Shown here: one piece after another, positions 1 through 64,000 of the stretch | Layout of the letters: each line of letters opens with the position of its first letter | How positions within the stretch are numbered: the stretch's first letter is position 1 | Assembly: GCF_003790525.1 (NCBI RefSeq) | Contig: NZ_CP033635.1 | Strand: one strand, 5' to 3' | DNA length: 64,000 bases | Origin: Escherichia coli | Lineage (GTDB): Bacteria; Pseudomonadota; Gammaproteobacteria; Enterobacterales; Enterobacteriaceae | The notes under the pieces: model-generated | Databases searched by the model: none | Told to the model about the DNA's origin: nothing | The model's input: the letters and a program-made list of their open reading frames with translations, nothing else | Translations under genes and position numbers: made by a program

Positions 1-1536
1 GTCGGCACGCCAGGCTTCTCGGAACAACAGGGAGAGGTGTGGGCTGTGCATCTGGGGTGGAGTGGAAATCACCGCATGAGATGTGAGGCAAAAACTGACG
101 GCAGGCGTTACGTTCAGGCTGAGGCTCTGTGGATGCCGGGTGAGAAGGCTCTCAGGAAGAATGAAACCCTGTACACCCCGTGGCTATATGCCTGCCACTC
201 TGCGGATGGCCTGAATGGAATGAGTCAGCAATACCATCGTTTTTTGCGTGATGAAATTATCCGTTTCCCTGAGCAAAAACCCCGCCCTGTACATCTCAAT
301 ACCTGGGAAGGTATTTATTTCAATCACAATCCTGATTACATCATGCAGATGGCTGAGCGTGCAGCAGCACTGGGCGTTGAACGTTTCATTATTGATGATG
401 GCTGGTTTAAAGGACGTAACGATGACCGCGCGGCTCTGGGCGACTGGTATACCGATGAACAGAAATACCCGAACGGGCTGATGCCGGTTATTAAACATGT
501 GAAATCTCTCGGTATGGAATTTGGCATATGGGTTGAGCCGGAAATGATTAACCCGGATTCTGACCTGTTTCGTCTTCATCCTGACTGGGTATTGTCAATG
601 CCTGGATATTCCCAGCCAACCGGAAGATATCAGTATGTTCTTAACCTGAATATTCCAGAGGCCTTTGCTTACATTTATGAACGTTTCTTATGGTTACTGG
701 GAGAACATCCGGTTGATTATGTGAAATGGGACATGAATCGTGAGCTTGTACAGGCAGGGCATGAAGGCCGTGCGGCAGCAGATGCACAGACCCGTCAGTT
801 CTATCGATTGCTTGATCTCCTCCGTGAACGTTTTCCACATGTTGAGTTTGAGTCCTGTGCTTCCGGTGGGGGGCGTATTGACTTCGAAGTCCTGAAACGC
901 ACACACCGGTTCTGGGCATCTGACAATAATGATGCCCTGGAGCGCTGCACCATACAACGTGGCATGAGTTACTTTTTCCCTCCTGAGGTGATGGGGGCGC
1001 ATATTGGCCATCGCCGCTGCCATGCAACTTTCCGGCAGCACAGCATCGCTTTTCGTGGGCTGACGGCATTGTTCGGCCATATGGGGCTGGAGCTGGATCC
1101 GGTGGCCGCAGATGCGAAGGAATCTGACGGTTATCGCCGGTATGCCTTGCTCTATAAAGAATGGCGACAACTGATTCATACAGGAGTTCTCTGGCGTGTG
1201 GATATGCCAGATCCTTCGATACAGGTTCAGGGAGTCGTCAGCCCTGATCAGTCTCAGGCACTTTTTATGATCAGCCAGCTTGCAATGCCGGATTACACCT
1301 TACCAGGCATACTTCGTTTTCCCGGTCTGGCGGCGGAAGTGCGTTACCGGCTTCGGGTTATTGATCACCCGGACCTCCAGGTGGTTGGTGAAGGCGGTCA
1401 TACCATGCGCAAATTACCTGTCTGGATGAATCAGAGCCTTGAGGCCAGTGGTGAATGGCTGGCACAGGGAGGGATTCAGCTCCCCGTACTGGATCCGGAG
1501 AGTGCGATTTTGATAGCACTTGAAAGAGCTGTGTGA
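1..1536 (+). CDS. rafA: alpha-galactosidase (GH36), 5'-truncated by window edge
   Basis: Frame is open from nt 1 to stop at 1536; GH36-type FIIDDGWF motif; followed by LacY-like permease and GH32 invertase in raf order. Confidence 0.85.
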   Translation, partial: VGTPGFSEQQGEVWAVHLGWSGNHRMRCEAKTDGRRYVQAEALWMPGEKALRKNETLYTPWLYACHSADGLNGMSQQYHRFLRDEIIRFPEQKPRPVHLNTWEGIYFNHNPDYIMQMAERAAALGVERFIIDDGWFKGRNDDRAALGDWYTDEQKYPNGLMPVIKHVKSLGMEFGIWVEPEMINPDSDLFRLHPDWVLSMPGYSQPTGRYQYVLNLNIPEAFAYIYERFLWLLGEHPVDYVKWDMNRELVQAGHEGRAAADAQTRQFYRLLDLLRERFPHVEFESCASGGGRIDFEVLKRTHRFWASDNNDALERCTIQRGMSYFFPPEVMGAHIGHRRCHATFRQHSIAFRGLTALFGHMGLELDPVAADAKESDGYRRYALLYKEWRQLIHTGVLWRVDMPDPSIQVQGVVSPDQSQALFMISQLAMPDYTLPGILRFPGLAAEVRYRLRVIDHPDLQVVGEGGHTMRKLPVWMNQSLEASGEWLAQGGIQLPVLDPESAILIALERAV

Positions 1537-1598
1537 AGAGAGGTACGGAGCCTCAGCTCCGTCCTGTTTCTCAATATTATCCCGTGAGGGTAAGAATA

Positions 1599-2876
1599 AT
1601 GAATTCTGCAAGTACGCATAAAAATCCCGATTTCTGGATTTTCGGTCTGTTCTTCTTTCTCTACTTTTTCATCATGGCAACCTGTTTTCCGTTTTTGCCT
1701 GTATGGCTGTCCGATGTGGTCGGACTGAGTAAAACGGATACAGGTATAGTCTTTTCATGTCTTTCTCTGTTTGCCATCAGTTTCCAGCCATTGCTTGGGG
1801 TCATATCAGATCGCCTGGGACTGAAAAAAAACCTGATCTGGAGTATCAGCCTGTTACTTGTATTTTTCGCCCCCTTTTTTTTATATGAATTTGCGCCCCT
1901 GCTGCGCTTCAATATCTGGGCAGGCGCACTGACTGGCGGTGTCTTTATTGGTTTTGTGTTTTCTGCAGGTGCCGGAGCTATTGAAGCTTATATAGAGCGG
2001 GTCAGTCGCAGTCGTGGATTTGAATACGGTAAAGCGAGGATGTTCGGGTGTCTGGGCTGGGCGTTATGTGCGGCTATGGCTGGAATGCTTTTTAATGTCG
2101 ATCCTTCTCTGGTTTTCTGGATGGGGTCAGGAAGCGCATTATTGTTGCTTCTTCTGTTGTTTCTGGCGCGCCCCAGTACCAGCCAGACGGCAATGGTTAT
2201 GAATACACTGGGTGCCAATTCTTCCCTGATTTCGACCAGAATGGTCTTCAGCCTGTTTCGCATGCGTCAGATGTGGATGTTTGTTCTCTACACGATTGGT
2301 GTGGCCTGTGTCTATGATGTATTTGATCAGCAGTTTGCCACATTTTTTCGTTCATTCTTTGACACTCCTCAGGCAGGAATAAAAGCATTCGGATTTGCTA
2401 CCACTGCGGGGGAGATTTGTAATGCCATTATCATGTTCTGTACACCATGGATAATTCATCGCATTGGTGCCAAAAATACCCTGCTTGTTGCGGGGGGAAT
2501 TATGACCATCCGCATTACCGGTTCTGCTTTTGCCACCACCGCGACAGAAGTGGTGATTCTGAAAATGCTTCACGCTCTTGAAGTTCCATTTTTGCTGGTT
2601 GGGGCGTTCAAATATATTACGGCAGTGTTTGACACCCGACTGTCAGCGACCGTTTATTTAATAGGTTTTCAGTTTTCCAAACAACTTGCTGCAATACTTC
2701 TCTCTACCTTTGCCGGCCACCTGTATGATCGTATGGGATTCCAGAATACGTATTTTGTGCTCGGGATGATTGCTCTGACTGTTACCGTGATATCAGTTTT
2801 CACGCTGAGTTCTTCCCGCGGGAGCGTACACCCTTCTGTAGAAAAAGCCCCTGCAGCGCATTCGGAGATTAACTGA
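1599..2876 (+). CDS. rafB: raffinose permease, LacY-family MFS symporter
   Basis: N-terminus MNSASTHKNPDFWIFGLFFFLYFFIM is LacY-like; start taken at internal ATG 1599 of ORF 1533-2876; about 425 aa. Confidence 0.85.
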   Translation: MNSASTHKNPDFWIFGLFFFLYFFIMATCFPFLPVWLSDVVGLSKTDTGIVFSCLSLFAISFQPLLGVISDRLGLKKNLIWSISLLLVFFAPFFLYEFAPLLRFNIWAGALTGGVFIGFVFSAGAGAIEAYIERVSRSRGFEYGKARMFGCLGWALCAAMAGMLFNVDPSLVFWMGSGSALLLLLLLFLARPSTSQTAMVMNTLGANSSLISTRMVFSLFRMRQMWMFVLYTIGVACVYDVFDQQFATFFRSFFDTPQAGIKAFGFATTAGEICNAIIMFCTPWIIHRIGAKNTLLVAGGIMTIRITGSAFATTATEVVILKMLHALEVPFLLVGAFKYITAVFDTRLSATVYLIGFQFSKQLAAILLSTFAGHLYDRMGFQNTYFVLGMIALTVTVISVFTLSSSRGSVHPSVEKAPAAHSEIN

Positions 2877-4306
2877 TGAAACAGCGTCTTGCTTTGGCAC
2901 AGTCTGCCCTTGAAAAACTTTGCGCACGTCGTGGTAATGCCTGGTACCCGATTTTTCATCTGGCTCCACCTGCCGGCTGGATGAATGATCCAAATGGCCT
3001 TATTTACTTCAATGGGCGTTACCATGCGTTCTTCCAGCATCATCCTGCAAGCGCATATCAGGGGCCAATGCACTGGGGGCATGCCACCAGTACCGACATG
3101 TTGCACTGGCAACACGAACCTATCGCGCTGGCACCCGGAGATAAATATGATCGTGATGGCTGTTTTTCAGGGAGTGCCGTGGATGATGATGGCGTGCTAT
3201 CACTTATTTATACTGGTCATATTTGTCTCGATGATCGTGGTAATGACAGCATTATCCGTGAAGTACAGTGTCTGGCTACAAGTCATGATGGTATTCACTT
3301 TGAGAAGCAGGGCTGTGTGCTGACACCTCCGGAAGGTATAATGCATTTCCGTGATCCCAAAGTCTGGCACGAAGACGGCTCCTGGTGGATGGTCATTGGT
3401 GCCCGGGACGCTTCTGACAATGGGCAAGTTCTGTTGTATCGCGGGACATCTTTGCGGGACTGGCATCTGGAGCATGTTCTTGCTCATTCCGCAGCCGGAA
3501 AAAGTTATATGTGGGAATGCCCCGATTTCTTCAGGTGTGGTAATTTTCACTGGCTGATGTTCTCACCACAGGGGATGCCCCCTTCCGGTTATCGGTTCCG
3601 TAACCTTTTTCAGAGCGGTGTGTTGGCAGGGAGCTGGAAGCCTGGTTCTGTCTTTGCGCTGAAAGGGGGATTTGAAGAGCTGGATTATGGTCATGACTTT
3701 TATGCTCCACAGTCCATGCTGGCTGAGGACGGCAGGCGTATCATTATGGCATGGATGAATATGTGGGATTCACCCGTGCCCACCCGCAGTGAAGCCTGGG
3801 CAGGATGTCTGACGCTGCCCAGAGAGGTTTTTGAGCGCGATGGCCGGCTGTGCCAGCGACCTGTGCGTGAAGTCGAATCTCTGCGCAAAAAATGCCAGCC
3901 ATTATCCCCTGTAAGGTTACAGGGTTTGCAATTACTGACCGAAAATGTACAGGCCGCAGAATTATTGGTGACGTGGCATACGGTTGACAGTCATGCGGAG
4001 CACTATGGCGTCCGCCTTGGAGACGGTCTGCGACTTTATGTGGATAATCAGGCCGGGCGACTGGTACTGTGGCGCTATTACCCTGAGGAAGGGTTGGATG
4101 GTTACCGCAGTGTTGAACTTCCTGATACAGAATATCTGACTCTTCGTATTTTCTTGGATCGTTCATCTGTTGAAGTGTTTGTTAACGATGGTGAGGCAAC
4201 CTTATCAAGTCGTATTTATCCGCAAGCGGACTCGAGACAATTATCGTTATATGCCGCTCATGGCGATGCGATATTAACTGATGGCACTTTATGGATGCTG
4301 ACCTGA
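2876..4306 (+). CDS. rafD: raffinose invertase / sucrose-6-phosphate hydrolase-like (GH32)
   Basis: GH32 N-terminal WMNDPNGL motif; 476 aa; start overlaps rafB stop (TGATG). Confidence 0.85.
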   Translation: MKQRLALAQSALEKLCARRGNAWYPIFHLAPPAGWMNDPNGLIYFNGRYHAFFQHHPASAYQGPMHWGHATSTDMLHWQHEPIALAPGDKYDRDGCFSGSAVDDDGVLSLIYTGHICLDDRGNDSIIREVQCLATSHDGIHFEKQGCVLTPPEGIMHFRDPKVWHEDGSWWMVIGARDASDNGQVLLYRGTSLRDWHLEHVLAHSAAGKSYMWECPDFFRCGNFHWLMFSPQGMPPSGYRFRNLFQSGVLAGSWKPGSVFALKGGFEELDYGHDFYAPQSMLAEDGRRIIMAWMNMWDSPVPTRSEAWAGCLTLPREVFERDGRLCQRPVREVESLRKKCQPLSPVRLQGLQLLTENVQAAELLVTWHTVDSHAEHYGVRLGDGLRLYVDNQAGRLVLWRYYPEEGLDGYRSVELPDTEYLTLRIFLDRSSVEVFVNDGEATLSSRIYPQADSRQLSLYAAHGDAILTDGTLWMLT

Positions 4307-4500
4307 GACATATCGATATCAGTATTTTTTCTGACATTATCTGTCATTACTTTGCCAGTACACATTAATTATCTTTGCTGTGTGCTTTTGGTAATGTGTT
4401 GCGATTATATATACCAGTCTGGTGAAGAATATGAATGGTATTTTGTGTTGATACAGAGAATATAAGAGTACCCACATTTGTTTTTATTTAAGGGGGTAAA

Positions 4501-5895
4501 ATGAATAAGTTACTTTTGGGTTTATCTCTTTTTTTATTACTGGAATACAATGCGTGTGCAGCAAAAACAGGGGGGCTAACGCTTGAACAAAGAATGGCAT
4601 TGCTGGAAGAACGCCTGGAAGCTGCAGAAAAAAGGGCGGAAAAAGCAGAAAGAATGTTAAAGAGTTTTGATATAGAACAACATTCTGAAATACGTCAAAT
4701 TAGTTCAGAGCAGAATAAAAAAGATGCTAACAGCTATGCAGTAGTTGAGTCAACAAAAGAAAAAACATCTTCTCCAGGTTTTCTGCTCTCTGGTTACAAT
4801 GATTTGAAGTTTTATGGTGATGTGGAGTTTAATATAGATGCTGCCAGTAAACCCGGTCAGTTAGTAATGATAAGTTCCGGGGCGAACAGTGAGTCAGTGA
4901 ATGAACGGTGGGACCTTAATGGCCGTATTCTATTAGGTTTTGACGGTACCCGTAAGCTTGATAATGGTTATTTCGCTGGATTTTCAGCACAACCACTGGC
5001 GGATATGCACGGTTCAGTGAATATTGATGATGCATTATTCTTTTTTGGAAAAGATGACGAGTGGAAAGTGAAAGTCGGTCGTTTTGAAGCTTACGATATG
5101 TTCCCTCTAAATCAGGATACTTTCATTGAGTATTCCGGTAATACAGCTAATGATATTTATGCTGATGGCCGTGGTTATATCTATATGATGAAAGAGGGAC
5201 GCGGTCGTTCTGACGCTGGTGGTAATTTCCTCATCAGTAAACAACTCGATAACTGGTATTTTGAGTTAAACACGTTACTTGAAGACGGAACATCTTTATA
5301 TAATAACGGTAATTATCATGGACGATATATGGAGCAGCAGAAAAATGTCGCTTATCTGCGCCCGGTAATTGCCTGGTCGCCAACGGAAGAATTCACAGTC
5401 TCCGCAGCGATGGAAGCGAACGTGGTAAAAAATGCTTATGGCTATACCGATAATAAGGGGAATTTTGTCGATCAGTCCAATCGTTCCGGTTATGGTATTA
5501 GCATGACATGGAACGGTCTGAAAACAGATCCGGAAAATGGCATCGTGGTTACTCTTAATACCGCCTATTTGGATGCCAGTAATGAGAAAGATTTCACTGC
5601 CAGTATTAATGCTCTGTGGAAACGTTTCGAACTGGGTTATATCTACGCACATAATAAGATTGATGAATTTAGTGGTGTCGTGTGTAATAATGGTTGCTGG
5701 ATTGATGGTGAAGGAATATACAACATTCACACCATTCATGCATCTTATCAGTTTGCTAATGTGATGGATATGGAGAACTTTAATATTTACCTCGGGGCTT
5801 ATTACTCAATTCTGGATAGTAACTGTAGATATAGTAATTGTGACATTACCGATGATCGTTACGGTGCCCGATTACGTTTCAAATACTTTTTTTGA
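4501..5895 (+). CDS. rafY: outer-membrane carbohydrate porin (glycoporin, RafY/ScrY-like)
   Basis: Signal peptide, N-terminal coiled-coil (LEERLEAAEKRAEKAERM), aromatic-rich beta-barrel-like body ending in C-terminal Phe (RFKYFF); sits downstream of rafD. Confidence 0.6.
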   Translation: MNKLLLGLSLFLLLEYNACAAKTGGLTLEQRMALLEERLEAAEKRAEKAERMLKSFDIEQHSEIRQISSEQNKKDANSYAVVESTKEKTSSPGFLLSGYNDLKFYGDVEFNIDAASKPGQLVMISSGANSESVNERWDLNGRILLGFDGTRKLDNGYFAGFSAQPLADMHGSVNIDDALFFFGKDDEWKVKVGRFEAYDMFPLNQDTFIEYSGNTANDIYADGRGYIYMMKEGRGRSDAGGNFLISKQLDNWYFELNTLLEDGTSLYNNGNYHGRYMEQQKNVAYLRPVIAWSPTEEFTVSAAMEANVVKNAYGYTDNKGNFVDQSNRSGYGISMTWNGLKTDPENGIVVTLNTAYLDASNEKDFTASINALWKRFELGYIYAHNKIDEFSGVVCNNGCWIDGEGIYNIHTIHASYQFANVMDMENFNIYLGAYYSILDSNCRYSNCDITDDRYGARLRFKYFF

Positions 5896-6461
5896 TGCAT
5901 AGTAACAAAGTATTGTTCCACACTTACATTAACGCGTTTTTCGGGCGCGTCATCAGCGATGCATACGAATGATCGCAGTCTGCCAATGGTCGATTTATCT
6001 TGGTTGCGCAGGGGCGAGCACCGGGCAGGTACCGGCGGCTGACTCTGAAGCTCTGAGTCGGGTAATTGCGTCAGGTCACGAAGGACTGACACGGGTATTG
6101 GTGGCAGGTGATGAAGTACTGAGTGTGGTAATTTCGGGGATGCAATGCAGGAGCTGAGTCAGGTTTGCACTGAGCTGAGGACCCGTAGCGAGCGGGTTCC
6201 TGCTATTTTTCGGTGTCAGGGGCGCAAGTCCCGACGTCGGGACTTGCCGGGAGATTGTCAGGTCATTGACCGGGTGTGAGCGGCTCGACGTAAGCGGTAG
6301 ATATGCCCAATTCCCCCCGATAAATTCATTACCAAACACATTATTCAATTTGTTTTTATTTTTCCGCTTTCAGTCATTATCGCTATCGCTTCGTCGGTAA
6401 TGACTCCAACTTATTGATAGTGTTTTATGTTCAGATAATGCCCGATGACTTTGTCATGCAG

Positions 6462-6753
6462 TGGATTTGCCCCTATATTTCCAGACACCTGTTATCACTT
6501 AACCCATTACTGGCCCGCTGCCGTAGATATTCCCGTGGCGAGCGATAACCCAGTGCACTATGCGGATGCCATTCGTTATAATGCTCGAACGCCTCTGCAA
6601 GGTTCTTTGCTGCCGTTAACCCGTCTGGTTTGGGCATGATACTGATGTAATCACGCTTTATCGTTTTCACGAAGCTCTCTGCTATGCCGTTACTCTCCGG
6701 ACTCCGCACCGCCGTGTTCTTCGGTTCAAGTCCCAACATCCGGGCGAACTGGC
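6462..6753 (-). mobile_element. IS2 right-end fragment (about 290 bp) embedded in IS1
   Basis: Starts exactly with IS2 terminus tggatttgcccctatatttccagaca at 6462; inner junction at CTGGCG microhomology near 6748-6753. Confidence 0.7.
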
Positions 6754-6916
6754 GCGATTTAGCCCCGACATAGCCCCACTGTTCGTCCATTTCCGCGCAG
6801 ACGATGACGTCACTGCCCGGCTGTATGCGCGAGGTTACCGACTGCGGCCTGAGTTTTTTAAGTGACGTAAAATCGTGTTGAGGCCAACGCCCATAATGCG
6901 GGCTGTTGCCCGGCAT
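6473..6916 (-). pseudogene. chimeric ORF: IS1 InsB N-terminus (to ...[12 protein letters not shown]) fused to IS2 OrfB C-terminus
   Basis: Translation switches from InsB-like to IS2 OrfB-like (...[15 protein letters not shown]...[17 protein letters not shown]) at about 6750; DDE catalytic region of neither transposase is complete. Confidence 0.7.
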
Positions 6917-7110
6917 CCAACGCCATTCATGGCCATATCAATGATTTTCTGGTGCGTACCGAGTTGAGAAGCGGTGTAAGTGAACTGCAGTTGCCATGTT
7001 TTACGGCAGTGAGAGCAGAGATAGCGCTGATGTCCGGCGGTGCTTTTGCCGTTACGCACCACCCCGTCAGTAGCTGAACAGGAGGGACAGCTGATAGAAA
7101 CAGAAGCCAC
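6835..7110 (-). CDS. insA: IS1 InsA
   Basis: 91-aa product [43 protein letters not shown]... matches IS1 InsA as recalled. Confidence 0.85.
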
Positions 7111-7174
7111 TGGAGCACCTCAAAAACACCATCATACACTAAATCAGTAAGTTGGCAGCATCACCCGCTTTGAA

Positions 7175-8194
7175 GTGAACAATAACCAGGGTCGTTTCGT
7201 ATTTCCGGATACCTGGTTTGGCCCATTACTGGGGGAGTTTGAAGAAGTGCTTGATGCATACGACACTGATGAAATCAGTGAGACGGGTTATATCAACAAA
7301 CTCAGACGCCTTGCTCAACAGGAGCCTGACTTTATTGATATACACGCTCATCTGGCATATGCATTTCTGGAGCAGAATGCCCCGCGTAAGGCACTGAACG
7401 CCGCTCTTAAAGGACTGGCGGCAGGTAATCGTCTCATCCCGGAAAGTTTCAGTGGTGAAATCATCTGGATGCATCCCGAAAACCGCCCTTATCTGCGCGC
7501 GCTTTATGCAACAATTCTCGCAAATGTGCACTTACAGCGTCATCAGGATGCGGTTATGCTCACTGATAAAATACTGGCATACAATCCTGAAGATAATCAG
7601 GGTGCCCGCTGGTTGTTGGGCTCAGAACTGTTACGAACAGGCGATCATAAGCAAGCCTTCAGTGTACTGAAAGAGCATGCTGATGAATTTTCACCTTACT
7701 GGTATGAACTTGGTCTTCTGCATTTTCTGAATGGGGAACATGTTAAGGCTGCCACAGCTTTTCGTCATGGCTTTGCTACAAACACTTACATCGCGGAAAT
7801 GCTGTGCGGAAATTTGCATCCATTTCCACTTGCTGTGCGGCATAACTTCTCCGGCTCTCTGGATACGGCAGAAGATTACTATGCAACATACTCACCATTA
7901 TGGGGACAATATCCGGAAGCATTGCTGTTTGTAAACTGGCTCTATAACCATTCCTCTGTGCTGCATGAACGAGCAGAAATCATTAAATGCGCCGAAATGC
8001 TGATGCAGGAAGATGATTTCGAAATATGCGAAAGCATTTTAAGACAGCAGAAGCTGTTGCGGGAAAGAATTGATGAGACACTTTCTGAGGAAATTGTACA
8101 GAAATGCAGAAATATTAACGGTGAATATGTCTGGCCCTGGATATTGCCGTTTTCAGCAGCAGGAATGAAACACTCAAGCATCCAGCATCAGTAG
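7175..8194 (+). CDS. hypothetical protein, helical-repeat (TPR-like) appearance
   Basis: 339-aa ORF with GTG start 10 bp from IS1 end; no recognised family; N-terminus or promoter may be disrupted by IS1. Confidence 0.4.
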   Translation: MNNNQGRFVFPDTWFGPLLGEFEEVLDAYDTDEISETGYINKLRRLAQQEPDFIDIHAHLAYAFLEQNAPRKALNAALKGLAAGNRLIPESFSGEIIWMHPENRPYLRALYATILANVHLQRHQDAVMLTDKILAYNPEDNQGARWLLGSELLRTGDHKQAFSVLKEHADEFSPYWYELGLLHFLNGEHVKAATAFRHGFATNTYIAEMLCGNLHPFPLAVRHNFSGSLDTAEDYYATYSPLWGQYPEALLFVNWLYNHSSVLHERAEIIKCAEMLMQEDDFEICESILRQQKLLRERIDETLSEEIVQKCRNINGEYVWPWILPFSAAGMKHSSIQHQ

Positions 8195-8260
8195 ATATTG
8201 CATTAGTGTATCTTTCAAACAAGTAATAATTTATCCACCAGTAATAACACAGTCCCCCTT

Positions 8261-8290
8261 CCCCAGGTTATCGCCCTGGGGGCATTTTCT
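8261..8290. terminator. hairpin between convergent genes (candidate bidirectional terminator)
   Basis: ccccagg-ttatcgc-cctgggg stem-loop followed by gcattttct; lies between 7175-8194(+) and 8338-9942(-). Confidence 0.35.
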
Positions 8291-8337
8291 GAAAGTTTCC
8301 TTTAAAAAAGAATAGAGTCGTAAATTACTTTAACGAA

Positions 8338-9942
8338 TTATTCCTGGAGTTCATTAAAGTTCTTTCGTAATACTTTGTAATCAAACACGTTATGACTGGC
8401 ATCAAAAACCACGGATTTCCCCTGCCAGCGGGTAATCACCTCCTCCGGCGTTTTCGGTTGAGCCGGTCTGGTTACGCCCATCCATGCATTAATCAGATAA
8501 TCATTATACGCAGTGGAAAAAACGCTGTTCACCGTCTGGCGATCGACATGCTCTCCCAGTGCCGGGCTGTACCAGATAAACATCGGAACATGATAAGCCT
8601 GCTGACTGGGTTTTATTCCACCATGAAAATAGGCATGTTCTTTTGTCGGGTCATACTCCAGACCGTGATCTGAAAAATACATGACGGATGCCTGACGCGT
8701 TTCCAGCATGGTGAAAACCTGTCCCAACAAACTGTCGGTATAATGAATGGAATTATCGTAACAGACTTCTTCTGTATCCAGCGGTTTAAACACGGCTTTA
8801 TCTCTGGGCCAGTTACTGCAAACCGGTTCATGGCTGCCCGTCAGATGCAGAACAATCAGTTTCCTGCTCCCCGGATTACTGTTCAGTGCTTCAGCCAGGT
8901 GTGGGAGCAGTAACTCATCATAGCCTCTGACATAAATTCTGTTTCTGGCCCGCATGGCGATACTGGCCACAGCCGTTCCGTTCTGTCGGAAAGCGGACTG
9001 CGCACTGAGCCACCAGGTATCGAACCCCGCCTGATTCGCCATGTTGATAATGTTATCAGGGTAATTACGGATATCATGATGCAGTACACTATCGGCAGAT
9101 AACGCCAGTGGAACAGCCAGCGCGGTGTAAGGTGCGCCACTGATTGCCTGAGTGAACAGTTTCAGTCGTGATTTCTGTTTCTGAAGCTCTGGTGTGGTAG
9201 GGCGCGAATACCCGTAAATGGACATGTTATCAGTCCTTGCAGATTCACCAATCACCAGAACAAATACGTCAGTGTTGTTATCCGTAATCACCAGATCGTA
9301 GTGAGGTATGGTATCAGCAATCGTCATTAATCTCTGATGCTCCTTTGCGGCCAGTGCAAAATAGTTCAGATTAAAGAAAGGGGTATATGTGGCAAACCGG
9401 GAAGCGACTATGTAAGGATCAACTTCATTTATTTGATACTGTTTCTTCAACGCAAACTGGAAGGAAGAATATAACGTTACTGTAATTAACAATAAAAATG
9501 TAATTACCGTGACCTTTTCCGATGGCAATGAGGACGTTTTATTTATTGCTGAACAGAAGAACAATAAAAAGAGGATAATAAATGCGATAACATAAACAAC
9601 ATACATCCTGAACATTCTTATTACTTCATCAGGATCTGTCTGAAGGATACTGATTGCAAAACCATCATTAAATGTTGTGCCAAATGTACACCATGAATAC
9701 AGGCTGATACTGATATCTGCAGCAGTCAGTAATGTGAACGGGAAGGCAAGAATCAAACGCAACGTAATCGATTTCATTGCCTTAATAATAAGAAGTGCCA
9801 GGATAAAGAATAATATCCGGTAAATCAGATGCGCTCCTGAGGATACAAGGAGATTAGAAAGGGTAAAGACAACCACTGATAACACGAGGCGCTTATCATT
9901 GCTAATCCGTGACCAGTGTATGAACGGAAGATTAATTTTCAT
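8338..9942 (-). CDS. phosphoethanolamine transferase (sulfatase superfamily, EptA/OpgE/YhbX-like)
   Basis: N-terminal multi-TM region then sulfatase domain with VLVIGESARTDN and HLTGSHEP motifs; start taken at MKINLPFIHW (internal ATG). Confidence 0.65.
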   Translation of the reverse strand: MKINLPFIHWSRISNDKRLVLSVVVFTLSNLLVSSGAHLIYRILFFILALLIIKAMKSITLRLILAFPFTLLTAADISISLYSWCTFGTTFNDGFAISILQTDPDEVIRMFRMYVVYVIAFIILFLLFFCSAINKTSSLPSEKVTVITFLLLITVTLYSSFQFALKKQYQINEVDPYIVASRFATYTPFFNLNYFALAAKEHQRLMTIADTIPHYDLVITDNNTDVFVLVIGESARTDNMSIYGYSRPTTPELQKQKSRLKLFTQAISGAPYTALAVPLALSADSVLHHDIRNYPDNIINMANQAGFDTWWLSAQSAFRQNGTAVASIAMRARNRIYVRGYDELLLPHLAEALNSNPGSRKLIVLHLTGSHEPVCSNWPRDKAVFKPLDTEEVCYDNSIHYTDSLLGQVFTMLETRQASVMYFSDHGLEYDPTKEHAYFHGGIKPSQQAYHVPMFIWYSPALGEHVDRQTVNSVFSTAYNDYLINAWMGVTRPAQPKTPEEVITRWQGKSVVFDASHNVFDYKVLRKNFNELQE

Positions 9943-10063
9943 AATAATTGAGAAAAAGCGATATTTCTGTCCGGCGCTGGTCGCTGAACATGCCGCGACA
10001 GGTGAATTCATTATTCTGAATAATCATAAAGCCACCACAAATGTAGCGGCGTAAACAGGAACG

Positions 10064-10348
10064 TCATGATGTTTTCTTTCGTGACAGAAGAGAACCGCAC
10101 ATACCACCCGCAATCATTATCATCAGGAATAACATCCCCAGGCCAACGATTACTCTTAATGCCGGATGAACCCGATCGGCGAGAAAAAATAACTCCATCC
10201 CGAAACCAATAACAAGCCAGGCCAGCGCCATTCCGACGAGCCCTTTTAACAGCAATCTCACGCTCCTCTCCTTCTGCATTCTTAACGAAAATGCCTTACA
10301 ATAACAGCAGCCGGGGAAGGCAACGCTGGCTGCTGAACGGTATGACAT
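10064..10348 (-). CDS. small hypothetical membrane protein
   Basis: ORF with two hydrophobic helices; no family recognised; could be spurious. Confidence 0.25.
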   Translation of the reverse strand: MSYRSAASVAFPGCCYCKAFSLRMQKERSVRLLLKGLVGMALAWLVIGFGMELFFLADRVHPALRVIVGLGMLFLMIMIAGGMCGSLLSRKKTS

Positions 10349-10400
10349 TTTACTGCTTTATGTTCTCTCAGTTTCTGTACTGACGCCGCCATTAATGGTA

Positions 10401-19763: not shown

Positions 19764-21394
19764 AGCATCCCCTCCAGCTCATCCAGATCCGCCAGAATCT
19801 CTTTTTCCAGATCTTTTAACCGCTTCAATATCACCTTCGGATCTTCATACTCCTCAGCCTGATACACCACTTCTTTATAACGATTAATAGAGAGATCGTA
19901 TTTCTGGGCAGCAATATCTTCTTTTGGCACTATAAACGCCGCCTGAGTGCGATCTTTAAAATCAACGCCAGCATCAATCCCTTCCGGGTACTGCTGTTTC
20001 AGCAACGAGGCTAACTTCTCACCCATAAAGTTATCAACCGGCAGCCCGCGTAAAGTACGGTAATGCTTCCAGCTTGCCAGCAGATGCGGCAGGTCGTTGT
20101 CTTTAATTGGGTTACGCTTGTCATCCAGGCTGTAGCCATCATTTTGCAGATCGTAGAACCAGACCTCGTCCGTCTGACCGCCTTTGGTAAAGATCAGGAT
20201 CGCCGTCGCCACGCCAGCGTAAGGTTTAAATACGCCGGAAGGCAGGTTGATCACCGCTTCCAGTTGGTTATCTTCCACCAGCGTTTTGCGAAGTGACTGG
20301 TGCGCCTTACTGGAGCCAAACAGCACGCCCTGCGGCACGATAGTGGCACTGCGCCCGCCCACTTTCAGCATTTGCAGAATACGCGCCAGGAACAGTAGTT
20401 CGGTTTTTTTGGTTTTCACCATTGCCGACAGCGTGGAGTCGATATCTTCTTCGTCCAGTGAACCGGTAAACGGCGGGTTTGCCAGAATCAGGTTGAAAGC
20501 GTTTTTACTGGCCTGCGGGAAGTTTGTGCTGAAGCTCTGGCTCATGGTGTCCTGATAGTGGATATCCGGCGCTTCCACGCCGTGCATAATCAGGTTCATG
20601 GCGGCGATACGTAACATTGTGGTGTCAAAGTCGTAACCGTGGAACATATTGTTATCCACATGGTTACGCCACGGGGTCAACAGATCGCCGGTAAAGATTT
20701 TTTGCTCTTCCAGCTCACCACGTTCGTTGGTGCCAATCTCGGTATGAATGGATTCCAGCGAGCTGTACTTCTCCAGTAGATATTCATAGCTGGTTGCCAG
20801 AAAGCCACCGGTGCCGCAGGCCGGATCGCAAATCGTCTCGCCGCGGGCGGGGTTCGGCTCCATCATTTCAACCATCGTGCGGATAATGTGGCGCGGTGTG
20901 CGAAACTGGCCGTTGATTCCGGCAGTGGTCAGCTTGCTTAACAGGTATTCGTAAAGGTCGCCTTTGGTGTCGCCGCGATCCAATGGCAGGTTTTTGATCA
21001 CCTCAACCGCTTTGGTCAGCAATGAAGGCTTAACAATCTCCAGACGGGCATCTTTCATAAAGTTGCCCAGCAGCGTTACCTTCGACGCATCAGCCTGGCC
21101 GAGCTGACGAAAATGCTGGAATACACCATCGCGCACCACTTCCATCATCTCATCCGAGCCAAGATTGCTATAGTGACTGAAACGGAACTCCTGCTGTTCT
21201 GGTGCAAAACGCGGTTTAAAATCAATACCCGCGATTTGTTTACGCTTCTCGTCGCGTTGTTCCTGAGTATCCAGCATCCGGGAATACATTAGATAGGTGA
21301 TCTGTTCGATTACGGTCAGCGGGTTGGTGATACCACCCACCCAGAAATCTTCCCACAGGCCGTCGATTTTACTTTTTAAGTCACCAGTGATCAT
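19760..21394 (-). CDS. hsdM: type I restriction-modification DNA methyltransferase subunit
   Basis: N6-adenine methylase motif [11 protein letters not shown]-binding region; 544 aa. Confidence 0.9.
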
Positions 21395-21457
21395 TGTTAG
21401 CTTTTATATCCTGTTTTAAATACAAAAGCCCCGCTGCCGGGGCTTGTCATGTGCGTA

Positions 21458-24400
21458 TTATACCGTTGCTGCGTCGGTCACAACACCCAGCTCTTCGACT
21501 ATCTTTTGTAGGCGGGCGATCTGCTCTATATCAGGGAACACACCGGTAACGCCTTCGTTGTGGATATGCGTAAAAGGCTGTTCAAAGAGCTGCCGCATTT
21601 CAATGGTGCCGTAATCGCGAATGTGGTTTTTCAGCAATGACAGGAAGCGCAATTGCTGGCTGGTCAGGCTGTTATCAGCGGCGAACTGAGCAAAGCGCAC
21701 TTCCACCGCGTCGCTGTCCATCCCGATGATGGTACGCAATAGTTTATCCAGGCTGGCGGTCGCCTGCGGGTAGAACTCTTTCAGTGCCCGGATATCAACG
21801 TTAGGGTTCTGGATCAGCACCAGTTTAGCCAGTTCATCCAGCTCGCTTTGCGTCACAGGCTCGCCGTTGCGGATTTTCTTCAGCACCGGATTTTGCTGGA
21901 ACAGCGGCTCCAGCGCTCCCTGCACCTGCTGGCGATAGAGTTTGAAGTCAATCGAGCGGATGTTGGTTTTGCGGTTTTCCGTCTGAATCAGGTTCGCATC
22001 TTCGGTAATATCCACCTGTATCGAACCAAATTTCGGCGTCGCGTCTTTTTCCATCAGGTGCATGATGCCGCGCAGATGAATGCGGATATCTTCCAGCTCT
22101 TCCAGGCTGGCCTGCTTCCACCAGCCTAAATCACGAAGCTGATTGATCCGCGGTCCTTGCTGTTGGACCTGCGCCAAATGCGGCGGCAGGCGCTCCACTT
22201 TTTCGACGATGACCGGCCAGAGCACATCCAGCTCTTCCGGGTTGGTATAACGGGCAGTTTGCGCCGCCAGAATATCCATATCAAAGCGCATAGCGTCGCT
22301 TTGCCCGCGCACGTCCAGCCACTGCATCAGCGGGGCCAGGACAGATAGCAAATCCTGCTGTGTTTTCGGGGAAAGCTGGCGCAGCACTTTTTCATCGCTG
22401 TACTGCGCTTTTTGATGCCACTTTTCCTGGACGGCAATCGACTTTTCATCCAGTGCATTGATTTGCTCGCGTAGCTGGTGAGCAACTAAATCCACCGCCT
22501 GTTTGTCGAATTTACGTTGCGCAGCGGCCCCCAGCATAACCCACGCTTCGAAGCGTTTTTGTGCAAGCGATTTTGTCGCTGTGACTTCGGCCTCTTCGGT
22601 ATGCAGTTCGTGATACTCAAAATTGCCCCAGTGATCGAAAATGCGGAATTTCTGTTTATCCAGAGGTTTGCCGTTATCGTCGTAACCGTACAACCCCGGA
22701 CAGAGGCGCGTACCACGGCCAATCATCTGCCAGAACTTCACTTTTGATTTGACCGGTTTGGCAAAGACCAGATTCACAATTTCCGGGACATCAATACCGG
22801 TATCGAGCATGTCAACGGAGATAGCGATGGTCAGCTCTTTGTTGGTGCTTTCATCCAGCCCTTTAAAATCATCAATCAGTTGCTCGGCGCGGGGATCGTA
22901 ATTGTCGATGACCTGGCAGAAGCGCCCGGCAAACTGCGGGTACATATCGTCGAATAATTCATTCAACAGCAGCGCGTGTTTGTGGTTACGGGCGAAAATG
23001 ATGGTTTTACCTGGCAACTGGCCGTCCCGATCTTTCAGGCCATTTTCCATCAGGTTACGCAGGATATAGCGGTTGGTGTCTTTGTTGTAGATCGCCTCAT
23101 CCAGCGCCTTGCCATCAAACTCCAGCGTATTGGGATCTATGCCTTGTTCTTCCAGCTCGCGGATTTGTGCGTCGCTTAATTTCTCCCGTTTGATGCCTTC
23201 GCGCAGGAATTCTGTGGTGTGCGTGACAACCTCATAGGGAACCAGATTGTTATCGGCGATGGCATCTTCCAGGCTGTAGTTGGCGGTAGGAATACGTCCT
23301 TCACAACCAAACAGGCCGAAAGTGGTTTTACTCACCATGTCAATCGGCGTGGCCGTCAGGCCAATCTGGAGGGCATCAAAATACTTAAACAGATCGCCGT
23401 AAACGTTGTAGATAGAGCGATGGGATTCATCGGCGATGATCAAATCGAAATAACCAACATCGAAATGGTCCATGATTTTCATCATACCAGGATAGGTGGC
23501 GATGTAGATCCTAGCATTCTGCCTGTCTGCTTTTTTCGATTTCCCGACCACATACAGCGGCTCATTGGTGAATTGATTAAAGGCATTCGCCGCCTGTTTA
23601 CGTAGTTCCTTGCGGTCGCAAAGAAACAGGACGCGTTTTACCCAGCGGGCATCAATCATTAGTTTGCTTAGCGCTATTGCCACGCGGGTTTTGCCTGTAC
23701 CCGTAGCCTGAACAATTAGCGATTGCCGGTATTTGTTGGTAAACCGCTCGCTGACACGGGCAATGGTTTCAAGCTGGTACAAACGTCCGGCAACGGCCTT
23801 ACCTTCGTTATCTTTTACGTGCGGCACACTGTTCAGCGGAAGACGGGTTTCACGCTGTTGAATAAGATATTGCAGGCTTTCCTTGCTGTAGAAGCCAAAC
23901 ACCCGACGCGGGGGATAACCATGAGTTTTATGGTCATCCCACAGCCAGATATCATAGCCGTTGGTGTAGAAGATGATCGGACGCTGGTCGTATTCTTTTT
24001 CCAGCCAGTCTGCATACAGCCGGGCCTGAATTCGTCCTTGCTCGGCATTGACGCTGGTTTTTTTTGCTTCCACCACCGCCAGCGGTTTGTGTGCCTCATC
24101 CCACAAGACATAGTCCGCATAACCGTCTCCGGTCGCGGTAGGTTGTTCTTTAACGGGATGTTCCTGCGTAACCTGATCGGTATTTTTAAGGCCTTCGCCT
24201 ACATTCCAGTCAGCAGCAAGCAGGCGAGAGTCAATCAGGCGACGGCGGGTTTCCGCTTCATCAATAGAGAGAATATCGGCAACATGCTGGTTACGCGCTC
24301 TGGCTTCATTCAGGCGTTGAGTGAGGTGTTCGGCCTTTTCCTGTTCTTGCTGTAGTGCGCGTTGCAGCGCCAGTTCGCGCTCACGGCTTTCATCCTGAGC

Positions 24401-24874
24401 CCTGATTGCATCTTCCAGACGTTTTTCATCTGCACGACCTGAAGATTGTGTTAATGGAGGGAGTGTAAATTTGGGGCAGTCATCAACATTACCGTGGGCG
24501 TAGCGAACATACAGCCAAATTCCCAACAAATACGCTTCTTTGAGCAGCCAGTAAGTATCTTTAGCTTTGATACGTCCGCCGTGCGCGGCACGGTTGCCAT
24601 GGATACGCAGCGCATCCATTTTCATGATGATGGCTTCCGGCATCATGCTGGTAAAGACATCAGCATTCATTAAATCGTAAAGATTAGCCTTAATACCTTC
24701 CGGCAACCGCTCCTGACGATACAACCAGCGCACCATCAATTCGGTGTAGTTGCGCAGCTTGACCAGACAACTTTCCGGATCGGAGTGAACATAGCGTTCC
24801 GCCATACACGCGAGTTCAGCCAGTTCCGGCCACTGGCTGCGCAACATTTCAAAATTGAGAGACTGCTCCATCAA
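21458..24874 (-). CDS. hsdR: type I restriction enzyme R subunit (helicase/endonuclease)
   Basis: 1138 aa; SF2 helicase motifs (ATGTGKT, DESHRS) and N-terminal nuclease region. Confidence 0.9.
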   Translation of the reverse strand: MMEQSLNFEMLRSQWPELAELACMAERYVHSDPESCLVKLRNYTELMVRWLYRQERLPEGIKANLYDLMNADVFTSMMPEAIIMKMDALRIHGNRAAHGGRIKAKDTYWLLKEAYLLGIWLYVRYAHGNVDDCPKFTLPPLTQSSGRADEKRLEDAIRAQDESRERELALQRALQQEQEKAEHLTQRLNEARARNQHVADILSIDEAETRRRLIDSRLLAADWNVGEGLKNTDQVTQEHPVKEQPTATGDGYADYVLWDEAHKPLAVVEAKKTSVNAEQGRIQARLYADWLEKEYDQRPIIFYTNGYDIWLWDDHKTHGYPPRRVFGFYSKESLQYLIQQRETRLPLNSVPHVKDNEGKAVAGRLYQLETIARVSERFTNKYRQSLIVQATGTGKTRVAIALSKLMIDARWVKRVLFLCDRKELRKQAANAFNQFTNEPLYVVGKSKKADRQNARIYIATYPGMMKIMDHFDVGYFDLIIADESHRSIYNVYGDLFKYFDALQIGLTATPIDMVSKTTFGLFGCEGRIPTANYSLEDAIADNNLVPYEVVTHTTEFLREGIKREKLSDAQIRELEEQGIDPNTLEFDGKALDEAIYNKDTNRYILRNLMENGLKDRDGQLPGKTIIFARNHKHALLLNELFDDMYPQFAGRFCQVIDNYDPRAEQLIDDFKGLDESTNKELTIAISVDMLDTGIDVPEIVNLVFAKPVKSKVKFWQMIGRGTRLCPGLYGYDDNGKPLDKQKFRIFDHWGNFEYHELHTEEAEVTATKSLAQKRFEAWVMLGAAAQRKFDKQAVDLVAHQLREQINALDEKSIAVQEKWHQKAQYSDEKVLRQLSPKTQQDLLSVLAPLMQWLDVRGQSDAMRFDMDILAAQTARYTNPEELDVLWPVIVEKVERLPPHLAQVQQQGPRINQLRDLGWWKQASLEELEDIRIHLRGIMHLMEKDATPKFGSIQVDITEDANLIQTENRKTNIRSIDFKLYRQQVQGALEPLFQQNPVLKKIRNGEPVTQSELDELAKLVLIQNPNVDIRALKEFYPQATASLDKLLRTIIGMDSDAVEVRFAQFAADNSLTSQQLRFLSLLKNHIRDYGTIEMRQLFEQPFTHIHNEGVTGVFPDIEQIARLQKIVEELGVVTDAATV

Positions 24875-25450
24875 TCATCGCCTTATGTCGTGGATACAAC
24901 AGCATTTCTGGAAAGAATATCACACTAATTTGGCCGACGAAGTGAGCCGGATGGCATATGGTGGTGATGTGTTTAACGACATAACTGCTCTAACGGTCAG
25001 ATCCTTGGTTTTCGCCCATCAATGGGCATCTTCAGCCATGGCTACTCACAGGATACCTTGCTAACCAATGAAGGTATGGCTGATCATCTATGGGATATGT
25101 TTTTTGAGCCAATAAAACGATGGAGCTTTTCTCCAAGTTCATCATTAATGAATTTTGTTTCAATGCATTAATCAACTCTTCGCATTTTCGCTATCTTTTA
25201 TCCACTTCCCTTTTGAAAAGGTGGGTATCTACGTTACCAATACTGGTTTAATGGCTACATACGGCGGTCCGTTTACGCTTACGGTAAAGATAAGCGATAA
25301 GCTCCCAGCGCTAGGACCGGGAGCTCTGCATAGCTACCACCATTTAGGATAGTCGTTAAAAGCACGTAATATTGATTGCCTGGCAGCAGGCATCAAGCTT
25401 TTCACTTCCTTTTGAAAGGGAGATACCACCATTGATATCTTCCTTCATAC

Positions 25451-26022
25451 ATGACCAATTCAGCACACCAGCGACTGGATATGGCGGGAAATGGTGGCCC
25501 GGGGGTTACAGGCAGTGAAACCATCGTCAGGGATGCTGTTGCCAAATGGCGTAAAGGCTGGAACCCACCAGTTACTACTGCCGCCAGACTTCCTTCAGTG
25601 TCCCGGGTAAGCCGCTGGTTGATGCCCTGGATAATAATCAGGGGTGAAGAAAATTATGCTTCCCGATTTATTAGTCTGATGTGTGAAAAAGAACCGGCGC
25701 TGAAAATAGCGCAGCAACTAGTACTTGAGTTCTACCGTATTCTGAAAACCCCAAATAAATCAAATCTAAGCAGTTGGTTCACTCGAGTCCACGAAAACGG
25801 TTCAGCAGAACTTCGGCGCGTGGCTGCGGGGATGGAAGCTGATGCTGCGGCTATATGTGAGGCAACCAGCAGCCGCTGGAGTAACGGTGTTGTCGAAGGT
25901 CATGTAAATCGCCTGAAGATGCTGAAACATCTGATGTATGGTCGAGCCGGATTTGAACTACTTAGGCAGAGGGTAATGAGTCCACTGGCATGAAAATCTC
26001 CACCTAGGTTGCGGAAGAGCCA
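25451..26022 (+). pseudogene. ISL3-family transposase C-terminal fragment with right terminal repeat
   Basis: ...WSNGVVEGHVNRLKMLKHLMYGRAGFELLRQRV is ISL3 transposase C-terminus; ggttgcggaagagcc near 26008-26022 resembles ISL3 terminal repeat; 5' part of element missing. Confidence 0.55.
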
Positions 26023-26292
26023 CTTTTGCACCGTTCGTGATAATACCGTAAATAAGCCTCTGAAAGTTATAGGATATGACACAACTAAAGAAGTCTGTGT
26101 GAACCGCGTAATACCAAGTGAATTGCTTGTTATATCTGTTTAATTAAACCTAATCGACCAGCCTTACTGGAGAGGCTGGTTAGTGATTAACTGGGAGTAT
26201 TGCAATTAGATGTGTTCTACAGGCCCACGAAGGTAGATGGCTGCCAGAGTTCATCTTCGCGTGTAAAAGACTCTTAGTTGATTAATTCTAAT

Positions 26293-26559
26293 TTATCGAT
26301 CTATTACGCGATCATAATATTCGATGATTTGCAGTGCAACAGCAGCAATTTGTACTGCTTCCTCCCTACTGGTACCGGCTGCTTTACCACCAAAACGATC
26401 ATGGAGGACAGCCTGATGAAATTCTCCCACCTCTTCTCCGAGAATCGCTCCCCAGATAAAAGGATCTTGATTACGGTCTGCCCCCCATTTGGCATCCTGC
26501 CGTTGCATTTCCGCTAGCACGTCAGACAGGGCTTTAGTGTCTTGATGTTTACCTTTCAT
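26293..26559 (-). CDS. MazG-like nucleotide pyrophosphohydrolase-domain protein (small)
   Basis: About 88 aa from internal ATG; WGADRNQDPFIWGAILGEEVGEFHQAV resembles MazG EExxE helix. Confidence 0.4.
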   Translation of the reverse strand: MKGKHQDTKALSDVLAEMQRQDAKWGADRNQDPFIWGAILGEEVGEFHQAVLHDRFGGKAAGTSREEAVQIAAVALQIIEYYDRVIDR

Positions 26560-26702
26560 GTTTCCCTTACGAATCCGTGATTTTAAGTCCATCATTAACA
26601 TTTAATATGTGCAGAGTCCATTAATTCGCTACATCTCATTTTGTGAATGAGCGTTGAGTTTGCTATAAACGTAGCAACCAAGAAAAATAAAAGTGGATAA
26701 TT

Positions 26703-27029
26703 TTGTTCATTACCTTTCAAAGCAAGAAGTTAAGGACTATTTGCGAGAGTATGCATGAGGCAAATGAGATCTTTGGTGACAAAGTGGCATCAAGACTACG
26801 CTCGCGACTTTCCGATCTTTCCGTGACAGACAACATATTACTGTTGCCCGTAGGTTCGCCGGAGGTCTGCTTTGAGGATGGGGAAGAGTGTATTACAATT
26901 ACCATTCTCGGTGATGTAAAAATGGGATTTGTCTGTGGGAATACAGTTCAGCCCAAAAATCAAGATAATACAATTAACTGGTCCCGAGTTAGCCGGATAC
27001 GGTTAGTGTTCATAGGTGACGTGAAATGA
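26703..27029 (+). CDS. HigB-like (RelE/ParE superfamily) putative toxin
   Basis: 108 aa; N-terminal FQSKKLRTICE...VASRLRSRLSDL pattern resembles HigB (FKHKGLKRL...KLRRIL); 4-nt overlap with downstream HTH-peptidase gene. Confidence 0.35.
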   Translation: MFITFQSKKLRTICESMHEANEIFGDKVASRLRSRLSDLSVTDNILLLPVGSPEVCFEDGEECITITILGDVKMGFVCGNTVQPKNQDNTINWSRVSRIRLVFIGDVK

Positions 27030-28108
27030 TAGTTACGCAGGACTTCCAGCCTGACTGGGTATCTCCACCCGGTGATACAATTATAGATCTAATGGATGAA
27101 CATGGGCTTTCTGGTGAAGAACTGAGTAAGAGGATTGGATTGTCTCTTATCCGGGGTCAGCAACTTCTTGAAGGAAAAATCCGACTCAATGAGTCTCTGG
27201 CTTGTAAGCTTGAGGAGTTATTCAACGTATCGACAGACTTCTGGATCAAGCGCGAAGTCGCTTATCGCCAGCAAATTGGATACCTCGAGAAAGTGAATAA
27301 TGATTGGCTCGAATCATTGCCTGTACGTGATATGATGGAGTTTGGTTGGATCCCCAAAACTACAACTCGGGAAAGTAAATTCCAGCACTGCCTATCGTTT
27401 TTCGGAATAAATTCCGTCAATGATTTTTTTTATAAAATTCAGTCAGATGCTCCTTTGGTCGCTTTTCGTAAATCTCTTAATCTGGCAACCGAGCCTATGG
27501 CCGATTTGGTGTGGCTGACTAGGGCTGCACAACTTACCTCAAACCAAAACTGTGCTGTATGGGATAAAGAGGGGCTGATAGCATTGTTGCCAGAACTGCG
27601 CAAAGCTACAAATGAACCCGACATGAGGATTTTTATCCCTTACATTCGCGACCTTCTCGCCACTGCTGGAGTTTCTCTCGTTGTGTTGCCAACGCCAAAG
27701 GGATGTCGGGCAAGTGGTGCTACCTGCTTTTTTACACCAGATCGCGCAACCCTAGTCATGAGTTTCCGTTATCTGACCGATGACCATTTTTGGTTTACGC
27801 TGTTTCATGAGATTGGGCATCTCATCTTGCATGAAGCTGTCCGAGTTCGCGTAGAAGGTAAAGATAGTCTTTCGTCGGAAGAGGAAAAGGAAGCAGATAA
27901 ATTTGCCGTTGATGTTCTTATCCCAGAAGAATACCGGCAGCAACTTAGTCGCTATGGTGTCCGGCATTGGAAAGAGATCATCCGGTTAGCTAGGAAAATG
28001 GGGGTATCCAAAGGGATCGTACTGGGATATTTGCAGCATGAAGGTAATATACCTTTTTCTCACCTTAATCGGTTTAAAGTGAGATTCCGTAAAGAAGATA
28101 TCGTCTGA
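27026..28108 (+). CDS. HTH (XRE) domain fused to ImmA/IrrE-family zinc metallopeptidase
   Basis: N-terminal HTH (GLSGEELSKRIGLS), C-terminal HEIGHLILHEA (HEXXH) with downstream acidic residues; 360 aa. Confidence 0.7.
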   Translation: MIVTQDFQPDWVSPPGDTIIDLMDEHGLSGEELSKRIGLSLIRGQQLLEGKIRLNESLACKLEELFNVSTDFWIKREVAYRQQIGYLEKVNNDWLESLPVRDMMEFGWIPKTTTRESKFQHCLSFFGINSVNDFFYKIQSDAPLVAFRKSLNLATEPMADLVWLTRAAQLTSNQNCAVWDKEGLIALLPELRKATNEPDMRIFIPYIRDLLATAGVSLVVLPTPKGCRASGATCFFTPDRATLVMSFRYLTDDHFWFTLFHEIGHLILHEAVRVRVEGKDSLSSEEEKEADKFAVDVLIPEEYRQQLSRYGVRHWKEIIRLARKMGVSKGIVLGYLQHEGNIPFSHLNRFKVRFRKEDIV

Positions 28109-28110
28109 TA

Positions 28111-29055
28111 TCAGCCGCCGAAATAGACATAACGGTCAGGTGATTTCTGCCAGTTGCACAACGCATCTTCAATAACCTGCATTCTCAAGTAGGGTGCAGG
28201 AATAATTGCCGCAAGGTCAGCTAGTTTTTCATTCAATACGTCTATTGTGTCACCAGCAGTCCGGCTATTGCTGAAAAGTAGCCGGCTTCCTTGAAGGGGC
28301 CCGGTTGCTCCATTCAGAAAAGCATGACCCGGCTCTACATCCAGAAGTCCCGTTTTCTTGAGCATAGTTAGGTAATCAAATTTTGCGGTTCGTCCAAATG
28401 AGATCACGGCATTTAGCCCTGAATACAATAGTTCGAATAAAGATTCTGGTGAAGATGAAAAGCTCTTGGCCTCTGCAAACCTAGCCTCATGACTGTGTGT
28501 AGCACCAATGAATCCGATGTAAGAGCGAAAAACCGCAGGTATTGAACGACGAGAGTGATATTTCTTCGTTTCATATTTCCGATGGTTACCATATTGTCTT
28601 AGGCTACTGTTAGCTGTCAACTCATCAGAGACGCTGGCGAACCATTGTTCAAAAGCAGCAAAGTCATCAGTTATCGTATCCCATGTCCACGTTTGTGTAC
28701 CGAGTCCACTGTATATATCTCGACACAAAATCCAGCCGGTTTTGTTACTCTTGCCGAAATGTGTGGCAAGGAAAACCAGCCAGCAGGCTTCATCGTAATT
28801 GTTGTCACGAAGATAAAGGCAGGCAGCGCGGAGAGGATCAAAAACATCAGAATTCGGCTCTTTTCGTAACGGAGTCATATAATCGGTCCGTAATGCAAGA
28901 GTTTCCACATAGCGTATACGACGTATACTGTCGATAATCTGACAGGCTAAAACATCAAAGCAGGCAGGAGAACTTAGGCCATTTAGGTTGTGTTCATTGC
29001 GGCTAAAATTTTGCAAATTACTAACCAGCTGACTGATTTGATTATGTCTTTTCAT
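28111..29055 (-). CDS. hypothetical 314-aa protein co-operonic with thymidylate-synthase-like gene
   Basis: 4-nt overlap with upstream TS-like gene; no family recognised by eye. Confidence 0.5.
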   Translation of the reverse strand: MKRHNQISQLVSNLQNFSRNEHNLNGLSSPACFDVLACQIIDSIRRIRYVETLALRTDYMTPLRKEPNSDVFDPLRAACLYLRDNNYDEACWLVFLATHFGKSNKTGWILCRDIYSGLGTQTWTWDTITDDFAAFEQWFASVSDELTANSSLRQYGNHRKYETKKYHSRRSIPAVFRSYIGFIGATHSHEARFAEAKSFSSSPESLFELLYSGLNAVISFGRTAKFDYLTMLKKTGLLDVEPGHAFLNGATGPLQGSRLLFSNSRTAGDTIDVLNEKLADLAAIIPAPYLRMQVIEDALCNWQKSPDRYVYFGG

Positions 29056-30032
29056 TGTAGTCTTCCTTCAAAAATAAACCGATATTCCTGATTTTTCATT
29101 GCAGCCAACTCTTGGAAGGCTAGTCCTTTGTGGTTGGGTGTATGTGAACGTAACAAAAAGTGGATTTTTAATATACGCAATAAATCCTTCCAGTAGTCAT
29201 TCAAGGAAGTAGTGTCAATATCAAATTCCTTATTCTCTCGAAGAGCTTTTTCTGCCTCAAGCAGGGGTAAGATATCATCTAAGGAATGCATTTCAGGCAT
29301 CGATCCCATGACTGGTAGGGTGCTCATGAACCCCTCTTTCTGAAGAGCCTTCACTTTTTCTAAATCATTTTTATAGAGATGTAGGCTGGATACAAAGTGA
29401 TGATAGTGACCCAATTCGCATCCTATCAAGCGGGCAACTAATTCCTGTAGCATCGTGAACGCAAATACATCATGAGGCAGCCCCATAAAGGCATCGTTAG
29501 AACGCATACAAACAAATAGATGCAGCTCTTCACATCTGACAATAAACTGCATAGATATTGTACAAGGAATATCTACGTATTCTCGCTGTTCAGTTTTTGA
29601 GGGCACCAAGTCTGAGGCATCGAAAAGCTGTATTACTGCACGTCTGGTAGGTTTTTTCTCCTGCAAAAGGTTGATAACATTTTTTAGCTGATTATATAAA
29701 CCACGCATATTAAACAACCGTGGCCCGTAACCACCATGTATTTTCCCATCTGACTCAGCGGATTCAGCGTAACGTGGTATGAAGTGTTTTATAAACTCAA
29801 GATCGTTCTGAGCTGAGAGATACCACAGAAATTCACCTAAGCAACTAATTAGTTTTCCTCGGGATTCTGTTCTACTTATTCTTCGGCGGGGGTCGGTAAG
29901 GACAAGATAGGCACCAAGAATCTCTAGAGTTGATCCTTTTGTAGGATCGTTACTGAGTCCATCCGCTAGGATAGCTTGATGAACATCGTTTATCAGATCG
30001 TCAACACACTCAGCCGTTACCAAAAGAGTCAT
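29052..30032 (-). CDS. thymidylate synthase / pyrimidine hydroxymethylase family enzyme
   Basis: Catalytic-Cys region DIPCTISMQF (cf. PCHxxxQF), MRSNDAFMGLPHDVF (cf. RSxDxFLGLPFN), LHLY; 326 aa, longer than ThyA. Confidence 0.7.
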   Translation of the reverse strand: MTLLVTAECVDDLINDVHQAILADGLSNDPTKGSTLEILGAYLVLTDPRRRISRTESRGKLISCLGEFLWYLSAQNDLEFIKHFIPRYAESAESDGKIHGGYGPRLFNMRGLYNQLKNVINLLQEKKPTRRAVIQLFDASDLVPSKTEQREYVDIPCTISMQFIVRCEELHLFVCMRSNDAFMGLPHDVFAFTMLQELVARLIGCELGHYHHFVSSLHLYKNDLEKVKALQKEGFMSTLPVMGSMPEMHSLDDILPLLEAEKALRENKEFDIDTTSLNDYWKDLLRILKIHFLLRSHTPNHKGLAFQELAAMKNQEYRFIFEGRLQ

Positions 30033-30199
30033 TTTCTACCTTTTCCTGTATGGTAGTAACTAATCATTACCACCTGTATGGCATATAGTCAATATAGTAT
30101 CAATATCAACATGGTTCACAGGGTAAGTAAGACTTGATCTTACCCAGCAATAGTGGACACGCGGCTAAGTGAGTAAACTCTCAGTCAGAGGTGACTCAC

Positions 30200-30498
30200 A
30201 TGACAAAAACAGTATCAACCAGTAAAAACCCCGTAAACAGCATTCGCCTGAATTTCTCAGTGAAGCCCTGAAACTTGCTGAACGCATCGGTGTTGCTGCC
30301 GCAGCCCGTGAACTCAGCCTGTATGAATCACAGCTCTATGCGTGGCGCAGCAAACTGCAGCAACAAATGAGTTCGTCAGAGCGTGAAAGTGAACTGGCCG
30401 CTGAAAATGCCTGCCTGAAGCGGCAACTGGCGGAGCAGGCAGAGGAACTGGCTATCCTCCAAAAGGCCGCGACATACTTTGCGAATCGTCTGAAATGA
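30200..30498 (+). pseudogene. insE: IS3 orfA, apparently frameshifted
   Basis: From ATG 30200 the frame stops after 23 codons (MTKTVSTSKNPVNSIRLNFSVKP*); the OrfA-like body (KPRKQHSPEF...ATYFANRLK*) is in another frame; an A-run is one base shorter than expected. Confidence 0.55.
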
Positions 30499-40171: not shown

Positions 40172-40750
40172 TCAGGACCGCTGCCGGAGCGCAACCCACT
40201 CACTACAGCAGAGCCATGTAGACAACATCCCCTCCCCCTTTCCACCGCGTCAGACGCCCGTAGCAGCCCGCTACGGGCTTTTTCATGCCCTGCCCTAGCG
40301 TCCAAGCCTCACGGCCGCGCTCGGCCTCTCTGGCGGCCTTCTGGCGCTCCTGCTGCGGCGTCCGCTCGTGGGCCGTGGCGCGGGTCCGCGCGCCGGCCTC
40401 GTGCGCCTGGCGCTCGCGGGCGAGGTCCAGGGCGGCCGTCTTCACGTTCTGCCTTGCGCAGATGAGATAGATCTAGCGTGGACTCAAGGCTCTCGCGAAT
40501 GGCTCGCGTTGGAAACTTTCATTGACACTTGAGGGGCACCGCAGGGAAATTCTCGTCCTTGCGAGAACCGGCTATGTCGTGCTGCGCATCGAGCCTGCGC
40601 CCTTGGCTTGTCTCGCCCCTCTCCGCGTCGCTACGGGGCTTCCAGGGGTCGTTTGCGGGAAGGGGCGGAATCCTACGCTAAGGCTTTGGCCAGCGATATT
40701 CTCCGGTGAGATTGATGTGTTCCCAGGGGATAGGAGAAGTCGCTTGATAT

Positions 40751-41587
40751 CTAGTATGACGTCTGTCGCACCTGCTTGATCGCGGCCGCGATAGCTAGAT
40801 CGCGTTGCTCCTCTTCTCCATCCGCGTTCCAAGCTGCGGAAAGGCACCCATAAGCGTACGCCTGGTCGAGCAGGCGACGCGGATCGACGTCCAGCGCACG
40901 AGAGAATGCGTCCGCCATCTGTGCAATGCGTCTAGGATCGAGACAAAGGTCGTCTCTGTCAGCCGGATCGTAGAACATATTGGCGGCGCCAAAGCCCACT
41001 TCACCGACCAGACCGACGGGATCTATCACCAGCCAGCCGCGACTGGAGAACATGATGTTTTCATGATGCAGATCGCCATGTAGCCCACGCAGTTCCGAGG
41101 CATTGCTCATCATTTGATCGGCTATAATCGCCGCGTGGACGTAGTCAGTTTGACAACCTGCGTTTTGATCATCGCGCGCCCGCTGAAACAAAGCTGCAAA
41201 GCGATCCCGGATCGGGAGAAGGGCAGAAGGCAGGGGTTCCTCAGATGCGGCATACAGCTTCGCCATTAGTTCCGCTGCAATTTCGGTCGCCTGGTAGTCG
41301 CCGTGCTCGGCAACGATGTGAGAGAGCATTCGCTCCCCGGCATATTCGAGCAACATCAGATTGTTCTCACGACCGAGCAACCGGACTGCTCCCCTCCCAT
41401 TGCGCCATACCAGATAGTCGGCCCCGCGCAGTTCATCAGCAATGTCTTCTATAGGTTTCAATCCCTTGACGATTGCAGGAGTCCCGTCTGGCAATGAAAC
41501 TTTCCAAACGAGGCTGGAAAAGGTGTCCGCAATGAGAACAGGTTGCGAAACGTGCCAATGAGCAGGAAAAACAGGCGGCATGAACAT
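40751..41587 (-). CDS. strB: aminoglycoside 6-phosphotransferase APH(6)-Id
   Basis: MFMPPVFPAHWHVSQPVLIADTFSSLVWKVSLPDGTPAIVKGLKPIEDIADELRGADYLVW... Confidence 0.95.
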   Translation of the reverse strand: MFMPPVFPAHWHVSQPVLIADTFSSLVWKVSLPDGTPAIVKGLKPIEDIADELRGADYLVWRNGRGAVRLLGRENNLMLLEYAGERMLSHIVAEHGDYQATEIAAELMAKLYAASEEPLPSALLPIRDRFAALFQRARDDQNAGCQTDYVHAAIIADQMMSNASELRGLHGDLHHENIMFSSRGWLVIDPVGLVGEVGFGAANMFYDPADRDDLCLDPRRIAQMADAFSRALDVDPRRLLDQAYAYGCLSAAWNADGEEEQRDLAIAAAIKQVRQTSY

Positions 41588-42390
41588 CAACCCCAAGTCA
41601 GAGGGTCCAATCGCAGATAGAAGGCAAGGCGTTCGCGGTCGGGGGCTTCGATCCCCAATACATTGAATAGGACAGCGAAGGCGCGCTCTGCTTCATCTGG
41701 CGCTGCCCAGTTCTCTTCGGCGTTAGCAATCATGAGTGCCAAATCGGCATAGCGATCTGCTGTTCCGAGCCGCCCAAGGTCGATCAGACCCGTGCATTGA
41801 AGAGTTTTAGGGTCCACCATGAAGTTCGGCATGCAGGGATCACCATGGCAAACAACCATATCGGTGCGCTCTTGGTCGAGCCGCACCGGTAGCTCTCGTT
41901 CGACACGAGCCAAAAGATCGAGCTGCGGCGTACTCTTGTCCTCGTCCGGTAAGAAGTCGGGATTGACGGCATTGCGGGACACCACATCAACGGCGCGTCC
42001 GAACATTCGCGACAGCCTGCGCTCAAACGGACATTGATCAACCGATAGGCTGTGAACAGCGCCAAGTTGCTGCCCCATTGACGGCCACGCTTTGAGCAAA
42101 TCCGCTCCAGACAGATCAGCCGCCGGTACTCCCGGAATTGCCGTTATCACCAAGCATGCACCCTCCTGTTCCTCCTGCCAGTTGATGACCTCGGGGCAAG
42201 CCACACCTCGACCTTTGAGCCAAATGAGGCGGTCACGCTCTCCAGCGAGCTCACCGCGGCGGGAAGCAGGTGCGATTTTCGCGAAGGCATGCCCGTCACC
42301 ACGTCGAAAAACAAAATCACCAGATTCTCCGCCTCTGACAGGCAACCAGTCAGAATGCGATTCACCAAAAAAAATATTAGTTCGATTCAA
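41587..42390 (-). CDS. strA: aminoglycoside 3''-phosphotransferase APH(3'')-Ib
   Basis: MNRTNIFFGESHSDWLPVRGGESGDFVFRRGDGHAFAKIAPASRRGELAGERDRLIWLKG... Confidence 0.95.
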   Translation of the reverse strand: MNRTNIFFGESHSDWLPVRGGESGDFVFRRGDGHAFAKIAPASRRGELAGERDRLIWLKGRGVACPEVINWQEEQEGACLVITAIPGVPAADLSGADLLKAWPSMGQQLGAVHSLSVDQCPFERRLSRMFGRAVDVVSRNAVNPDFLPDEDKSTPQLDLLARVERELPVRLDQERTDMVVCHGDPCMPNFMVDPKTLQCTGLIDLGRLGTADRYADLALMIANAEENWAAPDEAERAFAVLFNVLGIEAPDRERLAFYLRLDPLTWG

Positions 42391-42450
42391 TGGAGGTTCC
42401 TTCAGTTTTCTGATGAAGCGCGAATATAGAGAAATATCCCGAATGTGCAG

Positions 42451-43266
42451 TTAACGAATTCTTGCGGTTTCTTTCAGCGCCGCCAATACCGCCAGCCCGT
42501 CGCGCAAGGGGCGCGGCTCGTGTGTGCGGATGAAGTCAGCTCCACCTGCGGCGGCGGCAAGCTCTGCAGCGAGTGTCGCGGCCCCGACATCCCCCGGACC
42601 ACGGCCTGTGAGCGCGCGCAGAAAGGATTTGCGCGAAACAGACAGAAGCACCGGCAAATCGAAGCGCAGCCGCAATTCATCGAACCGCGCCAGCACCGAG
42701 AGCGAGGTTTCGGGAGCAGCCCCCAGAAAAAACCCCATGCCGGGATCAAGGACAAGGCGGTTGCGTTTGATACCGGCTCCCGTCAGCGCCGCGATGCGCG
42801 CGTCAAAGAACGCCGCAATGTGATCCATGATGTCGCCAGCGGGTGCCTCGCGCCGATCTGCCTGCCCGTCTTGCACCGAATGCATAACGACGAGTTTGGC
42901 AGATGATTTCGCCAATTGCGGATAGAACGCAGCGTCTGGAAAACCGCGAATATCATTGAGATAGGCCACACCACGCGACAAGGCATAGGCTTGCGTCGCG
43001 GGTTGATAACTGTCGAGCGAGACGGGAATGCCATCTGCCTTGAGCGCGTCCAGCACCGGCGCGATACGCGCGATTTCTGTGTCGGACGAAACAGGCGCGG
43101 CGTCGGGATTGCTGGATGCCGGACCGAGGTCGATCACATCTGCCCCCTCGGCCATCAGCTTACGCGCCTGCGCAATGGCTGCGTCTGGCGCCAGATACCG
43201 GCCTCCATCGGAGAAACTGTCCGAGGTTATGTTGACGATGCCGAAAATGATGAGCGATTTATTCAT
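42451..43266 (-). CDS. sul2: sulfonamide-resistant dihydropteroate synthase
   Basis: MNKSLIIFGIVNITSDSFSDGGRYLAPDAAIAQARKLMAEGADVIDLGPASSNPDAAPV... Confidence 0.95.
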   Translation of the reverse strand: MNKSLIIFGIVNITSDSFSDGGRYLAPDAAIAQARKLMAEGADVIDLGPASSNPDAAPVSSDTEIARIAPVLDALKADGIPVSLDSYQPATQAYALSRGVAYLNDIRGFPDAAFYPQLAKSSAKLVVMHSVQDGQADRREAPAGDIMDHIAAFFDARIAALTGAGIKRNRLVLDPGMGFFLGAAPETSLSVLARFDELRLRFDLPVLLSVSRKSFLRALTGRGPGDVGAATLAAELAAAAGGADFIRTHEPRPLRDGLAVLAALKETARIR

Positions 43267-43506
43267 GGGGGCTTCTATAATAATAATAATCGAGCATGAG
43301 TCTCATACGGATGCTCGGGTCGAAAGGGAATCCCCAGGCGAGTAACCTGTTTGCGGTGATCCATTAGCTGCAGGAGCAGAATAGCATACATCTGGAAGCA
43401 AAGCCAGGAAAGCGGCCTATGGAGCTGTGCGGCAGCGCTCAGTAGGCAATTTTTCAAAATATTGTTAAGCCTTTTCTGAGCATGGTATTTTTCATGGTAT
43501 TACCAA

Positions 43507-44073
43507 TTAGCAGGAAAATAAGCCATTGAATATAAAAGATAAAAATGTCTTGTTTACAATAGAGTGGGTTTCCGGTGCTCCTTTGACACTCTCTCCATAT
43601 CCCTCAGGTCCGGCACCAACAGATACCACGTTATTTTCTCCCGACACCTGTGAGCCATGGCCCAGAGCTACAGAGCCTGAAGAATTTTCTATTCCAGCCC
43701 ATCCCCCAATAGCAACACTCTGCTGTGAATTAAGTACCTCAGCGCTCTTACCTATGGCAACACCATATTTTGACTCAGCCTGACCGGCATCCCTTCCCAG
43801 GGTGACACTGTGTGGAGAATTATACACTCCCGAAAAAGAGCCAAACTGAAGACTTCCTGGTGAATCCATGTTAAAAGCGCCACCTCCCAAAAGGAAAGTG
43901 TTATTAGCTGTACCAGTTGAATTCGTAATAAAAGAGTTTTCTCCAATCAGTAAGCTGGAAGAATTAGCATCAACAGGCCCTGTCAAAACAGCCTGAGCCT
44001 GAGCCGAGAGCAGCAGGGCCACACTCACTGCCAGCGCGCTTTTCTTTAAAAAAGCATCACGTCTTTTAAGCAT
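43507..44073 (-). pseudogene. YadA-like (trimeric autotransporter) adhesin gene, N-terminal fragment
   Basis: Signal peptide MLKRRDAFLKKSALAVSVALLLSAQAQA then head-repeat-like SVAIGGWAGIENSSGSVALGHGSQVSGENNVVSVGA; ORF ends abruptly near the resistance module. Confidence 0.5.
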
Positions 44074-44561
44074 TCTGTTATTCTCCTGTATTATTACTTC
44101 ACCAGCCAGAACGGTAGTGCGGAGCAAAAATACAGTGATAAGAATCCTCTTTTATTAATTTAATAATGCCAGGAATATTATTGTGTATAATATGCGACCT
44201 CAATTTAAGCAGCAGAAAACGACTGGCATTAAAATCATTAAATTATAAACATATACAACTTTGTAAAGGTGGTTATAATAAACCTGATTACTTTAACGTC
44301 TGTATACCTGCACTGCTGATATCACAAAACAATAAAAATCCTGGTTAATATCTCTGATGATTGAATGAGAAATTCACGATGTCTGGTGAGAATTCTGTTC
44401 AAAACGAGGAATGCAGACGTACATGTGGCAGGCATGGACTTCTACCAATTTAACTTTTTTCCTTCCTTGTATTTACACATTGCACATTTTGCGCTACAAA
44501 AATTTCACGTGGCACGCACCACGTGATCCGTAGAAAAGCCTCTTGTTACGAATTTCGTAAA

Positions 44562-44592
44562 CCGCACGTCTGTCTGGTCGTGCGGATTTTTT
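44562..44592 (+). terminator. rho-independent terminator-like hairpin
   Basis: ccgcacg-tctgtctggt-cgtgcgg followed by attttttat. Confidence 0.4.
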
Positions 44593-44812
44593 ATCCGTCA
44601 ACTTCACATGAAACCCGCCAGAGCACTGTTTCCGGATTCAGACATCAGGCATATTATTATCCACGATGTCGTGAACAAGATCACACTTTTGCAATTCCTT
44701 TATTGATCGAAAGCAGTTAATCACGGAAATTAATTACCGGAGTGAAAGCATTTGCTATATAAACATTCCCAGAAGACATCTTCATGTTGAATATTATTCC
44801 CTTATTGACTAG

Positions 44813-44845
44813 CCCCTCTGACAGAATTTCAGAGGGGGTTTTTTA
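44813..44845 (+). terminator. rho-independent terminator-like hairpin
   Basis: cccctctga-cagaatt-tcagagggg followed by gttttttat. Confidence 0.45.
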
Positions 44846-44949
44846 TCAGTTTCACCATCCAACCCTGTACGCCAGAATGGTTTCACTGTCACTCAGTTCT
44901 GCTATTGCCTTTTTCATCTCCCTTTACCTTACGTTCTGCCAGAGTCTGA

Positions 44950-45040
44950 GCCATTTGAACAGGAGGTTATCATTGATATCGTGTTCCCGGGCAATACGGG
45001 CAACAGAGGCTCCTGGTTGCAAAACCAGTTTAACCATTTG
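44950..45040 (-). pseudogene. remnant of an IS transposase orfA-like HTH region
   Basis: Minus-strand translation GASVARIAREHDINDNLLFKWLRLWQ is typical of IS orfA HTH helices; short, flanked by stops. Confidence 0.35.
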
Positions 45041-45300
45041 AAGTTTAACTCATTTGAAAATGATCTGCGGGGTTCTGCGGATAATGTTTTTGCTCCATAA
45101 CAGGCGCCCACCAGTTTGAAAAGGTGGGCACCTACGTTACCAATACTGGCTTAATGGATACATACGGCGGTCGGTTCTTACGGTAAAACGACACAACCAA
45201 ACGCTTCTTATCCTGCAATGAACTGCTTTATTACCGAGTTTAGTGACCGCACAGACACTCACTTTTAAGAAAAACAGAATGGTAAACAAACTCCATGAAT

Positions 45301-45490
45301 TACAATAGCTCTCTGGCTGCCGCCACAATAGCTTGCGCGGTTAACCCGTACTCTCTCTGTAAAAAGTCCTGAGTTTCAACCTGGCCATACCGCTCTTTAA
45401 CCCCCACCCGACGCATGGGCACAGGACAAGTTTCTACAAGCACTTCAGCAACTGCTGAACCTAATCCATTATGAATACGGTCATGACTCC
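45301..45490 (-). pseudogene. transketolase-family C-terminal fragment
   Basis: Minus-strand translation ...GLGSAVAEVLVETCPVPMRRVGVKERYGQVETQDFLQREYGLTAQAIVAAARELL* matches transketolase C-terminal domain end; 5' part replaced by IS1-like remnant. Confidence 0.5.
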
Positions 45491-45499
45491 AATTAGTTG

Positions 45500-46140
45500 A
45501 ATTAGGGGTATAATAGCCACTTTTAAGGTTCTTTCATGGTCACAGTTAACCTTCATTGCTCCTGTTGCCAGTCCGTTCAGGTTTACCGTCACGGGAAGAA
45601 CCCAAAGGACATGATCGATTTCGCTGCCGTGACTGTCATCGAGTGCTTCAGCTCACTTACCGTTACGAGGCCCGTAAACCGGGAGTTAAAGAGCAAATCA
45701 CTGAAATGGCTTTCAACGGTGCCGGAGTTCGCGATACTGCCCGTACGCTGAAAATCGGCATTAATACTGTCATCCGGACTTTAAAAAACTCTCGCCACGA
45801 AGAATAACGTCATACCCGGTCGCTCATGCTGATATGGCTCTCATCTGCGAACTTGATGAGCAATGGAGTTTTGTCGGCAGTAAAGCGCGACAGCACTGGC
45901 TCTGGTACACGTACAACACGAAAACTGGTGGCGTTCTGGCCTACACTTTTGGCCTACGGACTGATTAAACCTGTCGTGAATTGCTGGCGCTGCTTGCCCT
46001 TTTACCATCGGTATGTTGACCACTGACGAATGGGGTAGTTACACCAGAGAGTTACCGAAGGAGAAGCATCTGACTGGTAAGATTTTTACTCAGCGCATTG
46101 AGCGCAACATCTACCTCTGAGAACCCGAATCAAACGTCTG
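45500..46140 (+). mobile_element. divergent IS1-family element remnant (insA- and insB-like frames interrupted)
   Basis: CSCCQSVQVYRHGKNPK / RFRCRDCHRVLQLTYRYEARKPGVKEQITEMAFNGAGVRDTARTLKIGINTVIRTLKNS (InsA-like, split by frameshift) followed by InsB-like ELDEQWSFVGSKARQHWLWYTYN... with stops. Confidence 0.55.
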
Positions 46141-47156
46141 GCCCGCAGAACTATCTGTTTCTCGCGCTCTGTAGAACTTCATGAAAAAGTCATCGGTGCC
46201 TTTATCGAAAAATATATGTTCTACTAATTGGAGTCACCACCTTCGTTTGTTTAAAGAACCTGCTGGTCCTGCCATTAATATTACCTGCTGATTGCTTCAC
46301 ATCCGGATTCCTCGCACTGCGCGCGGGTTATTGTTTCGTTTTCGGCCACGGGGTCGCCAGGGCTCTGTTTGCAGGCCATGATGGCCTGACCTGTACTGTT
46401 TCTCAGGCACTGAGATGTCCGTTTACGCCATTTGTTCCCGGATATCCTTAACCTCTGACGTTTGTTCCCTGCCCCTCTGTCTGATAACGAATACGCTCAC
46501 AACGCACAGTACTGAACAATACCGACAACAACATGTCTTACATGAAATTCGCTGTAACATCCACCGGAAAACATTTTCAGATATCGGATGAGGTACTACT
46601 TCCATTGACAGCGCGAGGTAACAAAATTGATGGTAACTCTGACCATTAACCGTAAACCGCAGGGTATTTTCAGTAAATCACCGGCAACGCCGCTGCAGGA
46701 TAAAACGGACACAGCATACAAAATGAAGGCCGGTGACCAGATACCACAGTTGAACGATAAACAGAAACCTGCTGATAAAACACCGTGGCGACATGACAAA
46801 ACGCCAGAGCAAAAACCGTAAGCGCATTATTCGTCTTGTGGAACTCTGGCCTGAGTCATTCAACCGGGAAAAAAACAAAACCACTTAAAGTGGGGATACC
46901 TGACGACCTGATACAGGATATCGCCATCCGAGAACTGGCGTTTGGCGCTGGTACATTACATGCAGCAGTGGCGTCTTATGTGCAGTCTCCGCGCTATTAC
47001 CGTGCGTTAATAGCAGGTGGCGCCCGTTACAACCTGAACGGTCAGCCGTGCGGGGAAGTGACACCACAGGAACAGAAAGAGGCAGAGACCCGTTTAATGA
47101 TGCTGAATGACCGACGAAAAGCCAGAAAACCTCGTTGACTGCACAACTGCGCTGAT

Positions 47157-47705
47157 TCACTGAGCTGTAATCAATGTACAGCGCTGTACCGGACGATGGG
47201 TAATGGCGATCACAACCGGTAACCCCAGAGACAATGCGACTGTTTTTAACGCAACATACTGGCCAGATGTATCACCCCGGGCAACCCGAAAACACCTTTC
47301 AACCTGGCATTGTCCGCCAGCGCTTATCACCTTCCAGGTCTGTTGCAATAAATCCACCCGTTGCGAACATTCTTCATCAACCGTGGCACTGGCCCGCGGA
47401 TGGCAAATGCTCGTCTGGCTGAGCAGCAACAGGCATCGTATTGTTGCTCCTCCATGTTGTTCCCGCAACCAGCGTAATACCACCGGCGAGGATGGACAGG
47501 CAGTGTGATTACGCTCAGTAATACGTTCGTGCACCTGTCGGTAAAAGGAAGTACAGAATGCCTGAATCTGTTGCCCGTTGATGTTTCCTTCAGCCGAATG
47601 GAGCGTGAAGTGGACTGCCAGCAGACGCGGCCAGTGGTCCACCGCCTGCTGAACAAAACGCCGGATGTCTCCCGGCTCTGAAATTAAGGCTTCGGTTATT
47701 TGCAC
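47157..47705 (-). CDS. hypothetical protein (CP4-like island)
   Basis: 182-aa ORF adjacent to alpA-like gene; no family recognised. Confidence 0.3.
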   Translation of the reverse strand: MQITEALISEPGDIRRFVQQAVDHWPRLLAVHFTLHSAEGNINGQQIQAFCTSFYRQVHERITERNHTACPSSPVVLRWLREQHGGATIRCLLLLSQTSICHPRASATVDEECSQRVDLLQQTWKVISAGGQCQVERCFRVARGDTSGQYVALKTVALSLGLPVVIAITHRPVQRCTLITAQ

Positions 47706-47973
47706 GAAATGTTCCTTTTCAAACCCTGTTGAATTTTGTTAAGCCGGTGCAGACACACGGGAAGGTGCGCATCAACACCGGTGTAATGCCAGTTATAAAC
47801 AATGTGAATGGAATGACGAATCAGTCAGGAAAGAGCTACAACCTGCTGGCTGACCGGAGAGGGTCAGCAGGAAAATGAACGGTAATGTCGCCAGCACCAG
47901 GGACAGGGCTGATTTCCGCAATACCAGCGCCGGCATTTTGCACATTGCCAGCGTACCGGCATCACAACACGTT

Positions 47974-48210
47974 TCATGCTGCTGCTCCTCGTGATTCCTC
48001 AATTCGCTGCTGCATCCACTGCTCCACTTCACTTTTGTACCAGCGGCTGCTGCGGCCCAGCTTGATGGGTTTCGGGAAATGGCCTTCACTGATCAGCTTG
48101 TAAAACCATTTGTCGGTCATACCGGTGAAACTGGTGATGTAGTTCATGTCGATCAGGGGATCGTCAGCACGCAGCAACACGCTGTCGTGGCCTGTCATTG
48201 AGGTCAACAT
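47974..48210 (-). CDS. alpA: AlpA-family phage transcriptional regulator
   Basis: ...ITSFTGMTDKWFYKLISEGHFPKPIKLGRSSRWYKSEVEQWM resembles AlpA HTH; true start probably internal. Confidence 0.6.
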   Translation of the reverse strand: MLTSMTGHDSVLLRADDPLIDMNYITSFTGMTDKWFYKLISEGHFPKPIKLGRSSRWYKSEVEQWMQQRIEESRGAAA

Positions 48211-48278
48211 GGTCAGAATGTCCTTTATGAGATTTATGAAGGTTGTGCAAATGCGGATTAATCTGCTGAACGGTGTTT

Positions 48279-48852
48279 TCAGAGCTGGCCTGCTACGGGA
48301 TACCAGGGATTACCGGCGAGGTAACGGGCTTCCGGATCGCGCACACCACGACGATCGCGGGCGAAATCACTGAACGCCCATATCAACTCTTTGAGGATGT
48401 CTTCGCAGTCCGGTGAACGACTGTCCAGCACCACATCCCGTGTTATCTGCTTCTGGTACGGTGCCGCTTCACCCGGTGACGCGAAGCCCAGTACGTTGCT
48501 CCAGGCATCCAGAATCAGCCGGTCCAGTTCAGGGCCATCGAAATACTCCTGTCTGACGCATAACACCACGTGGTATTCCGGTTTTTCAGGATGACGGGTC
48601 AGGAGCCAGCAGAGGTCACGTCCGGGTGTTGCATTCATCAGCGCACTGACGGTTTCGATAAAATCCATACCGAACCAGATTTTTCTGTCACTGAAGGCGT
48701 TGTCATGTTCCCACGGCAGACGAAGCAGGATCCGCCGTACCCGGGAGCAGGACTGTTCACGCAGCGCACGGTTGAGAACACCGATGATTTTGTTCTGATA
48801 AGACGGCCAGAAGGGCGCCAGGCTATAGTCGAAATGAGGGATACCATTCATA
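48279..48852 (-). CDS. YfjJ/YagK-family (inovirus Gp2-like) protein, paralog 1
   Basis: About 190 aa; family resemblance to the two paralogs at 49135 and 54086. Confidence 0.5.
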
Positions 48853-49134
48853 AGATATGCTCCATATGGAAACGCACGACGCATCCCCGCCAGCGAAAGA
48901 CGAGCGTATGGTGAAACTGAAGGCGTCGTGTACTGAGATTGTTGATGTGATAACCGTGGAACCGGGGATGGCAGATGTCGTATGCCAGGACAGTCAGGAG
49001 ACCAGACAGGTGTAAAATTCCTGAGGTGGGTTTAAGGTGAATGATCTCCGTTGACTTCAGTTCACATCATTAATCAGGGCGGTAGATTTTTACCGACGGA
49101 GTGTTTCCAGGAGCGGAGGCTCAGGCCTTAAGCT

Positions 49135-49701
49135 TCAGAAGTGAGGCTTACGAGGACGCCCTGCAGCAGGACGCTCAGGAACTTCACTGCAGCCGTAGGC
49201 ACACAGCCCGTCTTTTTGCTCTTCTTTCGCCAGATAATGCAGGGCACCGCGAATATTATCGATGCTTTCAGGATCGTTGTGGCGCACAGGAATGTTGATG
49301 TTGTATGTATAATGCGGCTGATATGTACAGCGGTGTGCCGAACCGCTGTTATGCGTAATAGACTGCCAGCATTCCGTAATCCGCTCCGCAAAGGGATATA
49401 TTTTTTTAACCCTCTGACGATCGAGCCAGAAAACCGCATGCGCATGAAAACCATGATCAGCCGTCCATTCAATCACCCAGAAGAAACCAACGATATTTTC
49501 AAATTGTTCCACCTGCTCCAGCAGCATACGCAACTGCAATTCAAGCCAGCGATGATCAGGTTGTAAGAAATCAGGCGTATCTTTCCTGTAGAAGAAATCC
49601 ATGCGTAAGGCCCGCAGACGGGAATAGCGTGCGACCAACTGATTGATGTGATTGTCAAGTAAAGCGGTAAAAAACCAGTTTGGTGTGTAAGATTTAGGCA
49701 T
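49135..49701 (-). CDS. YfjJ/YagK-family (inovirus Gp2-like) protein, paralog 2
   Basis: 188 aa; ...HGFHAHAVFWLDRQRV... motif typical of the family. Confidence 0.6.
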   Translation of the reverse strand: MPKSYTPNWFFTALLDNHINQLVARYSRLRALRMDFFYRKDTPDFLQPDHRWLELQLRMLLEQVEQFENIVGFFWVIEWTADHGFHAHAVFWLDRQRVKKIYPFAERITECWQSITHNSGSAHRCTYQPHYTYNINIPVRHNDPESIDNIRGALHYLAKEEQKDGLCAYGCSEVPERPAAGRPRKPHF

Positions 49702-51296
49702 GCTGATGACTCCTGAAAGTTAATGACGTTTTAAGTGCTGTAAACGAATTAATGCTTTCGCTCATAATCAGATCTAAAACGGTAATAACTTACAGACGGT
49801 ATTTATCAGGCATGCTGTAACAGAATGGATACGTCGGTTATTAACGACACGTAGCGTTGTGCAGAAATAAATGGATTATCTGATGGTATTAGCTAAAGAG
49901 ATGAGATAAACGAGGAGTGAATAAAATACAGAATCAATAAACATCACGAAATACTGCAAAATATGCGATAAAAACCCACGATCAGAAGTTCAAGAAACAT
50001 ATTACGACTAATCACCATCATAAATTACAAACTTGCTCTCAATGGTTCTAAAAAACCGTGTACAAGGCCAACACGATACCTGTAACCCAATAAACTTACA
50101 CGCACTCATTTTATCTGTTAAAAACAACTCATGTTCAAGATATGAACGTTAACGGGTACACGGTACCAGAATGAAACATACCATGGATGGATAATTTTCA
50201 TTTTATTTAAAATACAAGATAATCAGGAACGAACAAACACAATCAGAAATTCACTCTATTAATTCTGTTATTTACCCTGCTCGGCTAATCGTTACAGAAT
50301 AATGGATACCTTATTAAAGAGTAAGCATTCAGTTAATCAGTGATGACAGAAGTATTGATATTTACCAGAATGGTTAAAACATATCAGATAAACAATCATT
50401 GTTAAGCAAATACAGCTCATGATGGATAAAATTAAAATAAATTATTATTTTACTGAAAACAGGAACAGATGGATATCAGCAATAGCGTAGTAGAGAATAA
50501 CTTATCTGAGTATCATATGAGTTACAGTAGTTATGATTGAGGAATGGAGAAGGTGGATACCATGATAATGGTGACAATGAAGATTAGACAAGGAAGGGAG
50601 TGAATATAACTGGATGAGAATAAGAGTAATGGAATGTGTAAAGACAGAGAGGGAAAATGAAGGGCAGAGATGGATGATAAATAAAGGGGTAGATACTAAT
50701 TATAGTAATAAACCTAAATTAAAATTATCCATGTTTGATGAGTAAAAATAAGAAATCATCCGTTCTGAATACGAACATGACAAACCATTATCTTACAGAA
50801 AAAATATCAAATCATTTTTCTTCACTCTCCTATTGAAATGCAAACTTGAACAGCATCTCTTTTCAGTAACAGTGATAACCATTCGTTATTCAGGCAGAGA
50901 CCGACATTATCATATACACCTACACTCATCACGACGAAAATCAAACGAAGTTATATATGAAAACTCACACAATATGGTTAATGATTAGCTTTAATCTATG
51001 TTAAAAATAATCTTTCGATTCACTTTCGATCAATAAAAAACGAAAGCCATGCTTCCACCAGTGCGCACACTCCTGTATTCAACCAGCTCTGACAGCAGGT
51101 CATTATGAAAACAAAATTAAATCACAGATGTGGTGCATGTGCTGCTACTGTTGCTACCGTAGCGGTTTTTTCAGAGAAATTCTCATTCCCCCCCATAATT
51201 GGTGAACATTTGCATAGGTGCAGGATATGCAAAACGCCTTATCACCAACCTCCGAATGAAGGTTGGTTGATTTTGTTTTATCTGTGTAAGGTTATT

Positions 51297-52901
51297 TCAA
51301 AATAAGCTATACTCTGAAAAAGGTGACGCAAATGACGGAATTAATTCCGGTGGAATATTAACGTGATATGCTTTCGCTTTATGAATATTCTCGGGTAGAA
51401 CAATATCAAACTGTTCGTAATACATTGCGCCTAAAGGAAGGAGGTAACCATTGTTACAATAAACAGAAACATAAAGTGCCTGATGCGATCGCATTCTGAT
51501 GATACATAAATACCCCTGACAGATTAACTGATTGAGTACAGGTGTAAGTTTTTCTGCTCTTCTCAGTCGATTGGGACCATATCTTTCAATGTCTGTTTTC
51601 CTGATAGCACGCCAATTATTCTGCCTTATTCGGGTCATAATCCATGCATACAGTTCACAGGCATCCTGTTCAAACTGGCATCGTGCAGACATGGGATAAA
51701 ATATTGTGCTCGCCTCCTCCAGATACCAGTCCATGAGATGCATAGCTTTAAAAAGCGCAATTGATTCAATTTCCTCAGCATCTTTATAGCAATAGCAGGT
51801 GAATATTCCAGCTATCCTCAGTATATTAGAACCTGCTTTCAGAACAATATCTCTGATGTGTTCCCACTCCCCGCCTGCAAGCGCTTTTCTTTCAATCTTA
51901 ATCTGGTTTTCCTGCCACTCCCCCAACGCTTTCTTCGCAAGTTTTAATGTCTTCCTTTCGGTGCTCATGCCGGGGAAATTAATGTTGTGGTTTAACAGGA
52001 ATCCGTTAATCTTTTTATGAAAGTTCTCCAGGGTTGATATTGTTCTGAACTCACCTCTCGTATAATCACGTATCCAGGAAGAACTTACAACCTGACTGAA
52101 CAGAAACCGGGAAAGAAATCCGCTTCCCCACGCCAGTACGTCATTTTTATTTATATAATTCGTAAAGACATCCGGCTGAGACATTAACGAAAATGTCAGA
52201 CGTGGCGCGATATGGTATTTCTCGTCAGCCCGTCCAAAATCAAACGGTTGCCCACTCCATGCTTTATTCAACAGGCCCGGATAATTTTTCAGATAGCTTC
52301 TGAAAAAAGTGACCGCCTCATCAGAAATAACCCCTGCCTCAGGATGTTCATTGAGCCCTTCCACAAGCGCTTTAAGCGAAACATCTTCATAGATAAAATT
52401 CGGTCGAACCGGACGTGTCGGTTTATTTCTTTCGTGATTACGCAGCGCCTCTTCTTCCTGTTCCCCCGGATACCCCCGGTTAACAACCTTTCTTAAATTG
52501 GCAGCAAGCGCTTTCTGCCGGGTATTCCAGATCTGTAGTTCAGTCTTATAATCTTTGTTTCTCTCTTCGTATTGTTGAATGAGTCGATCGGCAAATTCGT
52601 AACAGGGGTTCATCACCAGTCTGTTTATCGTTGTTTTTCCCGCGCCTGGCTCTGCGATTGCCAACAGATAAAGTGAGCAGGGTTCCGGCATGTTGGTGTG
52701 AGGATGAACAACGTCAACCAATGACTGACAGGAGAGTGAGAGCGTTGCCAGTACAGTATTAAAAATGAGCTCCAACGGAAGTTGGGTACTTTCATATAAG
52801 TCGTCAATGAGATACGCAAGCTCACTAGGAAATAATCTGTAGGTTAAATCAGCTGGGAAGTGGTGGGATGTCTGCAAGGATTGCACATAATCGGGATTCA
52901 T
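51297..52901 (-). CDS. DUF3987-like protein (YfjI-like; putative primase/helicase-associated)
   Basis: Start taken at second internal ATG (MNPDYVQSL) preceded by AGGAGG; P-loop-like AIAEPGAGKTT; about 534 aa. Confidence 0.5.
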   Translation of the reverse strand: MNPDYVQSLQTSHHFPADLTYRLFPSELAYLIDDLYESTQLPLELIFNTVLATLSLSCQSLVDVVHPHTNMPEPCSLYLLAIAEPGAGKTTINRLVMNPCYEFADRLIQQYEERNKDYKTELQIWNTRQKALAANLRKVVNRGYPGEQEEEALRNHERNKPTRPVRPNFIYEDVSLKALVEGLNEHPEAGVISDEAVTFFRSYLKNYPGLLNKAWSGQPFDFGRADEKYHIAPRLTFSLMSQPDVFTNYINKNDVLAWGSGFLSRFLFSQVVSSSWIRDYTRGEFRTISTLENFHKKINGFLLNHNINFPGMSTERKTLKLAKKALGEWQENQIKIERKALAGGEWEHIRDIVLKAGSNILRIAGIFTCYCYKDAEEIESIALFKAMHLMDWYLEEASTIFYPMSARCQFEQDACELYAWIMTRIRQNNWRAIRKTDIERYGPNRLRRAEKLTPVLNQLICQGYLCIIRMRSHQALYVSVYCNNGYLLPLGAMYYEQFDIVLPENIHKAKAYHVNIPPELIPSFASPFSEYSLF

Positions 52902-53274
52902 TGTAATGGACCTCCTTCGCATACTGTAATCAACGCAAAACTTACTGTTCAGTTCAGAAATATACCGACATTGTGAGTATGTTCGCTGACGTCGATAATA
53001 AAATGGCTTGTATCCATTCACCAGTCCCGACGCATTTATGATGCTGACAAAAGCAAAACGACATGGAGGTGCCTCAGAAGTCTGGCACCACAGCAACAAA
53101 CGATGGGGGCATGAAACACAGGGAACATTGCGCCCCTGAGCGTTGAGGATCTTCCACCTTGTATCCTGGTTCTTCGTTATCATGAGCAGCGAACAGATTT
53201 GGCAAAGCGTATGCAGCCTGGGGCCCCTTAGGGTTTAAGCCCATATGTAAGCAAATGGCGCATACGCTGAGCCA

Positions 53275-53317
<43 letters not shown>

Positions 53318-53334
53318 AGCAAGAATGGGCAATA

Positions 53335-53990
<656 letters not shown>

Positions 53991-54085
53991 AATGAATCCT
54001 GCCATCAGGTTACTCCATAATTTTGTTGGTCAAGACAGTTAATTACGTGACGTATGCTCAGGCACCGGATGCCGTTTTACAGGGC

Positions 54086-54817
54086 TCACCTGCCATCCAG
54101 TAGACGCCCCGGCCCACGACTGCAACCATAATTACGTTGCCCAGAACCGTCATGCTGCTTCGTCTCATACTTCACGAGATAACAGGCTCTCTCCATGGCT
54201 TTCTGCATCGCTTCCACATCACCACGCTTGACCCAGAGAACAGCGGCTTCACCCGGCTTTTTGTCTGAAGCCTTCCTGGTTTCAGAACATCCACCCGACA
54301 AAGGCGTATCATCGGAAGAAGGGCGAGCATCAGATGATGTCGGTTTACGGAAAGGCGTCCGCCTGGAAAAATGAACCAGTCCATTACCCTGCCAGGGCTC
54401 GAGATGCAGAGCACTGCACCATGCCAGCTTGATCAGCGTCGCCAGCGAAGAAGGAACGGTGAAATCCCCTGGCGAGCACCAGGTATCTTTGTTGAGCAGT
54501 AATATCACGTGATAATGTTTCCTGCCTTTTTCCTTGCCAAACTCCCGACACCAGAAATAACGCAGAGTGGTTGCACGCACACGCTTGTTGGCACGTCGTT
54601 TTTTCCGCTGGTAAGCCTGAATTTTTGCTTTCAGGGATTCGAAAAAACGAGAAATCACTGCTGAATCTAAATCGGTATCCATAATAGTGGCAGGCATATA
54701 CTCAGGAAAACGTAAATCCACCCGAATTAACGAGACGGCACGGTGCTGCACTAGGGCACTGTCGAGAAGGCTGTCAAAACGGGATAACCAGTAAGCATTG
54801 TGTATTGGTTGATTCAT
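54086..54817 (-). CDS. YfjJ/YagK-family (inovirus Gp2-like) protein, paralog 3
   Basis: 243 aa; ...KGRKHYHVILLLNKD... motif typical of the family. Confidence 0.6.
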   Translation of the reverse strand: MNQPIHNAYWLSRFDSLLDSALVQHRAVSLIRVDLRFPEYMPATIMDTDLDSAVISRFFESLKAKIQAYQRKKRRANKRVRATTLRYFWCREFGKEKGRKHYHVILLLNKDTWCSPGDFTVPSSLATLIKLAWCSALHLEPWQGNGLVHFSRRTPFRKPTSSDARPSSDDTPLSGGCSETRKASDKKPGEAAVLWVKRGDVEAMQKAMERACYLVKYETKQHDGSGQRNYGCSRGPGRLLDGR

Positions 54818-55669
54818 GATGAGAGATCTCCGTTGATTTGGATTGACTTCACATCATTAATCACTGCGGTAAAACTTTACGGCATCCCGCCATTGAGCAA
54901 CGCCAATGGCTCCTGATTAAAACAGAATGAATCCCCCACGAAGAAAAGATAAACCTACACGCAGGGTAAAACACACAACAACGGCATAAATGGTTTTTAA
55001 AAACTACAAAGCCCGAAGGGAAACGGATCAACAGAACGTGCAAACAAAACACCAAAAACGCAATCAGAACGCTTTCTGCTGCTGTGAATCAACAACAATA
55101 CCAAAACCTACAGCTTAACCACAAAACTCAATCACAGAGCCGAATAGCGCGTTTAAAACCTGTTTACAGATAACCCTGCCCCGAGAACAAAAACCACCAA
55201 CATCAGAATCGATTTTCTTATCCTGAAAACGTTACTTTTCAACACACCATAAAAACGATTAACCATCGATAACGTAAATCTCATCTGAATCAAAACACCA
55301 GAACCAATCATCACGCTTTTTCTGAAAAGAGCCTTATGATGAAGATAATCACCTTGCACTGAGAAAAAACACCAGGGCCAGTTAATCATCTCATCAATCT
55401 CATCGTTACAAAATCATCCATAAAACCATTTAACAAAATCATCGTAAGCACACAGTAAATCACGCCAGGTTATCTCAGCCGGATTTGCGTTTTACATAAA
55501 AACACTTGTCTCAGGTTAACGACTAAAAACACGAAAACTCATAAAAGGTTAAATGTAACATCAGAAAAATAGAATATCATATTGATTGCTTAAACAGGAA
55601 AGATTGTTTTGTAGTAGCATTAAGCTGATTTTAGTTAACGTAAAAACAGGACTGACAGGTTTACTAAAC

Positions 55670-55890
55670 TGGATGTGTATCAGACAAAGCAATGTGTATA
55701 ACAATACTTAATGAAAACACTTGTAGAATTGTTTATGAAAACATGTGTATGTCTGGTAAAACACTTAGTAGAAAATACGTGTATAACACTTACTGAAATG
55801 CTTAGTAAAAACACTTAGTAAAATATGTGTAGAATTATCTATTTAAAAAGATATGTATATAACACTTAATAAAAACATGTGTATATAGTA
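55670..55890. repeat. degenerate direct repeats (iteron-like) in AT-rich ORF-free region
   Basis: Recurring modules tgtgtat(a)aacacttagta / gtagaatt at about 55674, 55693, 55744, 55764, 55792, 55811, 55826, 55861, 55877. Confidence 0.5.
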
Positions 55891-56567
55891 TCATACCGAC
55901 ATTCTCAACATCTTCAGACACTCATGCAGACTGAATGTTCGTTTCAGTTTTTCACGGCCAGCATGGGGATTTTTGTTCTGAAAACGGAGCAGATTTACTC
56001 TGGAATTATTTTTCTGTCCCCGTATTTCAGGCCCCAGAAAAGACAATCCGAAGCAAACCGTTTGTCAGCTTCCATATCATCTTTTACCCCCGGAAAGTGA
56101 TCGCGTTTTACAACCAGAATGACAGCCATACTGATTATGTCGTCTCCCGGCCCCCTTCACATATAACATGCATGCCTGTCATTGCTTACTGCTCCACATG
56201 ACAGGATTTCACATACAGGATGCGCATTCAGTGTTTTTATCGCCACTATAACAGACAGATTACTGTCGCTTTTACTCTTCAGATTGTTAATCTGACCACA
56301 AGAACAGTCGAACAGTACAACGACACACCCAAGGAGGATATGAGCAGTAGTTGATAGCATGTTTTAATTTATTATGAATAGATCAAGAATAGATCGTGAA
56401 TAGTTAGAGAATAGTTCTTCAGCATCTCACAGAGTGATCAAGCCTTGAAGTGATTGCTTTTTGAACACAAGTCCGGATGCAATGTTTTTTTGTTAACTTC
56501 CTTGCATATTCGATTTCCATGTGATAGTGAAAATCACCAGAAGAGAATGCGATTGAGGCGTAATCAG

Positions 56568-57377
56568 ATGAAACAATATGAAGATGGTTATAACGTGAAT
56601 GGATATAGCTGGGAAAATGAAACAATTGAGTATTTGTTGAATGATAAACAACTGACAGATAATCACATACCTGAATGGGTTAAAAAAAATGAAATTGCAG
56701 CATTCTGGTTCTGGTTAGTTATAATTAACACAGATCCCAAACTCCTTGGGGTTCGTAATGAATTAGGGTTCAATACAGCCATGATGGGGCTGATTCCTGC
56801 GGGGAGTATACCCATAACAACAATTCCTTCAGATCATGAAATGAGACTGGATGTTATAAGCAAATGGATTAATGCATTAATCCTTGACAATCAATCAGAT
56901 TGCTTCATCTCAACAATGCATCAAAACTGGCTGCAGATCGAAAAGAGAAACGAAGCCAAATGGCTTAAAAAGAATACAGAACAACTCGAATGGGCATGGA
57001 AATATATCAATGCACGCATCCCGCACACGTATCTTTCCTGGTTTTATCCTGTAAGTGATAACGAAAGATACATTGCTATCGTAGTTTTACTAAAAATTTT
57101 ATTCCCCGCAGATACACCATACTTACAGCAGCCAAAAGTACTTCACTATGGGGTTGCCGCAAAAGAAAAATTTTTCGACAAGATGCACAATGCATTCCGA
57201 AAACAGTTTACCGACGGAAAAAAAGATAAGCGGGTACAAATCAACGTTAAAATATCATCAGATGCAAAACGTACTCTGGACAGACTGACCAGAGAACTGA
57301 AAACAACACAACAGGCTGTCCTGGAACATCTGATTCAGAACCACAGGCTGGTGATTCAGAACCACAGACTGTATTAA
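56568..57377 (+). CDS. hypothetical protein
   Basis: Start at ATG 56568 with GAGG upstream; about 269 aa; C-terminus encoded by an 18-bp tandem duplication (IQNHRLVIQNHRL); no family recognised. Confidence 0.4.
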   Translation: MKQYEDGYNVNGYSWENETIEYLLNDKQLTDNHIPEWVKKNEIAAFWFWLVIINTDPKLLGVRNELGFNTAMMGLIPAGSIPITTIPSDHEMRLDVISKWINALILDNQSDCFISTMHQNWLQIEKRNEAKWLKKNTEQLEWAWKYINARIPHTYLSWFYPVSDNERYIAIVVLLKILFPADTPYLQQPKVLHYGVAAKEKFFDKMHNAFRKQFTDGKKDKRVQINVKISSDAKRTLDRLTRELKTTQQAVLEHLIQNHRLVIQNHRLY

Positions 57378-58306
57378 CTTTCACCACTTCTGCTCCTGCC
57401 GATTTTCTTCTTTTGGTAGTGTCTCCTGGCTGCGGATATCAGATACTTTTCCGTCATTTTGTTGCAGAACTCTTCAATGTAGTTAATCATTTTCTGGTGT
57501 GCTTTCAGCTTTTCTTCCCCGGGGGACGCTTTCAGATAAATGTCCTCCTTTTCCACAAGCGCATTGACAAACTCCCCTAAACATCCCTGGTTATAAAGCG
57601 ACGTGAAAAACAACACATCCCCCAGTCTCTCCAGTAACTGTGGTTTATCCCCGAAATGTTTTTTTATACTTTCAAAAGGTTTTCTATTTTCCGGATCAAA
57701 AAAAACACTTAATCCCAGTCGCTTATATTCCTGGTAAAAAAGTTCAAACGTCGGGGATGCTGAACGGCAAATAAACGAAGACTGCGCCCATGGATTAAAA
57801 TCTGTGACACGCCTCCCCTCCCGCACTTCCTGTCGTGTCAGCGGTGGTTCAGCAAACCAGGCGTCCAGCTCAGCCGAATCGTTATCCCTGCTCAAAACCT
57901 CATACAAACTGCCCGTGAACGGTTGAGCCGTTTGTTTTGTTGCTTCGCCTTCTGATTGTCTGAATCCATCCACTTTTCTCCGGATATTACGCGGAATCAG
58001 CATAAAAGGCGGGACATTAAGTGATAAACGTTTACCCGTCATGCGATACCATTGACCTACCTCAACCTTAATCCGTGTATCTGACTTTAGCTCAAGTGCC
58101 ATTATGTTAAGCAGGTACAGATAACGCACCGTATAACGATTAAAATGTTTCTCCGGATCAAACGATTCTGACCGTTCTCCTCTGTACACGAGTCTGCTGC
58201 GCTTCAGTATTCGCAGAGTATATTTCCAGGCCGGACTTTTACAAATGGCGGTAACTCTGGCCTTATTAACAATGTCGCGTAATGCATCAATCTGTTGTGC
58301 AGTCAT
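57374..58306 (-). CDS. hypothetical protein
   Basis: About 310 aa, convergent with and overlapping by 4 nt the 56568-57377 gene; no family recognised. Confidence 0.4.
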   Translation of the reverse strand: MTAQQIDALRDIVNKARVTAICKSPAWKYTLRILKRSRLVYRGERSESFDPEKHFNRYTVRYLYLLNIMALELKSDTRIKVEVGQWYRMTGKRLSLNVPPFMLIPRNIRRKVDGFRQSEGEATKQTAQPFTGSLYEVLSRDNDSAELDAWFAEPPLTRQEVREGRRVTDFNPWAQSSFICRSASPTFELFYQEYKRLGLSVFFDPENRKPFESIKKHFGDKPQLLERLGDVLFFTSLYNQGCLGEFVNALVEKEDIYLKASPGEEKLKAHQKMINYIEEFCNKMTEKYLISAARRHYQKKKIGRSRSGES

Positions 58307-58412
58307 CTCTTCCCTCCACACTTTGTCACTCCAGATTTTTTCACGCCCATATTACCTGAATGATAAACCGGATTAGTGTGATCCGGTTCAGTGAAATCAA
58401 CAGGATACCGGT

Positions 58413-59297
58413 ATGTCATTCAGCCATTCTTCCCTCTCCGCACAAGTGAAATCATATCTGACGTTTCTTCCTGAAGAAATTCGCCAGAAAATCCTTGAAC
58501 ATCTCCACGGTGTTATTCATTACGAGCCCGTGATTGGCATTATGGGTAAATCCGGCACCGGCAAAAGCAGTCTGTGTAATGCCATTTTTCAGTCCCGTAT
58601 CTGCGCCACGCATCCCCTGAACGGCTGCACCCGCCAGGCTCATCGCCTCACCCTGCAGATTGGTGAACGCAGAATGACGCTGGTCGATCTGCCCGGCATT
58701 GGTGAAACACCGCAGCATGATCAGGAATACCGGGAGCTTTACCGTCAGTTACTGCCGGAACTGGATCTGATTATCTGGATCCTGCGGGCTGATGAACGTG
58801 CGTATGCTGCTGATATTGCCATGCATCAGTTTTTACTGAATGAAGGTGCAGATCCCTCGCGTTTTCTGTTTGTTCTCAGCCATGCCGATCGCGTGTTTCC
58901 TGCTGAAGAATGGAACGACGCAGAAAAATGCCCGTCCCGTCAGCAGGAACTCTCACTGGCGACAGTAACAGCCCGGGTGGCCACCCTGTTCCCGTCATCA
59001 TTTCCGGTACTCTCCGTTGCAGCGCCTGTCGGCTGGAATCTTCCGGCACTGGTGTCACTGATGATCCACGCACTGCCACCACAGGCAACCAGCGCGGTTT
59101 ATTCACATATCCGGGGGGAAAACCGCTCTGAACAGGCCCGGAAACACGCACAACAGACTTTTGGTGACGCCATCGGGAAAAGTTTTGACGACGCCGTTGC
59201 CCGGTTCAGTTTTCCGGCCTGGATGTTACAGCTTCTGCGTAAAGCCCGGGCCCGCATTATCCACCTACTGGTCACACTGTGGGATCACCTGTTCTGA
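58413..59297 (+). CDS. YfjP/YeeP/YkfA-family GTPase
   Basis: P-loop GKSGTGKSS, G3 DLPG, and conserved island position. Confidence 0.75.
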   Translation: MSFSHSSLSAQVKSYLTFLPEEIRQKILEHLHGVIHYEPVIGIMGKSGTGKSSLCNAIFQSRICATHPLNGCTRQAHRLTLQIGERRMTLVDLPGIGETPQHDQEYRELYRQLLPELDLIIWILRADERAYAADIAMHQFLLNEGADPSRFLFVLSHADRVFPAEEWNDAEKCPSRQQELSLATVTARVATLFPSSFPVLSVAAPVGWNLPALVSLMIHALPPQATSAVYSHIRGENRSEQARKHAQQTFGDAIGKSFDDAVARFSFPAWMLQLLRKARARIIHLLVTLWDHLF

Positions 59298-59415
59298 GCG
59301 CCCCGGAGTCCCCCGTGGCAACCGTATACCTTTACACGACAACGGATTACGGTAACCACTGCCGTATACCGTCTGTCATTATCAATAACACGCTCTTTAA
59401 TTTCAGAGGTCAGTC

Positions 59416-60093
59416 ATGAATACCAGAATGCTTTTTCCCCTGCTGTTCACTGTGGCATCCTTCTCCACCTCCGCCGGTAACTGGGCTGTCAAAAACGGCT
59501 GGTGTCAGACCATGACGGAAGATGGTCAGGCGCTGGTAATGCTGAAAAATGGCACGATTGGTATTACCGGCCTGATGCAGGGATGCCCGAATGGCGTACA
59601 GACGCTCCTGGGCAGCCGTATCAGTATTAACGGTAACCTGATCCCCACATCACAAATGTGTAATCAGCAGACAGGATTCAGGGCTGTTGAGGTGGAAGTC
59701 GGACAGGCGCCGGAAATGGTCAAAAAAGCCGTTCACTCCATAGCAGAGCGTGATGTGTCCGTTTTACAGGCATTTGGTGTACGAATGGAATTCACCCGCG
59801 GTGATATGCTGAAGGTCTGTCCGAAATTTGTCACATCACTTGCCGGTTTTTCCCCGAAACAGACACCCGCCATTAATAAAGATTCCGTCCTGCAGGCTGC
59901 CCGGCTGGCATACGCCCGGGAATATGACGAGGAAACAACAGAAACCGCTGATTTTGGCTCTTACGAAGTAAAAGGCAATAAGGTTGAGTTTGAAGTGTTC
60001 AATCCTGAAGACCGTGCGTACGACAAAGTGACCGTCACGGTTGGTGCTGACGGTAATGCCACCGGTGCCAGCGTTGAATTTATCGGAAAATAG
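59416..60093 (+). CDS. hypothetical exported protein
   Basis: Signal peptide MNTRMLFPLLFTVASFSTSA; 225 aa. Confidence 0.45.
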   Translation: MNTRMLFPLLFTVASFSTSAGNWAVKNGWCQTMTEDGQALVMLKNGTIGITGLMQGCPNGVQTLLGSRISINGNLIPTSQMCNQQTGFRAVEVEVGQAPEMVKKAVHSIAERDVSVLQAFGVRMEFTRGDMLKVCPKFVTSLAGFSPKQTPAINKDSVLQAARLAYAREYDEETTETADFGSYEVKGNKVEFEVFNPEDRAYDKVTVTVGADGNATGASVEFIGK

Positions 60094-60122
60094 CCGGTAT
60101 GTCGGACTGTCACCCTGTTTAA

Positions 60123-60332
60123 TTGCCCGAAGGCCCTTTCTCACGCGAACAGGCGGTTGCCGTCACAACAGCTTACCGCAATGTGCTTATTGAAGATGAC
60201 CAGGGAACGCATTTCCGGCTGGTTATCCGTAATGCTGAAGGTCAGTTGCGCTGGCGGTACTGGAATTTTGAATCCGATGCCGGAAAACAGCTTAATGTGT
60301 GGCTCGCCAGTGAAGGGCTTCTCAGACAATAA
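60123..60332 (+). CDS. small hypothetical protein (TTG start in ORF track)
   Basis: 69-aa ORF between exported protein and DUF932 gene; uncertain. Confidence 0.25.
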
Positions 60333-60422
60333 ACGTCATTCATTTCATCCATCAGGCCGCGTCTTCTCCGGGAGGCGCGGCTTTTTCATTTATATCGCTA
60401 ACTCATTCATAAGGAGCAAATC

Positions 60423-61241
60423 ATGCGATTAGCAAGTCGTTTTGGTTATGCGAACCAGATACGCCGTGACCGCCCCTTAACTCGCGAAGAACTGATGCAG
60501 GTCGTCCCCAGCGTATTCGGGGAAGATAAGCACACATCCAGAAGCGAGAACTATACCTGGATCCCCACCATCACCGTGCTGGAAAGCCTGCAGCGGGAAG
60601 GCTTTCAGCCCTTCTTTGCCTGCCAGACCCGCGTACGTGACCCGGGCCGCCGGGGGTATACCAAACACATGCTGCGTCTGCGCCGTGACGGGGAGATAAA
60701 CGGACAACATGTCCCTGAAATCATCCTGCTGAACTCCCATGACGGTACCTCCAGCTACCAGATGCTGCCGGGTTACTTCAGGTTCGTCTGCCAGAACGGC
60801 TGCGTCTGTGGTCAGTCTCTGGGGGAAGTGCGTGTTCCGCACCGGGGAAATGTGGTGGACAGAGTCATTGAAGGGGCTTACGAAGTGGTGGGCGTTTTTG
60901 ACCGGATTGAGGAAAAGCGTGATGCCATGCAGTCGCTGGTCCTGCCGCCACCGGCACGCCAGGCGCTGGCACAGGCGGCACTGACTTACCGTTATGGTGA
61001 CGAACATCAGCCCGTCACCACCGCCGACATTCTGACGCCACGACGCCGGGAGGATTACGGTAAGGACCTGTGGAGTGCTTATCAGACCATCCAGGAAAAT
61101 ATGCTGAAAGGCGGGATTTCTGGTCGCAGCGCTAAAGGAAAACGTATCCACACCCGTGCCATTCACAGCATCGACACGGACATTAAGCTCAATCGCGCAT
61201 TGTGGGTGATGGCAGAAACGCTGCTGGAGAGCATGCGCTGA
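60423..61241 (+). CDS. DUF932-family protein (YfjQ/YafZ-like)
   Basis: 272 aa in the conserved CP4-island position; family assignment by recall. Confidence 0.65.
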   Translation: MRLASRFGYANQIRRDRPLTREELMQVVPSVFGEDKHTSRSENYTWIPTITVLESLQREGFQPFFACQTRVRDPGRRGYTKHMLRLRRDGEINGQHVPEIILLNSHDGTSSYQMLPGYFRFVCQNGCVCGQSLGEVRVPHRGNVVDRVIEGAYEVVGVFDRIEEKRDAMQSLVLPPPARQALAQAALTYRYGDEHQPVTTADILTPRRREDYGKDLWSAYQTIQENMLKGGISGRSAKGKRIHTRAIHSIDTDIKLNRALWVMAETLLESMR

Positions 61242-61332
61242 TGCTGTTTCCCTGAAAGTGCAACCCTGACTCACGTCTGTACCAGTCCCCGGGCATTCTT
61301 CCATTCATTTACTTTTTATAAGGAATCATCTC

Positions 61333-61818
61333 ATGACAACCTTTTCGCATAGCTCCACCACGCCTTCTGTTTCCGTAACCACTGCACCAGGGAATAACCA
61401 GTCTCAACTGGTTGCCACTCCCGTCCCTGATGAACAGCGCATCAGTTTCTGGCCGCAACATTTTGGCCTCATTCCACAGTGGGTGACCCTGGAGCCCCGT
61501 GTCTTCGGCTGGATGGACCGTCTTTGCGAAGACTACTGCGGTGGTATCTGGAATCTGTACACCCTGAACAACGGTGGGGCATTTATGGTACCCGAACCGG
61601 ATGACGATGATGACGAAACATGGGTACTGTTCAATGCCATGAACGGCAACCGCGCTGAAATGAGCCCGGAAGCCGCCGGCATTGCCGCCTGTCTGATGGC
61701 GTACAGTCATCACGCCTGTCGTACAGAGAATTATGCCATGACGGTCCATTATTATCGGTTGCGGGATTACGCCCTGCAGCATCCGGAATGCAACGCCATT
61801 ATGCGCATCATCGACTGA
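61333..61818 (+). CDS. antirestriction protein (KlcA/ArdB family, YfjX/YafX-like)
   Basis: ...FWPQHFGLIPQWVTLEPRVFGWMDRLCEDYCGGIWNLYTLNNGGAFMVP resembles KlcA/ArdB. Confidence 0.7.
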   Translation: MTTFSHSSTTPSVSVTTAPGNNQSQLVATPVPDEQRISFWPQHFGLIPQWVTLEPRVFGWMDRLCEDYCGGIWNLYTLNNGGAFMVPEPDDDDDETWVLFNAMNGNRAEMSPEAAGIAACLMAYSHHACRTENYAMTVHYYRLRDYALQHPECNAIMRIID

Positions 61819-61833
61819 ATGGAGAGAAGCACA

Positions 61834-62310
61834 ATGCAACAGCTTTCCTTTCTGCCCGGAGAGATGACGCCCGGCGAGCGCAGCCTCATTCTGCGGGCCC
61901 TGAAAACCCTGGACCGCCATCTTCATGAACCCGGTGTGGCCTTCACCTCCACGCATGCGGCACGGGAATGGCTGATTCTGAACATGGCGGGACTGGAGCG
62001 GGAAGAGTTCCGGGTACTGTATCTGAACAACCAGAATCAGCTGATTGCCGGTGAAACCCTCTTCACAGGCACCATCAACCGCACGGAAGTCCATCCCCGG
62101 GAGGTAATTAAACGTGCCCTGTACCACAATGCCGCTGCCGTGATACTGGCACACAACCACCCGTCCGGTGAAGTCACCCCCAGTAAGGCAGATCGCCTTA
62201 TCACGGAACGCCTGGTACAGGCACTGGCCCTGGTGGATATCCGGGTACCGGACCATCTGATAGTTGGTGGCAACCAGGTTTTCTCCTTTGCGGAACACGG
62301 TCTGCTTTAA
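61834..62310 (+). CDS. RadC-like JAB-domain protein (YeeS/YkfG/YfjY-like)
   Basis: JAMM motif HNHPSGEVTPSKAD; start at MQQLSFL. Confidence 0.8.
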   Translation: MQQLSFLPGEMTPGERSLILRALKTLDRHLHEPGVAFTSTHAAREWLILNMAGLEREEFRVLYLNNQNQLIAGETLFTGTINRTEVHPREVIKRALYHNAAAVILAHNHPSGEVTPSKADRLITERLVQALALVDIRVPDHLIVGGNQVFSFAEHGLL

Positions 62311-62378
62311 CCCGTCACCGCCACAACCATATCACACCTGTTTTCACTTTTATCTTCTGTCTTCAGAGGTATCCCACT

Positions 62379-62600
62379 ATGAAAATCATCACCCGTGGCG
62401 AAGCCATGCGTATTCACCGTCAGCATCCGGCATCCCGTCTTTTTCCGTTCTGTACCGGCAAATACCGCTGGCACGGCAGTGCTGAAGCGTATACCGGTCG
62501 TGAAGTGCAGGATATTCCCGGTGTGCTGGCCGTGTTTGCTGAACGCCGTAAGGACAGTTTTGGCCCGTATGTCCGGCTGATGAGCGTCACCCTGAACTGA
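62379..62600 (+). CDS. DUF987-family protein (YeeT/YkfH-like)
   Basis: 73 aa MKIITRGEAMRIHRQHPASRLFPFCTGKYRWHGSAEAYTGREVQDIPGVLAVFAERR. Confidence 0.7.
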   Translation: MKIITRGEAMRIHRQHPASRLFPFCTGKYRWHGSAEAYTGREVQDIPGVLAVFAERRKDSFGPYVRLMSVTLN

Positions 62601-62679
62601 GTCTGGAAGGGCATTCAGAAGAGCAGAATTATCGCCACCACCGGACCATTCTTAACCAATTTTCTGTGAGGATTTTATC

Positions 62680-63054
62680 GTGTCAGACACTCTCCCCGGG
62701 ACAACGCATCCCGACGATAACAACGACCGCCCCTGGTGGGGGCTACCCTGCACCGTGACGCCCTGTTTTGGGGCACGTCTGGTGCAGGAGGGTAACCGGT
62801 TGCATTACCTTGCAGACCGCGCCGGTATCAGAGGCCGGTTCAGCGACGCGGATGCGTACCATCTGGACCAGGCCTTTCCGCTGCTGATGAAACAACTGGA
62901 ACTCATGCTCACCAGCGGTGAACTGAATCCCCGCCATCAGCATACCGTCACGCTGTATGCAAAAGGGCTGACCTGCAAAGCCGATACCCTCAGCAGTTGT
63001 GGTTACGTTTATATGGCTGTTTATCCGACACTGGCACCCGCAACCACCTCATAA
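62680..63054 (+). CDS. cbeA: type IV toxin-antitoxin antitoxin CbeA (YeeU family)
   Basis: MSDTLPGTTHPDDNNDRPWWGLPCTVTPCFGARLVQEGNRLHYLADRAGIRG... matches YeeU/CbeA as recalled. Confidence 0.8.
   Translation: MSDTLPGTTHPDDNNDRPWWGLPCTVTPCFGARLVQEGNRLHYLADRAGIRGRFSDADAYHLDQAFPLLMKQLELMLTSGELNPRHQHTVTLYAKGLTCKADTLSSCGYVYMAVYPTLAPATTS

Positions 63055-64000: not shown

Follow-up and report, generated by a model that had tools for sequence, protein, structure and literature searches.

The 770 bp at positions 6396-7165 of the window (the whole stretch of 64,000 nucleotides of Escherichia coli DNA that was analyzed) form an IS1/IS2 chimera in an E. coli chromosomal island; at a probability of roughly 85%, the element is a decayed nested insertion, in which IS2 transposed into IS1 and a deletion between two copies of the hexamer CTGGCG followed. 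The proposed history starts with an IS1 copy that would have resided at the right-hand boundary of the raf module in a tRNA-Phe genomic island; as relatives show, a divergent IS2 variant transposed into the 3' end of insB, between IS1 bases 66 and 67 (in window orientation), and a later RecA-independent deletion of the slipped-strand type, between CTGGCG hexamers 1,334 bp apart, would have taken the left end, orfA, and about 70% of orfB from IS2 and the central 285 bp from IS1. As a result, both elements are immobilized; the chimera is real but ordinary genomic debris.

The composition of the element was resolved by BLASTN of 6396-7165 against the IS1A and IS2A sequences of the annotated E. 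coli K-12 MG1655 record. Element bases 1-66 correspond to IS1A 1-66 (66/66 identical), bases 67-359 to IS2A read from 1331 to 1039 (286/293; E = 4.5e-146), and bases 354-770 to IS1A 352-768 (416/417); matches of hundreds of bases at 98-100% identity are far beyond chance. All three segments lie on the minus strand of the window: the 66-bp IS1 right-end segment (canonical IS1 703-768) at 6396-6461, the IS2 right-end fragment (IS2 1039-1331, with the last 91 codons of orfB/insD) at 6462-6754, and the IS1 left segment (canonical IS1 1-417) at 6749-7165. The IS2 fragment begins at 6462, immediately following IS1 base 66, with TGGATTTGCC, the exact right terminus of IS2, and the IS2 right inverted repeat with its exact terminus (...GGCAAATCCA) is present in the chimera; the IS2 left inverted repeat, orfA, and the first 210 orfB codons are absent. 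At the other end of the fragment, the IS2 alignment and the right-hand IS1 alignment overlap in CTGGCG (6749-6754), the microhomology common to both segments that, by this overlap and by in-silico deletion, marks the putative deletion joint. In total, IS1 67-351 (285 bp; canonical coordinates 418-702) has been swapped for 287 unique bp of IS2, and the chimera measures 770 bp against the 768 bp of IS1. The 23-bp right inverted repeat of IS1 (6396-6418, minus strand), located by inverted-repeat comparison, pairs with the left inverted repeat (7143-7165) at 18 of 23 positions, and K-12 IS1A has these same two end sequences. Besides the left inverted repeat, the IS1 left segment includes insA with its promoter region, the frameshift site, and insB up to codon 56. 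An earlier note on this DNA had described an IS1-sized element with both IS1 terminal repeats and an intact insA, in which about 285 bp of insB were replaced by about 290 bp of the IS2 right end, with an exact IS2 terminus at one junction and a CTGGCG microhomology at the other; the alignments bear out this description throughout, and the BLASTN comparison that the note had suggested returned a three-piece chimera and not a contiguous IS1 variant.

Many complete E. coli chromosomes, assembled independently and originating from different laboratories, hosts, and countries, contain the 770 bp in one piece and at 100% identity. When 60-mers across the joints were counted at a coverage of 80% or more in 5,426 complete E. 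coli genomes, the CTGGCG deletion joint was found in 235 genomes and the joint between IS1 and the IS2 terminus in 262; the left flank, the 66-bp IS1 arm, and the IS2 fragment occurred together in 249 genomes, and both flanks were separated by exactly one element (1,770-bp span) in 210. In every case, the chimera lies in a tRNA-Phe island, on the downstream side of its raf (raffinose) operon. The CTGGCG joint is also present in four metagenome contigs, whose flanks match those of the window at 99.6-99.9% identity. The exact IS1/IS2 joint was absent from species-representative genomes; thus, barring the four metagenome contigs, the chimera is unseen outside the E. coli collection. Among PLSDB plasmids no single-piece copy of the chimera was found; plasmid matches that covered the whole element in three pieces turned out on inspection to be full-length copies of IS1 and IS2 near each other, and unrelated.

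Insertion of IS2 into IS1 as the likely first step is directly supported by relatives of the chimera. With a query in which IS2 was continued beyond the deletion joint, and with single-piece full-length matches counted, a full-length IS2 was found in 18 other E. coli chromosomes, at exactly this IS1(66)/IS2 joint and next to the same rafY-side flank. The three that were inspected (PK8275, 702/18, and FXCREC004) share this flank, the 66-bp IS1 arm, a complete IS2 of 1,331 bp, and the identical joint. The IS2 of FXCREC004 differs from K-12 IS2 at 48 of 1,331 positions, and its first 293 bp are identical to the window fragment (293/293), including all seven differences from K-12 IS2; since the fragment shares these variant positions, it descends from that IS2 variant, and the seven mismatches are a variant signature rather than decay. 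In the genomes with full-length IS2, the side of the IS2 left end adjoins unrelated DNA and not IS1, with the consequence that the 66-bp arm and the right IS1 arm are not demonstrable as original partners. Immediately beyond the IS2 left end, the DNA (at about 6548-6560 in L016, L017, and L018) reads GCAG... in PK8275 and 702/18 and TGC... in FXCREC004, a partial match to the expected TGCAG duplication of IS1 bases 62-66 that is followed by unrelated sequence; these partial matches could be due to chance, or could be traces of deletions starting a few bases outside IS2.

The deletion was modeled on an ancestor rebuilt in silico from IS1 and this IS2 variant, inserted at 66/67 together with a 5-bp duplication (2,104 bp in total); 5 bp is the target duplication of IS2. 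Removal of the 1,334 bp between the CTGGCG at position 354 and the CTGGCG at position 1688 regenerates the 770-bp element base for base, and at a random joint the probability of at least 6 bp of junctional homology is about 0.0013; the exact regeneration and the 6-bp junctional identity together support a short-repeat, RecA-independent deletion. A study of E. coli K-12 reports RecA-independent deletions between short direct repeats in this organism (PMC5426353). By the established mechanism of the IS3 family, the pattern observed here, in which the retained IS2 end is intact and the other end is deleted, would be unlike a transposase-mediated adjacent deletion. The earlier note had proposed this same succession of events; its first half, the IS2 insertion, stands on the 18 relatives, and its second half, the microhomology deletion, is what we infer from the exact in-silico fit.

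The intermediate expected between the two steps is recognizable by the IS2 left end abutting IS1 base 62 (...GGCCAGTCTA-TGCAG-CTCCACCGATT...). The complete intermediate was not among the top-ranked matches in the 5,426 complete E. coli genomes, and the best 30 matches to the IS2 left end/IS1(62...) joint with the correct IS2 variant were all in two pieces. Allowing a spacer of 0-12 bp, the same joint was absent from 100,044 species-representative genomes and from the JGI metagenomes. Matches listed for the 2,104-bp ancestor as query were multi-piece matches joined by chance; the three that were inspected were an IS2 inserted into IS1 at another position (AHB7), an IS1 adjoining an IS2 (pFAM21845_1), and an IS1 inserted in an IS2 (MB56), none of them the intermediate. 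That the IS2 left end was found next to IS1 in no genome, neither among the top-ranked E. coli matches nor in the species representatives or metagenomes, favors a different route to the same element, in which the deletion would have extended from IS2 into another IS1 copy farther downstream, and the right arm would not be the original partner of the 66-bp arm. A suitable starting layout exists in PK8275 and 702/18, where IS1(1-66) and IS2 are followed by about 950 bp that include cybC and then by a full IS1; these are two of the three inspected loci with full-length IS2, the full IS1 is oriented the same way, and the same CTGGCG would be usable. However, this downstream IS1 is divergent, at about 96% identity to the IS1 part of the ancestor, whereas the right arm of the chimera matches IS1A at 416 of 417 positions; moreover, the right flank at those loci is a RelB/DinJ antitoxin gene, in contrast to the TPR gene in the window. 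The second-IS1 route would require additional rearrangements, whereas insertion into a single IS1 and one deletion give the element exactly; it is regarded as an improbable alternative, at about one chance in ten.

The coding capacity of the chimera bears on whether it could have been retained for a function. The intact insA gene (6835-7110, minus strand; annotated in RefSeq as an IS1 family transposase) encodes 91 amino acids with a single substitution, P50L, relative to K-12 InsA, and the A6C motif of the programmed -1 frameshift of IS1, TTAAAAAACTC on the minus strand, is retained at 6851-6861. A chimeric open reading frame of 147 amino acids (6473-6916, minus strand) fuses InsB residues 1-56 in frame to IS2 OrfB residues 211-301, as the earlier note had pointed out from the reading frames; only 56 of the 167 InsB codons are left. 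The IS2 InsD/OrfB part (211-301) is identical to its K-12 counterpart at 90 of 91 positions. Pfam assigns DDE_Tnp_IS1 to residues 37-59 and rve_3 to residues 62-127 of the fusion; the IS2 part shows only rve_3, i.e., the C-terminal part of a DDE transposase, and is labeled in RefSeq as a partial 'integrase core domain-containing protein' pseudogene. With these remnants, the chimera cannot encode either transposase, and neither part is mobile by itself, the IS2 part having one end and no transposase, and the IS1 part lacking the InsB catalytic region. InsA is probably still expressed from the relic, because a promoter-like site in the left inverted repeat (7158 to 7131, minus strand) has been kept. 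InsA is the repressor of IS1. By known IS1 biology, the relic may still make this repressor and may serve as a homology patch for recombination with other IS1 copies; in principle, it could also be moved by the transposase of another IS1. On the opposite strand, a sigma-70-like match spans the IS1/IS2 joint (6451-6479, plus strand; TTGTCA, a 17-nt spacer, and TATATT, 10/12), directed antisense into the chimeric open reading frame; this is a consensus match only.

A selected function, either of an in-frame InsA-InsB'-OrfB' product or of a size-conserved element retained for some role, could be read from the in-frame fusion, from the intact state of insA, its promoter, the frameshift site, and both IS1 ends, and from the identical sequence across many genomes. 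Yet an in-frame fusion has a one-in-three chance of arising, and sequence identity fits a young locus with vertical or island-borne inheritance; the fusion is also without most of both catalytic cores. Neither has the relic left any evidence of ever having moved. The 249 copies of the left flank roughly equal the sum of 235 chimeras and 18 full-length-IS2 forms, so that essentially all copies have one and the same left flank and show no sign of transposition. No copies at different loci with their own target duplications, as expected for a MITE-like IS1 derivative, were found, the chimera occurring at a single locus, and there is no PLSDB plasmid copy. The target-site duplication of IS1 is 9 bp, occasionally 8-14 bp; around the chimera a 9-bp target duplication is absent, the left flank ending in ...CGCTTCGTC and the right flank beginning with CGCTTTGAAG / CGCTTTGAA. 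Selection for a functional chimera is therefore considered very unlikely, and the same low standing is given to the more specific proposal that the fusion, made alongside InsA by way of the retained insA promoter and frameshift site, modulates the transposition of resident IS1 and/or IS2 copies, or that the element is mobilized in trans. If the fusion were active or the element body mobilized in trans, the conservation of length and frame would reflect selection rather than chance.

The near-identity in length of the chimera and IS1 is also open to simpler readings. Between the IS2 interior and the right IS1 part, 219 distinct deletions are possible at microhomologies of at least 6 bp; only one of these, the observed one, brings the element within 2 bp of 768, and eight of the 219 come within 10 bp. 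A priori, such a length match has a probability of only about 0.5%, yet it was noticed post hoc. Mechanistic causes, such as excision-like events and template switching, were considered, and none predicts the length; to our knowledge, no mechanism constrains the length of IS1. Since no length-constraining mechanism is known and the feature was noticed post hoc, the agreement between 770 and 768 bp is best read as coincidence. Patch replacement, in which 287 bp of IS2 would have entered insB by gene conversion or a double template switch and a full IS2 was never inserted, would agree with a length kept to within 2 bp and with microhomology at one joint; it is considered highly improbable, as the other joint is an exact IS2 terminus and shows no microhomology, which is a signature of transposition, as relatives hold a full-length IS2 of identical sequence at the same joint, and as a template switch gives no reason to keep the length. 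Finally, an assembly artefact, in which two repeat families were collapsed or mis-joined into a false IS1-sized chimera as the earlier note had considered, has only the suspicious length match and the repeat-rich region in its favor, and is refuted for practical purposes by the single-piece identical copies in many independent complete chromosomes, by the deletion joint in 235 complete genomes, and by the four metagenome contigs with the same joint and flanks.

The surroundings of the chimera were compared with other genomes. At 99.99% identity, the window matches the chromosome of strain H9Ecoli (NZ_CP029180), in which a tRNA-Phe gene adjoining yqgA is followed by a P4-type integrase; tRNA-Phe next to yqgA is the position of pheV on the K-12 map. 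Next in order are genes for a LacI-type regulator, an alpha-galactosidase, an MFS transporter, a GH32 hydrolase, and a carbohydrate porin, which by gene content would constitute the raf operon, and then a spacer of 500 bp, the chimera, a tetratricopeptide-repeat (TPR) gene, a phosphoethanolamine transferase gene, and the rest of the island. The left flank (6345-6395, minus strand) consists of the 3'-terminal 51 nt, approximately, of a BRO-N domain gene cut by IS1; in strain PRO_A-1534, the same raf module is located at another tRNA-Phe without IS1, and the BRO-N domain gene is intact. The right flank (7166-8194, plus strand) consists of the TPR gene without its first 15 nt. In strain TUM13754, the integrase is directly followed by the TPR gene with its native upstream region, and the gene start reads ATGAACGACAGATTA|CGCTTTGAAG; compared to TUM13754, the window is without the first 15 nt of the TPR gene and its 432-bp upstream region. 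The chimera is thus flanked by two unrelated genes, BRO-N and TPR, each uninterrupted in other genomes, and IS1 joins two segments that are non-adjacent in every unoccupied genome inspected. Because these segments are not neighbors in the inspected unoccupied genomes, the chimera is read from this gene order as a recombination seam between the raf module and the island backbone and not as a simple IS1 insertion. The RefSeq coding sequence of the TPR gene (7160-8194) is annotated as full and starts at an ATC inside the IS1 inverted repeat; relative to TUM13754 the first five codons are lost, and an in-frame GTG is present at 7175.

The seam has a variant in strain APEC17 (L011 4501-5270), which shares with the window an identical left flank, 66-bp arm, and IS2 fragment, while its right IS1 arm carries eight SNPs (element positions 375-644) and the right flank differs, consisting of an HTH gene, malic enzyme, and dcuC. 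This variant would best be explained by an exchange with a different IS1 copy, at a point very near the CTGGCG joint.

Several further features of the island were observed in passing. The spacer between rafY and IS1 contains a perfect 24-bp palindrome, GCAAGTCCCGAC/GTCGGGACTTGC (6224-6247), with a terminator-like hairpin just upstream (6179-6199). Part of the spacer downstream of rafY (about 5920-6120) has matches of 84-90% in plasmids and in the chromosomes of many unrelated E. coli, O157:H7 among them, and an inverted copy-like sequence flanks IS2 in FXCREC004; from this distribution it looks like a dispersed short module. Upstream of rafR, about 1.7 kb upstream of window base 1, a 41-bp remnant of an IS2 left end (H9Ecoli L010 11844-11884; also L015 19598-19638) matches K-12 IS2 at 38 of 41 positions and stops exactly at the terminus, 25 bp upstream of the rafR start codon, directly followed by CTATAAT; the remnant might form part of the rafR promoter. 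Because it is oriented like the IS2 stub of the chimera, the raf module is bracketed by two IS2 ends. The possibility that it is the other half of the same IS2 was rejected, as a raf island that lacks the IS1/IS2 chimera has the remnant too; it stems from an older, separate event. At about 36400-43300 of the same island, annotation transfer from H9Ecoli identifies a resistance region with floR, tet(A)/tetR, aph(6)-Id, aph(3'')-Ib, and sul2, together with ISCR2/IS91-type fragments and the remnant of a pap fimbrial operon.

The chimera matters little beyond annotation. Annotators should not count the relic as a transposition-capable IS1 copy, and it provides a clean and fully resolved natural example in which IS2 nested in IS1 and a short-repeat deletion ensued; for one junction, the state before the deletion survives in relatives. 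PCR or k-mer assays could use its two unique junctions as a lineage signature for the raf-bearing tRNA-Phe island, which about 4% of complete E. coli genomes carry and which, in the window, also includes a multidrug-resistance region. A description of this particular relic was not found in the literature searched.

Compared with K-12 IS1A, the chimera retains both ends, insA with its promoter region, the A6C motif, and insB codons 1-56 at 99.8-100% identity; in contrast to IS1A, it is without 285 bp of insB and consequently has no InsAB' transposase. From IS2, a member of the IS3 family, it keeps the 293-bp right end with its exact terminus and the 91 C-terminal orfB codons (rve_3), and the parent IS2 was a variant about 96.4% identical to K-12 IS2A. 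The deletion resembles slipped mispairing and 'nearly precise excision' in that a 6-bp direct repeat lies at the joint, one copy of the repeat is kept, and 1.3 kb are lost. In contrast to 'nearly precise excision', the repeats are neither the IS2 target duplication nor the IS2 inverted repeats, and the deletion is shifted by about 290 bp, so that IS1 sequence was lost, an IS2 stub was left, and IS1 was not restored. At the level of the island, the closest counterpart is GI-pheV, in which gene modules form a mosaic with insertion sequences between them (PMC11537424); raf, IS1, and IS2 are unmentioned in that study, and the chimera is likewise located at a module seam, downstream of tRNA-Phe and a P4-type integrase. 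In general terms, a decayed nested insertion sequence at a module boundary of a tRNA-linked island is a situation already described for GI-pheV.

What the first reader, a model, noticed from the sequence alone, without database searches (positions are those of the whole stretch)
6224..6247. Perfect 24-bp palindrome in unassigned DNA between the porin gene and IS1
gcaagtcccgac gtcgggacttgc is a perfect palindrome centred on GACGTC, lying in a 500-bp segment (5900-6395) with no convincing ORF. It could be an operator, a recombination site or part of a structured element.
Basis: seen in the sequence. Interest (0 to 1): 0.2.

Follow-up and report, generated by a model that had tools for sequence, protein, structure and literature searches.

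The report
Hairpin in a dead IS66 end
The perfect 24-bp palindrome is real, but it sits inside a leftover end-piece of an IS66-family jumping gene that has lost its transposase genes, so it is most likely a fossil rather than an operator or recombination site.

Summary
GCAAGTCCCGAC|GTCGGGACTTGC lies at 6224-6247 and is the longest palindrome in the window. Only 1 of 300 shuffles reaches arms of 12.

The surrounding "unassigned" DNA can be assigned. Window ~5910-6296 is the solo right end (the end next to tnpC) of an IS66-family insertion sequence.
- It starts with the IS terminal inverted repeat about 15 nt after the stop codon of the rafY-like porin gene.
- It ends about 16-26 nt short of where the tnpC stop codon would be.
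- Beyond it lies the 3' end of a BRO-N gene, which is cut by IS1 at 6397.

In intact relatives (2,697 bp, tnpA-tnpB-tnpC) a near-identical palindrome lies 60 nt downstream of the tnpC stop, about 220 nt from the IS tip.

Sister lineages vary. ISEc49-like elements carry a different 17-bp inverted repeat at the same place. An apparently intact Cedecea tnpABC copy (its left end was not checked) has none.

Evidence for selection on the palindrome is weak. There are two compensatory pair changes, but they are not significant (39 of 500 shuffles reach the score). No strand preference is seen and there is no U-tract.

Best reading: a relic of a post-tnpC stem-loop, probably an mRNA 3'-end or transcription-insulating hairpin in the live element, with no dedicated role here. 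There is no Rfam match, no conserved ORF, and no support for an operator or recombination site. Interest is low.

The parts
6224..6247 (.). Perfect 24-bp palindrome GCAAGTCCCGAC|GTCGGGACTTGC. It corresponds to the stem-loop that follows tnpC in intact IS66-family relatives.
   Evidence: Homologous palindrome alleles in L006, L007 and L010 are shown.
5910..6296 (-). Solo right-end relic of an IS66-family insertion sequence. The IS sense strand (tnpC sense) is the minus strand, and all tnp genes are missing. The tip position is uncertain by about +/-8 nt. The inner boundary lies at 6286-6296.
   Evidence: It is 76-89% identical to the region between the tnpC stop and the terminal inverted repeat of intact or partial IS66-family elements. 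The intact reference is L006 3852-6548, with 27-nt inverted repeats and Pfam DDE_Tnp_IS66 and TnpB_IS66 domains.
5910..5933 (+). Degenerate terminal inverted repeat of the IS (GTATTGTTCCACACTTACATTAAC), about 15 nt after the porin stop codon at 5893-5895.
   Evidence: It aligns with GTAATATTCCGGCGAACTCATATTGAC (L002), GTAAACTTCCAGCGAGCTCATATTGAC (L017) and GTGACGTTCCGGGCATCTCATCTTGAC (L006). Sequence to the left of this point differs completely between contexts.
6043..6174 (+). Three good units and one degenerate unit of a ~33-bp direct repeat, with core TGAAGTACTGAG at 6046, 6079 and 6112. This is a subterminal feature of this IS subgroup.
   Evidence: Motif scan (33-nt spacing in both the window and L006). 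Copy L013 lacks exactly one 33-bp unit. Tandem Repeats Finder and the repeat finder do not report the array because the units are too divergent.
6191..6210 (+). Terminator-like hairpin AGCGGGTTCCTGCT followed by ATTTTT. It faces inward, antisense to tnpC, and ends 13 nt before the palindrome.
   Evidence: Searches find it at the equivalent position in L006. It is also visible in the sequences of L010, L032 and L060. One pair varies G-C to G-U on the + strand.
6345..6396 (-). The last 52 nt (C-terminal 16 codons plus the stop codon) of a BRO-N family gene, truncated by IS1.
   Evidence: In strain GF153, which lacks the IS1, the full 263-aa gene continues here. Pfam Bro-N match.
6397..7165 (-). 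IS1 copy that bounds the region. Its interior (~6463-6750) is replaced by an IS3-family integrase-core fragment.
   Evidence: Sequence read, the chimeric ORF 6473-6916, and the SMS-3-5 annotation.
4501..5895 (+). Carbohydrate porin gene (rafY-type), the last gene of a raffinose-type sugar-utilisation cluster and the left neighbour of the relic.

Best explanation
The palindrome is a molecular fossil. The stretch ~5910-6296 is the non-coding right end of an IS66-family insertion sequence of an ISEc49-related subgroup. That subgroup carries an unusual 300-380 bp of non-coding DNA between the tnpC stop codon and the terminal inverted repeat. The element once sat just downstream of the porin gene. 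Its tnpA, tnpB and tnpC genes have since been lost, and a BRO-N gene now abuts the remnant.

In live relatives the same palindrome is the first strong stem-loop after the transposase gene. My inference, which is not shown, is that it acts there as a hairpin in the 3' untranslated tail of the tnpABC transcript. In that role it would protect or define the mRNA 3' end. Together with the neighbouring inward-facing terminator-like hairpin, it would insulate the transposase genes and the IS end from transcription crossing the element.

In this window, with no transposase gene left, it has no dedicated function. At most it is a passive hairpin between the convergent porin and BRO genes.

Shown: the identity of the DNA as an IS66-family end, and the position of the palindrome in intact copies. 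Inferred: the RNA-level role.
For: Identity of the DNA:
- Homology to IS66-family right ends appears in about 1,000 E. coli records.
- The window aligns with intact elements from the terminal inverted repeat to within ~25 nt of the tnpC stop.
- The reference element L006 3852-6548 has 27-nt terminal inverted repeats, is annotated tnpA-tnpB-tnpC, and carries DDE_Tnp_IS66 (E = 1e-92) and TnpB_IS66 domains.
- Four different left flanks join the shared sequence exactly at the inverted repeat.

Position of the palindrome:
- In L006 the homologous palindrome is at 4071-4094, 60 nt beyond the tnpC stop at 4155-4157.

A hairpin as a recurring feature:
- The type A allele GTAAGTCCTGAC|GTCAGGAGTTAC differs from the window allele by two C-G to T-A double changes that keep pairing.
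- ISEc49-type ends carry a different 17-bp inverted repeat with a 32-nt spacer, starting 7 nt after the tnpC stop. Overall, 91.6% of its cells are paired across 7 distinct alleles.
- The hairpin is stable (-19.6 kcal/mol, z = -3.7).
- The adjacent + strand terminator-like hairpin recurs in end types A, C and D.

Relic status:
- No tnpC homologue adjoins any of the window-type copies. All copies whose contig reaches that far are followed by the BRO gene.
Against: - Covariation is not significant. For the palindrome, 39 of 500 shuffles reach the observed score, and both double changes sit in one lineage. For the type B stem, 358 of 500 shuffles reach it.
- No strand preference is seen. One-sided changes give G-U on the tnpC-sense strand about as often as on the antisense strand, as expected for neutral decay of a DNA inverted repeat.
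- The Salmonella copy (L010) has two non-Watson-Crick positions. The CFS3292 and Enterobacter relics have lost the palindrome. An apparently intact Cedecea tnpABC element lacks it. It therefore appears not to be essential to this IS subgroup.
- No U-tract follows the palindrome on either strand, so it is not a canonical intrinsic terminator.
- The perfect conservation among window-type copies reflects recent common ancestry. The whole inner 240 bp is ~99% identical between them.
Confidence: 0.6

Rival explanations
1. The palindrome never had a function. It is a by-product of mutation: a quasi-palindrome made perfect by template switching during replication, drifting inside non-coding IS DNA.
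For: Covariation is not significant. Departures from pairing are symmetric between strands. An apparently intact relative lacks the palindrome. Allele L010 is a half-changed intermediate. Templated correction of quasi-palindromes is an established mutational mechanism in E. coli (own knowledge). It produces concerted changes in both arms without any selection.
Against: Three diverged end types (A, B, C) each have a strong inverted repeat in the same short interval after tnpC, although the sequence and register differ. An arm of 12 is rare by chance.
Confidence: 0.27
2. The palindrome is a double-stranded DNA binding site (operator-like) for a dimeric protein. Candidates are an IS-encoded protein (TnpA, TnpB or TnpC) or a host factor that regulates transposition.
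For: It has perfect dyad symmetry with no spacer. It lies in the subterminal region, next to the 33-bp direct repeats, which could be protein-binding iterons.
Against: It is present at one IS end only, with no copy near the left end of L006. The half-site sequence is not conserved between types A, B and D, whereas the transposases are 70-85% identical. It is absent from an apparently intact element. It lies downstream of tnpC, not at the tnpA promoter.
Confidence: 0.08
3. The relic hairpin has been co-opted here as a bidirectional transcript-end or RNA-stabilising element between the convergent porin (+) and BRO (-) genes.
For: It lies between two convergent genes: 328 nt after the porin stop and 97 nt after the BRO stop. 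The relic-plus-BRO arrangement is kept in at least four genomic contexts. REP-type hairpins are known to stabilise upstream mRNA (own knowledge).
Against: There is no U-tract on either side. On the + strand, a terminator-like hairpin with T5 ends 13 nt before the palindrome, so porin read-through would mostly stop before reaching it. In this window the BRO gene is destroyed by IS1. Conservation is explained by recent ancestry.
Confidence: 0.04
4. The palindrome is a site-specific recombination or cleavage site, such as a Xer/dif-like site, a res-like site or a hairpin recognised by an HUH transposase.
For: Only its dyad symmetry and its location in a mobile-element-rich island.
Against: It lies 314 nt inside the IS tip. 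No junctions or breakpoints coincide with it in any of about 40 related loci. IS66 elements use a DDE transposase acting on terminal inverted repeats. No recombinase gene is associated with it.
Confidence: 0.01

Closest known systems
IS66-family insertion sequences, ISEc49-related subgroup (right end, downstream of tnpC)
   Same: The terminal inverted repeat, 76-89% nucleotide identity over the whole non-coding end, and the same order of features: inverted repeat, 33-bp repeats, inward-facing terminator-like hairpin, then the palindrome. Intact relatives encode tnpA-tnpB-tnpC with DDE_Tnp_IS66 domains.
   Different: The window copy has no transposase genes and only one end. Its palindrome is perfect, whereas intact type A copies have 1-2 mismatches. 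The named ISEc49 has a different inverted repeat at this position. Typical IS66 members differ in layout: IS682 in L004 has its tnpC stop only 30 bp from the tip, and the element in L012 about 55 nt from the tip, so they have no such extension.
REP/BIME extragenic palindromes of E. coli
   Same: A GC-rich hairpin-forming sequence in non-coding DNA between convergent genes. A plausible role is mRNA 3'-end protection.
   Different: There is no similarity to the REP consensus (own knowledge of that consensus). It occurs once in the window and a median of once per genome. It travels as part of an IS relic, not as a dispersed repeat family.
Rho-independent (intrinsic) terminators
   Same: A stable GC-rich stem-loop downstream of a gene.
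   Different: No U-tract follows it on either strand. The scan reports only the neighbouring small hairpin at 6179-6204 on the + strand.
Subterminal hairpins of IS200/IS605 and IS91-type elements
   Same: A hairpin inside the end of an insertion sequence.
   Different: Those hairpins lie within a few tens of nt of the tips, at both ends, and are recognised by HUH transposases. Here the hairpin is 220-314 nt from the tip, at one end only, in an element with a DDE transposase.

Membership tests
IS66 family (as a relic of one) | Terminal inverted repeats of ~20-30 bp beginning GTAA/GTGA | tested here: met
   Window 5910-5933 aligns with the right inverted repeats of L002, L017, L015 and L006. L006 has paired 27-nt inverted repeats, 81% complementary and 2,643 nt apart. 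The window inverted repeat is degenerate, with a 3-nt deletion.
IS66 family (as a relic of one) | tnpA-tnpB-tnpC genes, with TnpC carrying the DDE_Tnp_IS66 domain | tested here: not met
   This feature is absent from the window next to the relic, and tblastn finds no TnpC homology adjacent to any window-type copy. It is met in the intact relatives that define the homology: L006 has DDE_Tnp_IS66 at E = 1e-92, plus zf-IS66, LZ_Tnp_IS66 and TnpB_IS66. The window feature is therefore a fragment, not an element.
IS66 family (as a relic of one) | 8-bp target-site duplication flanking the element | tested here: inconclusive
   This cannot be tested for a one-ended relic. The five intact type A copies available have unrelated flanks on their two sides because they sit in rearranged IS clusters.
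IS66 family (as a relic of one) | Nucleotide homology of the non-coding end, contiguous with tnpC in other genomes | tested here: met
   In L006, L007, L008, L010, L058, L059, L061 and L062 the homologous end is contiguous with an annotated or translated tnpC.
Intrinsic terminator | GC-rich stem-loop followed directly by a U-rich tract | tested here: not met
   No T-run lies within 2 nt of the palindrome on either strand.
REP/BIME or another dispersed extragenic repeat | Many dispersed copies per genome sharing a consensus | tested here: not met
   There is one copy in the window with up to 3 mismatches allowed. Per E. coli genome that has the region, the median is 1 place and the highest is 2.
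Any curated RNA family (Rfam 15) | Covariance-model match at or near the gathering score | tested here: not met
   Only chance-level hits (E > 2) were found in window 5700-6700. Nothing was found in the IS ends of L006, L002 or L010.
Structured RNA (new) | Significant covariation supporting the helix | tested here: not met
   Two pairs have changes on both sides, but 39 of 500 shuffles reach the observed score. The RNAalifold consensus over the whole end is weak, at -23 kcal/mol over 411 columns.

The most novel reading that the evidence does not exclude
The 300-380 bp non-coding extension between tnpC and the right tip is peculiar to this ISEc49-related IS66 subgroup. It contains 33-bp iterons, a recurring inward-facing terminator and a post-tnpC inverted repeat. 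It could be a dedicated regulatory module. One possibility is a small RNA transcribed inward from the right end that stops at the terminator, with the palindrome as a second barrier or a processing or binding site that controls transposase expression or end recognition. The window would then preserve a dead copy of an undescribed IS control element.
Probability: 0.08. Interest if true: 0.4.

Novelty: already known. Interest (0 to 1): 0.1.

Why it matters
The result mainly matters for annotation. A ~390-bp stretch left blank in about 290 complete E. coli genomes (PGAP annotates nothing there, or a spurious small 'hypothetical protein') is the solo end of an IS66-family element abutting the raffinose-type porin gene. 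The same porin/IS-tip junction occurs on a raf plasmid, which marks an old shared insertion and helps trace how this sugar island moved. The palindrome itself is not a regulator of the neighbouring genes. A minor point for IS biology is that this IS66 subgroup has an unusually long, repeat- and hairpin-rich right end. I found no description of its function in the papers searched.

Tried and rejected
- Rfam at a permissive E-value on 5700-6700, and at gathering score on three related loci, found nothing relevant.
- Tandem Repeats Finder on 5850-6450 found nothing because the 33-bp units are too divergent.
- A blastn search of plasmids with the type A end gave only 9 partial hits.
- The viral contigs pattern CTGACACCGAAAANNNNNGGG was badly designed and gave only chance hits.
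- The metagenome pattern anchored outside the arms found 19 loci but only the two known palindrome alleles, so it added little covariation power.
- RNAalifold over the whole right end (12 sequences, three types) gave a weak consensus that does not include the palindrome.
- Coding hypothesis for the right end: a ~110-codon open frame exists in some type B copies. It is broken by stops or by indels that are not multiples of 3 in others, and there are no Pfam hits. Rejected.
- A second IS66 inverted repeat beyond the BRO gene, which would make BRO a passenger of an IS66-derived transposon, was not found.
- The phage collection has no match to the relic-plus-BRO module.
- Three literature searches found no description of a post-tnpC palindrome or of this right-end extension in IS66 elements.
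- No conserved inward-facing promoter was evident at the IS tip on reading the sequences, and the scan predicted none in the relic.

Full report
OBSERVATION

The sequence at 6224-6247 is GCAAGTCCCGACGTCGGGACTTGC, a perfect 24-bp palindrome centred on GACGTC. Key statistics:
- It is unique in the window even with 3 mismatches allowed.
- It is the longest spacer-less palindrome in the 64 kb, with arms of 12 against 9 for the next.
- Only 1 of 300 first-order Markov shuffles of the window reaches arms of 12.
- As RNA it gives a 10-bp stem with a 4-nt loop at -19.6 kcal/mol, z = -3.7.

CONTEXT

Upstream lie an MFS transporter gene, a GH32 hydrolase gene (2876-4306) and a carbohydrate porin gene (4501-5895). 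This is a raffinose-type cluster in an integrase-bounded island. IS1 begins at 6397.

The segment 5896-6400 is present at ~100% identity in 289 of 5,426 complete E. coli genomes and is almost never annotated. In strain GF153, which lacks the IS1, a 263-aa BRO-N gene on the minus strand runs into this region. Its last 52 nt are window 6345-6396.

WHAT THE DNA IS

Weaker matches (76-89%) to parts of the segment occur in about 770 further E. coli records. There they always lie next to IS66-family tnpC genes or their remnants.

A complete reference copy is L006 3852-6548 (2,697 bp).
- It has 27-nt terminal inverted repeats.
- It is annotated tnpA-tnpB-tnpC.
- It carries Pfam DDE_Tnp_IS66 (E = 1e-92), zf-IS66, LZ_Tnp_IS66, DDE_Tnp_IS66_C and TnpB_IS66.

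Its non-coding right end, from the tnpC stop (4155-4157) to the tip (3852), aligns with the window. The window homology has these limits:
- It begins at a degenerate terminal inverted repeat, GTATTGTTCCACACTTACATTAAC (5910-5933), about 15 nt after the porin stop.
- It ends at 6286-6296, roughly 16-26 nt short of where the tnpC stop would be.

Sequence to the left of the inverted repeat differs entirely in other contigs that carry the same relic. Flanks seen are the porin gene, a 1,646-aa ORF, and two others. So the inverted repeat is a true element boundary. No TnpC homology adjoins any window-type copy. All copies whose contig reaches that far are followed by the BRO gene. The 'unassigned 500 bp' is therefore a solo right end of an IS66-family element (~387 bp), then about 48 nt of unknown origin, then the tail of the BRO gene.

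ANATOMY OF THIS KIND OF IS END

Other IS66 members in hand have no such extension. IS682 in L004 (5065-7597) has its tnpC stop 30 bp from the tip. The element in L012 has it about 55 nt from the tip. The subgroup studied here has 215-380 bp between the stop and the tip. Reading from the tip inward, on the window + strand, the features are:
- the terminal inverted repeat;
- a small GACGCG...CGCGTC hairpin;
- three to four ~33-bp direct repeats with core TGAAGTACTGAG (window 6046, 6079, 6112), of which one copy, L013, lacks exactly one unit;
- a terminator-like hairpin plus T5 on the + strand (6191-6210);
- the palindrome, 13 nt later.

I distinguish four end types.
- Type A: L006, L007, L013 and the Salmonella plasmid copy L010.
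- Type B: ISEc49 as named by PGAP in L058, plus L002, L004, L011, L035, L059 (Serratia) and others.
- Type C: the window, L017, L019, L021 and L015. It is known only as the relic joined to BRO.
- Type D: Cedecea L060, apparently intact (tnpA-like ORF, tnpB and tnpC annotated; left end not checked), and the Enterobacter relic L032.
The window end is a mosaic. Its tip-proximal 200 bp resemble type B (87-89%) and its inner part resembles type A (78-84%).

THE PALINDROME ACROSS RELATIVES

- In L006 the homologous site is GTAAGTCCTGAC|GTCAGGAGTTAC. It has one central mismatch, lies 60 nt after the tnpC stop and lies 219 nt from the tip.
- Relative to the window allele, two pairs have changed on both sides (C-G to T-A).
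- L010 is a half-way allele with one G-U and one C-A.
- The CFS3292 and Enterobacter relics are degenerate.
- The formal count gives 2 pairs with double changes, 84% of cells paired in the helix, and 39 of 500 shuffles reaching the covariation score. This is not significant, and both double changes sit in one lineage.
- A metagenome scan anchored outside the arms recovered only these two alleles.
- Type B ends have no palindrome here. They have a 17-bp inverted repeat, CCTGCCGTCAGGTGTTC...32 nt...GAACGCCTGACGGCAGG, starting 7 nt after the stop. It shows 91.6% of cells paired, one double change and again no significant covariation.
- One-sided changes produce G-U on the tnpC-sense strand about as often as on the antisense strand, so no transcribed strand can be inferred.
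- The left part of the type A/C site (GTCAGGnGnnCAAnTCCCGAC) is homologous to the left arm region of type B. The stem is formed in a different register.
- The type D element, with apparently intact tnpABC, has only a weak 5-bp alternative.
- The perfect conservation among type C copies is uninformative, because the inner 240 bp are ~99% identical throughout.

HOW IT MOST LIKELY WORKS

Shown: the palindrome belongs to the 3' non-coding end of an IS66-family element, it is the first strong stem-loop after tnpC in live copies, and the window copy has lost the transposase genes.

Inferred: a strong inverted repeat recurs in this short interval in three diverged end types, with different sequence and register. 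It has no U-tract, no counterpart at the left end and no conserved half-site. From this I favour an RNA-level role for a hairpin as such. It would protect or define the 3' end of the tnpABC transcript. With the neighbouring inward-facing terminator-like hairpin, it would insulate the element from transcription crossing the end. That small hairpin shows G-C to G-U variation on the + strand, consistent with inward transcripts.

I put about 0.9 on the identity and about 0.35-0.4 on this role in the live element. In this window the most probable state is 'no dedicated function'.

Rivals:
- a neutral by-product, for example quasi-palindrome correction, which would also create double changes without selection (0.27);
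- a protein-binding site (0.08);
- co-option as a transcript end between the convergent porin and BRO genes (0.04);
- a recombination site (0.01).

COMPARISON WITH KNOWN THINGS

- It is not REP/BIME. It is single-copy.
- It is not an intrinsic terminator. It has no U-tract.
- It matches no Rfam family.
- It is not coding.
- It is unlike the tip-proximal hairpins of HUH-transposase elements.
- It files under 'IS66-family remnant'. The inverted-repeat and homology criteria are met. The transposase criterion is met only in relatives. The target-duplication criterion is untestable here and inconclusive in the intact copies available.
- Three full-text searches found no paper describing this post-tnpC palindrome or the long right end. 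I did not have access to ISfinder.

VERDICT

This is a real, statistically unusual palindrome with an ordinary explanation: a fossil of an insertion-sequence end. Interest is low (0.1). The only mildly novel thread is that this IS66 subgroup carries an uncharacterised, feature-rich right-end extension that might be regulatory (probability about 0.08).

Noticed in passing
window 6043-6174; L006 3920-4010; L013: About 33-bp direct repeats (core TGAAGTACTGAG, three good units plus one degenerate unit) lie in the IS right end only. One metagenomic copy (L013) lacks exactly one 33-bp unit. They may be protein-binding iterons. Their function is unknown.
   Followed up: partly
window 6191-6210 (+ strand): A terminator-like hairpin plus T5 faces into the IS, antisense to tnpC. 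It recurs in end types A, C and D, with a G-C to G-U change on the + strand. It could stop outside transcription or end an inward small RNA. No conserved promoter was found for such an RNA.
   Followed up: partly
window 6397-7165: The IS1 copy is chimeric. Its ends are IS1, but ~6463-6750 is an IS3-family integrase-core fragment fused in frame to InsB (ORF 6473-6916). The total length (769 bp) is almost exactly that of IS1.
   Followed up: no
window 5880-5935; L057 3985-4040: The junction between the porin stop codon and the IS66 tip is identical in a plasmid-borne raf locus (pC-F-163_A), whereas the IS end beyond it is only ~74-84% identical and truncated. The IS insertion therefore predates the split between chromosomal and plasmid raf loci.
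   Followed up: partly
L017 6532, L019, L021, L015 12845 versus window 5910: The relic-plus-BRO module is shared over at least 5 kb between L019 and L021. It is joined at the inverted-repeat tip to at least four different left flanks. Its first ~150 bp are mosaic between copies while the rest is ~99% identical. This suggests recombination with other IS66 copies or old IS-mediated rearrangements.
   Followed up: partly
L058 2251-2316 (ISEc49), L002, L011, L059: ISEc49-type elements have a 17-bp inverted repeat with a 32-nt spacer starting 7 nt after the tnpC stop. The predicted stem-loop is very stable (folds of -45 to -56 kcal/mol for the first 130 nt).
   Followed up: partly
L010 3380-3705: The Salmonella diarizonae plasmid copy has a tandem duplication of the terminal ~154 bp of the IS right end. 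It therefore has two right tips in direct order.
   Followed up: no
window 5882-5914: An AT-rich inverted repeat, AATACTTTTTT / AACAAAGTATT, spans the porin stop codon and overlaps the presumed IS tip. This makes the exact tip position uncertain by about 8 nt.
   Followed up: no
window 56866-56883: This is the second-longest perfect palindrome in the window, GGATTAATGCATTAATCC (18 bp).
   Followed up: no
L001 12201-12243 (E. coli SMS-3-5; not present in the window): A 21-nt perfect inverted repeat with a 1-nt spacer (TCGCACGCTGTCAGTCAGATA / TATCTGACTGACAGCGTGCGA) lies just upstream of another IS66-family tnpA.
   Followed up: no

Follow-up and report, generated by a model that had tools for sequence, protein, structure and literature searches.

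A horizontally mobile four-gene cassette in Escherichia coli is a candidate anti-phage system that probably tampers with cytosine nucleotides

A thymidylate synthase (TS)-fold enzyme, an aGPT-Pplase clade 3 protein (Pplase3), an XRE-HTH protein fused to an M78 peptidase and a small RelE/HigB-fold protein are encoded in E. coli by one obligately linked, horizontally mobile four-gene cassette, and are not mere neighbours. The cassette lies within the window, a 64,000-nucleotide stretch of contig NZ_CP033635.1, and is probably a candidate anti-phage system tampering with cytosine nucleotides. An initial annotation of this DNA had described the same open reading frames, all four of which exist at the positions below, as two pairs lying beside each other; conserved gene order, the arrangement of the 3' ends and correlated divergence define a single cassette instead. 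The features are as follows.

26703–27029, plus strand: small ORF with a RelE/HigB fold (108 aa, TTG start), without RefSeq annotation
27026–28108, plus strand: XRE-HTH domain fused to an M78 (ImmA/IrrE) zinc peptidase (360 aa), a PD-lambda-2B homologue
28111–29055, minus strand: aGPT-Pplase clade 3 protein (314 aa), AADT-like, with a helix-hairpin-helix glycosylase-like fold
28138–28182, minus strand: C-terminal motif MQVIEDALCNWQKSP of Pplase3 (residues 292–306)
29052–30032, minus strand: TS-fold enzyme of predicted dCMP-hydroxymethylase type (326 aa), named 'thymidylate synthase' in RefSeq
30033–30134, minus strand: region of about 100 bp 5' of the TS-like start codon, up to the left end of IS3
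26602–26702, plus strand: intergenic region 5' of the small ORF, which is divergent from the MazG-like gene
26293–26601, minus strand: RefSeq 'MazG-like' protein (102 aa), outside the core cassette
31491–32744: dGTPase gene, a neighbour beyond IS3

Within each gene pair the reading frames overlap by four nucleotides (ATGA), the stop codon of the small ORF with the start of the M78 gene (27026–27029) and the stop of the TS-like gene with the start of the Pplase3 gene (29052–29055), and the convergent stop codons of the Pplase3 and M78 genes are 2 nt apart. The same order, TS and Pplase3 followed by the convergent M78 gene and small ORF, occurs in about 80 species of at least eight phyla (Proteobacteria, Bacteroidota, Acidobacteriota, Chloroflexota, Planctomycetota, Verrucomicrobiota, Actinomycetota and Myxococcota; 80 species-level genomes), and because homologues of all four ORFs keep it, these ORFs are under selection and not chance reading frames. 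The order is found with unrelated flanks in V. cholerae, Bradyrhizobium, Providencia, Shewanella and an uncultured bacterium (metagenome contig). Where the contig reached far enough, the TS gene was present in 75 of 76 loci and the M78 gene in 78 of 78, and the 3' ends overlap or lie no more than 10 nt apart in 73 of 81 loci. Furthermore, divergence is correlated among the three large proteins (Mantel test on pairwise-distance matrices, r 0.68–0.75, with 0 of 500 permutations as high), and M78 homologues as distant as 39–43% identity are still found inside the cassette. Conservation is strongest in the M78 protein, whose phmmer E-values are below those of the other three in most loci that are more closely related. 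Four genes make up the cassette, or five in some loci, tailoring enzymes of the PLP, radical-SAM or FAD kind have no place in it across the loci examined, and 231 E. coli genomes carry it at 99.8% identity or more. No phage structural genes lie near it in the loci compared across phyla. Its conservation is on a par with that of many metabolic operons, and it may have a role other than defence. Cassette loci sit in bacterial chromosomes and satellites, always tied to the toxin-antitoxin (TA)-like pair formed by the small ORF and the M78 gene.

The TS-like protein matches Pfam Thymidylat_synt (PF00303, E 6e-25) and retains the catalytic cysteine (C157) and the RSxD, GLP and HLY motifs, as had been noted earlier; its greater length relative to ThyA is accounted for by a helical, MilA-like C-terminal extension. 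Its best PDB match is the CMP 5-hydroxymethylase MilA (1.6e-41, residues 26–304), PDB thymidylate synthases matching at 1e-18 or weaker. The key residues are E67, Y102, R130/R131, D154, C157, T158, R177, S178, D180, D188, H218 and Y220. Using published criteria for TS and hydroxymethylase types (PMC5175136, PMC13326640), we compared diagnostic residues, in E. coli ThyA numbering, in 79 cassette homologues with those of E. coli ThyA, T4 gp42, M6 gp58 and the TS of the DS-4 system. Superfamily residues are kept, Cys146, Arg166, Tyr94, His207 and Tyr209 in all 79 homologues and Glu58 in 78 (here C157, R177, Y102, H218, Y220 and E67), as are the deoxyribose determinants Ser167 (79/79) and Arg126 (71/79; here S178 and R130). 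Asn177, responsible for uracil recognition, is replaced by Asp in 79/79 (here Asp188), and Leu143, responsible for water exclusion, by Asp or Glu in 69/79 (here Asp154). D188, D154, S178 and R130 are the residues of T4 gp42 in the same alignment, and His147 is replaced by Thr, again as in T4 gp42.

Judging from these residues, the protein is not a thymidylate synthase and its active site is predicted to be of the dCMP-hydroxymethylase type, in keeping with the initial annotation, which had proposed a pyrimidine hydroxymethylase and not an ordinary ThyA. All eight NCBIfam ThyA models scored below their cut-offs (108–576 bits), the best reaching 81.4 bits against 327, and with Asn177 and Leu143 each substituted (Asp188, Asp154) a ThyA identity was rejected. 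A MilA-type CMP hydroxymethylase was also rejected, the ribose-preference residues Ala176 and Lys133 being absent and Ser178 and Arg130 standing in their place. Flavin-dependent 5-hydroxylases among the TS-fold homologues share the substitutions N177D and L143E (PMC13326640), and the hydroxymethylase forming 5-hydroxymethyl-dCMP (5-hm-dCMP) that we infer here is not separable by sequence alone from a flavin-route 5-hydroxylase forming 5-hydroxy-dCMP.

The 314-aa product of the second gene had been left unassigned, with a comparison against the aGPT-Pplase family proposed; it turned out to be a member, matching Pfam aGPT-Pplase clade 3 (PF18746) with E 5.5e-90 over residues 34–313 (model 4–278 of 279). 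Some RefSeq records carry the same name. The protein displays hallmarks of the clade 2 amino-acid:DNA transferases, namely a cysteine with an adjacent glutamate and a two-helical-bundle glycosylase-like fold. E296, D297 and C300 are invariant in 32 diverse homologues, and the MQVIEDALCNWQKSP motif aligns with 'QEVETVLCKW' of M6 gp51, in which the cysteine and a neighbouring glutamate are essential (PMC8989533); the catalytic cysteine of PaMx11 gp46 is C247 (PMC11472151). We regard E296 and C300 as a putative catalytic Glu/Cys dyad. No characterised clade 3 member was found in PMC8989533 or PMC11472151, all characterised aGPT-Pplases being clade 2 proteins that work on DNA, with a phosphate installed by a 5-hmU DNA kinase as leaving group. 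A homologue of this kinase (M6 gp54) was found neither in the window nor in 92 loci by single-sequence phmmer (E ≤ 0.01), a search of limited sensitivity, and because the characterised relatives need the phosphate that it installs, the Pplase3 step is chemically unproven.

The parallel with phage hypermodification drawn in the initial annotation stands for the type of hydroxymethylase and fails for the phage-type pathway, whose required kinase was not found; moreover, for a cytosine-type enzyme such as this (Asp188), thymidine hypermodification offers an analogy only. [quoted passage not shown] The cassette differs from these pathways in its cytosine-type rather than uracil-type enzyme, in having neither a detected 5-hmU DNA kinase nor a place for tailoring enzymes of the PLP, radical-SAM or FAD kind, in its clade 3 Pplase, for which tblastn gave no match in 50,697 phage genomes, and in its tie to a TA-like pair.

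We favour, at about even confidence, a model of nucleotide-targeting anti-phage defence of the abortive-infection type, in which the cassette would modify deoxycytidine nucleotides, with the TA-like pair in control. The minus-strand operon, in which the TS-fold enzyme would be translationally coupled to Pplase3, faces the convergent plus-strand operon, and the TS-like enzyme would convert dCMP to 5-hm-dCMP. Phage transferases with the fold and Glu/Cys motif of Pplase3 swap a (phospho)hydroxymethyl group at pyrimidine C5 for an amine, and Pplase3 would process 5-hm-dCMP without a kinase, as nucleotide or in DNA, to a further C5-substituted cytosine derivative. The deoxycytidine nucleotide supply for phage replication would be diverted or poisoned, and the TA-like pair would restrain enzyme activity until infection. 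In uninfected E. coli the main route to dCTP does not run through dCMP, so depleting dCMP would chiefly affect phages that make it or that recycle host DNA. The dCTP deaminase and dGTPase defences work by nucleotide depletion; the logic proposed to be shared is the removal of a deoxynucleotide that phage replication needs, whereas the cassette would act by C5 modification of dCMP and has four genes and a TA-like control pair.

Rather doubtful, in our estimation, is a reading of the cassette as a substrate-gated immune sensor and effector in one, operating by kinase-independent, nucleotide-level cytosine hypermodification. In this reading dCMP, scarce in healthy cells, would be freed by phage degradation of host DNA or by dCTP hydrolysis; the TS-like enzyme would make 5-hm-dCMP, and Pplase3 would produce from it a C5-aminoalkyl or adducted deoxycytidylate that either poisons DNA synthesis or activates the HTH-M78 peptidase. 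If true, clade 3 would gain its first assigned function, and both the enzymatic reaction and the form of infection sensing would be new.

The TS protein (WP_000174035.1) already figures as a 'Predicted novel defense gene' in Table S10 of DefensePredictor (Science 2026; log-odds 7.63), as a prediction only, and the four-gene cassette is the main new result here. The same paper presents a predicted aGPT-Pplase system and validates as defensive another TS-containing E. coli system, DS-4, composed of a TS, a dNMP kinase, a 5-hmdU DNA kinase, a TIR protein and NMAD (PMC13092281). In both DS-4 and the cassette, an E. coli locus centres on a TS-fold enzyme whose position 143 is acidic. However, the two enzymes are only 29% identical, and the DS-4 TS, unlike that of the cassette, retains Asn177 and is therefore uracil-type; DS-4 also has kinases and a TIR effector, and lacks an aGPT-Pplase and an HTH-M78 pair. 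PADLOC holds no model for the two enzymes of the cassette. Genes near cassette loci include type I R-M, Shedu, GmrSD, Mrr, HipA, Zeta toxin, P4-like satellites and integrases.

The earlier reading of the plus-strand genes as a HigB-like ORF coupled to an XRE-HTH-ImmA/IrrE peptidase agrees with what we found. The RelE/HigB fold of the small ORF was recognised by structure comparison only: its sequence gave no Pfam match at E ≤ 10, no PDB profile match and no match to the PADLOC PD-Lambda-2_A model even at E 10. The C-terminus of the protein reads ...FIGDVK, and R11 and C14 are its sole invariant residues. Assignment to the HigB/RelE mRNA interferase family was rejected, as no sequence match places the protein there and the fold is all that it has in common with that family. 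The 360-aa protein matches Pfam Peptidase_M78 (2.4e-10) and HTH_3 (0.0015), carries HEIGH at residues 261–265 (nt 27806–27820), the HExxH motif being retained in 80 of 81 cassette homologues, and matches PADLOC PD-Lambda-2_B (8.7e-30, residues 15–341, model 60–378 of 402), with weak PADLOC matches of its peptidase region to capP (1.7e-10) and RmrA (4e-10). ImmR/ImmA, CapH/CapP and Rosmer RmrA (COG2856) likewise combine an XRE HTH with an HExxH M78 peptidase, but in the cassette the two are fused and have a RelE-fold protein as their partner. In PD-lambda-2 (Vassallo et al. 2022, PMC9519451), of which B is a validated defence component, a HigB-fold gene likewise lies upstream of an XRE-HTH-M78 gene and overlaps it, whereas the cassette has a convergent two-enzyme operon in place of the third component; models of that component, PD-Lambda-2_C (P4-antitoxin-like, required for defence), gave no match to the seven main ORFs from 25.4 to 32.7 kb.

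In PD-lambda-2 the HTH-peptidase (B) is toxic alone and is rescued by A, the third gene being needed solely for defence (PMC9519451). Because this homologue is itself the toxic component, the HTH-M78 protein may be more than the damage-sensing regulator suggested in the initial annotation, and by this analogy the effector and controller could be swapped relative to our proposal. The HTH-M78 peptidase would then be a toxic effector held by the HigB-fold protein and the enzymes would be the sensor, modifying a nucleotide present only during infection (dCMP from host DNA breakdown or a phage dCTPase) to activate the peptidase. Such a reversal, which we consider somewhat improbable, is consistent not only with the toxicity of PD-lambda-2B and its rescue by PD-lambda-2A (PMC9519451), but also with the M78 protein being the best conserved, with HExxH in 80/81 and divergence that tracks the enzymes. 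Nevertheless, apart from its HTH and M78 domains the 360-aa protein showed no domain that would bind a ligand.

An unlikely alternative to nucleotide-targeting defence is the marking of self DNA, in which hypermodified cytosine in the chromosome would serve as an epigenetic mark or as nuclease protection. The aGPT-Pplase family was defined through DNA hypermodification pathways (PMC8989533), and the solved structure closest to the Pplase3 fold binds dsDNA with a base flipped into its pocket (PMC11472151), the other fold neighbours being mostly DNA glycosylases but including Qng1/DUF2419, which cleaves a nucleoside monophosphate. Against this, the TS fold works on mononucleotides, and the cassette has no dNMP kinase by which 5-hm-dCMP could become a triphosphate, no 5-hm DNA kinase and no conserved cognate nuclease, nor are its flanks conserved.

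The presence of Qng1/DUF2419 among these neighbours, and MilA being the best solved TS-like relative, C-terminal domain included, would also fit a small-molecule pyrimidine antimetabolite made as by MilA/MilB (mildiomycin) or BcmA/BcmB (bacimethrin), with a cytidine nucleotide hydroxymethylated and its base then released or transferred. We judge this quite unlikely, as the TS-like enzyme has the deoxy-type determinants Ser178 and Arg130 and not the Ala and Lys of MilA (PMC5175136), Pplase3 keeps the AADT-type Glu/Cys motif, linked genes for a methyltransferase, a kinase or export are lacking, and the cassette occurs in mobile and defence contexts with a TA-like pair. T4 gp42 and Streptomyces MilA share with the cassette enzyme the catalytic Cys and Glu, Asp177 and an acidic position 143; the cassette enzyme sits outside a phage replication gene set (T4 gp42) and an antibiotic gene cluster (MilA), and has Ser and Arg where MilA has its ribose-preference residues Ala and Lys.

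Phages are the best-known source of TS-fold hydroxymethylases and of aGPT-Pplases (PMC8989533), and the TS-like protein matches PHROG thymidylate-synthase families (1.6e-43), both of which would fit a functionless remnant of a prophage DNA-hypermodification pathway; this origin is very improbable, given that Pplase3 is absent from the 50,697 phage genomes (tblastn), phage TS homologues reach no more than 33% identity, and four intact genes are conserved across phyla and at 99.8% identity or more in 231 E. coli genomes. An ordinary thymidylate synthase, the name given to the protein in RefSeq, beside an unrelated housekeeping gene and an unrelated TA pair is scarcely credible in view of the ThyA score of 81 bits, where the cut-off is 327, the substitution of both Asn177 and Leu143, and the obligate four-gene linkage across phyla.

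The 'nucleotide-metabolism theme' that the flanking genes had suggested is mostly coincidence. The neighbouring dGTPase (PADLOC dGTPase, 1.5e-109; TIGR01353, 316 bits against a cut-off of 152) lies 1.4 kb from the cassette with IS3 between them, is absent from all 92 other cassette loci, and is an independent known defence gene, unrelated to the cassette. The MazG-like gene, divergent from the small ORF, is a lineage-specific accessory of Enterobacterales, adjoining the cassette only in E. coli, Enterobacter locus L015 and Providencia loci L007–L009. Its 102-aa product has no Pfam, NCBIfam or PDB match, but matches PHROG 24212 (function unknown) and is 67–70% identical to hypothetical proteins of jumbo phages.

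In the region between this gene and the small ORF (26602–26702), a candidate promoter, TTGTGA-17 nt-TATAAA at about 26641–26669, was seen by eye and is rejected by the automatic scan because the last base of its -10 hexamer is not T. The 9-nt direct repeat CCTGTATGG lies 5' of the TS-like gene, at 30045–30053 and 30073–30081, two-copy 9-mers often arising by chance. In the same region (30033–30134) the promoter scan located a promoter-like site, with -35 TTGACT at 30092–30087 and -10 AATGAT at 30068–30063, both hexamers of which are conserved in Enterobacter locus L015.

The thymidylate-synthase-like (TS-like) gene, its overlapping partner and the two genes convergent to them form one cassette rather than two neighbouring pairs, which is our central result. 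All four open reading frames are present exactly as the initial annotation described them, with an ATGA overlap in each of the two gene pairs and convergent stop codons 2 nt apart:

26703-27029, + strand: small ORF, 108 aa, TTG start
27026-28108, + strand: HTH-M78 peptidase, 360 aa
28111-29055, - strand: Pplase3, 314 aa
29052-30032, - strand: TS-like enzyme, 326 aa

RefSeq annotation covers three of these four genes; the 108-aa ORF is unannotated in the E. coli records examined, yet conserved across phyla. The window is E. coli chromosome, and 26200-30400 is 100% identical to many complete genomes. At 3.4 kb, the E. coli cassette is chromosomal and found at ≥99.8% identity in 231 of 5,426 complete genomes (4%), and it is absent among the 72,556 plasmids searched. 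Four E. coli records match it at 60-80% identity only, which points to a further, divergent copy or variant within the species. Rfam and tRNA scans of the cassette region returned no match.

Initially, the TS-like operon had been placed beside the other pair, a view which did not survive comparison with other genomes: in every lineage examined, across at least eight phyla, the order is TS, Pplase3, then the convergent M78 gene and small ORF, and it is kept between unrelated flanks in V. cholerae, Bradyrhizobium, Providencia, Shewanella and an uncultured bacterium (metagenome contig). The census of aGPT-Pplase clade 3, the family of the 314-aa protein, scanned one genome per species and was positive in at least 219 species. 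In 80 fetched loci from at least eight phyla, the TS gene was present in 75/76 and the M78 gene in 78/78 cases where the contig reached far enough; most of these loci also showed a recognisable small ORF. M78 homologues at 39-43% identity, found by searching with the peptidase first, also lay inside the cassette. At 35 of 81 loci the Pplase3 and M78 genes overlap at their 3' ends, and at another 38 these ends fall within 10 nt of each other. Correlations based solely on identity to the E. coli proteins were weak, and all-against-all distance matrices were adopted; those of TS, Pplase3 and M78 are correlated (Mantel r 0.68-0.75, reached by none of 500 permutations), and the genes therefore travel together.

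The TS-like protein matches Pfam Thymidylat_synt (6e-25) and its closest solved structure is MilA (E 1.6e-41 over residues 26-304, C-terminal helical extension included), the mildiomycin-pathway CMP 5-hydroxymethylase; thymidylate synthase structures match at 1e-18 or weaker. We aligned it with 79 cassette homologues and four references, namely E. coli ThyA (sequence verified against PDB 1aob), the dCMP hydroxymethylase T4 gp42, the dUMP hydroxymethylase M6 gp58 and the TS of DS-4, a validated E. coli defence system. The chemistry residues C157, E67, R177, Y102, H218 and Y220 are retained. Asn177 is replaced by Asp in 79/79 homologues, a cytosine signature common to T4 gp42 and MilA, and Leu143 by Asp or Glu in 69/79, the signature of an open, water-admitting hydroxymethylase. 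At the position of His147 the protein shares Thr with gp42. The residues of ribose preference in MilA, Ala176 and Lys133, are changed to Ser (79/79) and Arg (71/79), as in deoxyribonucleotide-using enzymes. Because these residues match the published criteria for the cytosine, hydroxymethylase and deoxyribose types (PMC5175136, PMC13326640), the enzyme is predicted to act on dCMP and to make no thymidylate. The group added is predicted to be hydroxymethyl or, as in recent flavin-dependent homologues, hydroxyl, the sequence fitting both. The initial view of a TS-fold enzyme distinct from ThyA, with its catalytic Cys in place, holds: the protein scores 81 bits against a curated ThyA cut-off of 327 and lies far under every curated ThyA cut-off, and an ordinary ThyA is barely conceivable.

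The 314-aa protein, described initially as unknown and proposed for comparison with aGPT-Pplase families, did match one of them, clade 3 (PF18746, 5.5e-90; ADDT PF18724, 1.1e-58), a bacterial family for which 3,903 proteins in the database reach E ≤ 1e-5. Its C-terminal motif MQV(L/I)EDALCNWQKSP, with E296, D297 and C300, is invariant in a 32-sequence alignment and aligns with QEVETVLCKW in phage M6 gp51, an enzyme which transfers glycine to 5-phosphomethyl-dU in DNA and for which the Cys and the adjacent Glu are essential; all characterised aGPT-Pplases belong to clade 2 (PMC8989533). When the clade 3 profile was compared directly by hhalign with the single M6 gp51 and gp55 sequences, the probability was a low 1-4% and the C-terminal motif alone aligned, and the tie between clades therefore rests on the Pfam ADDT match, the motif and the fold.

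As for the 108-aa protein, its likeness to HigB was upheld by fold comparison (RelE/HigB) and by no sequence search: Pfam, NCBIfam, PADLOC (E up to 10), PHROGs and PDB profile searches were empty, and a 32-sequence profile found no sequence match either. The HExxH motif is retained in 80/81 cassette peptidases. In the three-gene defence system PD-lambda-2, the HTH-peptidase encoded by the second gene is toxic alone, the first, HigB-like gene rescues, and a P4-antitoxin-like third gene is required for defence (PMC9519451). The cassette resembles this system in carrying an A/B-like pair (a HigB-fold protein and an HTH-peptidase) with an intact peptidase site; a P4-antitoxin-like third gene of the PD-lambda-2C type was not found at the E. 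coli cassette.

What is established is a set of four co-inherited genes with no detected kinase, in which one enzyme has a pocket of the dCMP-hydroxymethylase type and its transferase-like partner carries the AADT catalytic dyad. We propose that the TS-like enzyme would convert dCMP to 5-hm-dCMP, which would go on to a further C5-substituted product, and that formation of this product would deplete or poison the deoxycytidine on which phage replication draws, with the toxin-antitoxin-like pair controlling the modification of cytosine nucleotides; we give this scheme about an even chance. Its chief rival, which borrows the toxicity of the PD-lambda-2 peptidase, swaps the roles, so that the peptidase would be the toxin and the enzymes would make a signal; this we consider possible but unlikely. 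That the enzymes mark the host's own DNA is improbable; neither the window nor any cassette locus searched yielded a homologue of the 5-hmU DNA kinase of phages. In contrast to phage DNA-disguise enzymes, those of the cassette lie in bacterial chromosomes and satellites, are predicted to be of cytosine type, come without a detected kinase and are tied to a toxin-antitoxin-like pair. Synthesis of an antimetabolite by the pair, with its MilA-like first enzyme and deoxyribonucleotide-type residues, is decidedly improbable. A prophage remnant is a most improbable reading, tblastn of Pplase3 in 50,697 phage genomes having found no match.

If the cassette does defend against phage, it would represent a new chemical route in nucleotide-targeting immunity, besides dCTP deaminase and dGTPase. 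In that case aGPT-Pplase clade 3 would gain its first function, and the PD-lambda-2 A/B pair would prove to be a module that combines with more than one kind of partner. The small size of the cassette, its presence in 4% of complete E. coli genomes and its evident catalytic residues make the question directly testable.

The locus combines parts of familiar kinds into a new variant. The first comparative-genomics descriptions of these families were reportedly given by Iyer et al. 2013 and Burroughs et al. 2015 (NAR), who may already mention the cassette, which so far has been flagged by a machine-learning predictor. Table S10 of the DefensePredictor study (Science 2026, PMC13092281) lists the TS protein WP_000174035.1 as "Predicted novel defense gene" with a log-odds of 7.63, and the same study highlights a predicted aGPT-Pplase system (Fig. 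6F, Fig. S12A) and validates DS-4. The DS-4 TS is 29% identical to the cassette protein and, unlike it, of uracil type.

In 27 of 76 cassettes, though not in that of E. coli, TS and Pplase3 are separated by an additional gene of about 265 aa (for example at 1388-2188 of locus L020 and 4516-5304 of locus L086, both fetched from other genomes). More than 3,400 homologues of it are in the database, every one labelled "hypothetical", and no match to the family was obtained in Pfam, NCBIfam, PADLOC, PHROGs or PDB. Its invariant motifs include GLNPS, CHLDLxP and NHNxQSS; membership of the UDG superfamily, suspected from GLNPS...NHN, found no support from Pfam, NCBIfam, PADLOC, PHROGs, the PDB profile or hhalign against E. 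coli Mug. A DUF4031 protein adjoins the cassette in 8 loci, mostly directly upstream of TS (for example L031:4707-5084 and L096:9841-10164), and a family of about 137 aa lies beyond the small ORF in 7 (for example L087:9407-9826).

Around the E. coli cassette we find:

25451-25993, + strand: ISL3-family transposase fragment, C-terminal part only, between hsdR and the MazG-like gene
26293-26601, - strand: 102-aa protein with the RefSeq name "MazG-like", no Pfam, NCBIfam or PDB match
30045-30053 and 30073-30081: 9-nt direct repeat CCTGTATGG, flanking the predicted -10 of the TS-like operon
about 30135-31400: IS3 copy, a frameshifted pseudogene in the strain 2-1 RefSeq annotation
31491-32744, + strand: dGTPase, of the stand-alone anti-phage type (PADLOC dGTPase 1.5e-109)

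The flanking genes had been read initially as a common nucleotide-metabolism theme, of which the identity of the dGTPase stands; at 284 bits it is under the NCBIfam antiphage_dGTPase cut-off of 400 and above that for general dGTP triphosphohydrolases. As a cassette member it was rejected, being absent from 92/92 other loci and lying beyond the IS3 copy. The 102-aa gene accompanies the cassette solely in Enterobacterales (E. coli, Enterobacter, Providencia), and its product is 67-70% identical to hypothetical proteins of the jumbo phages Erwinia pEa_SNUABM, Serratia BF, Pectobacterium CBB and Yersinia fHe-Yen9. T4 gp56 yields dCMP from dCTP, and one might speculate that this neighbour does likewise for the cassette; this stays speculation because its MazG identity was not reproduced and its linkage is limited to Enterobacterales. 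Overall, what was initially observed is confirmed, and its interpretation is partly supported and here sharpened.

Some 100 bp separate the IS3 insertion from the TS-like start codon downstream of it, a junction present in all best-matching E. coli genomes listed, and leaves intact a promoter-like -35/-10 pair which is conserved in Enterobacter. The CCTGTATGG repeat, partly conserved in Enterobacter, may serve as an operator or may have arisen by chance. A 65-bp piece, 30060-30124, occurs alone in one cassette-free genome, NZ_AP040249.

The E. coli island comprises a type I R-M operon, the ISL3 remnant, IS3, the dGTPase, pap remnants and a resistance region; elsewhere, cassette neighbours include Shedu, GmrSD, Mrr, NYN, HipA, Zeta toxin, type I R-M, integrases and P4-like satellites. 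The R-M genes are hsdS (18621-19763), hsdM (19760-21394) and hsdR (21458-24874). Directly downstream of hsdS and co-oriented with them, 16094-18612 (- strand, GC about 32%) encodes a 540-aa AAA ATPase (PADLOC PDC-M55A 1.4e-40, NsnB 3.2e-37, AriA 5.5e-22) and a 313-aa protein without match; the two are a candidate defence pair at the end of the R-M operon. Three co-oriented genes at 10664-14306 (- strand) also match candidate-defence models:

13410-14306, - strand: WYL-domain regulator
12282-13361, - strand: PDC-M09A-like protein
10664-12235, - strand: PDC-M40B-like protein, RefSeq name "ATP--cob(I)alamin adenosyltransferase"

A high-GC block (GC 56-63%) spans about 35000-43000. In the near-identical strain 2-1 this block contains ISCR2, floR, tet(A)/tetR, aph(6)-Id, aph(3'')-Ib and sul2, and it is therefore a resistance region inserted in the same island, beside the pap fimbrial remnants.

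What the first reader, a model, noticed from the sequence alone, without database searches (positions are those of the whole stretch)
49740..51100. 1.3-kb AT-rich ORF-free region with purine-rich plus strand
No ORF of 60 codons or more on either strand. One stretch (about 50470-50700) is strongly A+G-biased with repeated gatgag / atgg units. This could be an H-NS-silenced spacer, a decayed gene or a non-coding RNA locus.
Basis: seen in the sequence. Interest (0 to 1): 0.3.

Follow-up and report, generated by a model that had tools for sequence, protein, structure and literature searches.

The report
Expanded leader upstream of island Rep-like gene
The flagged stretch is truly non-coding DNA in an E. 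coli genomic island; most of it is fast-evolving AT-rich filler, but its far end holds a short control element, conserved across genera and followed by a pyrimidine-rich tract, that heads a replication-nuclease-like gene and is probably that gene's promoter/operator.

Summary
Window 49702-51296 has no ORF of 60 codons or more and 29-35% GC. Positions 50524-50693 are the most purine-biased 170 nt in all 64 kb.

It is not a decayed gene (indels not in threes, no codon periodicity, no six-frame Pfam hit). It is not a structured RNA (no Rfam hit, no folding z-score below -2 inside the block, no strong covariation).

The gap lies between a YfjI helicase-like gene and a 188-aa YagK/YfjJ ("inovirus Gp2") gene that keeps HUH and Tyr motifs. 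About 1 kb always travels with that gene, in 1,572 of 5,426 E. coli genomes.

Most of this block diverges at or above the gene's synonymous rate, and natural variants have lost 200-360 nt.

Both recur in Citrobacter, Enterobacter, Salmonella and Mixta, where they lie only ~120 nt from the start codon.

Best reading: a promoter/operator core plus an expanded leader that is probably silenced by H-NS and Rho, possibly controlled by the module's AlpA-family protein.

Main rival: a nick site or origin for the HUH protein.

The parts
49135..49701 (-). 188-aa YagK/YfjJ ('inovirus Gp2') gene with intact HUH (HAHAVFWL) and Tyr (YLAKEEQK) motifs. This is the gene that the non-coding block always accompanies.
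   Evidence: Pfam PF11726 at 28.3 bits (cut-off 25.8) and PF23343 at 24.9 bits. phrog_7120. Motifs in the family alignment. AF2 model pLDDT 83, with weak fold hits to HUH nuclease domains.
49702..49960 (-). Gene-proximal leader, the best conserved long segment. It holds the SD AGGAG (49714->49710) and an imperfect 21-nt inverted repeat (49713-49733 / 49775-49795). 49702-49830 is kept in all the length variants examined.
   Evidence: Pairwise divergence 0.072 against 0.105 at 4-fold sites. 34-43 invariant columns per 50. Inverted repeat I2. Deletion map.
49961..50529 (-). AT-rich variable middle of the leader, with dispersed ATGGATA and TACCAGAATG repeats. It is dispensable in part: natural variants lack 49831-50188 or 50174-50379, with the deletion ends at those repeats.
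   Evidence: Divergence 0.13-0.18, at or above the synonymous rate. No coding signal. No structure. Deletion variants. No significant internal duplication.
50530..50696 (-). Pyrimidine-rich, G-poor, structure-free tract on the gene strand (33% C, 5% G, 42% U). It carries YACTC direct repeats, and its length varies through indels and tandem-repeat expansion.
   Evidence: It is the most skewed stretch in the window, with a C/G ratio up to 10 against a 99.9th percentile of 4.2. MFE is -3.5 to -7 kcal/mol per 120 nt. YACTC occurs 5-7 times per 190 nt against 0.85 in shuffles in most alleles, and 3 times in this allele. Composition is kept in 9 alleles. C-rich leaders also occur in other classes.
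50697..50722 (-). 26-nt conserved core TTAATTTAGGTTTATTACTATAATTA. It has a perfect -10 hexamer TATAAT (50704->50699), which implies a start near 50692. The conserved block TTTAGGTT sits where a -35/-10 spacer element would lie.
   Evidence: Invariant in 9 E. coli alleles. It is the only part of the gap similar to relatives that were found by protein search. It occurs once per locus, always in gene sense. It is followed by a yfjJ-like gene in nearly every metagenome locus with enough downstream DNA (three exceptions: L026, L100, L137). Diverged copies lie upstream of the L029- and L100-type paralogs.
50723..50757 (-). AT-rich flank upstream of the core (CATCAAACATGGATAATT), shared by most E. 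coli alleles. Homology with other loci ends within this zone, at scattered points.
   Evidence: Breakpoints at about 50724, 50727, 50745 and 50747-50757. 24 upstream-flank groups.
50758..51296 (.). Distal spacer, conserved only where a YfjI gene is the neighbour. It holds terminator-like hairpins (51059->51039 on the minus strand; 51147-51166 and 51244-51267 on the plus strand) and a probably spurious 66-aa ORF (51105-51305).
   Evidence: About 74% identity in the YfjI-linked loci L005 and L017, unrelated elsewhere. Terminator scan. Minus-strand fold z = -4.5 at 51211-51330.
51297..52901 (-). YfjI-family (DUF3987) helicase-like gene upstream of the gap.
   Evidence: PF13148 E 2.4e-73. phrog_2373 'DNA helicase' E 9e-42. 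RefSeq annotation.
47974..48210 (-). 78-aa AlpA-family protein in the same module. It is the candidate regulator acting at the core.
   Evidence: PF05930 at 40.8 bits (cut-off 21). PHROG excisionase/regulator families. 66% identical to the AlpA-like protein of the compact-class modules.
48279..48884 (-). Protein of unknown function (201-aa ORF, annotated as 190 aa) between the yfjJ-like and alpA-like genes. It is a conserved member of the module.
   Evidence: No Pfam, PADLOC or PHROG hit. Present in all E. coli loci inspected.

Best explanation
The gap is the untranslated upstream region of a small operon (yfjJ-like HUH gene, unknown gene, alpA-like gene) in a tRNA-Phe genomic island.

Its functional cis-element is a 26-nt core at the far end (50697-50722, minus strand). 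The core combines a perfect -10 hexamer with a conserved sequence block just upstream of it. I read it as a promoter with an embedded operator or loading site.

Transcription from about 50692 would first produce a roughly 170-nt C/U-rich, G-poor, unstructured RNA, which is the complement of the purine-rich stretch. It would then cross about 0.8 kb of AT-rich untranslated leader before reaching the ribosome-binding site.

Such a leader is an ideal Rho loading and termination substrate, and the AT-rich DNA is an ideal H-NS substrate. The operon is therefore expected to be off by default.

The module's AlpA-family protein is the best candidate for switching it on at the core, by analogy with AlpA of P. 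aeruginosa.

In sister lineages the same core and C-rich tract sit about 120 nt from the start codon. The E. coli lineage has therefore expanded the leader with 0.5-0.9 kb of largely unconstrained, deletion-tolerant DNA.

Shown: non-coding status, the conservation pattern, the core, the composition and the gene association. Inferred: promoter activity, Rho and H-NS silencing, and AlpA control.
For: 1. The region is non-coding and unstructured.
2. The core is the only segment conserved with relatives whose protein is about 50% identical, and those relatives were found independently by protein search.
3. In about 120 metagenome loci the core is always in gene sense and is followed by a yfjJ-like gene. 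The distance is fixed at 118-127 nt in one class and 615-1030 nt in the E. coli class.
4. TATAAT or TATTAT is kept in five paralog classes.
5. A related motif upstream of K-12 yagK is a published RNAP-sigma70 binding site, TTTAGA-16-TATAAT, in an H-NS-bound spacer (PMC3946193).
6. The tract right after the core has the highest C/G ratio in the window (10 against a 99.9th percentile of 4.2) and almost no structure. C-rich, G-poor leaders recur in other classes.
7. The middle diverges at 0.13-0.23, against 0.105 at 4-fold sites, and tolerates 200-360-nt deletions.
8. No terminator-like hairpin was predicted on the gene strand between the core and the gene.
9. The module encodes an AlpA-family protein. 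P. aeruginosa AlpA acts at an element between -35 and -10 and carries RNAP through terminators in the 5' leader (PMC7969949).
Against: - No acceptable -35 hexamer lies at 16-18 nt from the TATAAT in either class, and the consensus scan does not call the core a promoter.
- No transcript data were available, so the start site and strand are inferred.
- The core does not match the P. aeruginosa ABE (GGGACGN5GGTA).
- The AlpA family also includes plain excisionases such as TorI.
- H-NS motif matches are not enriched.
- In the compact class the core sits inside a hairpin followed by U5 (z = -2.65). That hairpin could instead be the terminator of the upstream ORF.
- The yagK/yfjJ motif alignment is loose.
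- The invariance of the core in the metagenome loci is partly by construction, because they were found with the core pattern.
Confidence: 0.5

Rival explanations
1. The core plus the YACTC repeats form the cis site of the adjacent HUH protein: a nick site with a binding locus. This would be a rolling-circle origin or an oriT for the excised island. The AT-rich DNA would serve as an easily melted region.
For: - The 188-aa protein keeps HUH and Tyr motifs and matches Rep families.
- Rep genes usually lie next to their origin.
- The core is better conserved than the protein, as nic regions often are.
- In the compact class the AT-rich core lies in the loop of an inverted repeat, GGGGAGTG/CACTCCC.
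- Direct YACTC repeats follow the core, 5-7 against 0.85 expected.
- The second Gp2 gene in the window also has an upstream array of direct repeats, TGGTGKTTTT five times.
- A helicase-like gene lies immediately upstream.
Against: - The inverted repeat is absent in the E. coli class and takes uncompensated changes in L065, L068, L075 and L010.
- Junctions with foreign DNA do not fall at one nucleotide.
- DnaA, IHF, Fis and GATC motifs are not enriched, and the repeats show no helical phasing.
- The fold match to HUH domains is weak, TM 0.35-0.46.
- No nick-site homology to a characterised origin could be shown.
- A promoter and an origin can overlap, so this rival is not exclusive.
Confidence: 0.2
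2. The region has no function of its own. It is hitch-hiking AT-rich filler in a recently spread island module. The conserved core is merely the remnant of the intergenic terminator/promoter region of an ancestral arrangement.
For: - Most of the block evolves at or above the synonymous rate of the neighbouring gene.
- Large deletions and tandem-repeat expansions are tolerated.
- The block is confined to E. coli and a few plasmids.
- In the compact class the hairpin plus U5 looks like a terminator.
Against: - The core survives unchanged across lineages with 50% protein identity, and in five paralog classes.
- Every rearrangement retains the sequence up to about 50724.
- The pyrimidine bias is kept while the sequence changes.
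- A leader of at least 615 nt persists despite the deletional bias of bacterial genomes.
Confidence: 0.17
3. The region encodes a regulatory non-coding RNA. One option is an A/G-rich plus-strand RNA with many GGA/GGAG motifs acting as a protein or ribosome sponge. The other is a C/U-rich minus-strand sRNA.
For: - Strong strand asymmetry.
- 19 GGA on the + strand against 3 on the - strand in the block.
- Plus-strand terminator-like hairpins at 51147-51166 and 51244-51267 could end a plus-strand transcript.
Against: - No Rfam hit.
- No stable or conserved structure.
- The GGA count on the + strand is near the window-wide density.
- The tract is the least conserved part, with indels.
- The ATGGAT copies mutate freely from G to A between alleles.
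Confidence: 0.06
4. The region is a degraded protein-coding gene.
For: - Relatives carry a 197-207-aa ORF directly upstream of the core.
- The gap is gene-sized.
Against: - That ORF lies on the other side of the core and leaves no tblastn trace anywhere in the window.
- There is no Pfam hit in six frames.
- There is no codon periodicity, and indels are not in threes.
- tblastx against the relatives' upstream regions is negative.
Confidence: 0.03

Closest known systems
AlpA-dependent promoters of Pseudomonas aeruginosa (PalpB, PPA0807; Pena et al. 2021, PMC7969949; Wen et al. 2022, PMC9371919)
   Same: A promoter carries a conserved regulator-binding block between the -35 and -10 positions. A long 5' leader that blocks transcription precedes the first gene. 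An AlpA-family (PF05930) protein is encoded nearby.
   Different: The core does not match the ABE motif GGGACGN5GGTA. No -35 is recognisable. No intrinsic terminator is predicted in the E. coli leader, where the block would have to be Rho- or H-NS-dependent. The 78-aa protein is only distantly related and could be an excisionase. Nothing here has been tested experimentally.
K-12 yagK promoter (TTTAGA-16-TATAAT, H-NS-bound spacer; Shimada et al. 2014, PMC3946193)
   Same: It lies upstream of a paralogous YagK/YfjJ gene in a cryptic P4-type island. It has an AT-rich element with a perfect TATAAT preceded by (A/T)TAGGT and followed by TACTC. RNAP holoenzyme binding was shown in vitro.
   Different: In the present core TTTAGG is only 8 nt from the TATAAT, not 16, so it cannot serve as the -35. 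The yagK leader is about 190 nt, not about 1 kb. The proteins are about 20% identical, and the DNA alignment is loose.
Double-strand origins of rolling-circle replicons and CRESS-DNA/geminivirus intergenic regions
   Same: An HUH Rep gene lies next to a short, highly conserved AT-rich sequence with flanking inverted repeats (compact class) and nearby direct repeats. In those systems the promoter and origin can overlap.
   Different: The hairpin is not conserved in the E. coli class. No known nick sequence was recognised. The element sits in a chromosomal island rather than a small circular replicon. The distance to the gene reaches 1 kb.
Rho-dependent attenuation in long 5' leaders, and H-NS/Rho silencing of horizontally acquired DNA in E. 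coli (established knowledge)
   Same: A C-rich, G-poor, unstructured, untranslated RNA segment longer than 80 nt is followed by a long untranslated stretch. The DNA is AT-rich island DNA.
   Different: No termination or binding data exist for this locus. The assignment rests on composition alone.

Membership tests
Sigma-70 promoter | -10 hexamer close to TATAAT | tested here: met
   A perfect TATAAT lies at 50704->50699 on the minus strand. TATAAT or TATTAT is kept in all E. coli alleles and in five paralog classes.
Sigma-70 promoter | -35 hexamer (at least 4 of 6 matches to TTGACA) 16-18 nt upstream | tested here: not met
   TAATTT in the E. coli class and GAAAAT in the compact class. The consensus scan reports no promoter at the core in either class.
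Sigma-70 promoter | Mapped transcription start or RNAP binding | not testable with these tools
   The only data are for the paralog yagK (gSELEX, PMC3946193).
AlpA-type antitermination unit | AlpA-family protein encoded with the unit | tested here: met
   PF05930 at 40.8 bits against a cut-off of 21 for window 47974-48210. It is 66% identical to the counterpart in compact-class modules.
AlpA-type antitermination unit | Conserved binding element between the -35 and -10 positions | tested here: inconclusive
   The conserved TTTAGGTT(T/A)ATTA block lies immediately upstream of the -10. It has no similarity to GGGACGN5GGTA, and binding is untested.
AlpA-type antitermination unit | Terminator(s) in the 5' leader upstream of the first gene | tested here: not met
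   No intrinsic terminator is predicted on the minus strand between 50697 and 49702. Only rut-like composition is present.
Rolling-circle origin / HUH nick site | Adjacent gene encodes an HUH endonuclease with a catalytic Tyr | tested here: met
   HAHAVFWL and YLAKEEQK motifs are aligned across the family. PF11726 is above its cut-off and PF23343 is just below (24.9 against 27.8 bits). The fold hits are weak.
Rolling-circle origin / HUH nick site | Conserved hairpin presenting the nick sequence | tested here: not met
   A hairpin is predicted only in the compact class (-15.8 kcal/mol, z = -2.65). The E. coli copy does not fold (z = 0.03). The arms take uncompensated changes.
Rolling-circle origin / HUH nick site | Direct repeats (bind locus) near the nick region | tested here: met
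   YACTC occurs 5-7 times per 190 nt against 0.85 in shuffles in most alleles, and 3 times in this window.
Rolling-circle origin / HUH nick site | Strand-specific cleavage by the cognate protein | not testable with these tools
   This needs a biochemical assay.
Theta-type / iteron origin | DnaA boxes, IHF sites, GATC clusters, phased iterons | tested here: not met
   All counts are at or below shuffle expectation. Rayleigh R is 0.15 for helical phasing of ATGGATA.
Rho utilisation (rut) site | At least 70-80 nt of C-rich, G-poor, unstructured RNA | tested here: met
   The tract is 33% C and 5% G with 47 YC dimers in 170 nt. The C/G ratio reaches 10, the maximum in the window. MFE is -3.5 kcal/mol per 120 nt.
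Rho utilisation (rut) site | Rho-dependent termination observed | not testable with these tools
   This needs bicyclomycin or Rho-depletion transcriptomics in a carrier strain.
H-NS-bound xenogeneic DNA | AT content well above the genome average | tested here: met
   GC is 0.29-0.35 against about 0.50.
H-NS-bound xenogeneic DNA | High-affinity nucleation motif (TCGATAAATT-like) enriched | tested here: inconclusive
   There are 6 matches at up to 2 mismatches, against 4.1 +/- 2.1 in shuffles.
Structured non-coding RNA (Rfam families) | Match to a covariance model, or conserved structure with covariation | tested here: not met
   No Rfam hit lies in the gap at E<=1. Folding z-scores inside the block are no lower than -2. 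The covariation term for the compact leader is only -1.2.
Pseudogene | Residual protein similarity or codon-like evolution | tested here: not met

The most novel reading that the evidence does not exclude
The 26-nt core with its YACTC repeats is a dual promoter and nick site, the hitherto unknown cis-acting site of the YagK/YfjJ 'Gp2-like' HUH proteins. These proteins belong to the conserved core of a very widespread class of integrase+AlpA genomic islands. An AlpA-family protein would switch on transcription through a silenced leader. The HUH protein would then nick at the core to replicate or mobilise the excised island.
Probability: 0.12. Interest if true: 0.7.

Novelty: new member of a known kind. 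Interest (0 to 1): 0.35.

Why it matters
Gp2-like (YagK/YfjJ) proteins are among the most common core genes of enterobacterial and pseudomonad genomic islands, yet papers that mention them call their function unknown.

A short cis-element that is better conserved than the protein itself, and is always placed in front of the gene, gives a concrete handle. It can be used directly in reporter fusions, DNA-binding assays and nicking assays. These would tell whether the islands carry an AlpA-controlled, Rep-driven replication or mobilisation module.

For annotation, the result shows that about 1 kb of unannotated DNA in roughly 29% of complete E. coli genomes is an expanded, mostly unconstrained leader. 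It is neither a missed gene nor a missed RNA.

Tried and rejected
- **Pseudogene.** Rejected by tblastn of the relatives' upstream ORF, six-frame Pfam, indel and periodicity tests, and tblastx.
- **Structured RNA.** Rejected by Rfam at E<=1, sliding-window z-scores on both strands, and RNAalifold on the compact leader.
- **CsrA-sponge idea.** Dropped, because plus-strand GGA density is near background and the ATGGAT copies are not preferentially conserved.
- **Theta-type origin.** DnaA, IHF, Fis and GATC counts and helical phasing were all negative.
- **Leader built by internal duplication.** The best self-alignment scored 24 against a null 99th percentile of 25.
- **Precise transposon or att end at the homology boundary.** Rejected because the breakpoints scatter over about 35 nt, and the terminal string occurs only once in the window.
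- **Phage or satellite origin.** There was no match in the phage records or in IMG/VR.
- **O157 Sakai SpLE1 as a route to transcriptome data.** It lacks the block.
- **PADLOC.** It gave no defence-system assignment for the module.
- **Long upstream spacer as a family trait.** K-12 yfjJ and yagK have gaps of only 152 and 271 bp.
- **Fold search of the HUH protein.** It was only weakly informative.
Full report
**Context.** The window matches E. coli chromosomes at 100% identity, for example strain MRY15-131. It is a tRNA-Phe-inserted island carrying afa-8 adhesin genes, a type I restriction system, sul2/tetA/floR resistance genes and CP4-type core genes. The flagged stretch lies in a 1,595-bp unannotated gap, 49702-51296. 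On one side is a YfjI-family DUF3987 gene (51297-52901, minus strand; PF13148 E 2.4e-73; PHROG 'DNA helicase' E 9e-42). On the other is a 188-aa YagK/YfjJ 'inovirus Gp2' gene (49135-49701, minus strand).

**Observation.**
- The longest ORF inside 49740-51100 is 51 aa.
- GC is 0.29-0.35.
- 50524-50693 is the most purine-rich 170-nt stretch of the whole 64 kb (75.9% purine, z = 4.8).
- ATGGAT occurs 8 times on the plus strand, against 0.77 expected.

**Not a gene and not a structured RNA.** None of the 1,572 (of 5,426) complete E. coli genomes that contain a homologous stretch has any annotation over it. I aligned nine alleles that are about 80% identical. In that alignment:
- only 7 of 38 indel events are multiples of three;
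- variable sites show no 3-periodicity;
- stop-free runs are no longer than in shuffled sequence.

Six-frame translations hit no Pfam family. Rfam finds nothing in the gap at E<=1. No 120-nt window inside the conserved block folds better than z = -2 on either strand, and the purine-rich stretch is almost structure-free.

**What travels with what.** About 1.03 kb (49702 to about 50735) always abuts the start codon of the yfjJ-like gene. What lies beyond varies from locus to locus: YfjI, a sugar kinase, a TIR protein, an H-NS paralog, IS elements, or a restriction enzyme. K-12's own yfjI-yfjJ and yagL-yagK gaps are only 152 and 271 bp. The block is absent from phage records and viral contigs.

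**Constraint.** I used the 4-fold degenerate sites of the adjacent gene as a yardstick (mean pairwise distance 0.105). The segments of the block compare as follows:

| Segment (window) | Mean pairwise distance |
|---|---|
| Gene-proximal, 49702-49960 | 0.072 |
| Middle, 49961-50529 | 0.13-0.18 |
| Purine-rich stretch, 50530-50699 | 0.23 (up to 0.43 against this window's allele) |
| Last 28 nt, 50700-50727 | 0.063 |

The purine-rich stretch is full of indels and tandem expansions, yet it keeps 72-76% purine and 2-5% C in every allele.

**The key result.** I found relatives by searching with the protein. They come from Citrobacter, Enterobacter, Salmonella diarizonae and Mixta, at about 50% amino-acid identity. 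The only part of the gap with nucleotide similarity to their upstream regions is 50661-50722.

Read in gene sense, this is a core, TTAATTTAGGTT(T/A)ATTA(C/A)TAT(A/T)ATTA, followed by a C/U-rich tract. In those relatives the core lies in a 170-nt gap after a 197-207-aa ORF, about 120 nt from the start codon.

A metagenome scan with the degenerate core returned 120 loci. In nearly every locus with enough downstream DNA (three exceptions: L026, L100, L137), a yfjJ-like gene follows on the same strand.
- With the 'compact' protein type the distance is 118-127 nt.
- With the E. coli type it is 615, 711, 791 or 870-1030 nt.

The short E. coli variants lack 49831-50188 or 50174-50379. The deletion ends fall at the ATGGATA and TACCAGAATG repeats.

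Diverged copies of the core, each keeping TATAAT or TATTAT and an upstream (A/G)GGTT, precede two further paralog classes. Leaders in four of the five ~190-aa classes are clearly C-rich and G-poor (C 0.34-0.39, G 0.04-0.15). The L100 class is only mildly so (C 0.25, G 0.17).

**What the core is.** It contains a perfect -10 hexamer (50704->50699) but no acceptable -35, and the consensus scanner does not call it a promoter.

A related motif upstream of the paralog yagK (GGATAGGTATTATATAAT) coincides with a published constitutive sigma-70 promoter, TTTAGA-16-TATAAT, in a spacer listed as H-NS-bound (PMC3946193).

A strong -10, no -35 and a conserved block in the spacer position are what a factor-dependent promoter looks like. 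The module encodes an AlpA-family protein (PF05930, 40.8 bits). That protein is better conserved between the two classes (66% identity) than the HUH protein is (50%).

In P. aeruginosa, AlpA binds an element between -35 and -10 and then carries RNA polymerase through terminators in the 5' leader (PMC7969949).

A transcript starting near 50692 would begin with 170 nt of 33% C, 5% G, unstructured RNA. This has the highest C/G ratio in the window, 10 against a 99.9th percentile of 4.2. About 0.8 kb of untranslated AT-rich sequence would follow. From established knowledge of Rho and H-NS, that is a textbook substrate for Rho loading and for H-NS binding.

I therefore favour a silenced, factor-activated promoter-leader unit whose leader has been expanded in E. 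coli.

**Main rival.** The 188-aa protein keeps the three Rep motifs: RMDFFY, HAHAVFWL and YLAKEEQK. HUH nucleases act on a site that is usually next to their gene. Several features fit a nick or bind origin:
- In the compact class the core lies in the loop of an inverted repeat, GGGGAGTG/CACTCCC (-15.8 kcal/mol, z = -2.65).
- The tract after the core carries 5-7 YACTC direct repeats, against 0.85 expected, in most E. coli alleles.
- The window's second Gp2 gene has its own upstream repeat array.

Several features count against it:
- The hairpin is missing in the E. coli class and shows uncompensated changes.
- Junctions with foreign DNA do not fall on one nucleotide.
- Classic origin motifs are not enriched.
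- The fold match of the AlphaFold model (pLDDT 83) to HUH nuclease domains is weak.

A promoter and an origin may overlap, as they do in geminivirus intergenic regions, so the two readings are not exclusive.

**Verdict.** The feature is real. It is explained as an upstream regulatory region whose bulk is unconstrained. The purine-rich stretch is the complement of an ancestral C/U-rich tract next to a newly recognised conserved core. The papers retrieved that mention Gp2-like proteins call their function unknown, and I found no description of this element. Promoter activity, silencing and AlpA control remain untested inferences.

Noticed in passing
window 54818-56453, especially 55045-55534 (minus strand): The second Gp2-family gene (54086-54817) also has a roughly 1.6-kb upstream stretch with no long ORF. 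GC falls to 0.27 and the strand skew is strong. It holds five gene-sense copies of TGGTGKTTTT within 490 nt, where about 0.1 is expected. It is not homologous to the flagged gap.
   Followed up: partly
L012:3320-3400 and other compact-class loci (L007-L011, L027 and others): In the compact class the core sits inside a hairpin, GGGGAGUG...CACUCCC, followed by U5 (-15.8 kcal/mol, z = -2.65), directly after a conserved 197-207-aa ORF of unknown function. This could be a terminator with a promoter in its loop.
   Followed up: partly
window 51211-51330 (minus strand): A strongly structured stretch (z = -4.5) spans the YfjI stop codon. A plus-strand terminator-like hairpin lies at 51244-51267, and an inverted repeat spans 51167-51187 / 51301-51321. 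Its function was not examined.
   Followed up: no
window 47157-47705 (minus strand): This 182-aa protein aligns with the Gp2 family but lacks the HUH and Tyr motifs (ATIRCLLLL in place of HxH). It looks like a degenerate, probably non-catalytic paralog, and it is conserved in the module.
   Followed up: partly
plasmid loci L015 and L019 (H60-H67): Eight conjugative IncK/IncF/IncI plasmids carry only the distal about 360 nt of the block (window 50377-50736). It is cut by an IS66 element on one side and lies upstream of the siderophore receptor gene ireA on the other. Again the sequence is retained up to the core.
   Followed up: partly
L012:1737-2276 and 3489-4061: The Enterobacter wuhouensis locus has two yfjJ-like genes in tandem (48% and 50% identical to the E. 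coli protein), separated by alpA-like and 207-aa genes. This suggests serial accretion of these modules.
   Followed up: no
window about 43500-47500 (L001 6508-10706): A frameshifted ProQ/FinO-family gene and IS1/transposase fragments lie just downstream of the module. Next to them a sul2-aph-tetA-floR resistance cluster is inserted into the island.
   Followed up: no
window about 16900-32500 (L002 4278-20091): The island carries a run of likely anti-phage or nucleotide-metabolism genes: a dGTPase-family protein, thymidylate synthase, MazG-like protein, DEAD/DEAH helicase, type I R-M subunits and a SIR2-family protein.
   Followed up: no
L013:2151-3483 (Budvicia aquatica): A 39%-identical yfjJ-like gene also has a roughly 1.3-kb ORF-free, AT-rich upstream region. 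It has no recognisable core and no similarity to the E. coli block, so it is an independent case of a long spacer.
   Followed up: partly

What the first reader, a model, noticed from the sequence alone, without database searches (positions are those of the whole stretch)
55670..55890. Iteron-like degenerate direct repeats in a 1.6-kb AT-rich ORF-free stretch of the CP4-like island
At least five to six copies of a tgtgtat / aacacttagta / gtagaatt module recur at irregular spacing in a region (about 54850-56450) with no ORF over 60 codons. Such arrays are typical of replication origins or multi-site regulator binding regions, and the island encodes DUF3987 and Gp2-like proteins that could act there.
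Basis: partly seen in the sequence, partly recalled or inferred. Interest (0 to 1): 0.45.

Follow-up and report, generated by a model that had tools for sequence, protein, structure and literature searches.

The report
Repeat array beside island Rep-like gene
The short repeats are real and form part of a conserved, never-annotated DNA control element that always lies upstream of a rolling-circle-type nicking-enzyme gene in a genomic island family found in about a third of E. coli genomes, so it is a plausible, still untested, origin of replication or transfer for these islands.

Summary
Positions 55673-55884 carry seven ATGTGTAT-like and seven ACACTTAGTA-like units, all on one strand. This is about 7 times the repeat density of shuffled sequence. 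It is also the most repeat-dense and the least stable duplex in the 64 kb.

The array is conserved in 1,864 of 5,426 complete E. coli genomes and is never annotated. Copy number varies by whole units.

It is one part of a larger element:
- the repeat array;
- a 20-bp box 1 (TATAGTATCATACCGACATT, 55884-55903);
- a fast-evolving spacer of fixed length (box starts 102 nt apart in 15 of 15 variants);
- box 2 (CTCTGGAATTAT, 55998-56009).

A comparable element, with lineage-specific repeats in several cases, lies upstream of the "inovirus Gp2 family" gene in eight further lineages, including Providencia and Brenneria (35-51% protein identity).

That gene (54086-54817, minus strand) encodes an HUH endonuclease with intact HUH and tyrosine motifs and a Rep-like fold.

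Best reading (about 0.4): a binding and nicking site for this Rep-like protein that overlaps a promoter. Main rival (about 0.3): a purely transcriptional control region. No link to DUF3987 or DnaA was found. Binding, nicking and replication remain untested.

The parts
54086..54817 (-). 'Inovirus Gp2 family' gene (243 aa): an HUH endonuclease of the rolling-circle Rep type. It is the candidate protein acting on the element.
54818..54920 (.). Conserved stretch next to the Gp2 start codon. It probably holds the gene's own promoter.
   Evidence: Nearly invariant in 7 E. coli variants. By eye, a GT(T)AAAAA(C/T) motif at a similar position in several of the distant loci, including L021, which lacks the distal element. 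Inferred.
54921..55560 (+). A+C-rich, G-poor non-coding stretch. The lower part is replaced by an unrelated insert carrying a 176-aa ORF in some variants.
   Evidence: G is 8-16 per 100 nt; AT skew up to +0.5. The insertion variant is L007/L014/L017. A similar skew is seen in Providencia but not in four other lineages. Unexplained.
55200..55300 (.). Highly conserved non-coding block (the conserved sequence runs from about 55206) with ATCGAT and AACGT motifs.
   Evidence: Mean pairwise identity 0.944, against 0.90 at Gp2 third codon positions and 0.82-0.85 in neighbouring non-coding DNA.
55673..55884 (+). The repeat array of the finding: 7 ATGTGTAT-like units, 7 ACACTTAGTA-like units and 2 GTAGAATT, all on one strand. 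Three composite units TGTGTATAACAC(TT) contain a GTGT...ACAC inverted repeat.
   Evidence: Copy number varies by whole units among 15 variants, giving an array of about 110-220 bp. Identity 0.913. It is the least stable 200-bp duplex of the 64 kb (-220.7 against -277.6 +/- 20.9 kcal/mol).
55884..55903 (+). Box 1, TATAGTATCATACCGACATT: a conserved 20-bp box. Its 5' half is both -10-like (TATAGT) and similar to the Rep nick motif TA(A/G)TATT*AC. It is the candidate nick region and/or promoter plus start site.
   Evidence: Identity 0.946 in E. coli. Homologous boxes: TATATTACTATATCCGACAT (Providencia), TATATTACCAATCAGACAT (L023), TATATTACCAATCCAACG (L065) and others. The nonanucleotides are taken from PMC7826260.
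55904..55997 (.). Spacer between the two boxes. Its sequence evolves fast but its length is fixed.
   Evidence: Identity over 55904-55994 is only 0.771, yet there is no indel. The box starts are 102 nt apart in 15 of 15 variants and 103 nt in L063. No significant fold on either strand.
55998..56009 (+). Box 2, CTCTGGAATTAT: a conserved box at the edge of the island backbone. In some lineages it resembles the local repeat unit.
   Evidence: Unique in the window. Identity over 55995-56012 is 0.967. Exact or near-exact in Providencia, Brenneria, L023, L024 and L065; a variant ACTCTGA(A/G)ATTA in L025, L064 and L066.
56013..58336 (.). Variable cargo slot between box 2 and the conserved GTPase upstream region. 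It is not part of the element but is delimited by it.
   Evidence: Alignments diverge right after box 2. They re-converge at TTTTTCACGCCCATATTACC (58337), 76 nt before the GTPase ATG. The cargo differs between variants. By eye, Providencia has sequences resembling both junctions about 28 nt apart, with no cargo.
58413..59297 (+). YeeP/YfjP-like GTPase gene, first gene of the rightward operon (DUF905, DUF932, antirestriction, RadC, CbeA/CbtA). It is transcribed divergently from Gp2.
   Evidence: Annotation of the identical record. NCBIfam GTPase hits. The same divergent layout occurs in Providencia and Brenneria.

Best explanation
The repeats are the variable, iteron-like part of a conserved cis element. 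The element runs: repeat array, then box 1, then a spacer of fixed length, then box 2. It belongs to the island's small HUH endonuclease, the 'inovirus Gp2 / YagK-YfjJ family' protein encoded next to it.

**Proposed mechanism.**
1. The protein, possibly with DNA-bending host factors, binds the ACAC-core units as double-stranded sites.
2. The array is the easiest-melting DNA in the region, so it opens.
3. The enzyme nicks one strand in or beside box 1 and attaches through its conserved tyrosine.
4. This starts rolling-circle replication, or single-strand transfer, of the excised island. The antirestriction/RadC operon sits on the side that would lead.
5. Box 1 also carries a -10-like hexamer, so the same binding would modulate transcription.

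**Shown:** the repeats, their conservation, the multi-part architecture, its constant position upstream of the Gp2-family gene in nine lineages, and the HUH/Tyr motifs and fold of that protein.

**Inferred:** who binds, any nicking, the nick position, and any replication or transfer.
For: - **Real, strand-specific repeats** far above chance.
- **Retained in orthologues.** 1,864 of 5,426 E. coli genomes match, 1,774 at 80% coverage or more. Unit number varies but the array is never fully lost, except in a rare variant found in 9 genomes.
- **Conserved boxes.** Box 1 and box 2 are as conserved as non-synonymous Gp2 positions (0.946 and 0.967 against 0.947). Flanking non-coding DNA is at 0.77-0.85.
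- **Fixed spacing.** The boxes stay 102 nt apart although 23% of the spacer differs between variants.
- **Same architecture elsewhere.** Box 1 and box 2 lie upstream of the Gp2 homologue in Providencia, Brenneria, L023, L024, L025, L064, L065 and L066, whose proteins are 35-51% identical (alignment A1). Short direct repeats precede box 1 in L018, L023, L025 and L064, and more weakly in L024 and L065; none is evident there in Brenneria or L066. The far-side neighbour may be a divergent GTPase operon, alpA, or a co-directional gene.
- **The protein is a Rep-type nuclease.** HUH and Tyr motifs are conserved. Pfam REP_ORF2-G2P matches. The fold is closest to the NS1/AAV Rep, SIRV Rep, Helitron and pMV158 RepB nuclease or origin-binding domains.
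- **Easy melting.** The array is the least stable duplex of the window and abuts box 1.
- **Nick-motif resemblance.** The box 1 core TATATTACC / TATAGTA(T/C)C resembles Rep nick motifs TAATATT*ACC and TAGTATT*ACC (PMC7826260).
- **Origin-like layout.** Nuclease gene, then intergenic element, then a divergent operon with antirestriction genes. This mirrors relaxase-oriT-leading-region and geminivirus Rep-iteron-nonanucleotide layouts (the parallel is from general knowledge).
Against: - No conserved hairpin or significant single-strand fold surrounds box 1. Many Rep origins have one.
- Within the array, repeat columns are no more conserved than spacer columns (0.91 and 0.88 against 0.93). Array identity (0.913) is about the same as Gp2 third codon positions (0.90).
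- The rare L063-type variant keeps a 96%-identical Gp2 but has a different sequence in place of the array.
- The element is absent next to other family members: K-12 yfjJ, Providencia vermicola and L026.
- In E. coli the element lies about 0.85-1.1 kb from the gene.
- No homologue occurs in phages and almost none in plasmids.
- No published evidence shows that these islands replicate or transfer through this protein.
- The conserved TATAKT hexamer is equally well read as a promoter -10.
Confidence: 0.4

Rival explanations
1. A purely transcriptional control region. A sigma-70 promoter has its -10 at 55884-55889 (TATAGT), starts near 55895 and reads rightward. The AT-rich array upstream provides operator, activator or UP-element sites for an island regulator (AlpA-like HTH, WYL/DeoR-type) or for nucleoid proteins (H-NS, Fis, IHF). 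No DNA processing is involved.
For: - The hexamer is kept in every variant examined. In the E. coli variants the only change seen is to the consensus TATAAT in L004. It reads TATATT at the same distance from the GACA core in most of the other lineages; L025, L064 and L066 deviate.
- In Providencia and Brenneria the element lies in a short divergent intergenic region between the Gp2-alpA and GTPase/DUF932 operons.
- A repeat unit always overlaps the -35 position, as in activator-dependent promoters.
- The array has the lowest duplex stability, and very AT-rich horizontally acquired DNA is a typical H-NS target (general knowledge).
Against: - There is no acceptable -35 (AACACT). The promoter scan reports only a 9/12 match using other hexamers, and finds fewer promoter-like sites in the region than in shuffles.
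- In L024 and L025 such a promoter would fire antisense into alpA. In L064 it would fire against a co-directional gene.
- In E. coli it would read into variable cargo that includes converging genes.
- Twenty conserved base pairs extend well beyond a -10. A second conserved box at a fixed distance of 102 nt is not explained by a simple promoter.
- The GTPase gene has its own conserved 76-nt upstream region.
Confidence: 0.3
2. AT-rich, slippage-prone filler DNA that serves only as a xenogeneic-silencing (H-NS) patch or has no sequence-specific function. On this view the repeats are by-products of replication slippage and unequal recombination.
For: Copy number changes by whole units. Repeat and spacer columns are equally conserved, and array identity is close to the synonymous-site proxy. 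IS elements insert in this stretch in several genomes (H13-H17). 20-25% GC.
Against: - Arrays of different sequence occupy the same position relative to box 1 in several distant lineages.
- The array is more conserved than the flanking non-coding DNA (0.91 against 0.77-0.85).
- It is kept in more than 99% of E. coli copies.
- The strict single-strand orientation of all 14 units is not expected from composition alone.
Confidence: 0.13
3. A theta-type iteron origin (oriV) served by the DUF3987/YfjI primase-helicase-like protein and DnaA, as in P4-like or PICI replicons.
For: A YfjI-family gene lies 2 kb to the left. One perfect relaxed DnaA box, TTATACACA, lies at 55693-55701. The array is AT-rich and easily melted.
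Against: - YfjI is not co-conserved. Beyond Gp2 the variants carry acyltransferase, restriction endonuclease, TIR or IS genes.
- The DnaA box is lost in most variants (TGTGTACAG or TGTGTATAG).
- The units are 8-10 bp at irregular spacing of 12-27 bp, not phased iterons of about 20 bp.
- K-12 CP4-57, which has yfjI, lacks the element.
Confidence: 0.04
4. The array is the promoter of a small regulatory RNA or structured leader of about 115 nt, running from box 1 to box 2.
For: A -10-like hexamer precedes box 1 and a T-rich run follows box 2. RNAalifold proposes a CGACAUUC/GAAUGUUG stem with only A/G changes opposite U, and one compensatory change in a CCAG/CUGG stem.
Against: The body is the least conserved part (0.77). 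The consensus fold is weak (-7.9 kcal/mol). Single-sequence folds have z of about 0 on both strands. There is no Rfam match at E<=1. No conserved terminator hairpin was found.
Confidence: 0.05

Closest known systems
Double-strand origins of rolling-circle replicons with separate 'bind' and 'nic' loci (pMV158 RepB with its distal direct repeats; AAV Rep with GCTC repeats plus a nick site; parvovirus NS1 with ACCA repeats)
   Same: A small HUH nuclease gene lies next to a non-coding region. That region has a run of short same-strand direct repeats and a separate conserved box some tens of bp away. The fold of the protein here is closest to exactly these origin-binding nuclease domains.
   Different: The context is a chromosomal genomic island, not a plasmid or virus. 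The repeat number is much larger and more variable. No hairpin surrounds the candidate nick box. A second box lies at a fixed 102 nt. Binding and nicking are untested. The spacing and repeat details of the known systems are from general knowledge, not tested here.
Geminivirus/CRESS-DNA virus intergenic region (Rep gene - lineage-specific iterons - invariant nonanucleotide TAATATT*AC - divergent genes)
   Same: The HUH Rep gene is transcribed away from an intergenic region. In that region lineage-specific short repeats sit just upstream of a conserved TATATTACC-like box. Divergent genes lie on the other side. The box matches the 10-mers TAATATTACC and TAGTATTACC at 8-9 of 10 positions in L023, L024 and L065, and less well in E. 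coli.
   Different: There is no GC-rich stem-loop presenting the motif. The E. coli box reads TATAGTATCA or TATAGTACCA. The protein has no helicase domain. The motif equally fits a sigma-70 -10 element.
Conjugative/mobilisable oriT regions (relaxase gene - oriT - leading region with antirestriction genes)
   Same: A divergent intergenic position lies between an HUH enzyme gene and an operon with antirestriction, DUF932, RadC and toxin-antitoxin genes. The region is AT-rich and repeat-rich.
   Different: The protein is Rep-like, not a MOB-family relaxase. There is no nic-proximal inverted repeat. No coupling protein or mating-pair genes were seen in the annotated island. Transfer is untested.
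Iteron-type plasmid origins (oriV of pSC101, R6K, RK2, P1; P4 ori/crr)
   Same: Clustered direct repeats lie next to an easily melted AT-rich segment.
   Different: The units are short (8-10 bp) and irregularly spaced. There is no winged-helix Rep gene and no conserved DnaA boxes. The DUF3987 gene is not linked.

Membership tests
Rolling-circle (HUH Rep) origin | Adjacent gene encodes an HUH endonuclease with a metal-binding HUH motif and a catalytic Tyr | tested here: met
Rolling-circle (HUH Rep) origin | Cis site is kept next to the rep gene across relatives | tested here: met
   Box 1 and box 2 lie upstream of the gene in E. coli and in eight further lineages. The element is absent from three other family members.
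Rolling-circle (HUH Rep) origin | Conserved nick sequence cleaved by the Rep | tested here: inconclusive
   A conserved 20-bp box 1 resembles TA(A/G)TATT*AC. Cleavage cannot be tested in silico, and the motif doubles as a -10 hexamer.
Rolling-circle (HUH Rep) origin | Nick site presented in a hairpin loop or next to an inverted repeat (many, not all, families) | tested here: not met
   DNA folds of 55840-56020 have z +0.21 and -0.20. No conserved stem was found across lineages.
Rolling-circle (HUH Rep) origin | Rep binds the repeats; single-stranded intermediates; autonomous replication | not testable with these tools
   Needs EMSA or footprinting, nicking assays and copy-number assays.
Iteron-type theta origin (oriV) | Regularly phased iterons of about 17-22 bp | tested here: not met
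   Units are 8-10 bp in modules of 12-27 bp with irregular spacing.
Iteron-type theta origin (oriV) | Conserved DnaA boxes | tested here: not met
   One TTWTNCACA match lies in the array. It is lost in most variants.
Iteron-type theta origin (oriV) | Cognate initiator gene linked to the repeats (here proposed: DUF3987/YfjI) | tested here: not met
   YfjI is not adjacent in the other variants. K-12 has yfjI without the element.
Iteron-type theta origin (oriV) | Adjacent AT-rich unwinding region | tested here: met
   Least stable 100-bp and 200-bp duplexes of the 64 kb.
Conjugative oriT | Relaxase-type HUH gene divergent from a leading region carrying anti-restriction genes | tested here: inconclusive
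   The layout fits. However, the protein is Rep-like, not a known MOB family, and in L024, L025 and L064 the far-side gene differs.
Conjugative oriT | nic-proximal inverted repeat | tested here: not met
   Only weak, non-conserved inverted repeats.
Sigma-70 promoter with upstream operator array | Conserved -10 hexamer at a fixed position | tested here: met
   TATAGT (TATAAT in L004) in the E. coli variants. TATATT in most other lineages; L025, L064 and L066 deviate.
Sigma-70 promoter with upstream operator array | -35 element or an identified activator site; a consistent downstream gene | tested here: not met
   The -35 position reads AACACT. The scan gives only a 9/12 match with other hexamers. 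The downstream content is variable or antisense.
Sigma-70 promoter with upstream operator array | Mapped transcription start | not testable with these tools
   No expression data are available. No paper mentions these sequences.
Known RNA families (Rfam 15) | Covariance-model match | tested here: not met
   No match in 54818-56567 at E<=1.

The most novel reading that the evidence does not exclude
The Gp2-family HUH enzyme, box 1 and box 2 could together form a site-specific single-strand cut-and-join system. On this reading it does more than replicate or transfer the island: it also captures and swaps the cargo cassette that begins immediately after box 2.

What fits this reading:
- Cargo differs completely between otherwise homologous islands.
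- The left junction is sharp, at 56012.
- The right junction (58337) starts with CCATATTACC. This resembles the TATATTACC form of box 1 in other lineages and lies on the same strand.

The arrangement is reminiscent of the origin and terminator ends of rolling-circle transposons (IS91/ISCR, Helitrons).
Probability: 0.06. Interest if true: 0.8.

Novelty: new member of a known kind. Interest (0 to 1): 0.5.

Why it matters
Islands of this type (pheV, leuX and similar tRNA-linked 'CP4-like' islands) carry virulence, resistance and defence genes. The non-coding element studied here is found in about a third of complete E. coli genomes, often in several copies.

How these islands move is unclear. What their YagK/YfjJ ('inovirus Gp2 family') proteins do is also unknown: no functional study was found in the searchable literature. 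A Pseudomonas preprint lists Gp2-like proteins among the core genes of a widespread island class.

This work links an intact HUH nuclease to a conserved, precisely delimited cis element: a repeat array, a 20-bp box, a fixed spacer and a 12-bp box. That gives a concrete hypothesis that can be tested cheaply. The islands may be rolling-circle replicons, or may be mobilised through a Rep-like relaxase. Exact sequences are now available for binding, nicking, copy-number and mobilisation assays.

The element also marks the exact left border of a cargo hotspot. If the regulatory rival proves right instead, the element is still an unannotated, deeply conserved control region of a very common island backbone.

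Tried and rejected
- **Known RNA:** Rfam scan of 50000-60000 at E<=1 found nothing in the gap.
- **Structured single strand:** DNA folds of both strands around box 1 to box 2 have z of about 0. RNAalifold gives a weak consensus with one compensatory event.
- **DnaA-box cluster:** only one perfect relaxed box, not conserved.
- **Hidden coding:** ORFs of 64-88 codons exist but are broken by indels and start-codon loss in the alignments. They are not annotated in the identical record.
- **K-12 counterpart:** CP4-57 has alpA-yfjI-yfjJ but no homologue of the region and no two-box pattern. K-12 literature and data therefore do not apply.
- **Plasmid or phage origin:** 4 plasmid hits and 0 phage hits.
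- **Wider sampling:** the GTDB scan with the protein returned only 2 loci. The viral-contig pattern scan returned 36 hits, of which only L052 was a true homologue.
- **AlpA as a Q-like antiterminator loading at box 1:** the P. aeruginosa AlpA is a different, larger protein with a GGGACG site.
- **ACCGACATT as an island-wide operator:** the motif is enriched in the window (4 copies against 0.44 expected), with copies upstream of yfjI and in the second long non-coding region. It is not consistently found in other loci. Left open.
- **Motif-specific purifying selection inside the array:** not seen.
- **Cargo proteins as the binding factors:** no Pfam or PADLOC assignment, only a weak C-terminal ribbon-helix-helix hint in the 269-aa protein. 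The cargo also varies between islands.
- **Literature:** no paper mentions the element's sequences or a function for YagK/YfjJ.
Full report
**Context.** The window matches E. coli O157:H16 strain Santai at 100% identity. The region belongs to a large composite island next to the gsp/yghD genes. It carries resistance genes and fimbrial (pap) regulator genes and a CP4-like backbone. Around the finding the order is:
- YfjI/DUF3987 (51297-52901, minus strand);
- an IS110 fragment;
- an 'inovirus Gp2 family' gene (54086-54817, minus strand);
- an unannotated gap (54818-56567);
- two hypothetical genes (56568-57377 plus strand; 57374-58306 minus strand);
- a YeeP/YfjP-like GTPase (58413-59297, plus strand);
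- DUF905, DUF932, antirestriction, RadC, DUF987 and CbeA/CbtA.

**The observation.**
- A degenerate pattern for the ATGTGTAT unit matches 7 times on the plus strand of the 64 kb. All 7 lie in 55673-55884.
- A pattern for the ACACTTAGTA unit matches 9 times on the plus strand. Seven of these lie in 55704-55871.
- None lies on the minus strand of the array.
- Same-strand 7-mer pairs number 72, against 10.6 +/- 4.5 in 2000 dinucleotide shuffles. No 236-bp window of the 64 kb is denser.
- Three composite units read (A)TGTGTATAACAC(TT). They contain a GTGT/ACAC inverted repeat, so the two unit types may be one half-site, A(A/T)ACAC(A/T)T, in two orientations. This last point is my inference.
- The 200 bp from 55696 form the least stable duplex of the whole window. 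The least stable 100 bp (55795-55894) abut the conserved box described below.
- Two details of the finding need correction. Mechanical ORFs of 64-88 codons do exist in the gap, although none is conserved or annotated. Only about 55400-55900 is strongly AT-rich.

**Conservation within E. coli.**
- A 401-bp query around the array finds 2,513 places in 1,864 of 5,426 complete genomes. Identity is 70-100%, there are up to 6 copies per genome, almost all are chromosomal, and none is annotated.
- Plasmids give 4 hits and phages none.
- In 15 aligned variants the array changes length from about 110 to 220 bp through gain or loss of whole units, while the retained units keep their sequence.
- Mean pairwise identity values come:

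| Region | Identity |
|---|---|
| Gp2 third codon positions | 0.90 |
| Gp2 first and second positions | 0.947 |
| Array | 0.913 |
| 55301-55660 | 0.82-0.85 |
| 55200-55300 | 0.944 |
| Box 1, TATAGTATCATACCGACATT (55884-55903) | 0.946 |
| Spacer between the boxes (55904-55994) | 0.771 |
| Box 2 region (55995-56012), around CTCTGGAATTAT at 55998-56009 | 0.967 |

- The spacer has no indel despite its divergence. The box starts are 102 nt apart in 15 of 15 variants and 103 nt in a divergent sixteenth.
- Inside the array, repeat columns are no better conserved than spacer columns.
- A rare variant found in 9 genomes has unrelated sequence in place of the array, next to a transposase remnant. It keeps box 1, box 2 and a 96%-identical Gp2 protein.

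**Backbone and cargo.** Homology between variants stops immediately after box 2, at 56012. It resumes at 58337, 76 nt before the GTPase start codon. Between these points the variants carry different genes: two hypothetical genes, or one minus-strand gene of 376-407 aa, among others. Genes beyond Gp2 also vary (acyltransferase, restriction endonuclease, TIR protein, IS). Only Gp2 and the non-coding element are constantly linked, so DUF3987/YfjI is not a conserved partner.

**Beyond E. coli.** Gp2 homologues of 35-51% identity (alignment A1) were located on their contigs.
- In Providencia heimbachae the Gp2-alpA genes and the GTPase-HTH-antirestriction-DUF932 operon diverge from a 450-bp gap. 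In Brenneria the equivalent gap is 745 bp.
- Read in the window's orientation, eight lineages show a box 1 homologue and, 78-123 nt further on, a box 2 homologue. They are Providencia L018, Brenneria L020, L023, L024, L025, L064, L065 and L066. Short direct repeats precede box 1 in L018, L023, L025 and L064, and more weakly in L024 and L065. None is evident there in Brenneria or L066.
- The repeats differ by lineage: AAACACATA, ATACTCTCT, TAACACTCTATTTATTA and TACTGRTC.
- Box 1 homologues include TATATTACTATATCCGACAT, TATATTACCAATCAGACAT, TATATTACCAATCCAACG and TATATTTACTACTAAACCAACAAG.
- Box 2 reads CTCTGGARTTAT, or ACTCTGA(A/G)ATTA.
- The gene on the far side may be the divergent operon, alpA pointing towards Gp2 (L024, L025), or a co-directional gene (L064). 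The constant relation is therefore with the Gp2-family gene.
- K-12 yfjJ, a Providencia vermicola homologue and L026 lack the pattern.

**The protein.**
- Pfam gives YagK_YfjJ_C (2e-36) and REP_ORF2-G2P (1e-7). PHROGs gives replication-initiation families.
- The sequence carries GRKHYHVILLL and ACYLVKYETK. The HUH histidines are nearly invariant, and the consensus RAxYLxKxxTK holds across the family, including K-12 YfjJ.
- It is therefore an HUH endonuclease of the Rep type without a helicase domain.

**Interpretation.** From general knowledge, characterised Rep-type HUH proteins act on a cis site near their gene. That site combines repeated double-strand binding sites with a conserved nick sequence. 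The architecture found here fits: variable repeats, an invariant box, a fixed distance to a second box, and the easiest-melting DNA of the region directly beside the box.

The 5' half of box 1 matches the published Rep targets TAATATT*ACC and TAGTATT*ACC at 8-9 of 10 positions in three lineages, and more loosely in E. coli. The gene layout also fits: nuclease gene, then element, then a divergent operon with antirestriction genes. It resembles relaxase-oriT-leading-region and geminivirus intergenic regions.

I therefore favour, at about 0.4, a binding and nicking site for the Gp2-family protein, that is, an origin of rolling-circle replication or of transfer, overlapping a promoter.

Against this reading:
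- no conserved hairpin or significant fold is present;
- the array is only weakly constrained and can be replaced;
- the element is absent beside some family members;
- there is no experimental evidence of any kind.

**Rivals.**
- The same TATAKT hexamer is a good -10, and the ancestral position is a divergent intergenic region. A purely regulatory element (promoter plus operator, activator or H-NS sites) is therefore the main rival, at about 0.3. It is weakened by the missing -35, by the inconsistent or antisense downstream content, and by 20-bp and 12-bp boxes held at a fixed distance.
- Non-specific AT-rich filler or a silencing patch: about 0.13.
- A small RNA: about 0.05.
- A DnaA- or YfjI-dependent theta origin: about 0.04.

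**Novelty and value.** The kind of element (a Rep-type nuclease with repeats and a conserved box, or alternatively a repeat-rich control region) is known. This family, its multi-part architecture and its place in a very common E. coli island backbone are, as far as the searchable literature shows, undescribed. It turns the unknown role of YagK/YfjJ proteins, and the mobility of these islands, into direct experiments with defined sequences.

Noticed in passing
window 56376-56414: Four tandem 11-bp units GAATAG(A/T)T(C/T)NN lie about 150 bp upstream of the 269-aa hypothetical gene. That gene's C-terminus has weak ribbon-helix-helix / RepB-regulator similarity (E 0.08-0.3). The repeats belong to the cargo-specific part, are shared only by variants with the same cargo, and may be an operator for that protein.
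   Followed up: partly
window 56013-58336: A sharply bounded cargo slot lies between box 2 and the conserved GTPase upstream region. Here it holds two proteins (269 and 310 aa) with no Pfam, NCBIfam, PHROG or PADLOC assignment. Other E. coli variants carry a single 376-407-aa minus-strand gene instead.
   Followed up: partly
window 49701-51296: A second long unannotated stretch of 1.6 kb lies upstream of a second YagK/YfjJ-domain gene (about 49134-49700, minus strand). It is conserved in 1,572 genomes. It has a purine-rich tract at about 50530-50690 and a copy of ACCGACATT at 50900, but no box 2 and no dense repeat array.
   Followed up: partly
window 37674(-), 50900(+), 52964(+), 55895(+): The 9-mer ACCGACATT (core of box 1) occurs 4 times against 0.44 expected. 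One copy lies about 63 bp upstream of the annotated yfjI start. It may be a shared operator, but the pattern is not consistently seen in other loci.
   Followed up: partly
window 54921-55560: Strong strand asymmetry in non-coding DNA: A 37-48% and G 8-16% on the plus strand. Providencia shares this but four other lineages do not. In some E. coli variants the lower part is replaced by an unrelated insert with a 176-aa ORF. No explanation.
   Followed up: partly
L003 (NZ_CP173484.1), aligned to window ~55190: A CATCAC hexanucleotide microsatellite is expanded (about 9 copies) inside the non-coding region of one variant.
   Followed up: no
window 34040-34340: The second most repeat-dense and second least stable stretch of the window. 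It includes 3 perfect AGCAAACAC units (34300-34328). From the annotation of the neighbouring record it probably belongs to the pap/fae-type fimbrial regulatory region. It is not related to the finding.
   Followed up: no
window 54086-54817, residues ~150-190 of the protein: The E. coli Gp2-family proteins carry an insertion of about 45 residues, low in complexity and predicted disordered (pLDDT <50). It lies between the HUH core and the Tyr motif and is absent from Providencia, Brenneria and K-12 YfjJ homologues.
   Followed up: no
several genomes, hits H13-H17: IS5, IS2, IS3 and IS1 copies are inserted within the 1.7-kb non-coding stretch in different strains. The region tolerates or attracts insertions.
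   Followed up: no
window 58413-59297: The YeeP/YfjP-like GTPase has a weak PADLOC match to LeoBC (E 5e-8, C-terminal 100 residues). This hints at a dynamin-like defence-associated family.
   Followed up: no

Follow-up and report, generated by a model that had tools for sequence, protein, structure and literature searches.

Within a 64,000-nucleotide stretch of the Escherichia coli contig NZ_CP033635.1 (hereafter the window), two convergent genes, here called A and B, are, by sequence comparison, a conserved backbone pair of an Enterobacterales genomic-island family rather than swappable cargo. We propose, with about an even chance of being right, that they serve the island backbone as a control module with autoregulation, in which A, a probable ribbon-helix-helix (RHH) DNA-binding regulator, acts on phased repeats upstream of its own gene. 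The coordinates of the features are collected in Table 1.

Table 1. Features of the A/B locus, in window coordinates.
Feature	Position	Strand	Details or basis
Gene A	56568..57377	+	ATG start, 269 aa, TAA stop 57375-57377; RefSeq CDS WP_032153709.1
Gene B	57374..58306	-	ATG start, 310 aa; RefSeq CDS WP_023155730.1
TTAA, overlapping stop codons of convergent A and B	57374..57377		sequence
Probable RHH DNA-binding domain of A, residues ~222-258	57231..57341	+	profile matches
21-bp tandem duplication, 2 copies	57331..57371	+	TRF: period 21, 2.0 copies, 95%
Four GAATAGWT boxes, candidate RHH operator	56376..56416	+	TRF: period 11, 3.5 copies
Allelic cassette: A promoter/operator, A and last ~115 B codons	56218..57718		sliding identity
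Divergent B/GTPase-operon control region, 106 bp	58307..58412		sequence
Era/Der-like GTPase (YfjP/YeeP/YkfA type)	58413..59297	+	RefSeq 'GTPase family protein'; NCBIfam Era/EngA-type
YagK/YfjJ ('inovirus Gp2 family', REP_ORF2-G2P) gene	54086..54817	-	RefSeq; Pfam tags of homologues

The convergent arrangement of the two reading frames and their 4-nt overlap, as described in the initial annotation, were confirmed from the open reading frames and the sequence; the stop codon of B is the reverse complement of 57374-76, and an identical overlap recurs in loci L002, L003, L006, L021 and L023. The placement of the pair between an iteron-like stretch and a YfjP-type GTPase was likewise borne out, the former being an AT-rich, ORF-poor region of AAAACACTT repeats at 55499-55867. 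Both proteins are indeed uncharacterised: RefSeq names each a 'hypothetical protein', and RefSeq/PGAP annotation of identical DNA in strain H9Ecoli gives exactly these two CDSs under the same name. Literature searches with the two RefSeq accessions returned no paper mentioning either protein, and the literature on YfjP/YeeP, CP4 islands and YagK/YfjJ contained nothing about the pair. Stop codons are frequent in the A/B region because its GC content is only 37-46%; given these frequent stops, the retention of length in homologues down to 22-30% identity and a dN/dS of ~0.5 for each gene, we regard A and B as genuine genes rather than chance ORFs, each evidently under moderate purifying selection. 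An Rfam scan of 53900-58700 gave no credible match. A promoter consensus scan found fewer promoter-like sites than in shuffled sequence, and a terminator scan found weak terminator-like hairpins only, all within genes; neither was taken as evidence.

Conservation of the pair is deep. A convergent A homologue accompanied the short B homologue at all 14 loci, the window included, that had readable sequence downstream of short B. B homologues at 22-30% identity, found in Citrobacter, Hafnia, Serratia and metagenomes, always had a convergent A homologue, and length, motifs and pairing were kept across genera down to this identity; an A family profile matched every convergent partner of the B homologues with E values of 1e-21 to 1e-119. 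Where flanks exist, the locus order is also kept: the GTPase(/WYL) operon diverges from B, B converges on A, and an AT-rich spacer, the YagK/YfjJ Rep-like gene and AlpA follow. The B homologues comprise 69 close clusters, and a search of 1.84 billion proteins gave 48 family representatives at E<=1e-3, 17 of which were retrieved as full-length distant homologues. Named members of the A/B family belong to Escherichia, Citrobacter, Hafnia and Serratia, a taxonomic range that rests on cluster names; a very narrow scan of GTDB genomes with B-family patterns recovered one locus, in Hafnia alvei. About 500 complete E. coli genomes carry an intact pair, short B is present in 742 of 5426 genomes, and the pair was found in 0 of 50,697 phage records and in 2 of 72,556 plasmids.

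In E. coli islands lacking the pair, long B-family alleles fill the same slot, without A. The two long alleles (407 aa, WP_001107221.1; 376 aa, WP_073313469.1), both unannotated, are commoner than short B (975 and 463 genomes, respectively, versus the 742 with short B) and share with it their position, their orientation and the adjoining GTPase promoter block. Both are true homologues of B residues ~13-220 (hhalign 96-98%; hmmsearch 2e-14 and 2.5e-8) and carry an additional N-terminal C-x4-C...C-x2-H motif, which is Zn-ribbon-like, together with a C-terminal part unrelated to B. We considered whether A had been fused into the long alleles or had decayed in the spacer of L004 and L005; no trace of either was found. 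The GTPase, which is the first gene of a conserved operon, is separated from B by a control region containing a 15-bp repeat (58310-58344), and from 58337 rightwards identity is 95-100% even in islands with long B alleles. Comparison of segment identities across five E. coli alleles delimited a cassette that is ~50% identical to the L002 allele, with flanks at 75-99%, and the promoter, A and the B C-terminus are inherited as a block. A correlation between A and the B C-terminus, considered as evidence of interaction, is real but indistinguishable from linkage of adjacent DNA.

These results do not support the initial reading of A and B as variable cargo, in view of the deep synteny across genera and of alternative E. 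coli occupants that are remote B homologues; sporadic distribution, unrelated occupants and a lack of deep synteny, which mark variable cargo, do not describe the pair, K-12 CP4-57 being the exception. The accompanying statement, that related islands carry variable cargo including defence genes in this slot, holds for K-12 CP4-57, where the yfjJ-yfjP stretch contains abpB/abpA ('anti-bacteriophage protein') and rnlA/rnlB. In the A/B islands, recognisable defence cargo lies beyond the YagK/YfjJ gene as seen from the pair. AbpAB and RnlAB occupy the same interval between a YagK/YfjJ-family gene and a YfjP-type GTPase as A/B; they have no sequence relationship to the pair, and they are sporadic cargo, whereas A/B is syntenic across genera. 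Profiles of A and B detected nothing in K-12 CP4-57, whose alpA-yfjI-yfjJ segment, unlike that of the A/B islands, is in the opposite orientation relative to the GTPase. Homology to conserved non-defence island core genes had been named as the observation that would speak against a defence role; the pair belongs to the conserved island core, which comes close to that observation, and its function may lie outside defence.

Gene A encodes a novel Trp-rich helical N-terminal domain of ~200 aa followed by a probable C-terminal RHH domain, whose elements are the beta-strand VQINVKI and the helices SDAKRTLDRLTRE and TTQQAVLEHLIQN. Comparison of the A C-terminal profile with the E. coli RHH protein YbfE by hhalign gave a probability of 87% (E 4e-6). 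NCBIfam matches to A were RepC_IncLM (0.002) and RepA (0.011), RepA PRK13702 matched distant A members at 2.6e-4 and 1.6e-3, and Pfam RepB-RCR_reg (0.079 down to 1.1e-3) and RHH_1 (4/8 members) gave sub-threshold matches in the A family. In many divergent A members the matches to the RHH (CopG/MetJ/Arc) superfamily, all below curated cut-offs, converge on the same residues (~218-260). The earlier view that neither protein matches a family thus stands for B and fails in part for A, whose C-terminus gives a weak but reproducible RHH match. The beta-strand-helix-helix of CopB/RepA2 (IncFII), RepC (IncL/M), RepB-RCR_reg/CopG and YbfE aligns with the C-terminal ~40 aa of A; these proteins, however, are 45-100 aa long with little beyond the RHH, whereas A places its large N-terminal domain first. 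A further differs from the CopB/RepA2-type regulators in being borne on a chromosomal island, in having a convergent partner gene and in matching below the family thresholds. Residues 219-230 have a pLDDT <50 in an AF2 monomer model of A. A PDB sequence-profile search with the full-length A profile found no match, and armadillo-repeat matches of its C-terminus in the PDB profile search were judged spurious.

The tandem duplication reported at the end of A is real, although its unit is 21 bp by TRF and not 18 bp. The unit corresponds to seven codons (IQNHRLV/IQNHRLY) with a 16-nt exact core, copies the last seven codons of RHH helix 2 plus the tail, and lies just outside the B CDS. It is lineage-specific, as the relatives P0003, P0006, P0007 and P0008 end in ...LILxGRLD without the copy. 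Natural insertions also affect A: IS2/IS3 interrupt it in EC12, STK39-3-E and other strains, and at least seven complete genomes have A destroyed by IS insertions, in each case with B identical and intact. Because such insertions disrupt A in several strains, A is dispensable for viability and the host can do without the module. Dispensability of A is compatible with a regulator role.

The GAATAGWT boxes lie 152-192 nt upstream of the A ATG at an exact 11-bp spacing, and four of the five matches to this motif in the whole window fall in this cluster. The motif is kept upstream of the A alleles that share the RHH beta-strand (L003, L021, L023, L006 and L009) and persists upstream of QIN(V/I)K beta-strand alleles even amid diverged flanking DNA. 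L002, whose beta-strand differs, lacks the motif, and L012 and L015, with a different beta-strand too, have other repeats in its place; across the alleles compared, the motif thus co-varies with the A RHH beta-strand. The boxes have the arrangement expected for RHH proteins, namely repeated operator-like half-sites phased to one DNA face near a promoter, and A resembles RHH repressors in being preceded by short direct repeats with a spacing close to one turn of the helix. We infer that A dimers most likely bind the four boxes on one helix face through the RHH, and such binding upstream of its own gene would make A autoregulatory.

An alternative, which we consider unlikely although it is the strongest competitor, is that the pair controls replication or transfer. 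A would then act, either as an RHH regulator resembling CopB/RepA2 or CopG or as an accessory factor of the relaxosome or replisome, in concert with the YagK/YfjJ Rep-like protein at the AT-rich AAAACACTT region (ori or oriT), and the excised island would use B as an accessory or initiator-associated protein. The best RHH matches of A are to plasmid replication regulators (RepC IncL/M, RepA PRK13702 and RepB-RCR_reg), but RHH families are too short for a subfamily match to imply function. The surroundings fit as well: A/B always adjoins a 0.7-1.75-kb ORF-poor spacer and then a REP_ORF2-G2P-type gene, which is the conserved neighbour on the A side (Pfam-tagged YagK/YfjJ homologues in L006, L009, L012, L013, L015, L021 and L023); the iteron-like AAAACACTT cluster lies within the window; and one homologous pair shares its element with a T4SS TraG gene. 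Against this, the phased, co-varying boxes are beside the A start, ~1.56 kb from the Rep-like gene, the long-allele islands retain the spacer and the Rep-like gene without A, and B showed no replication or relaxase motif.

B is predicted to be all-alpha and basic, with the conserved motifs AW-x-TQ-x-(I/M/T)LKRSG, (I/M)(I/L)(I/V)P-x2-IRRK-x3-F-x-Q and GSLY, as well as (L/Q)E(C/Y)-x-RLG and LG-x-(A/V)LFF. It had no match in Pfam even at E<=10, none in NCBIfam or the PDB profile search, and only matches at E>0.1 in PHROGs; these searches revealed no detectable family or fold, nor any domain recognisable as enzymatic or DNA-binding. The AF2 model of B is of low confidence (pLDDT 59.8). Any role assigned to B is consequently conjecture.

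Less probable still is a two-gene defence, abortive-infection or toxin-antitoxin-like system, in which B would be the effector or toxin, A the RHH antitoxin or sensor, and the hypervariability the product of an arms race. RHH domains are common in antitoxins, and the pair shares with type II systems that have RHH antitoxins (ParD, RelB or CcdA type) an RHH protein with a partner of unrelated fold, a mobile-element location and probable autoregulation. The presence of AbpAB and RnlAB in the analogous K-12 CP4-57 interval, the very divergent alleles and mosaicism of the slot, the high dN/dS and the AT-richness of A/B would also suit a defence role. However, type II genes are co-directional and co-transcribed, whereas A and B are convergent and form no operon; A is large, with its RHH C-terminal rather than N-terminal, and B matches no toxin family. 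The IS insertions that destroy A while leaving B intact argue against a toxin-antitoxin relationship in particular. Moreover, the deep backbone synteny is atypical of cargo, recognisable defence cargo is found elsewhere in the islands, and a search with PADLOC-DB v2.0.0 matched no family across 12 diverse members (A and B themselves, five distant homologues of A, three of B, and the two long alleles).

Returning to the control module, the fast-evolving B is transcribed back-to-back with the GTPase/antirestriction/RadC/CbeA-CbtA operon from the shared control region and most likely acts with A on island gene expression or DNA transactions, although any contact with A and the target of B are inferred. 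Most loci leave no space for a bidirectional terminator, so the tail-to-tail transcripts probably read into each other's gene, which would produce mutual interference. The islands without A have long B alleles with a Zn-ribbon-like N-terminus, which suggests that A may supply in trans the DNA targeting that the long alleles would carry in cis; this substitution argument is circumstantial. A bolder reading, to which we give a slim chance, is that the slot by the GTPase promoter is a hypervariable specificity determinant, occupied by short B with A or by long B, for sister-island exclusion, incompatibility or immunity, or for new defence or anti-defence. The cassette of operator, A and B C-terminus would then be swapped by recombination, escaping cross-recognition.

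That the two ORFs are in decay or without function, left in an AT-rich island remnant silenced by H-NS, as the low GC, the IS insertions in A and the frameshifted or truncated database versions (P0005 and P0010) might suggest, is scarcely credible against the length, motifs and pairing kept to 22-30% identity across genera, a dN/dS of ~0.5 rather than ~1, and the many complete E. coli genomes with an intact pair.

Most E. coli genomes contain islands of this family, frequently more than one. Their cargo includes virulence, resistance (sul2 in the present case) and defence genes, on a backbone that is almost wholly 'hypothetical'. Within this backbone, A/B is an ancient syntenic module, and three dissimilar-looking gene sets in its slot are alleles of one family. 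The analysis also takes the pair, as a probable false positive, off candidate lists for defence that are built on 'hotspot' position alone. Together with the probable RHH regulator and its defined candidate operator, these findings offer a concrete, testable entry to the regulation of these islands, and, if the slot does determine specificity, B would be the first known representative of a new fold for effectors or regulators.

The convergent overlap proposed in the initial annotation was seen in the sequence: the TAA stops of gene A and gene B overlap by 4 nt in the palindrome TTAA (57374-57377). DNA 100% identical to the pair occurs in many complete E. coli chromosomes, and in strain H9Ecoli PGAP calls exactly both CDSs, as hypothetical proteins. 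The 18-bp terminal duplication claimed for gene A was real, but its unit is 21 bp, repeating the seven codons IQNHRLV. Because relatives end in ...LILxGRLD, the duplication is confined to the A allele lineage of the window; it sits just outside the B CDS, so B is unaffected.

Coordinates of the gene pair and associated features. Bare coordinates refer to the window; L numbers denote comparison loci from other E. coli islands or from enterobacterial or metagenomic sequence.
Feature	Coordinates	Strand	Remarks
GAATAGWT boxes (four)	56376-56416	one strand	exact 11-bp spacing; 152-192 nt upstream of A ATG; candidate operator
Gene A	56568-57377	+	ATG start, 269 aa; ORF and PGAP CDS WP_032153709.1
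Tandem duplication, A 3' end	57331-57371	+	2.0 copies of 21 bp, 95% identity (TRF)
Gene B	57374-58306	-	ATG start, 310 aa; ORF and PGAP CDS WP_023155730.1
Era-like GTPase	58413-59297		right flank; heads operon
IS2/IS3-family insertions inside A	L019:569-2714; L020:730-2639		B (WP_023155730.1) and GTPase intact; natural A knock-outs
Long B allele, 407 aa	L004:6753-7976	-	'hypothetical'; in 975/5426 E. coli genomes
Long B allele, 376 aa	L005:6762-7892	-	'hypothetical'; in 463/5426 E. coli genomes
Restriction endonuclease	L003:3610-4488		defence-type cargo
BREX BrxL	L005:1-1722		defence-type cargo
TIR-domain protein	L013:10313-11287		defence-type cargo

We surveyed every short B homologue with available surrounding sequence, comprising the E. 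coli alleles of the window, L002, L003, L021 and L023 (L022 and L024 are further copies of two of these) and seven loci of metagenomic or other enterobacterial origin (L006, L009 and L011-L015). At every locus a convergent gene of 243-320 aa lay directly downstream of B, and a profile made from a subset of the partners matched all the rest, with E values of 3.5e-21 to 2.4e-54 for the four held out. The two gene ends overlap by up to 11 nt or lie up to 122 nt apart, and the E. coli alleles and L006 share the 4-nt TTAA overlap. At loci with flanking sequence, the gene order is fixed: a GTPase (or WYL) operon diverges from B, B converges on A, and A is followed by a spacer, YagK/YfjJ (REP_ORF2-G2P) and AlpA, the spacer spanning 0.7-1.75 kb without ORFs in all related loci. 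The pair of L009 adjoins a T4SS TraG gene, which makes this locus an ICE-like element. The A/B pair is island backbone, not cargo. The variable-cargo slot of the initial annotation thus holds for K-12 CP4-57, where defence genes reside, but not for the pair, given its convergent A partner and fixed order at all surveyed loci.

B-like and A-like DNA was present in 742 and 560, respectively, of 5426 complete E. coli genomes, and the intact pair (>=80% query coverage) in 499. B was found in none of 50,697 phage records and in 2 of 72,556 plasmids. Among 5.8 billion protein clusters, only 13 matched A and 69 matched B, every one unnamed or 'hypothetical'. When 1.84 billion representatives were searched exhaustively with a B HMM, 48 proteins were found, 17 of which were retrieved full-length (275-343 aa, 22-30% identity). 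Named carriers of the B family are Citrobacter braakii, C. amalonaticus, Hafnia alvei and a Serratia species; a literature search found no paper naming WP_032153709.1 or WP_023155730.1.

B is predicted to be all-alpha, and the family alignment contains the (near-)invariant motifs AW-x-TQ-x-(I/M/T)LKRSG, an IRRK-containing motif, GSLY, (L/Q)E(C/Y)-x-RLG and LG-x-(A/V)LFF. No relatives were found in Pfam, NCBIfam, PADLOC or PDB, nor any structural neighbours using a low-confidence model. The N-terminal ~200 aa of A are helical and Trp-rich (EW...FWFW, WLKKN, WAWxY), and this region gave no match. The earlier assignment to 'no recognised family' therefore stood for B and for the N-terminal domain of A, and gave way in part for the A C-terminus, where sub-threshold ribbon-helix-helix (RHH) matches recur in the window protein and distant homologues. 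Here, residues ~222-258 read VQINVKIS-SDAKRTLDRLTRE-LK-TTQQAVLEHLIQN, a beta-strand followed by two helices. Matches below thresholds comprised RepC IncL/M (0.002) and RepA/CopB PRK13702 (0.011) for the window protein, RepB-RCR_reg and RHH_1 for the A family, and RepA (2.6e-4 and 1.6e-3) and YbfE-type matches for homologues; the convergent partners of B (A homologues) in L006, L013 and L014 carry precomputed 'RepB-RCR_reg (weak)' tags. Moreover, a profile covering the last 60 aa of A matched the E. coli YbfE RHH with 87% probability (E 4e-6). A probably works like the RHH regulators CopB/RepA2, CopG and YbfE as a divergent member; its architecture, however, is unusual and reached no family threshold.

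The whole 64-kb window contains five matches to GAATAGWT, four of which form the phased cluster upstream of A. L003, L021 and L023, whose beta-strand reads RVQINVKIS, keep phased GAATAGTT-type boxes, with upstream DNA and A N-terminal domains diverged to 46-70% identity. L006 (EVQINIKVS) carries GAAATAGTTTGGAACTAGTT and L009 (CQVNIKIT) carries ATATAGTTTATAACTATAT; no boxes were found upstream of A in L002 (RVQISALIS), and L012 and L015 (LNAEI and LSAEI) have different, T-rich phased repeats. From this co-variation of box and beta-strand, the best evidence available, we infer that A is a sequence-specific DNA-binding protein and probably autoregulatory. A palindrome, GTGATAGTGAAAATCAC (56521-56537), lies 31 nt upstream of the A ATG, and is kept in the ST131 allele as GTGATGGTGAAAATCAC; it may serve as a second site of regulation or form an RNA hairpin.

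The flanks were as initially described, with an iteron-like region to the left and a YfjP-family GTPase to the right. Left of A, an ORF-poor stretch of 1.75 kb (54818-56567, 31-41% GC) is followed by the YagK/YfjJ ('inovirus Gp2 family') gene, called Rep-like. Between this gene and A, six same-strand AAAACACTT copies (four exact, two with one mismatch) occupy 55499-55867, in DNA of 31-39% GC, with a TRF period of 13 at 55758-55823; the cluster may mark an iteron/ori or an oriT of the island. An IS110-family transposase remnant (53335-53992) lies between the YfjI-family and YagK/YfjJ genes. By co-linearity with H9Ecoli, the 271-aa ORF at 42451-43266 (-) is sul2 and aph(3'')-Ib lies past it; this island region thus also houses resistance genes. 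On the right, the GTPase-led operon continues with DUF905, DUF932, antirestriction, RadC, DUF987 and CbeA/CbtA. The B and GTPase starts are separated by 106 bp, a control region that includes 2.3 copies of the 15-bp unit TTCACTCCACACTTT (58310-58344). From 58337 rightwards (to 58700), identity is 95-100% whichever B allele an island has, including alleles too divergent to be recognised in their DNA, which indicates a sharply bounded, conserved promoter block; one back-to-back control region therefore drives every B allele.

E. coli islands matching the GTPase promoter only carry a single 407- or 376-aa gene in the position and orientation of B. These long genes are remote homologues over B residues ~13-220 (hhalign 96% and 98%; hmmsearch 2.5e-8 and 2e-14), so at least three very dissimilar slot gene sets are alleles of one family. 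They have an extra N-terminal, Zn-ribbon-like C-x4-C...C-x2-H segment, and no A gene or A remnant was found in their islands (L004 and L005). In K-12 CP4-57 (L018, NC_000913.3 2761351-2767355), abpB, abpA, yfjM, rnlA and rnlB lie between yfjJ and yfjP, no A or B homologue was found, and, with the GTPase as reference, the alpA-yfjI-yfjJ block is flipped with respect to the island of the window. Related islands carry defence-type cargo beyond the YagK/YfjJ genes, on the far side from the pair. The layout suggests that this far side, not the position beside the GTPase, is the true variable hotspot.

The window and L002 share ~50% identity over ~56218 to ~57718, versus 75-99% on either side; gene A in full, its promoter and boxes, and ~115 codons at the 3' end of B fall within the low-identity stretch. 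In the five E. coli alleles, the type of B from residue 201 to its end goes with that of the A 3' (RHH) part, and residues 1-200 recombine independently. This pattern is compatible with a co-adapted specificity cassette and equally with simple linkage of adjacent DNA; as the latter explains co-inheritance equally well, we did not count it as evidence of A-B contact. Alignment with homologues shows B to be a mosaic in which at least four segments assort independently (the N-terminus, MTAQQ vs MASPS; residues ~150-180; the indel region ~200-225; the C-terminus), a sign that paralogous islands often recombine within E. coli.

The most likely mechanism, to which we give about an even chance, is that the pair serves as a control module within the island backbone. 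A dimers would bind the phased boxes and so autoregulate, and B, expressed divergently from the GTPase/antirestriction/TA operon, would join A in acting on DNA transactions or on the expression of the island. With no terminator between them, the overlapping gene ends may permit mutual transcriptional interference. In the long alleles, a cis Zn-ribbon would take the place of the trans-acting RHH partner. It is unlikely, at perhaps one chance in several, that the pair instead controls replication or transfer, acting jointly with the Rep-like YagK/YfjJ protein at the iteron-like region next to it.

Less probable still is a defence or toxin-antitoxin (TA)-like system, which the initial annotation had suspected: slot hypervariability keeps a small probability of defence alive, but 12 diverse members gave no PADLOC match, and recognisable defence cargo lies elsewhere in related islands. 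A and B are convergent rather than operonic, and A is a large protein with its RHH at the C-terminus. Furthermore, at least seven complete genomes carry an IS2/IS3 element inside A with B identical and intact, which argues against B as a toxin held in check by A. The pair is outside every TA or defence family tested. That A and B are decaying ORFs is highly improbable: length is kept in homologues of both down to 22-30% identity, and dN/dS is ~0.5 for A and likewise for B. GC content is 37-46% around the pair versus ~54% in the downstream operon, so uninterrupted ORFs of their length are unexpected by chance.

RHH regulation of mobile elements is already known; new here are the partner family B, the A N-terminal domain and the convergent-overlap layout. 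Our analysis corrects a position-based defence call, unites three seemingly 'unrelated' slot occupants as one family, and provides a testable operator-regulator pair in the candidate boxes and A.
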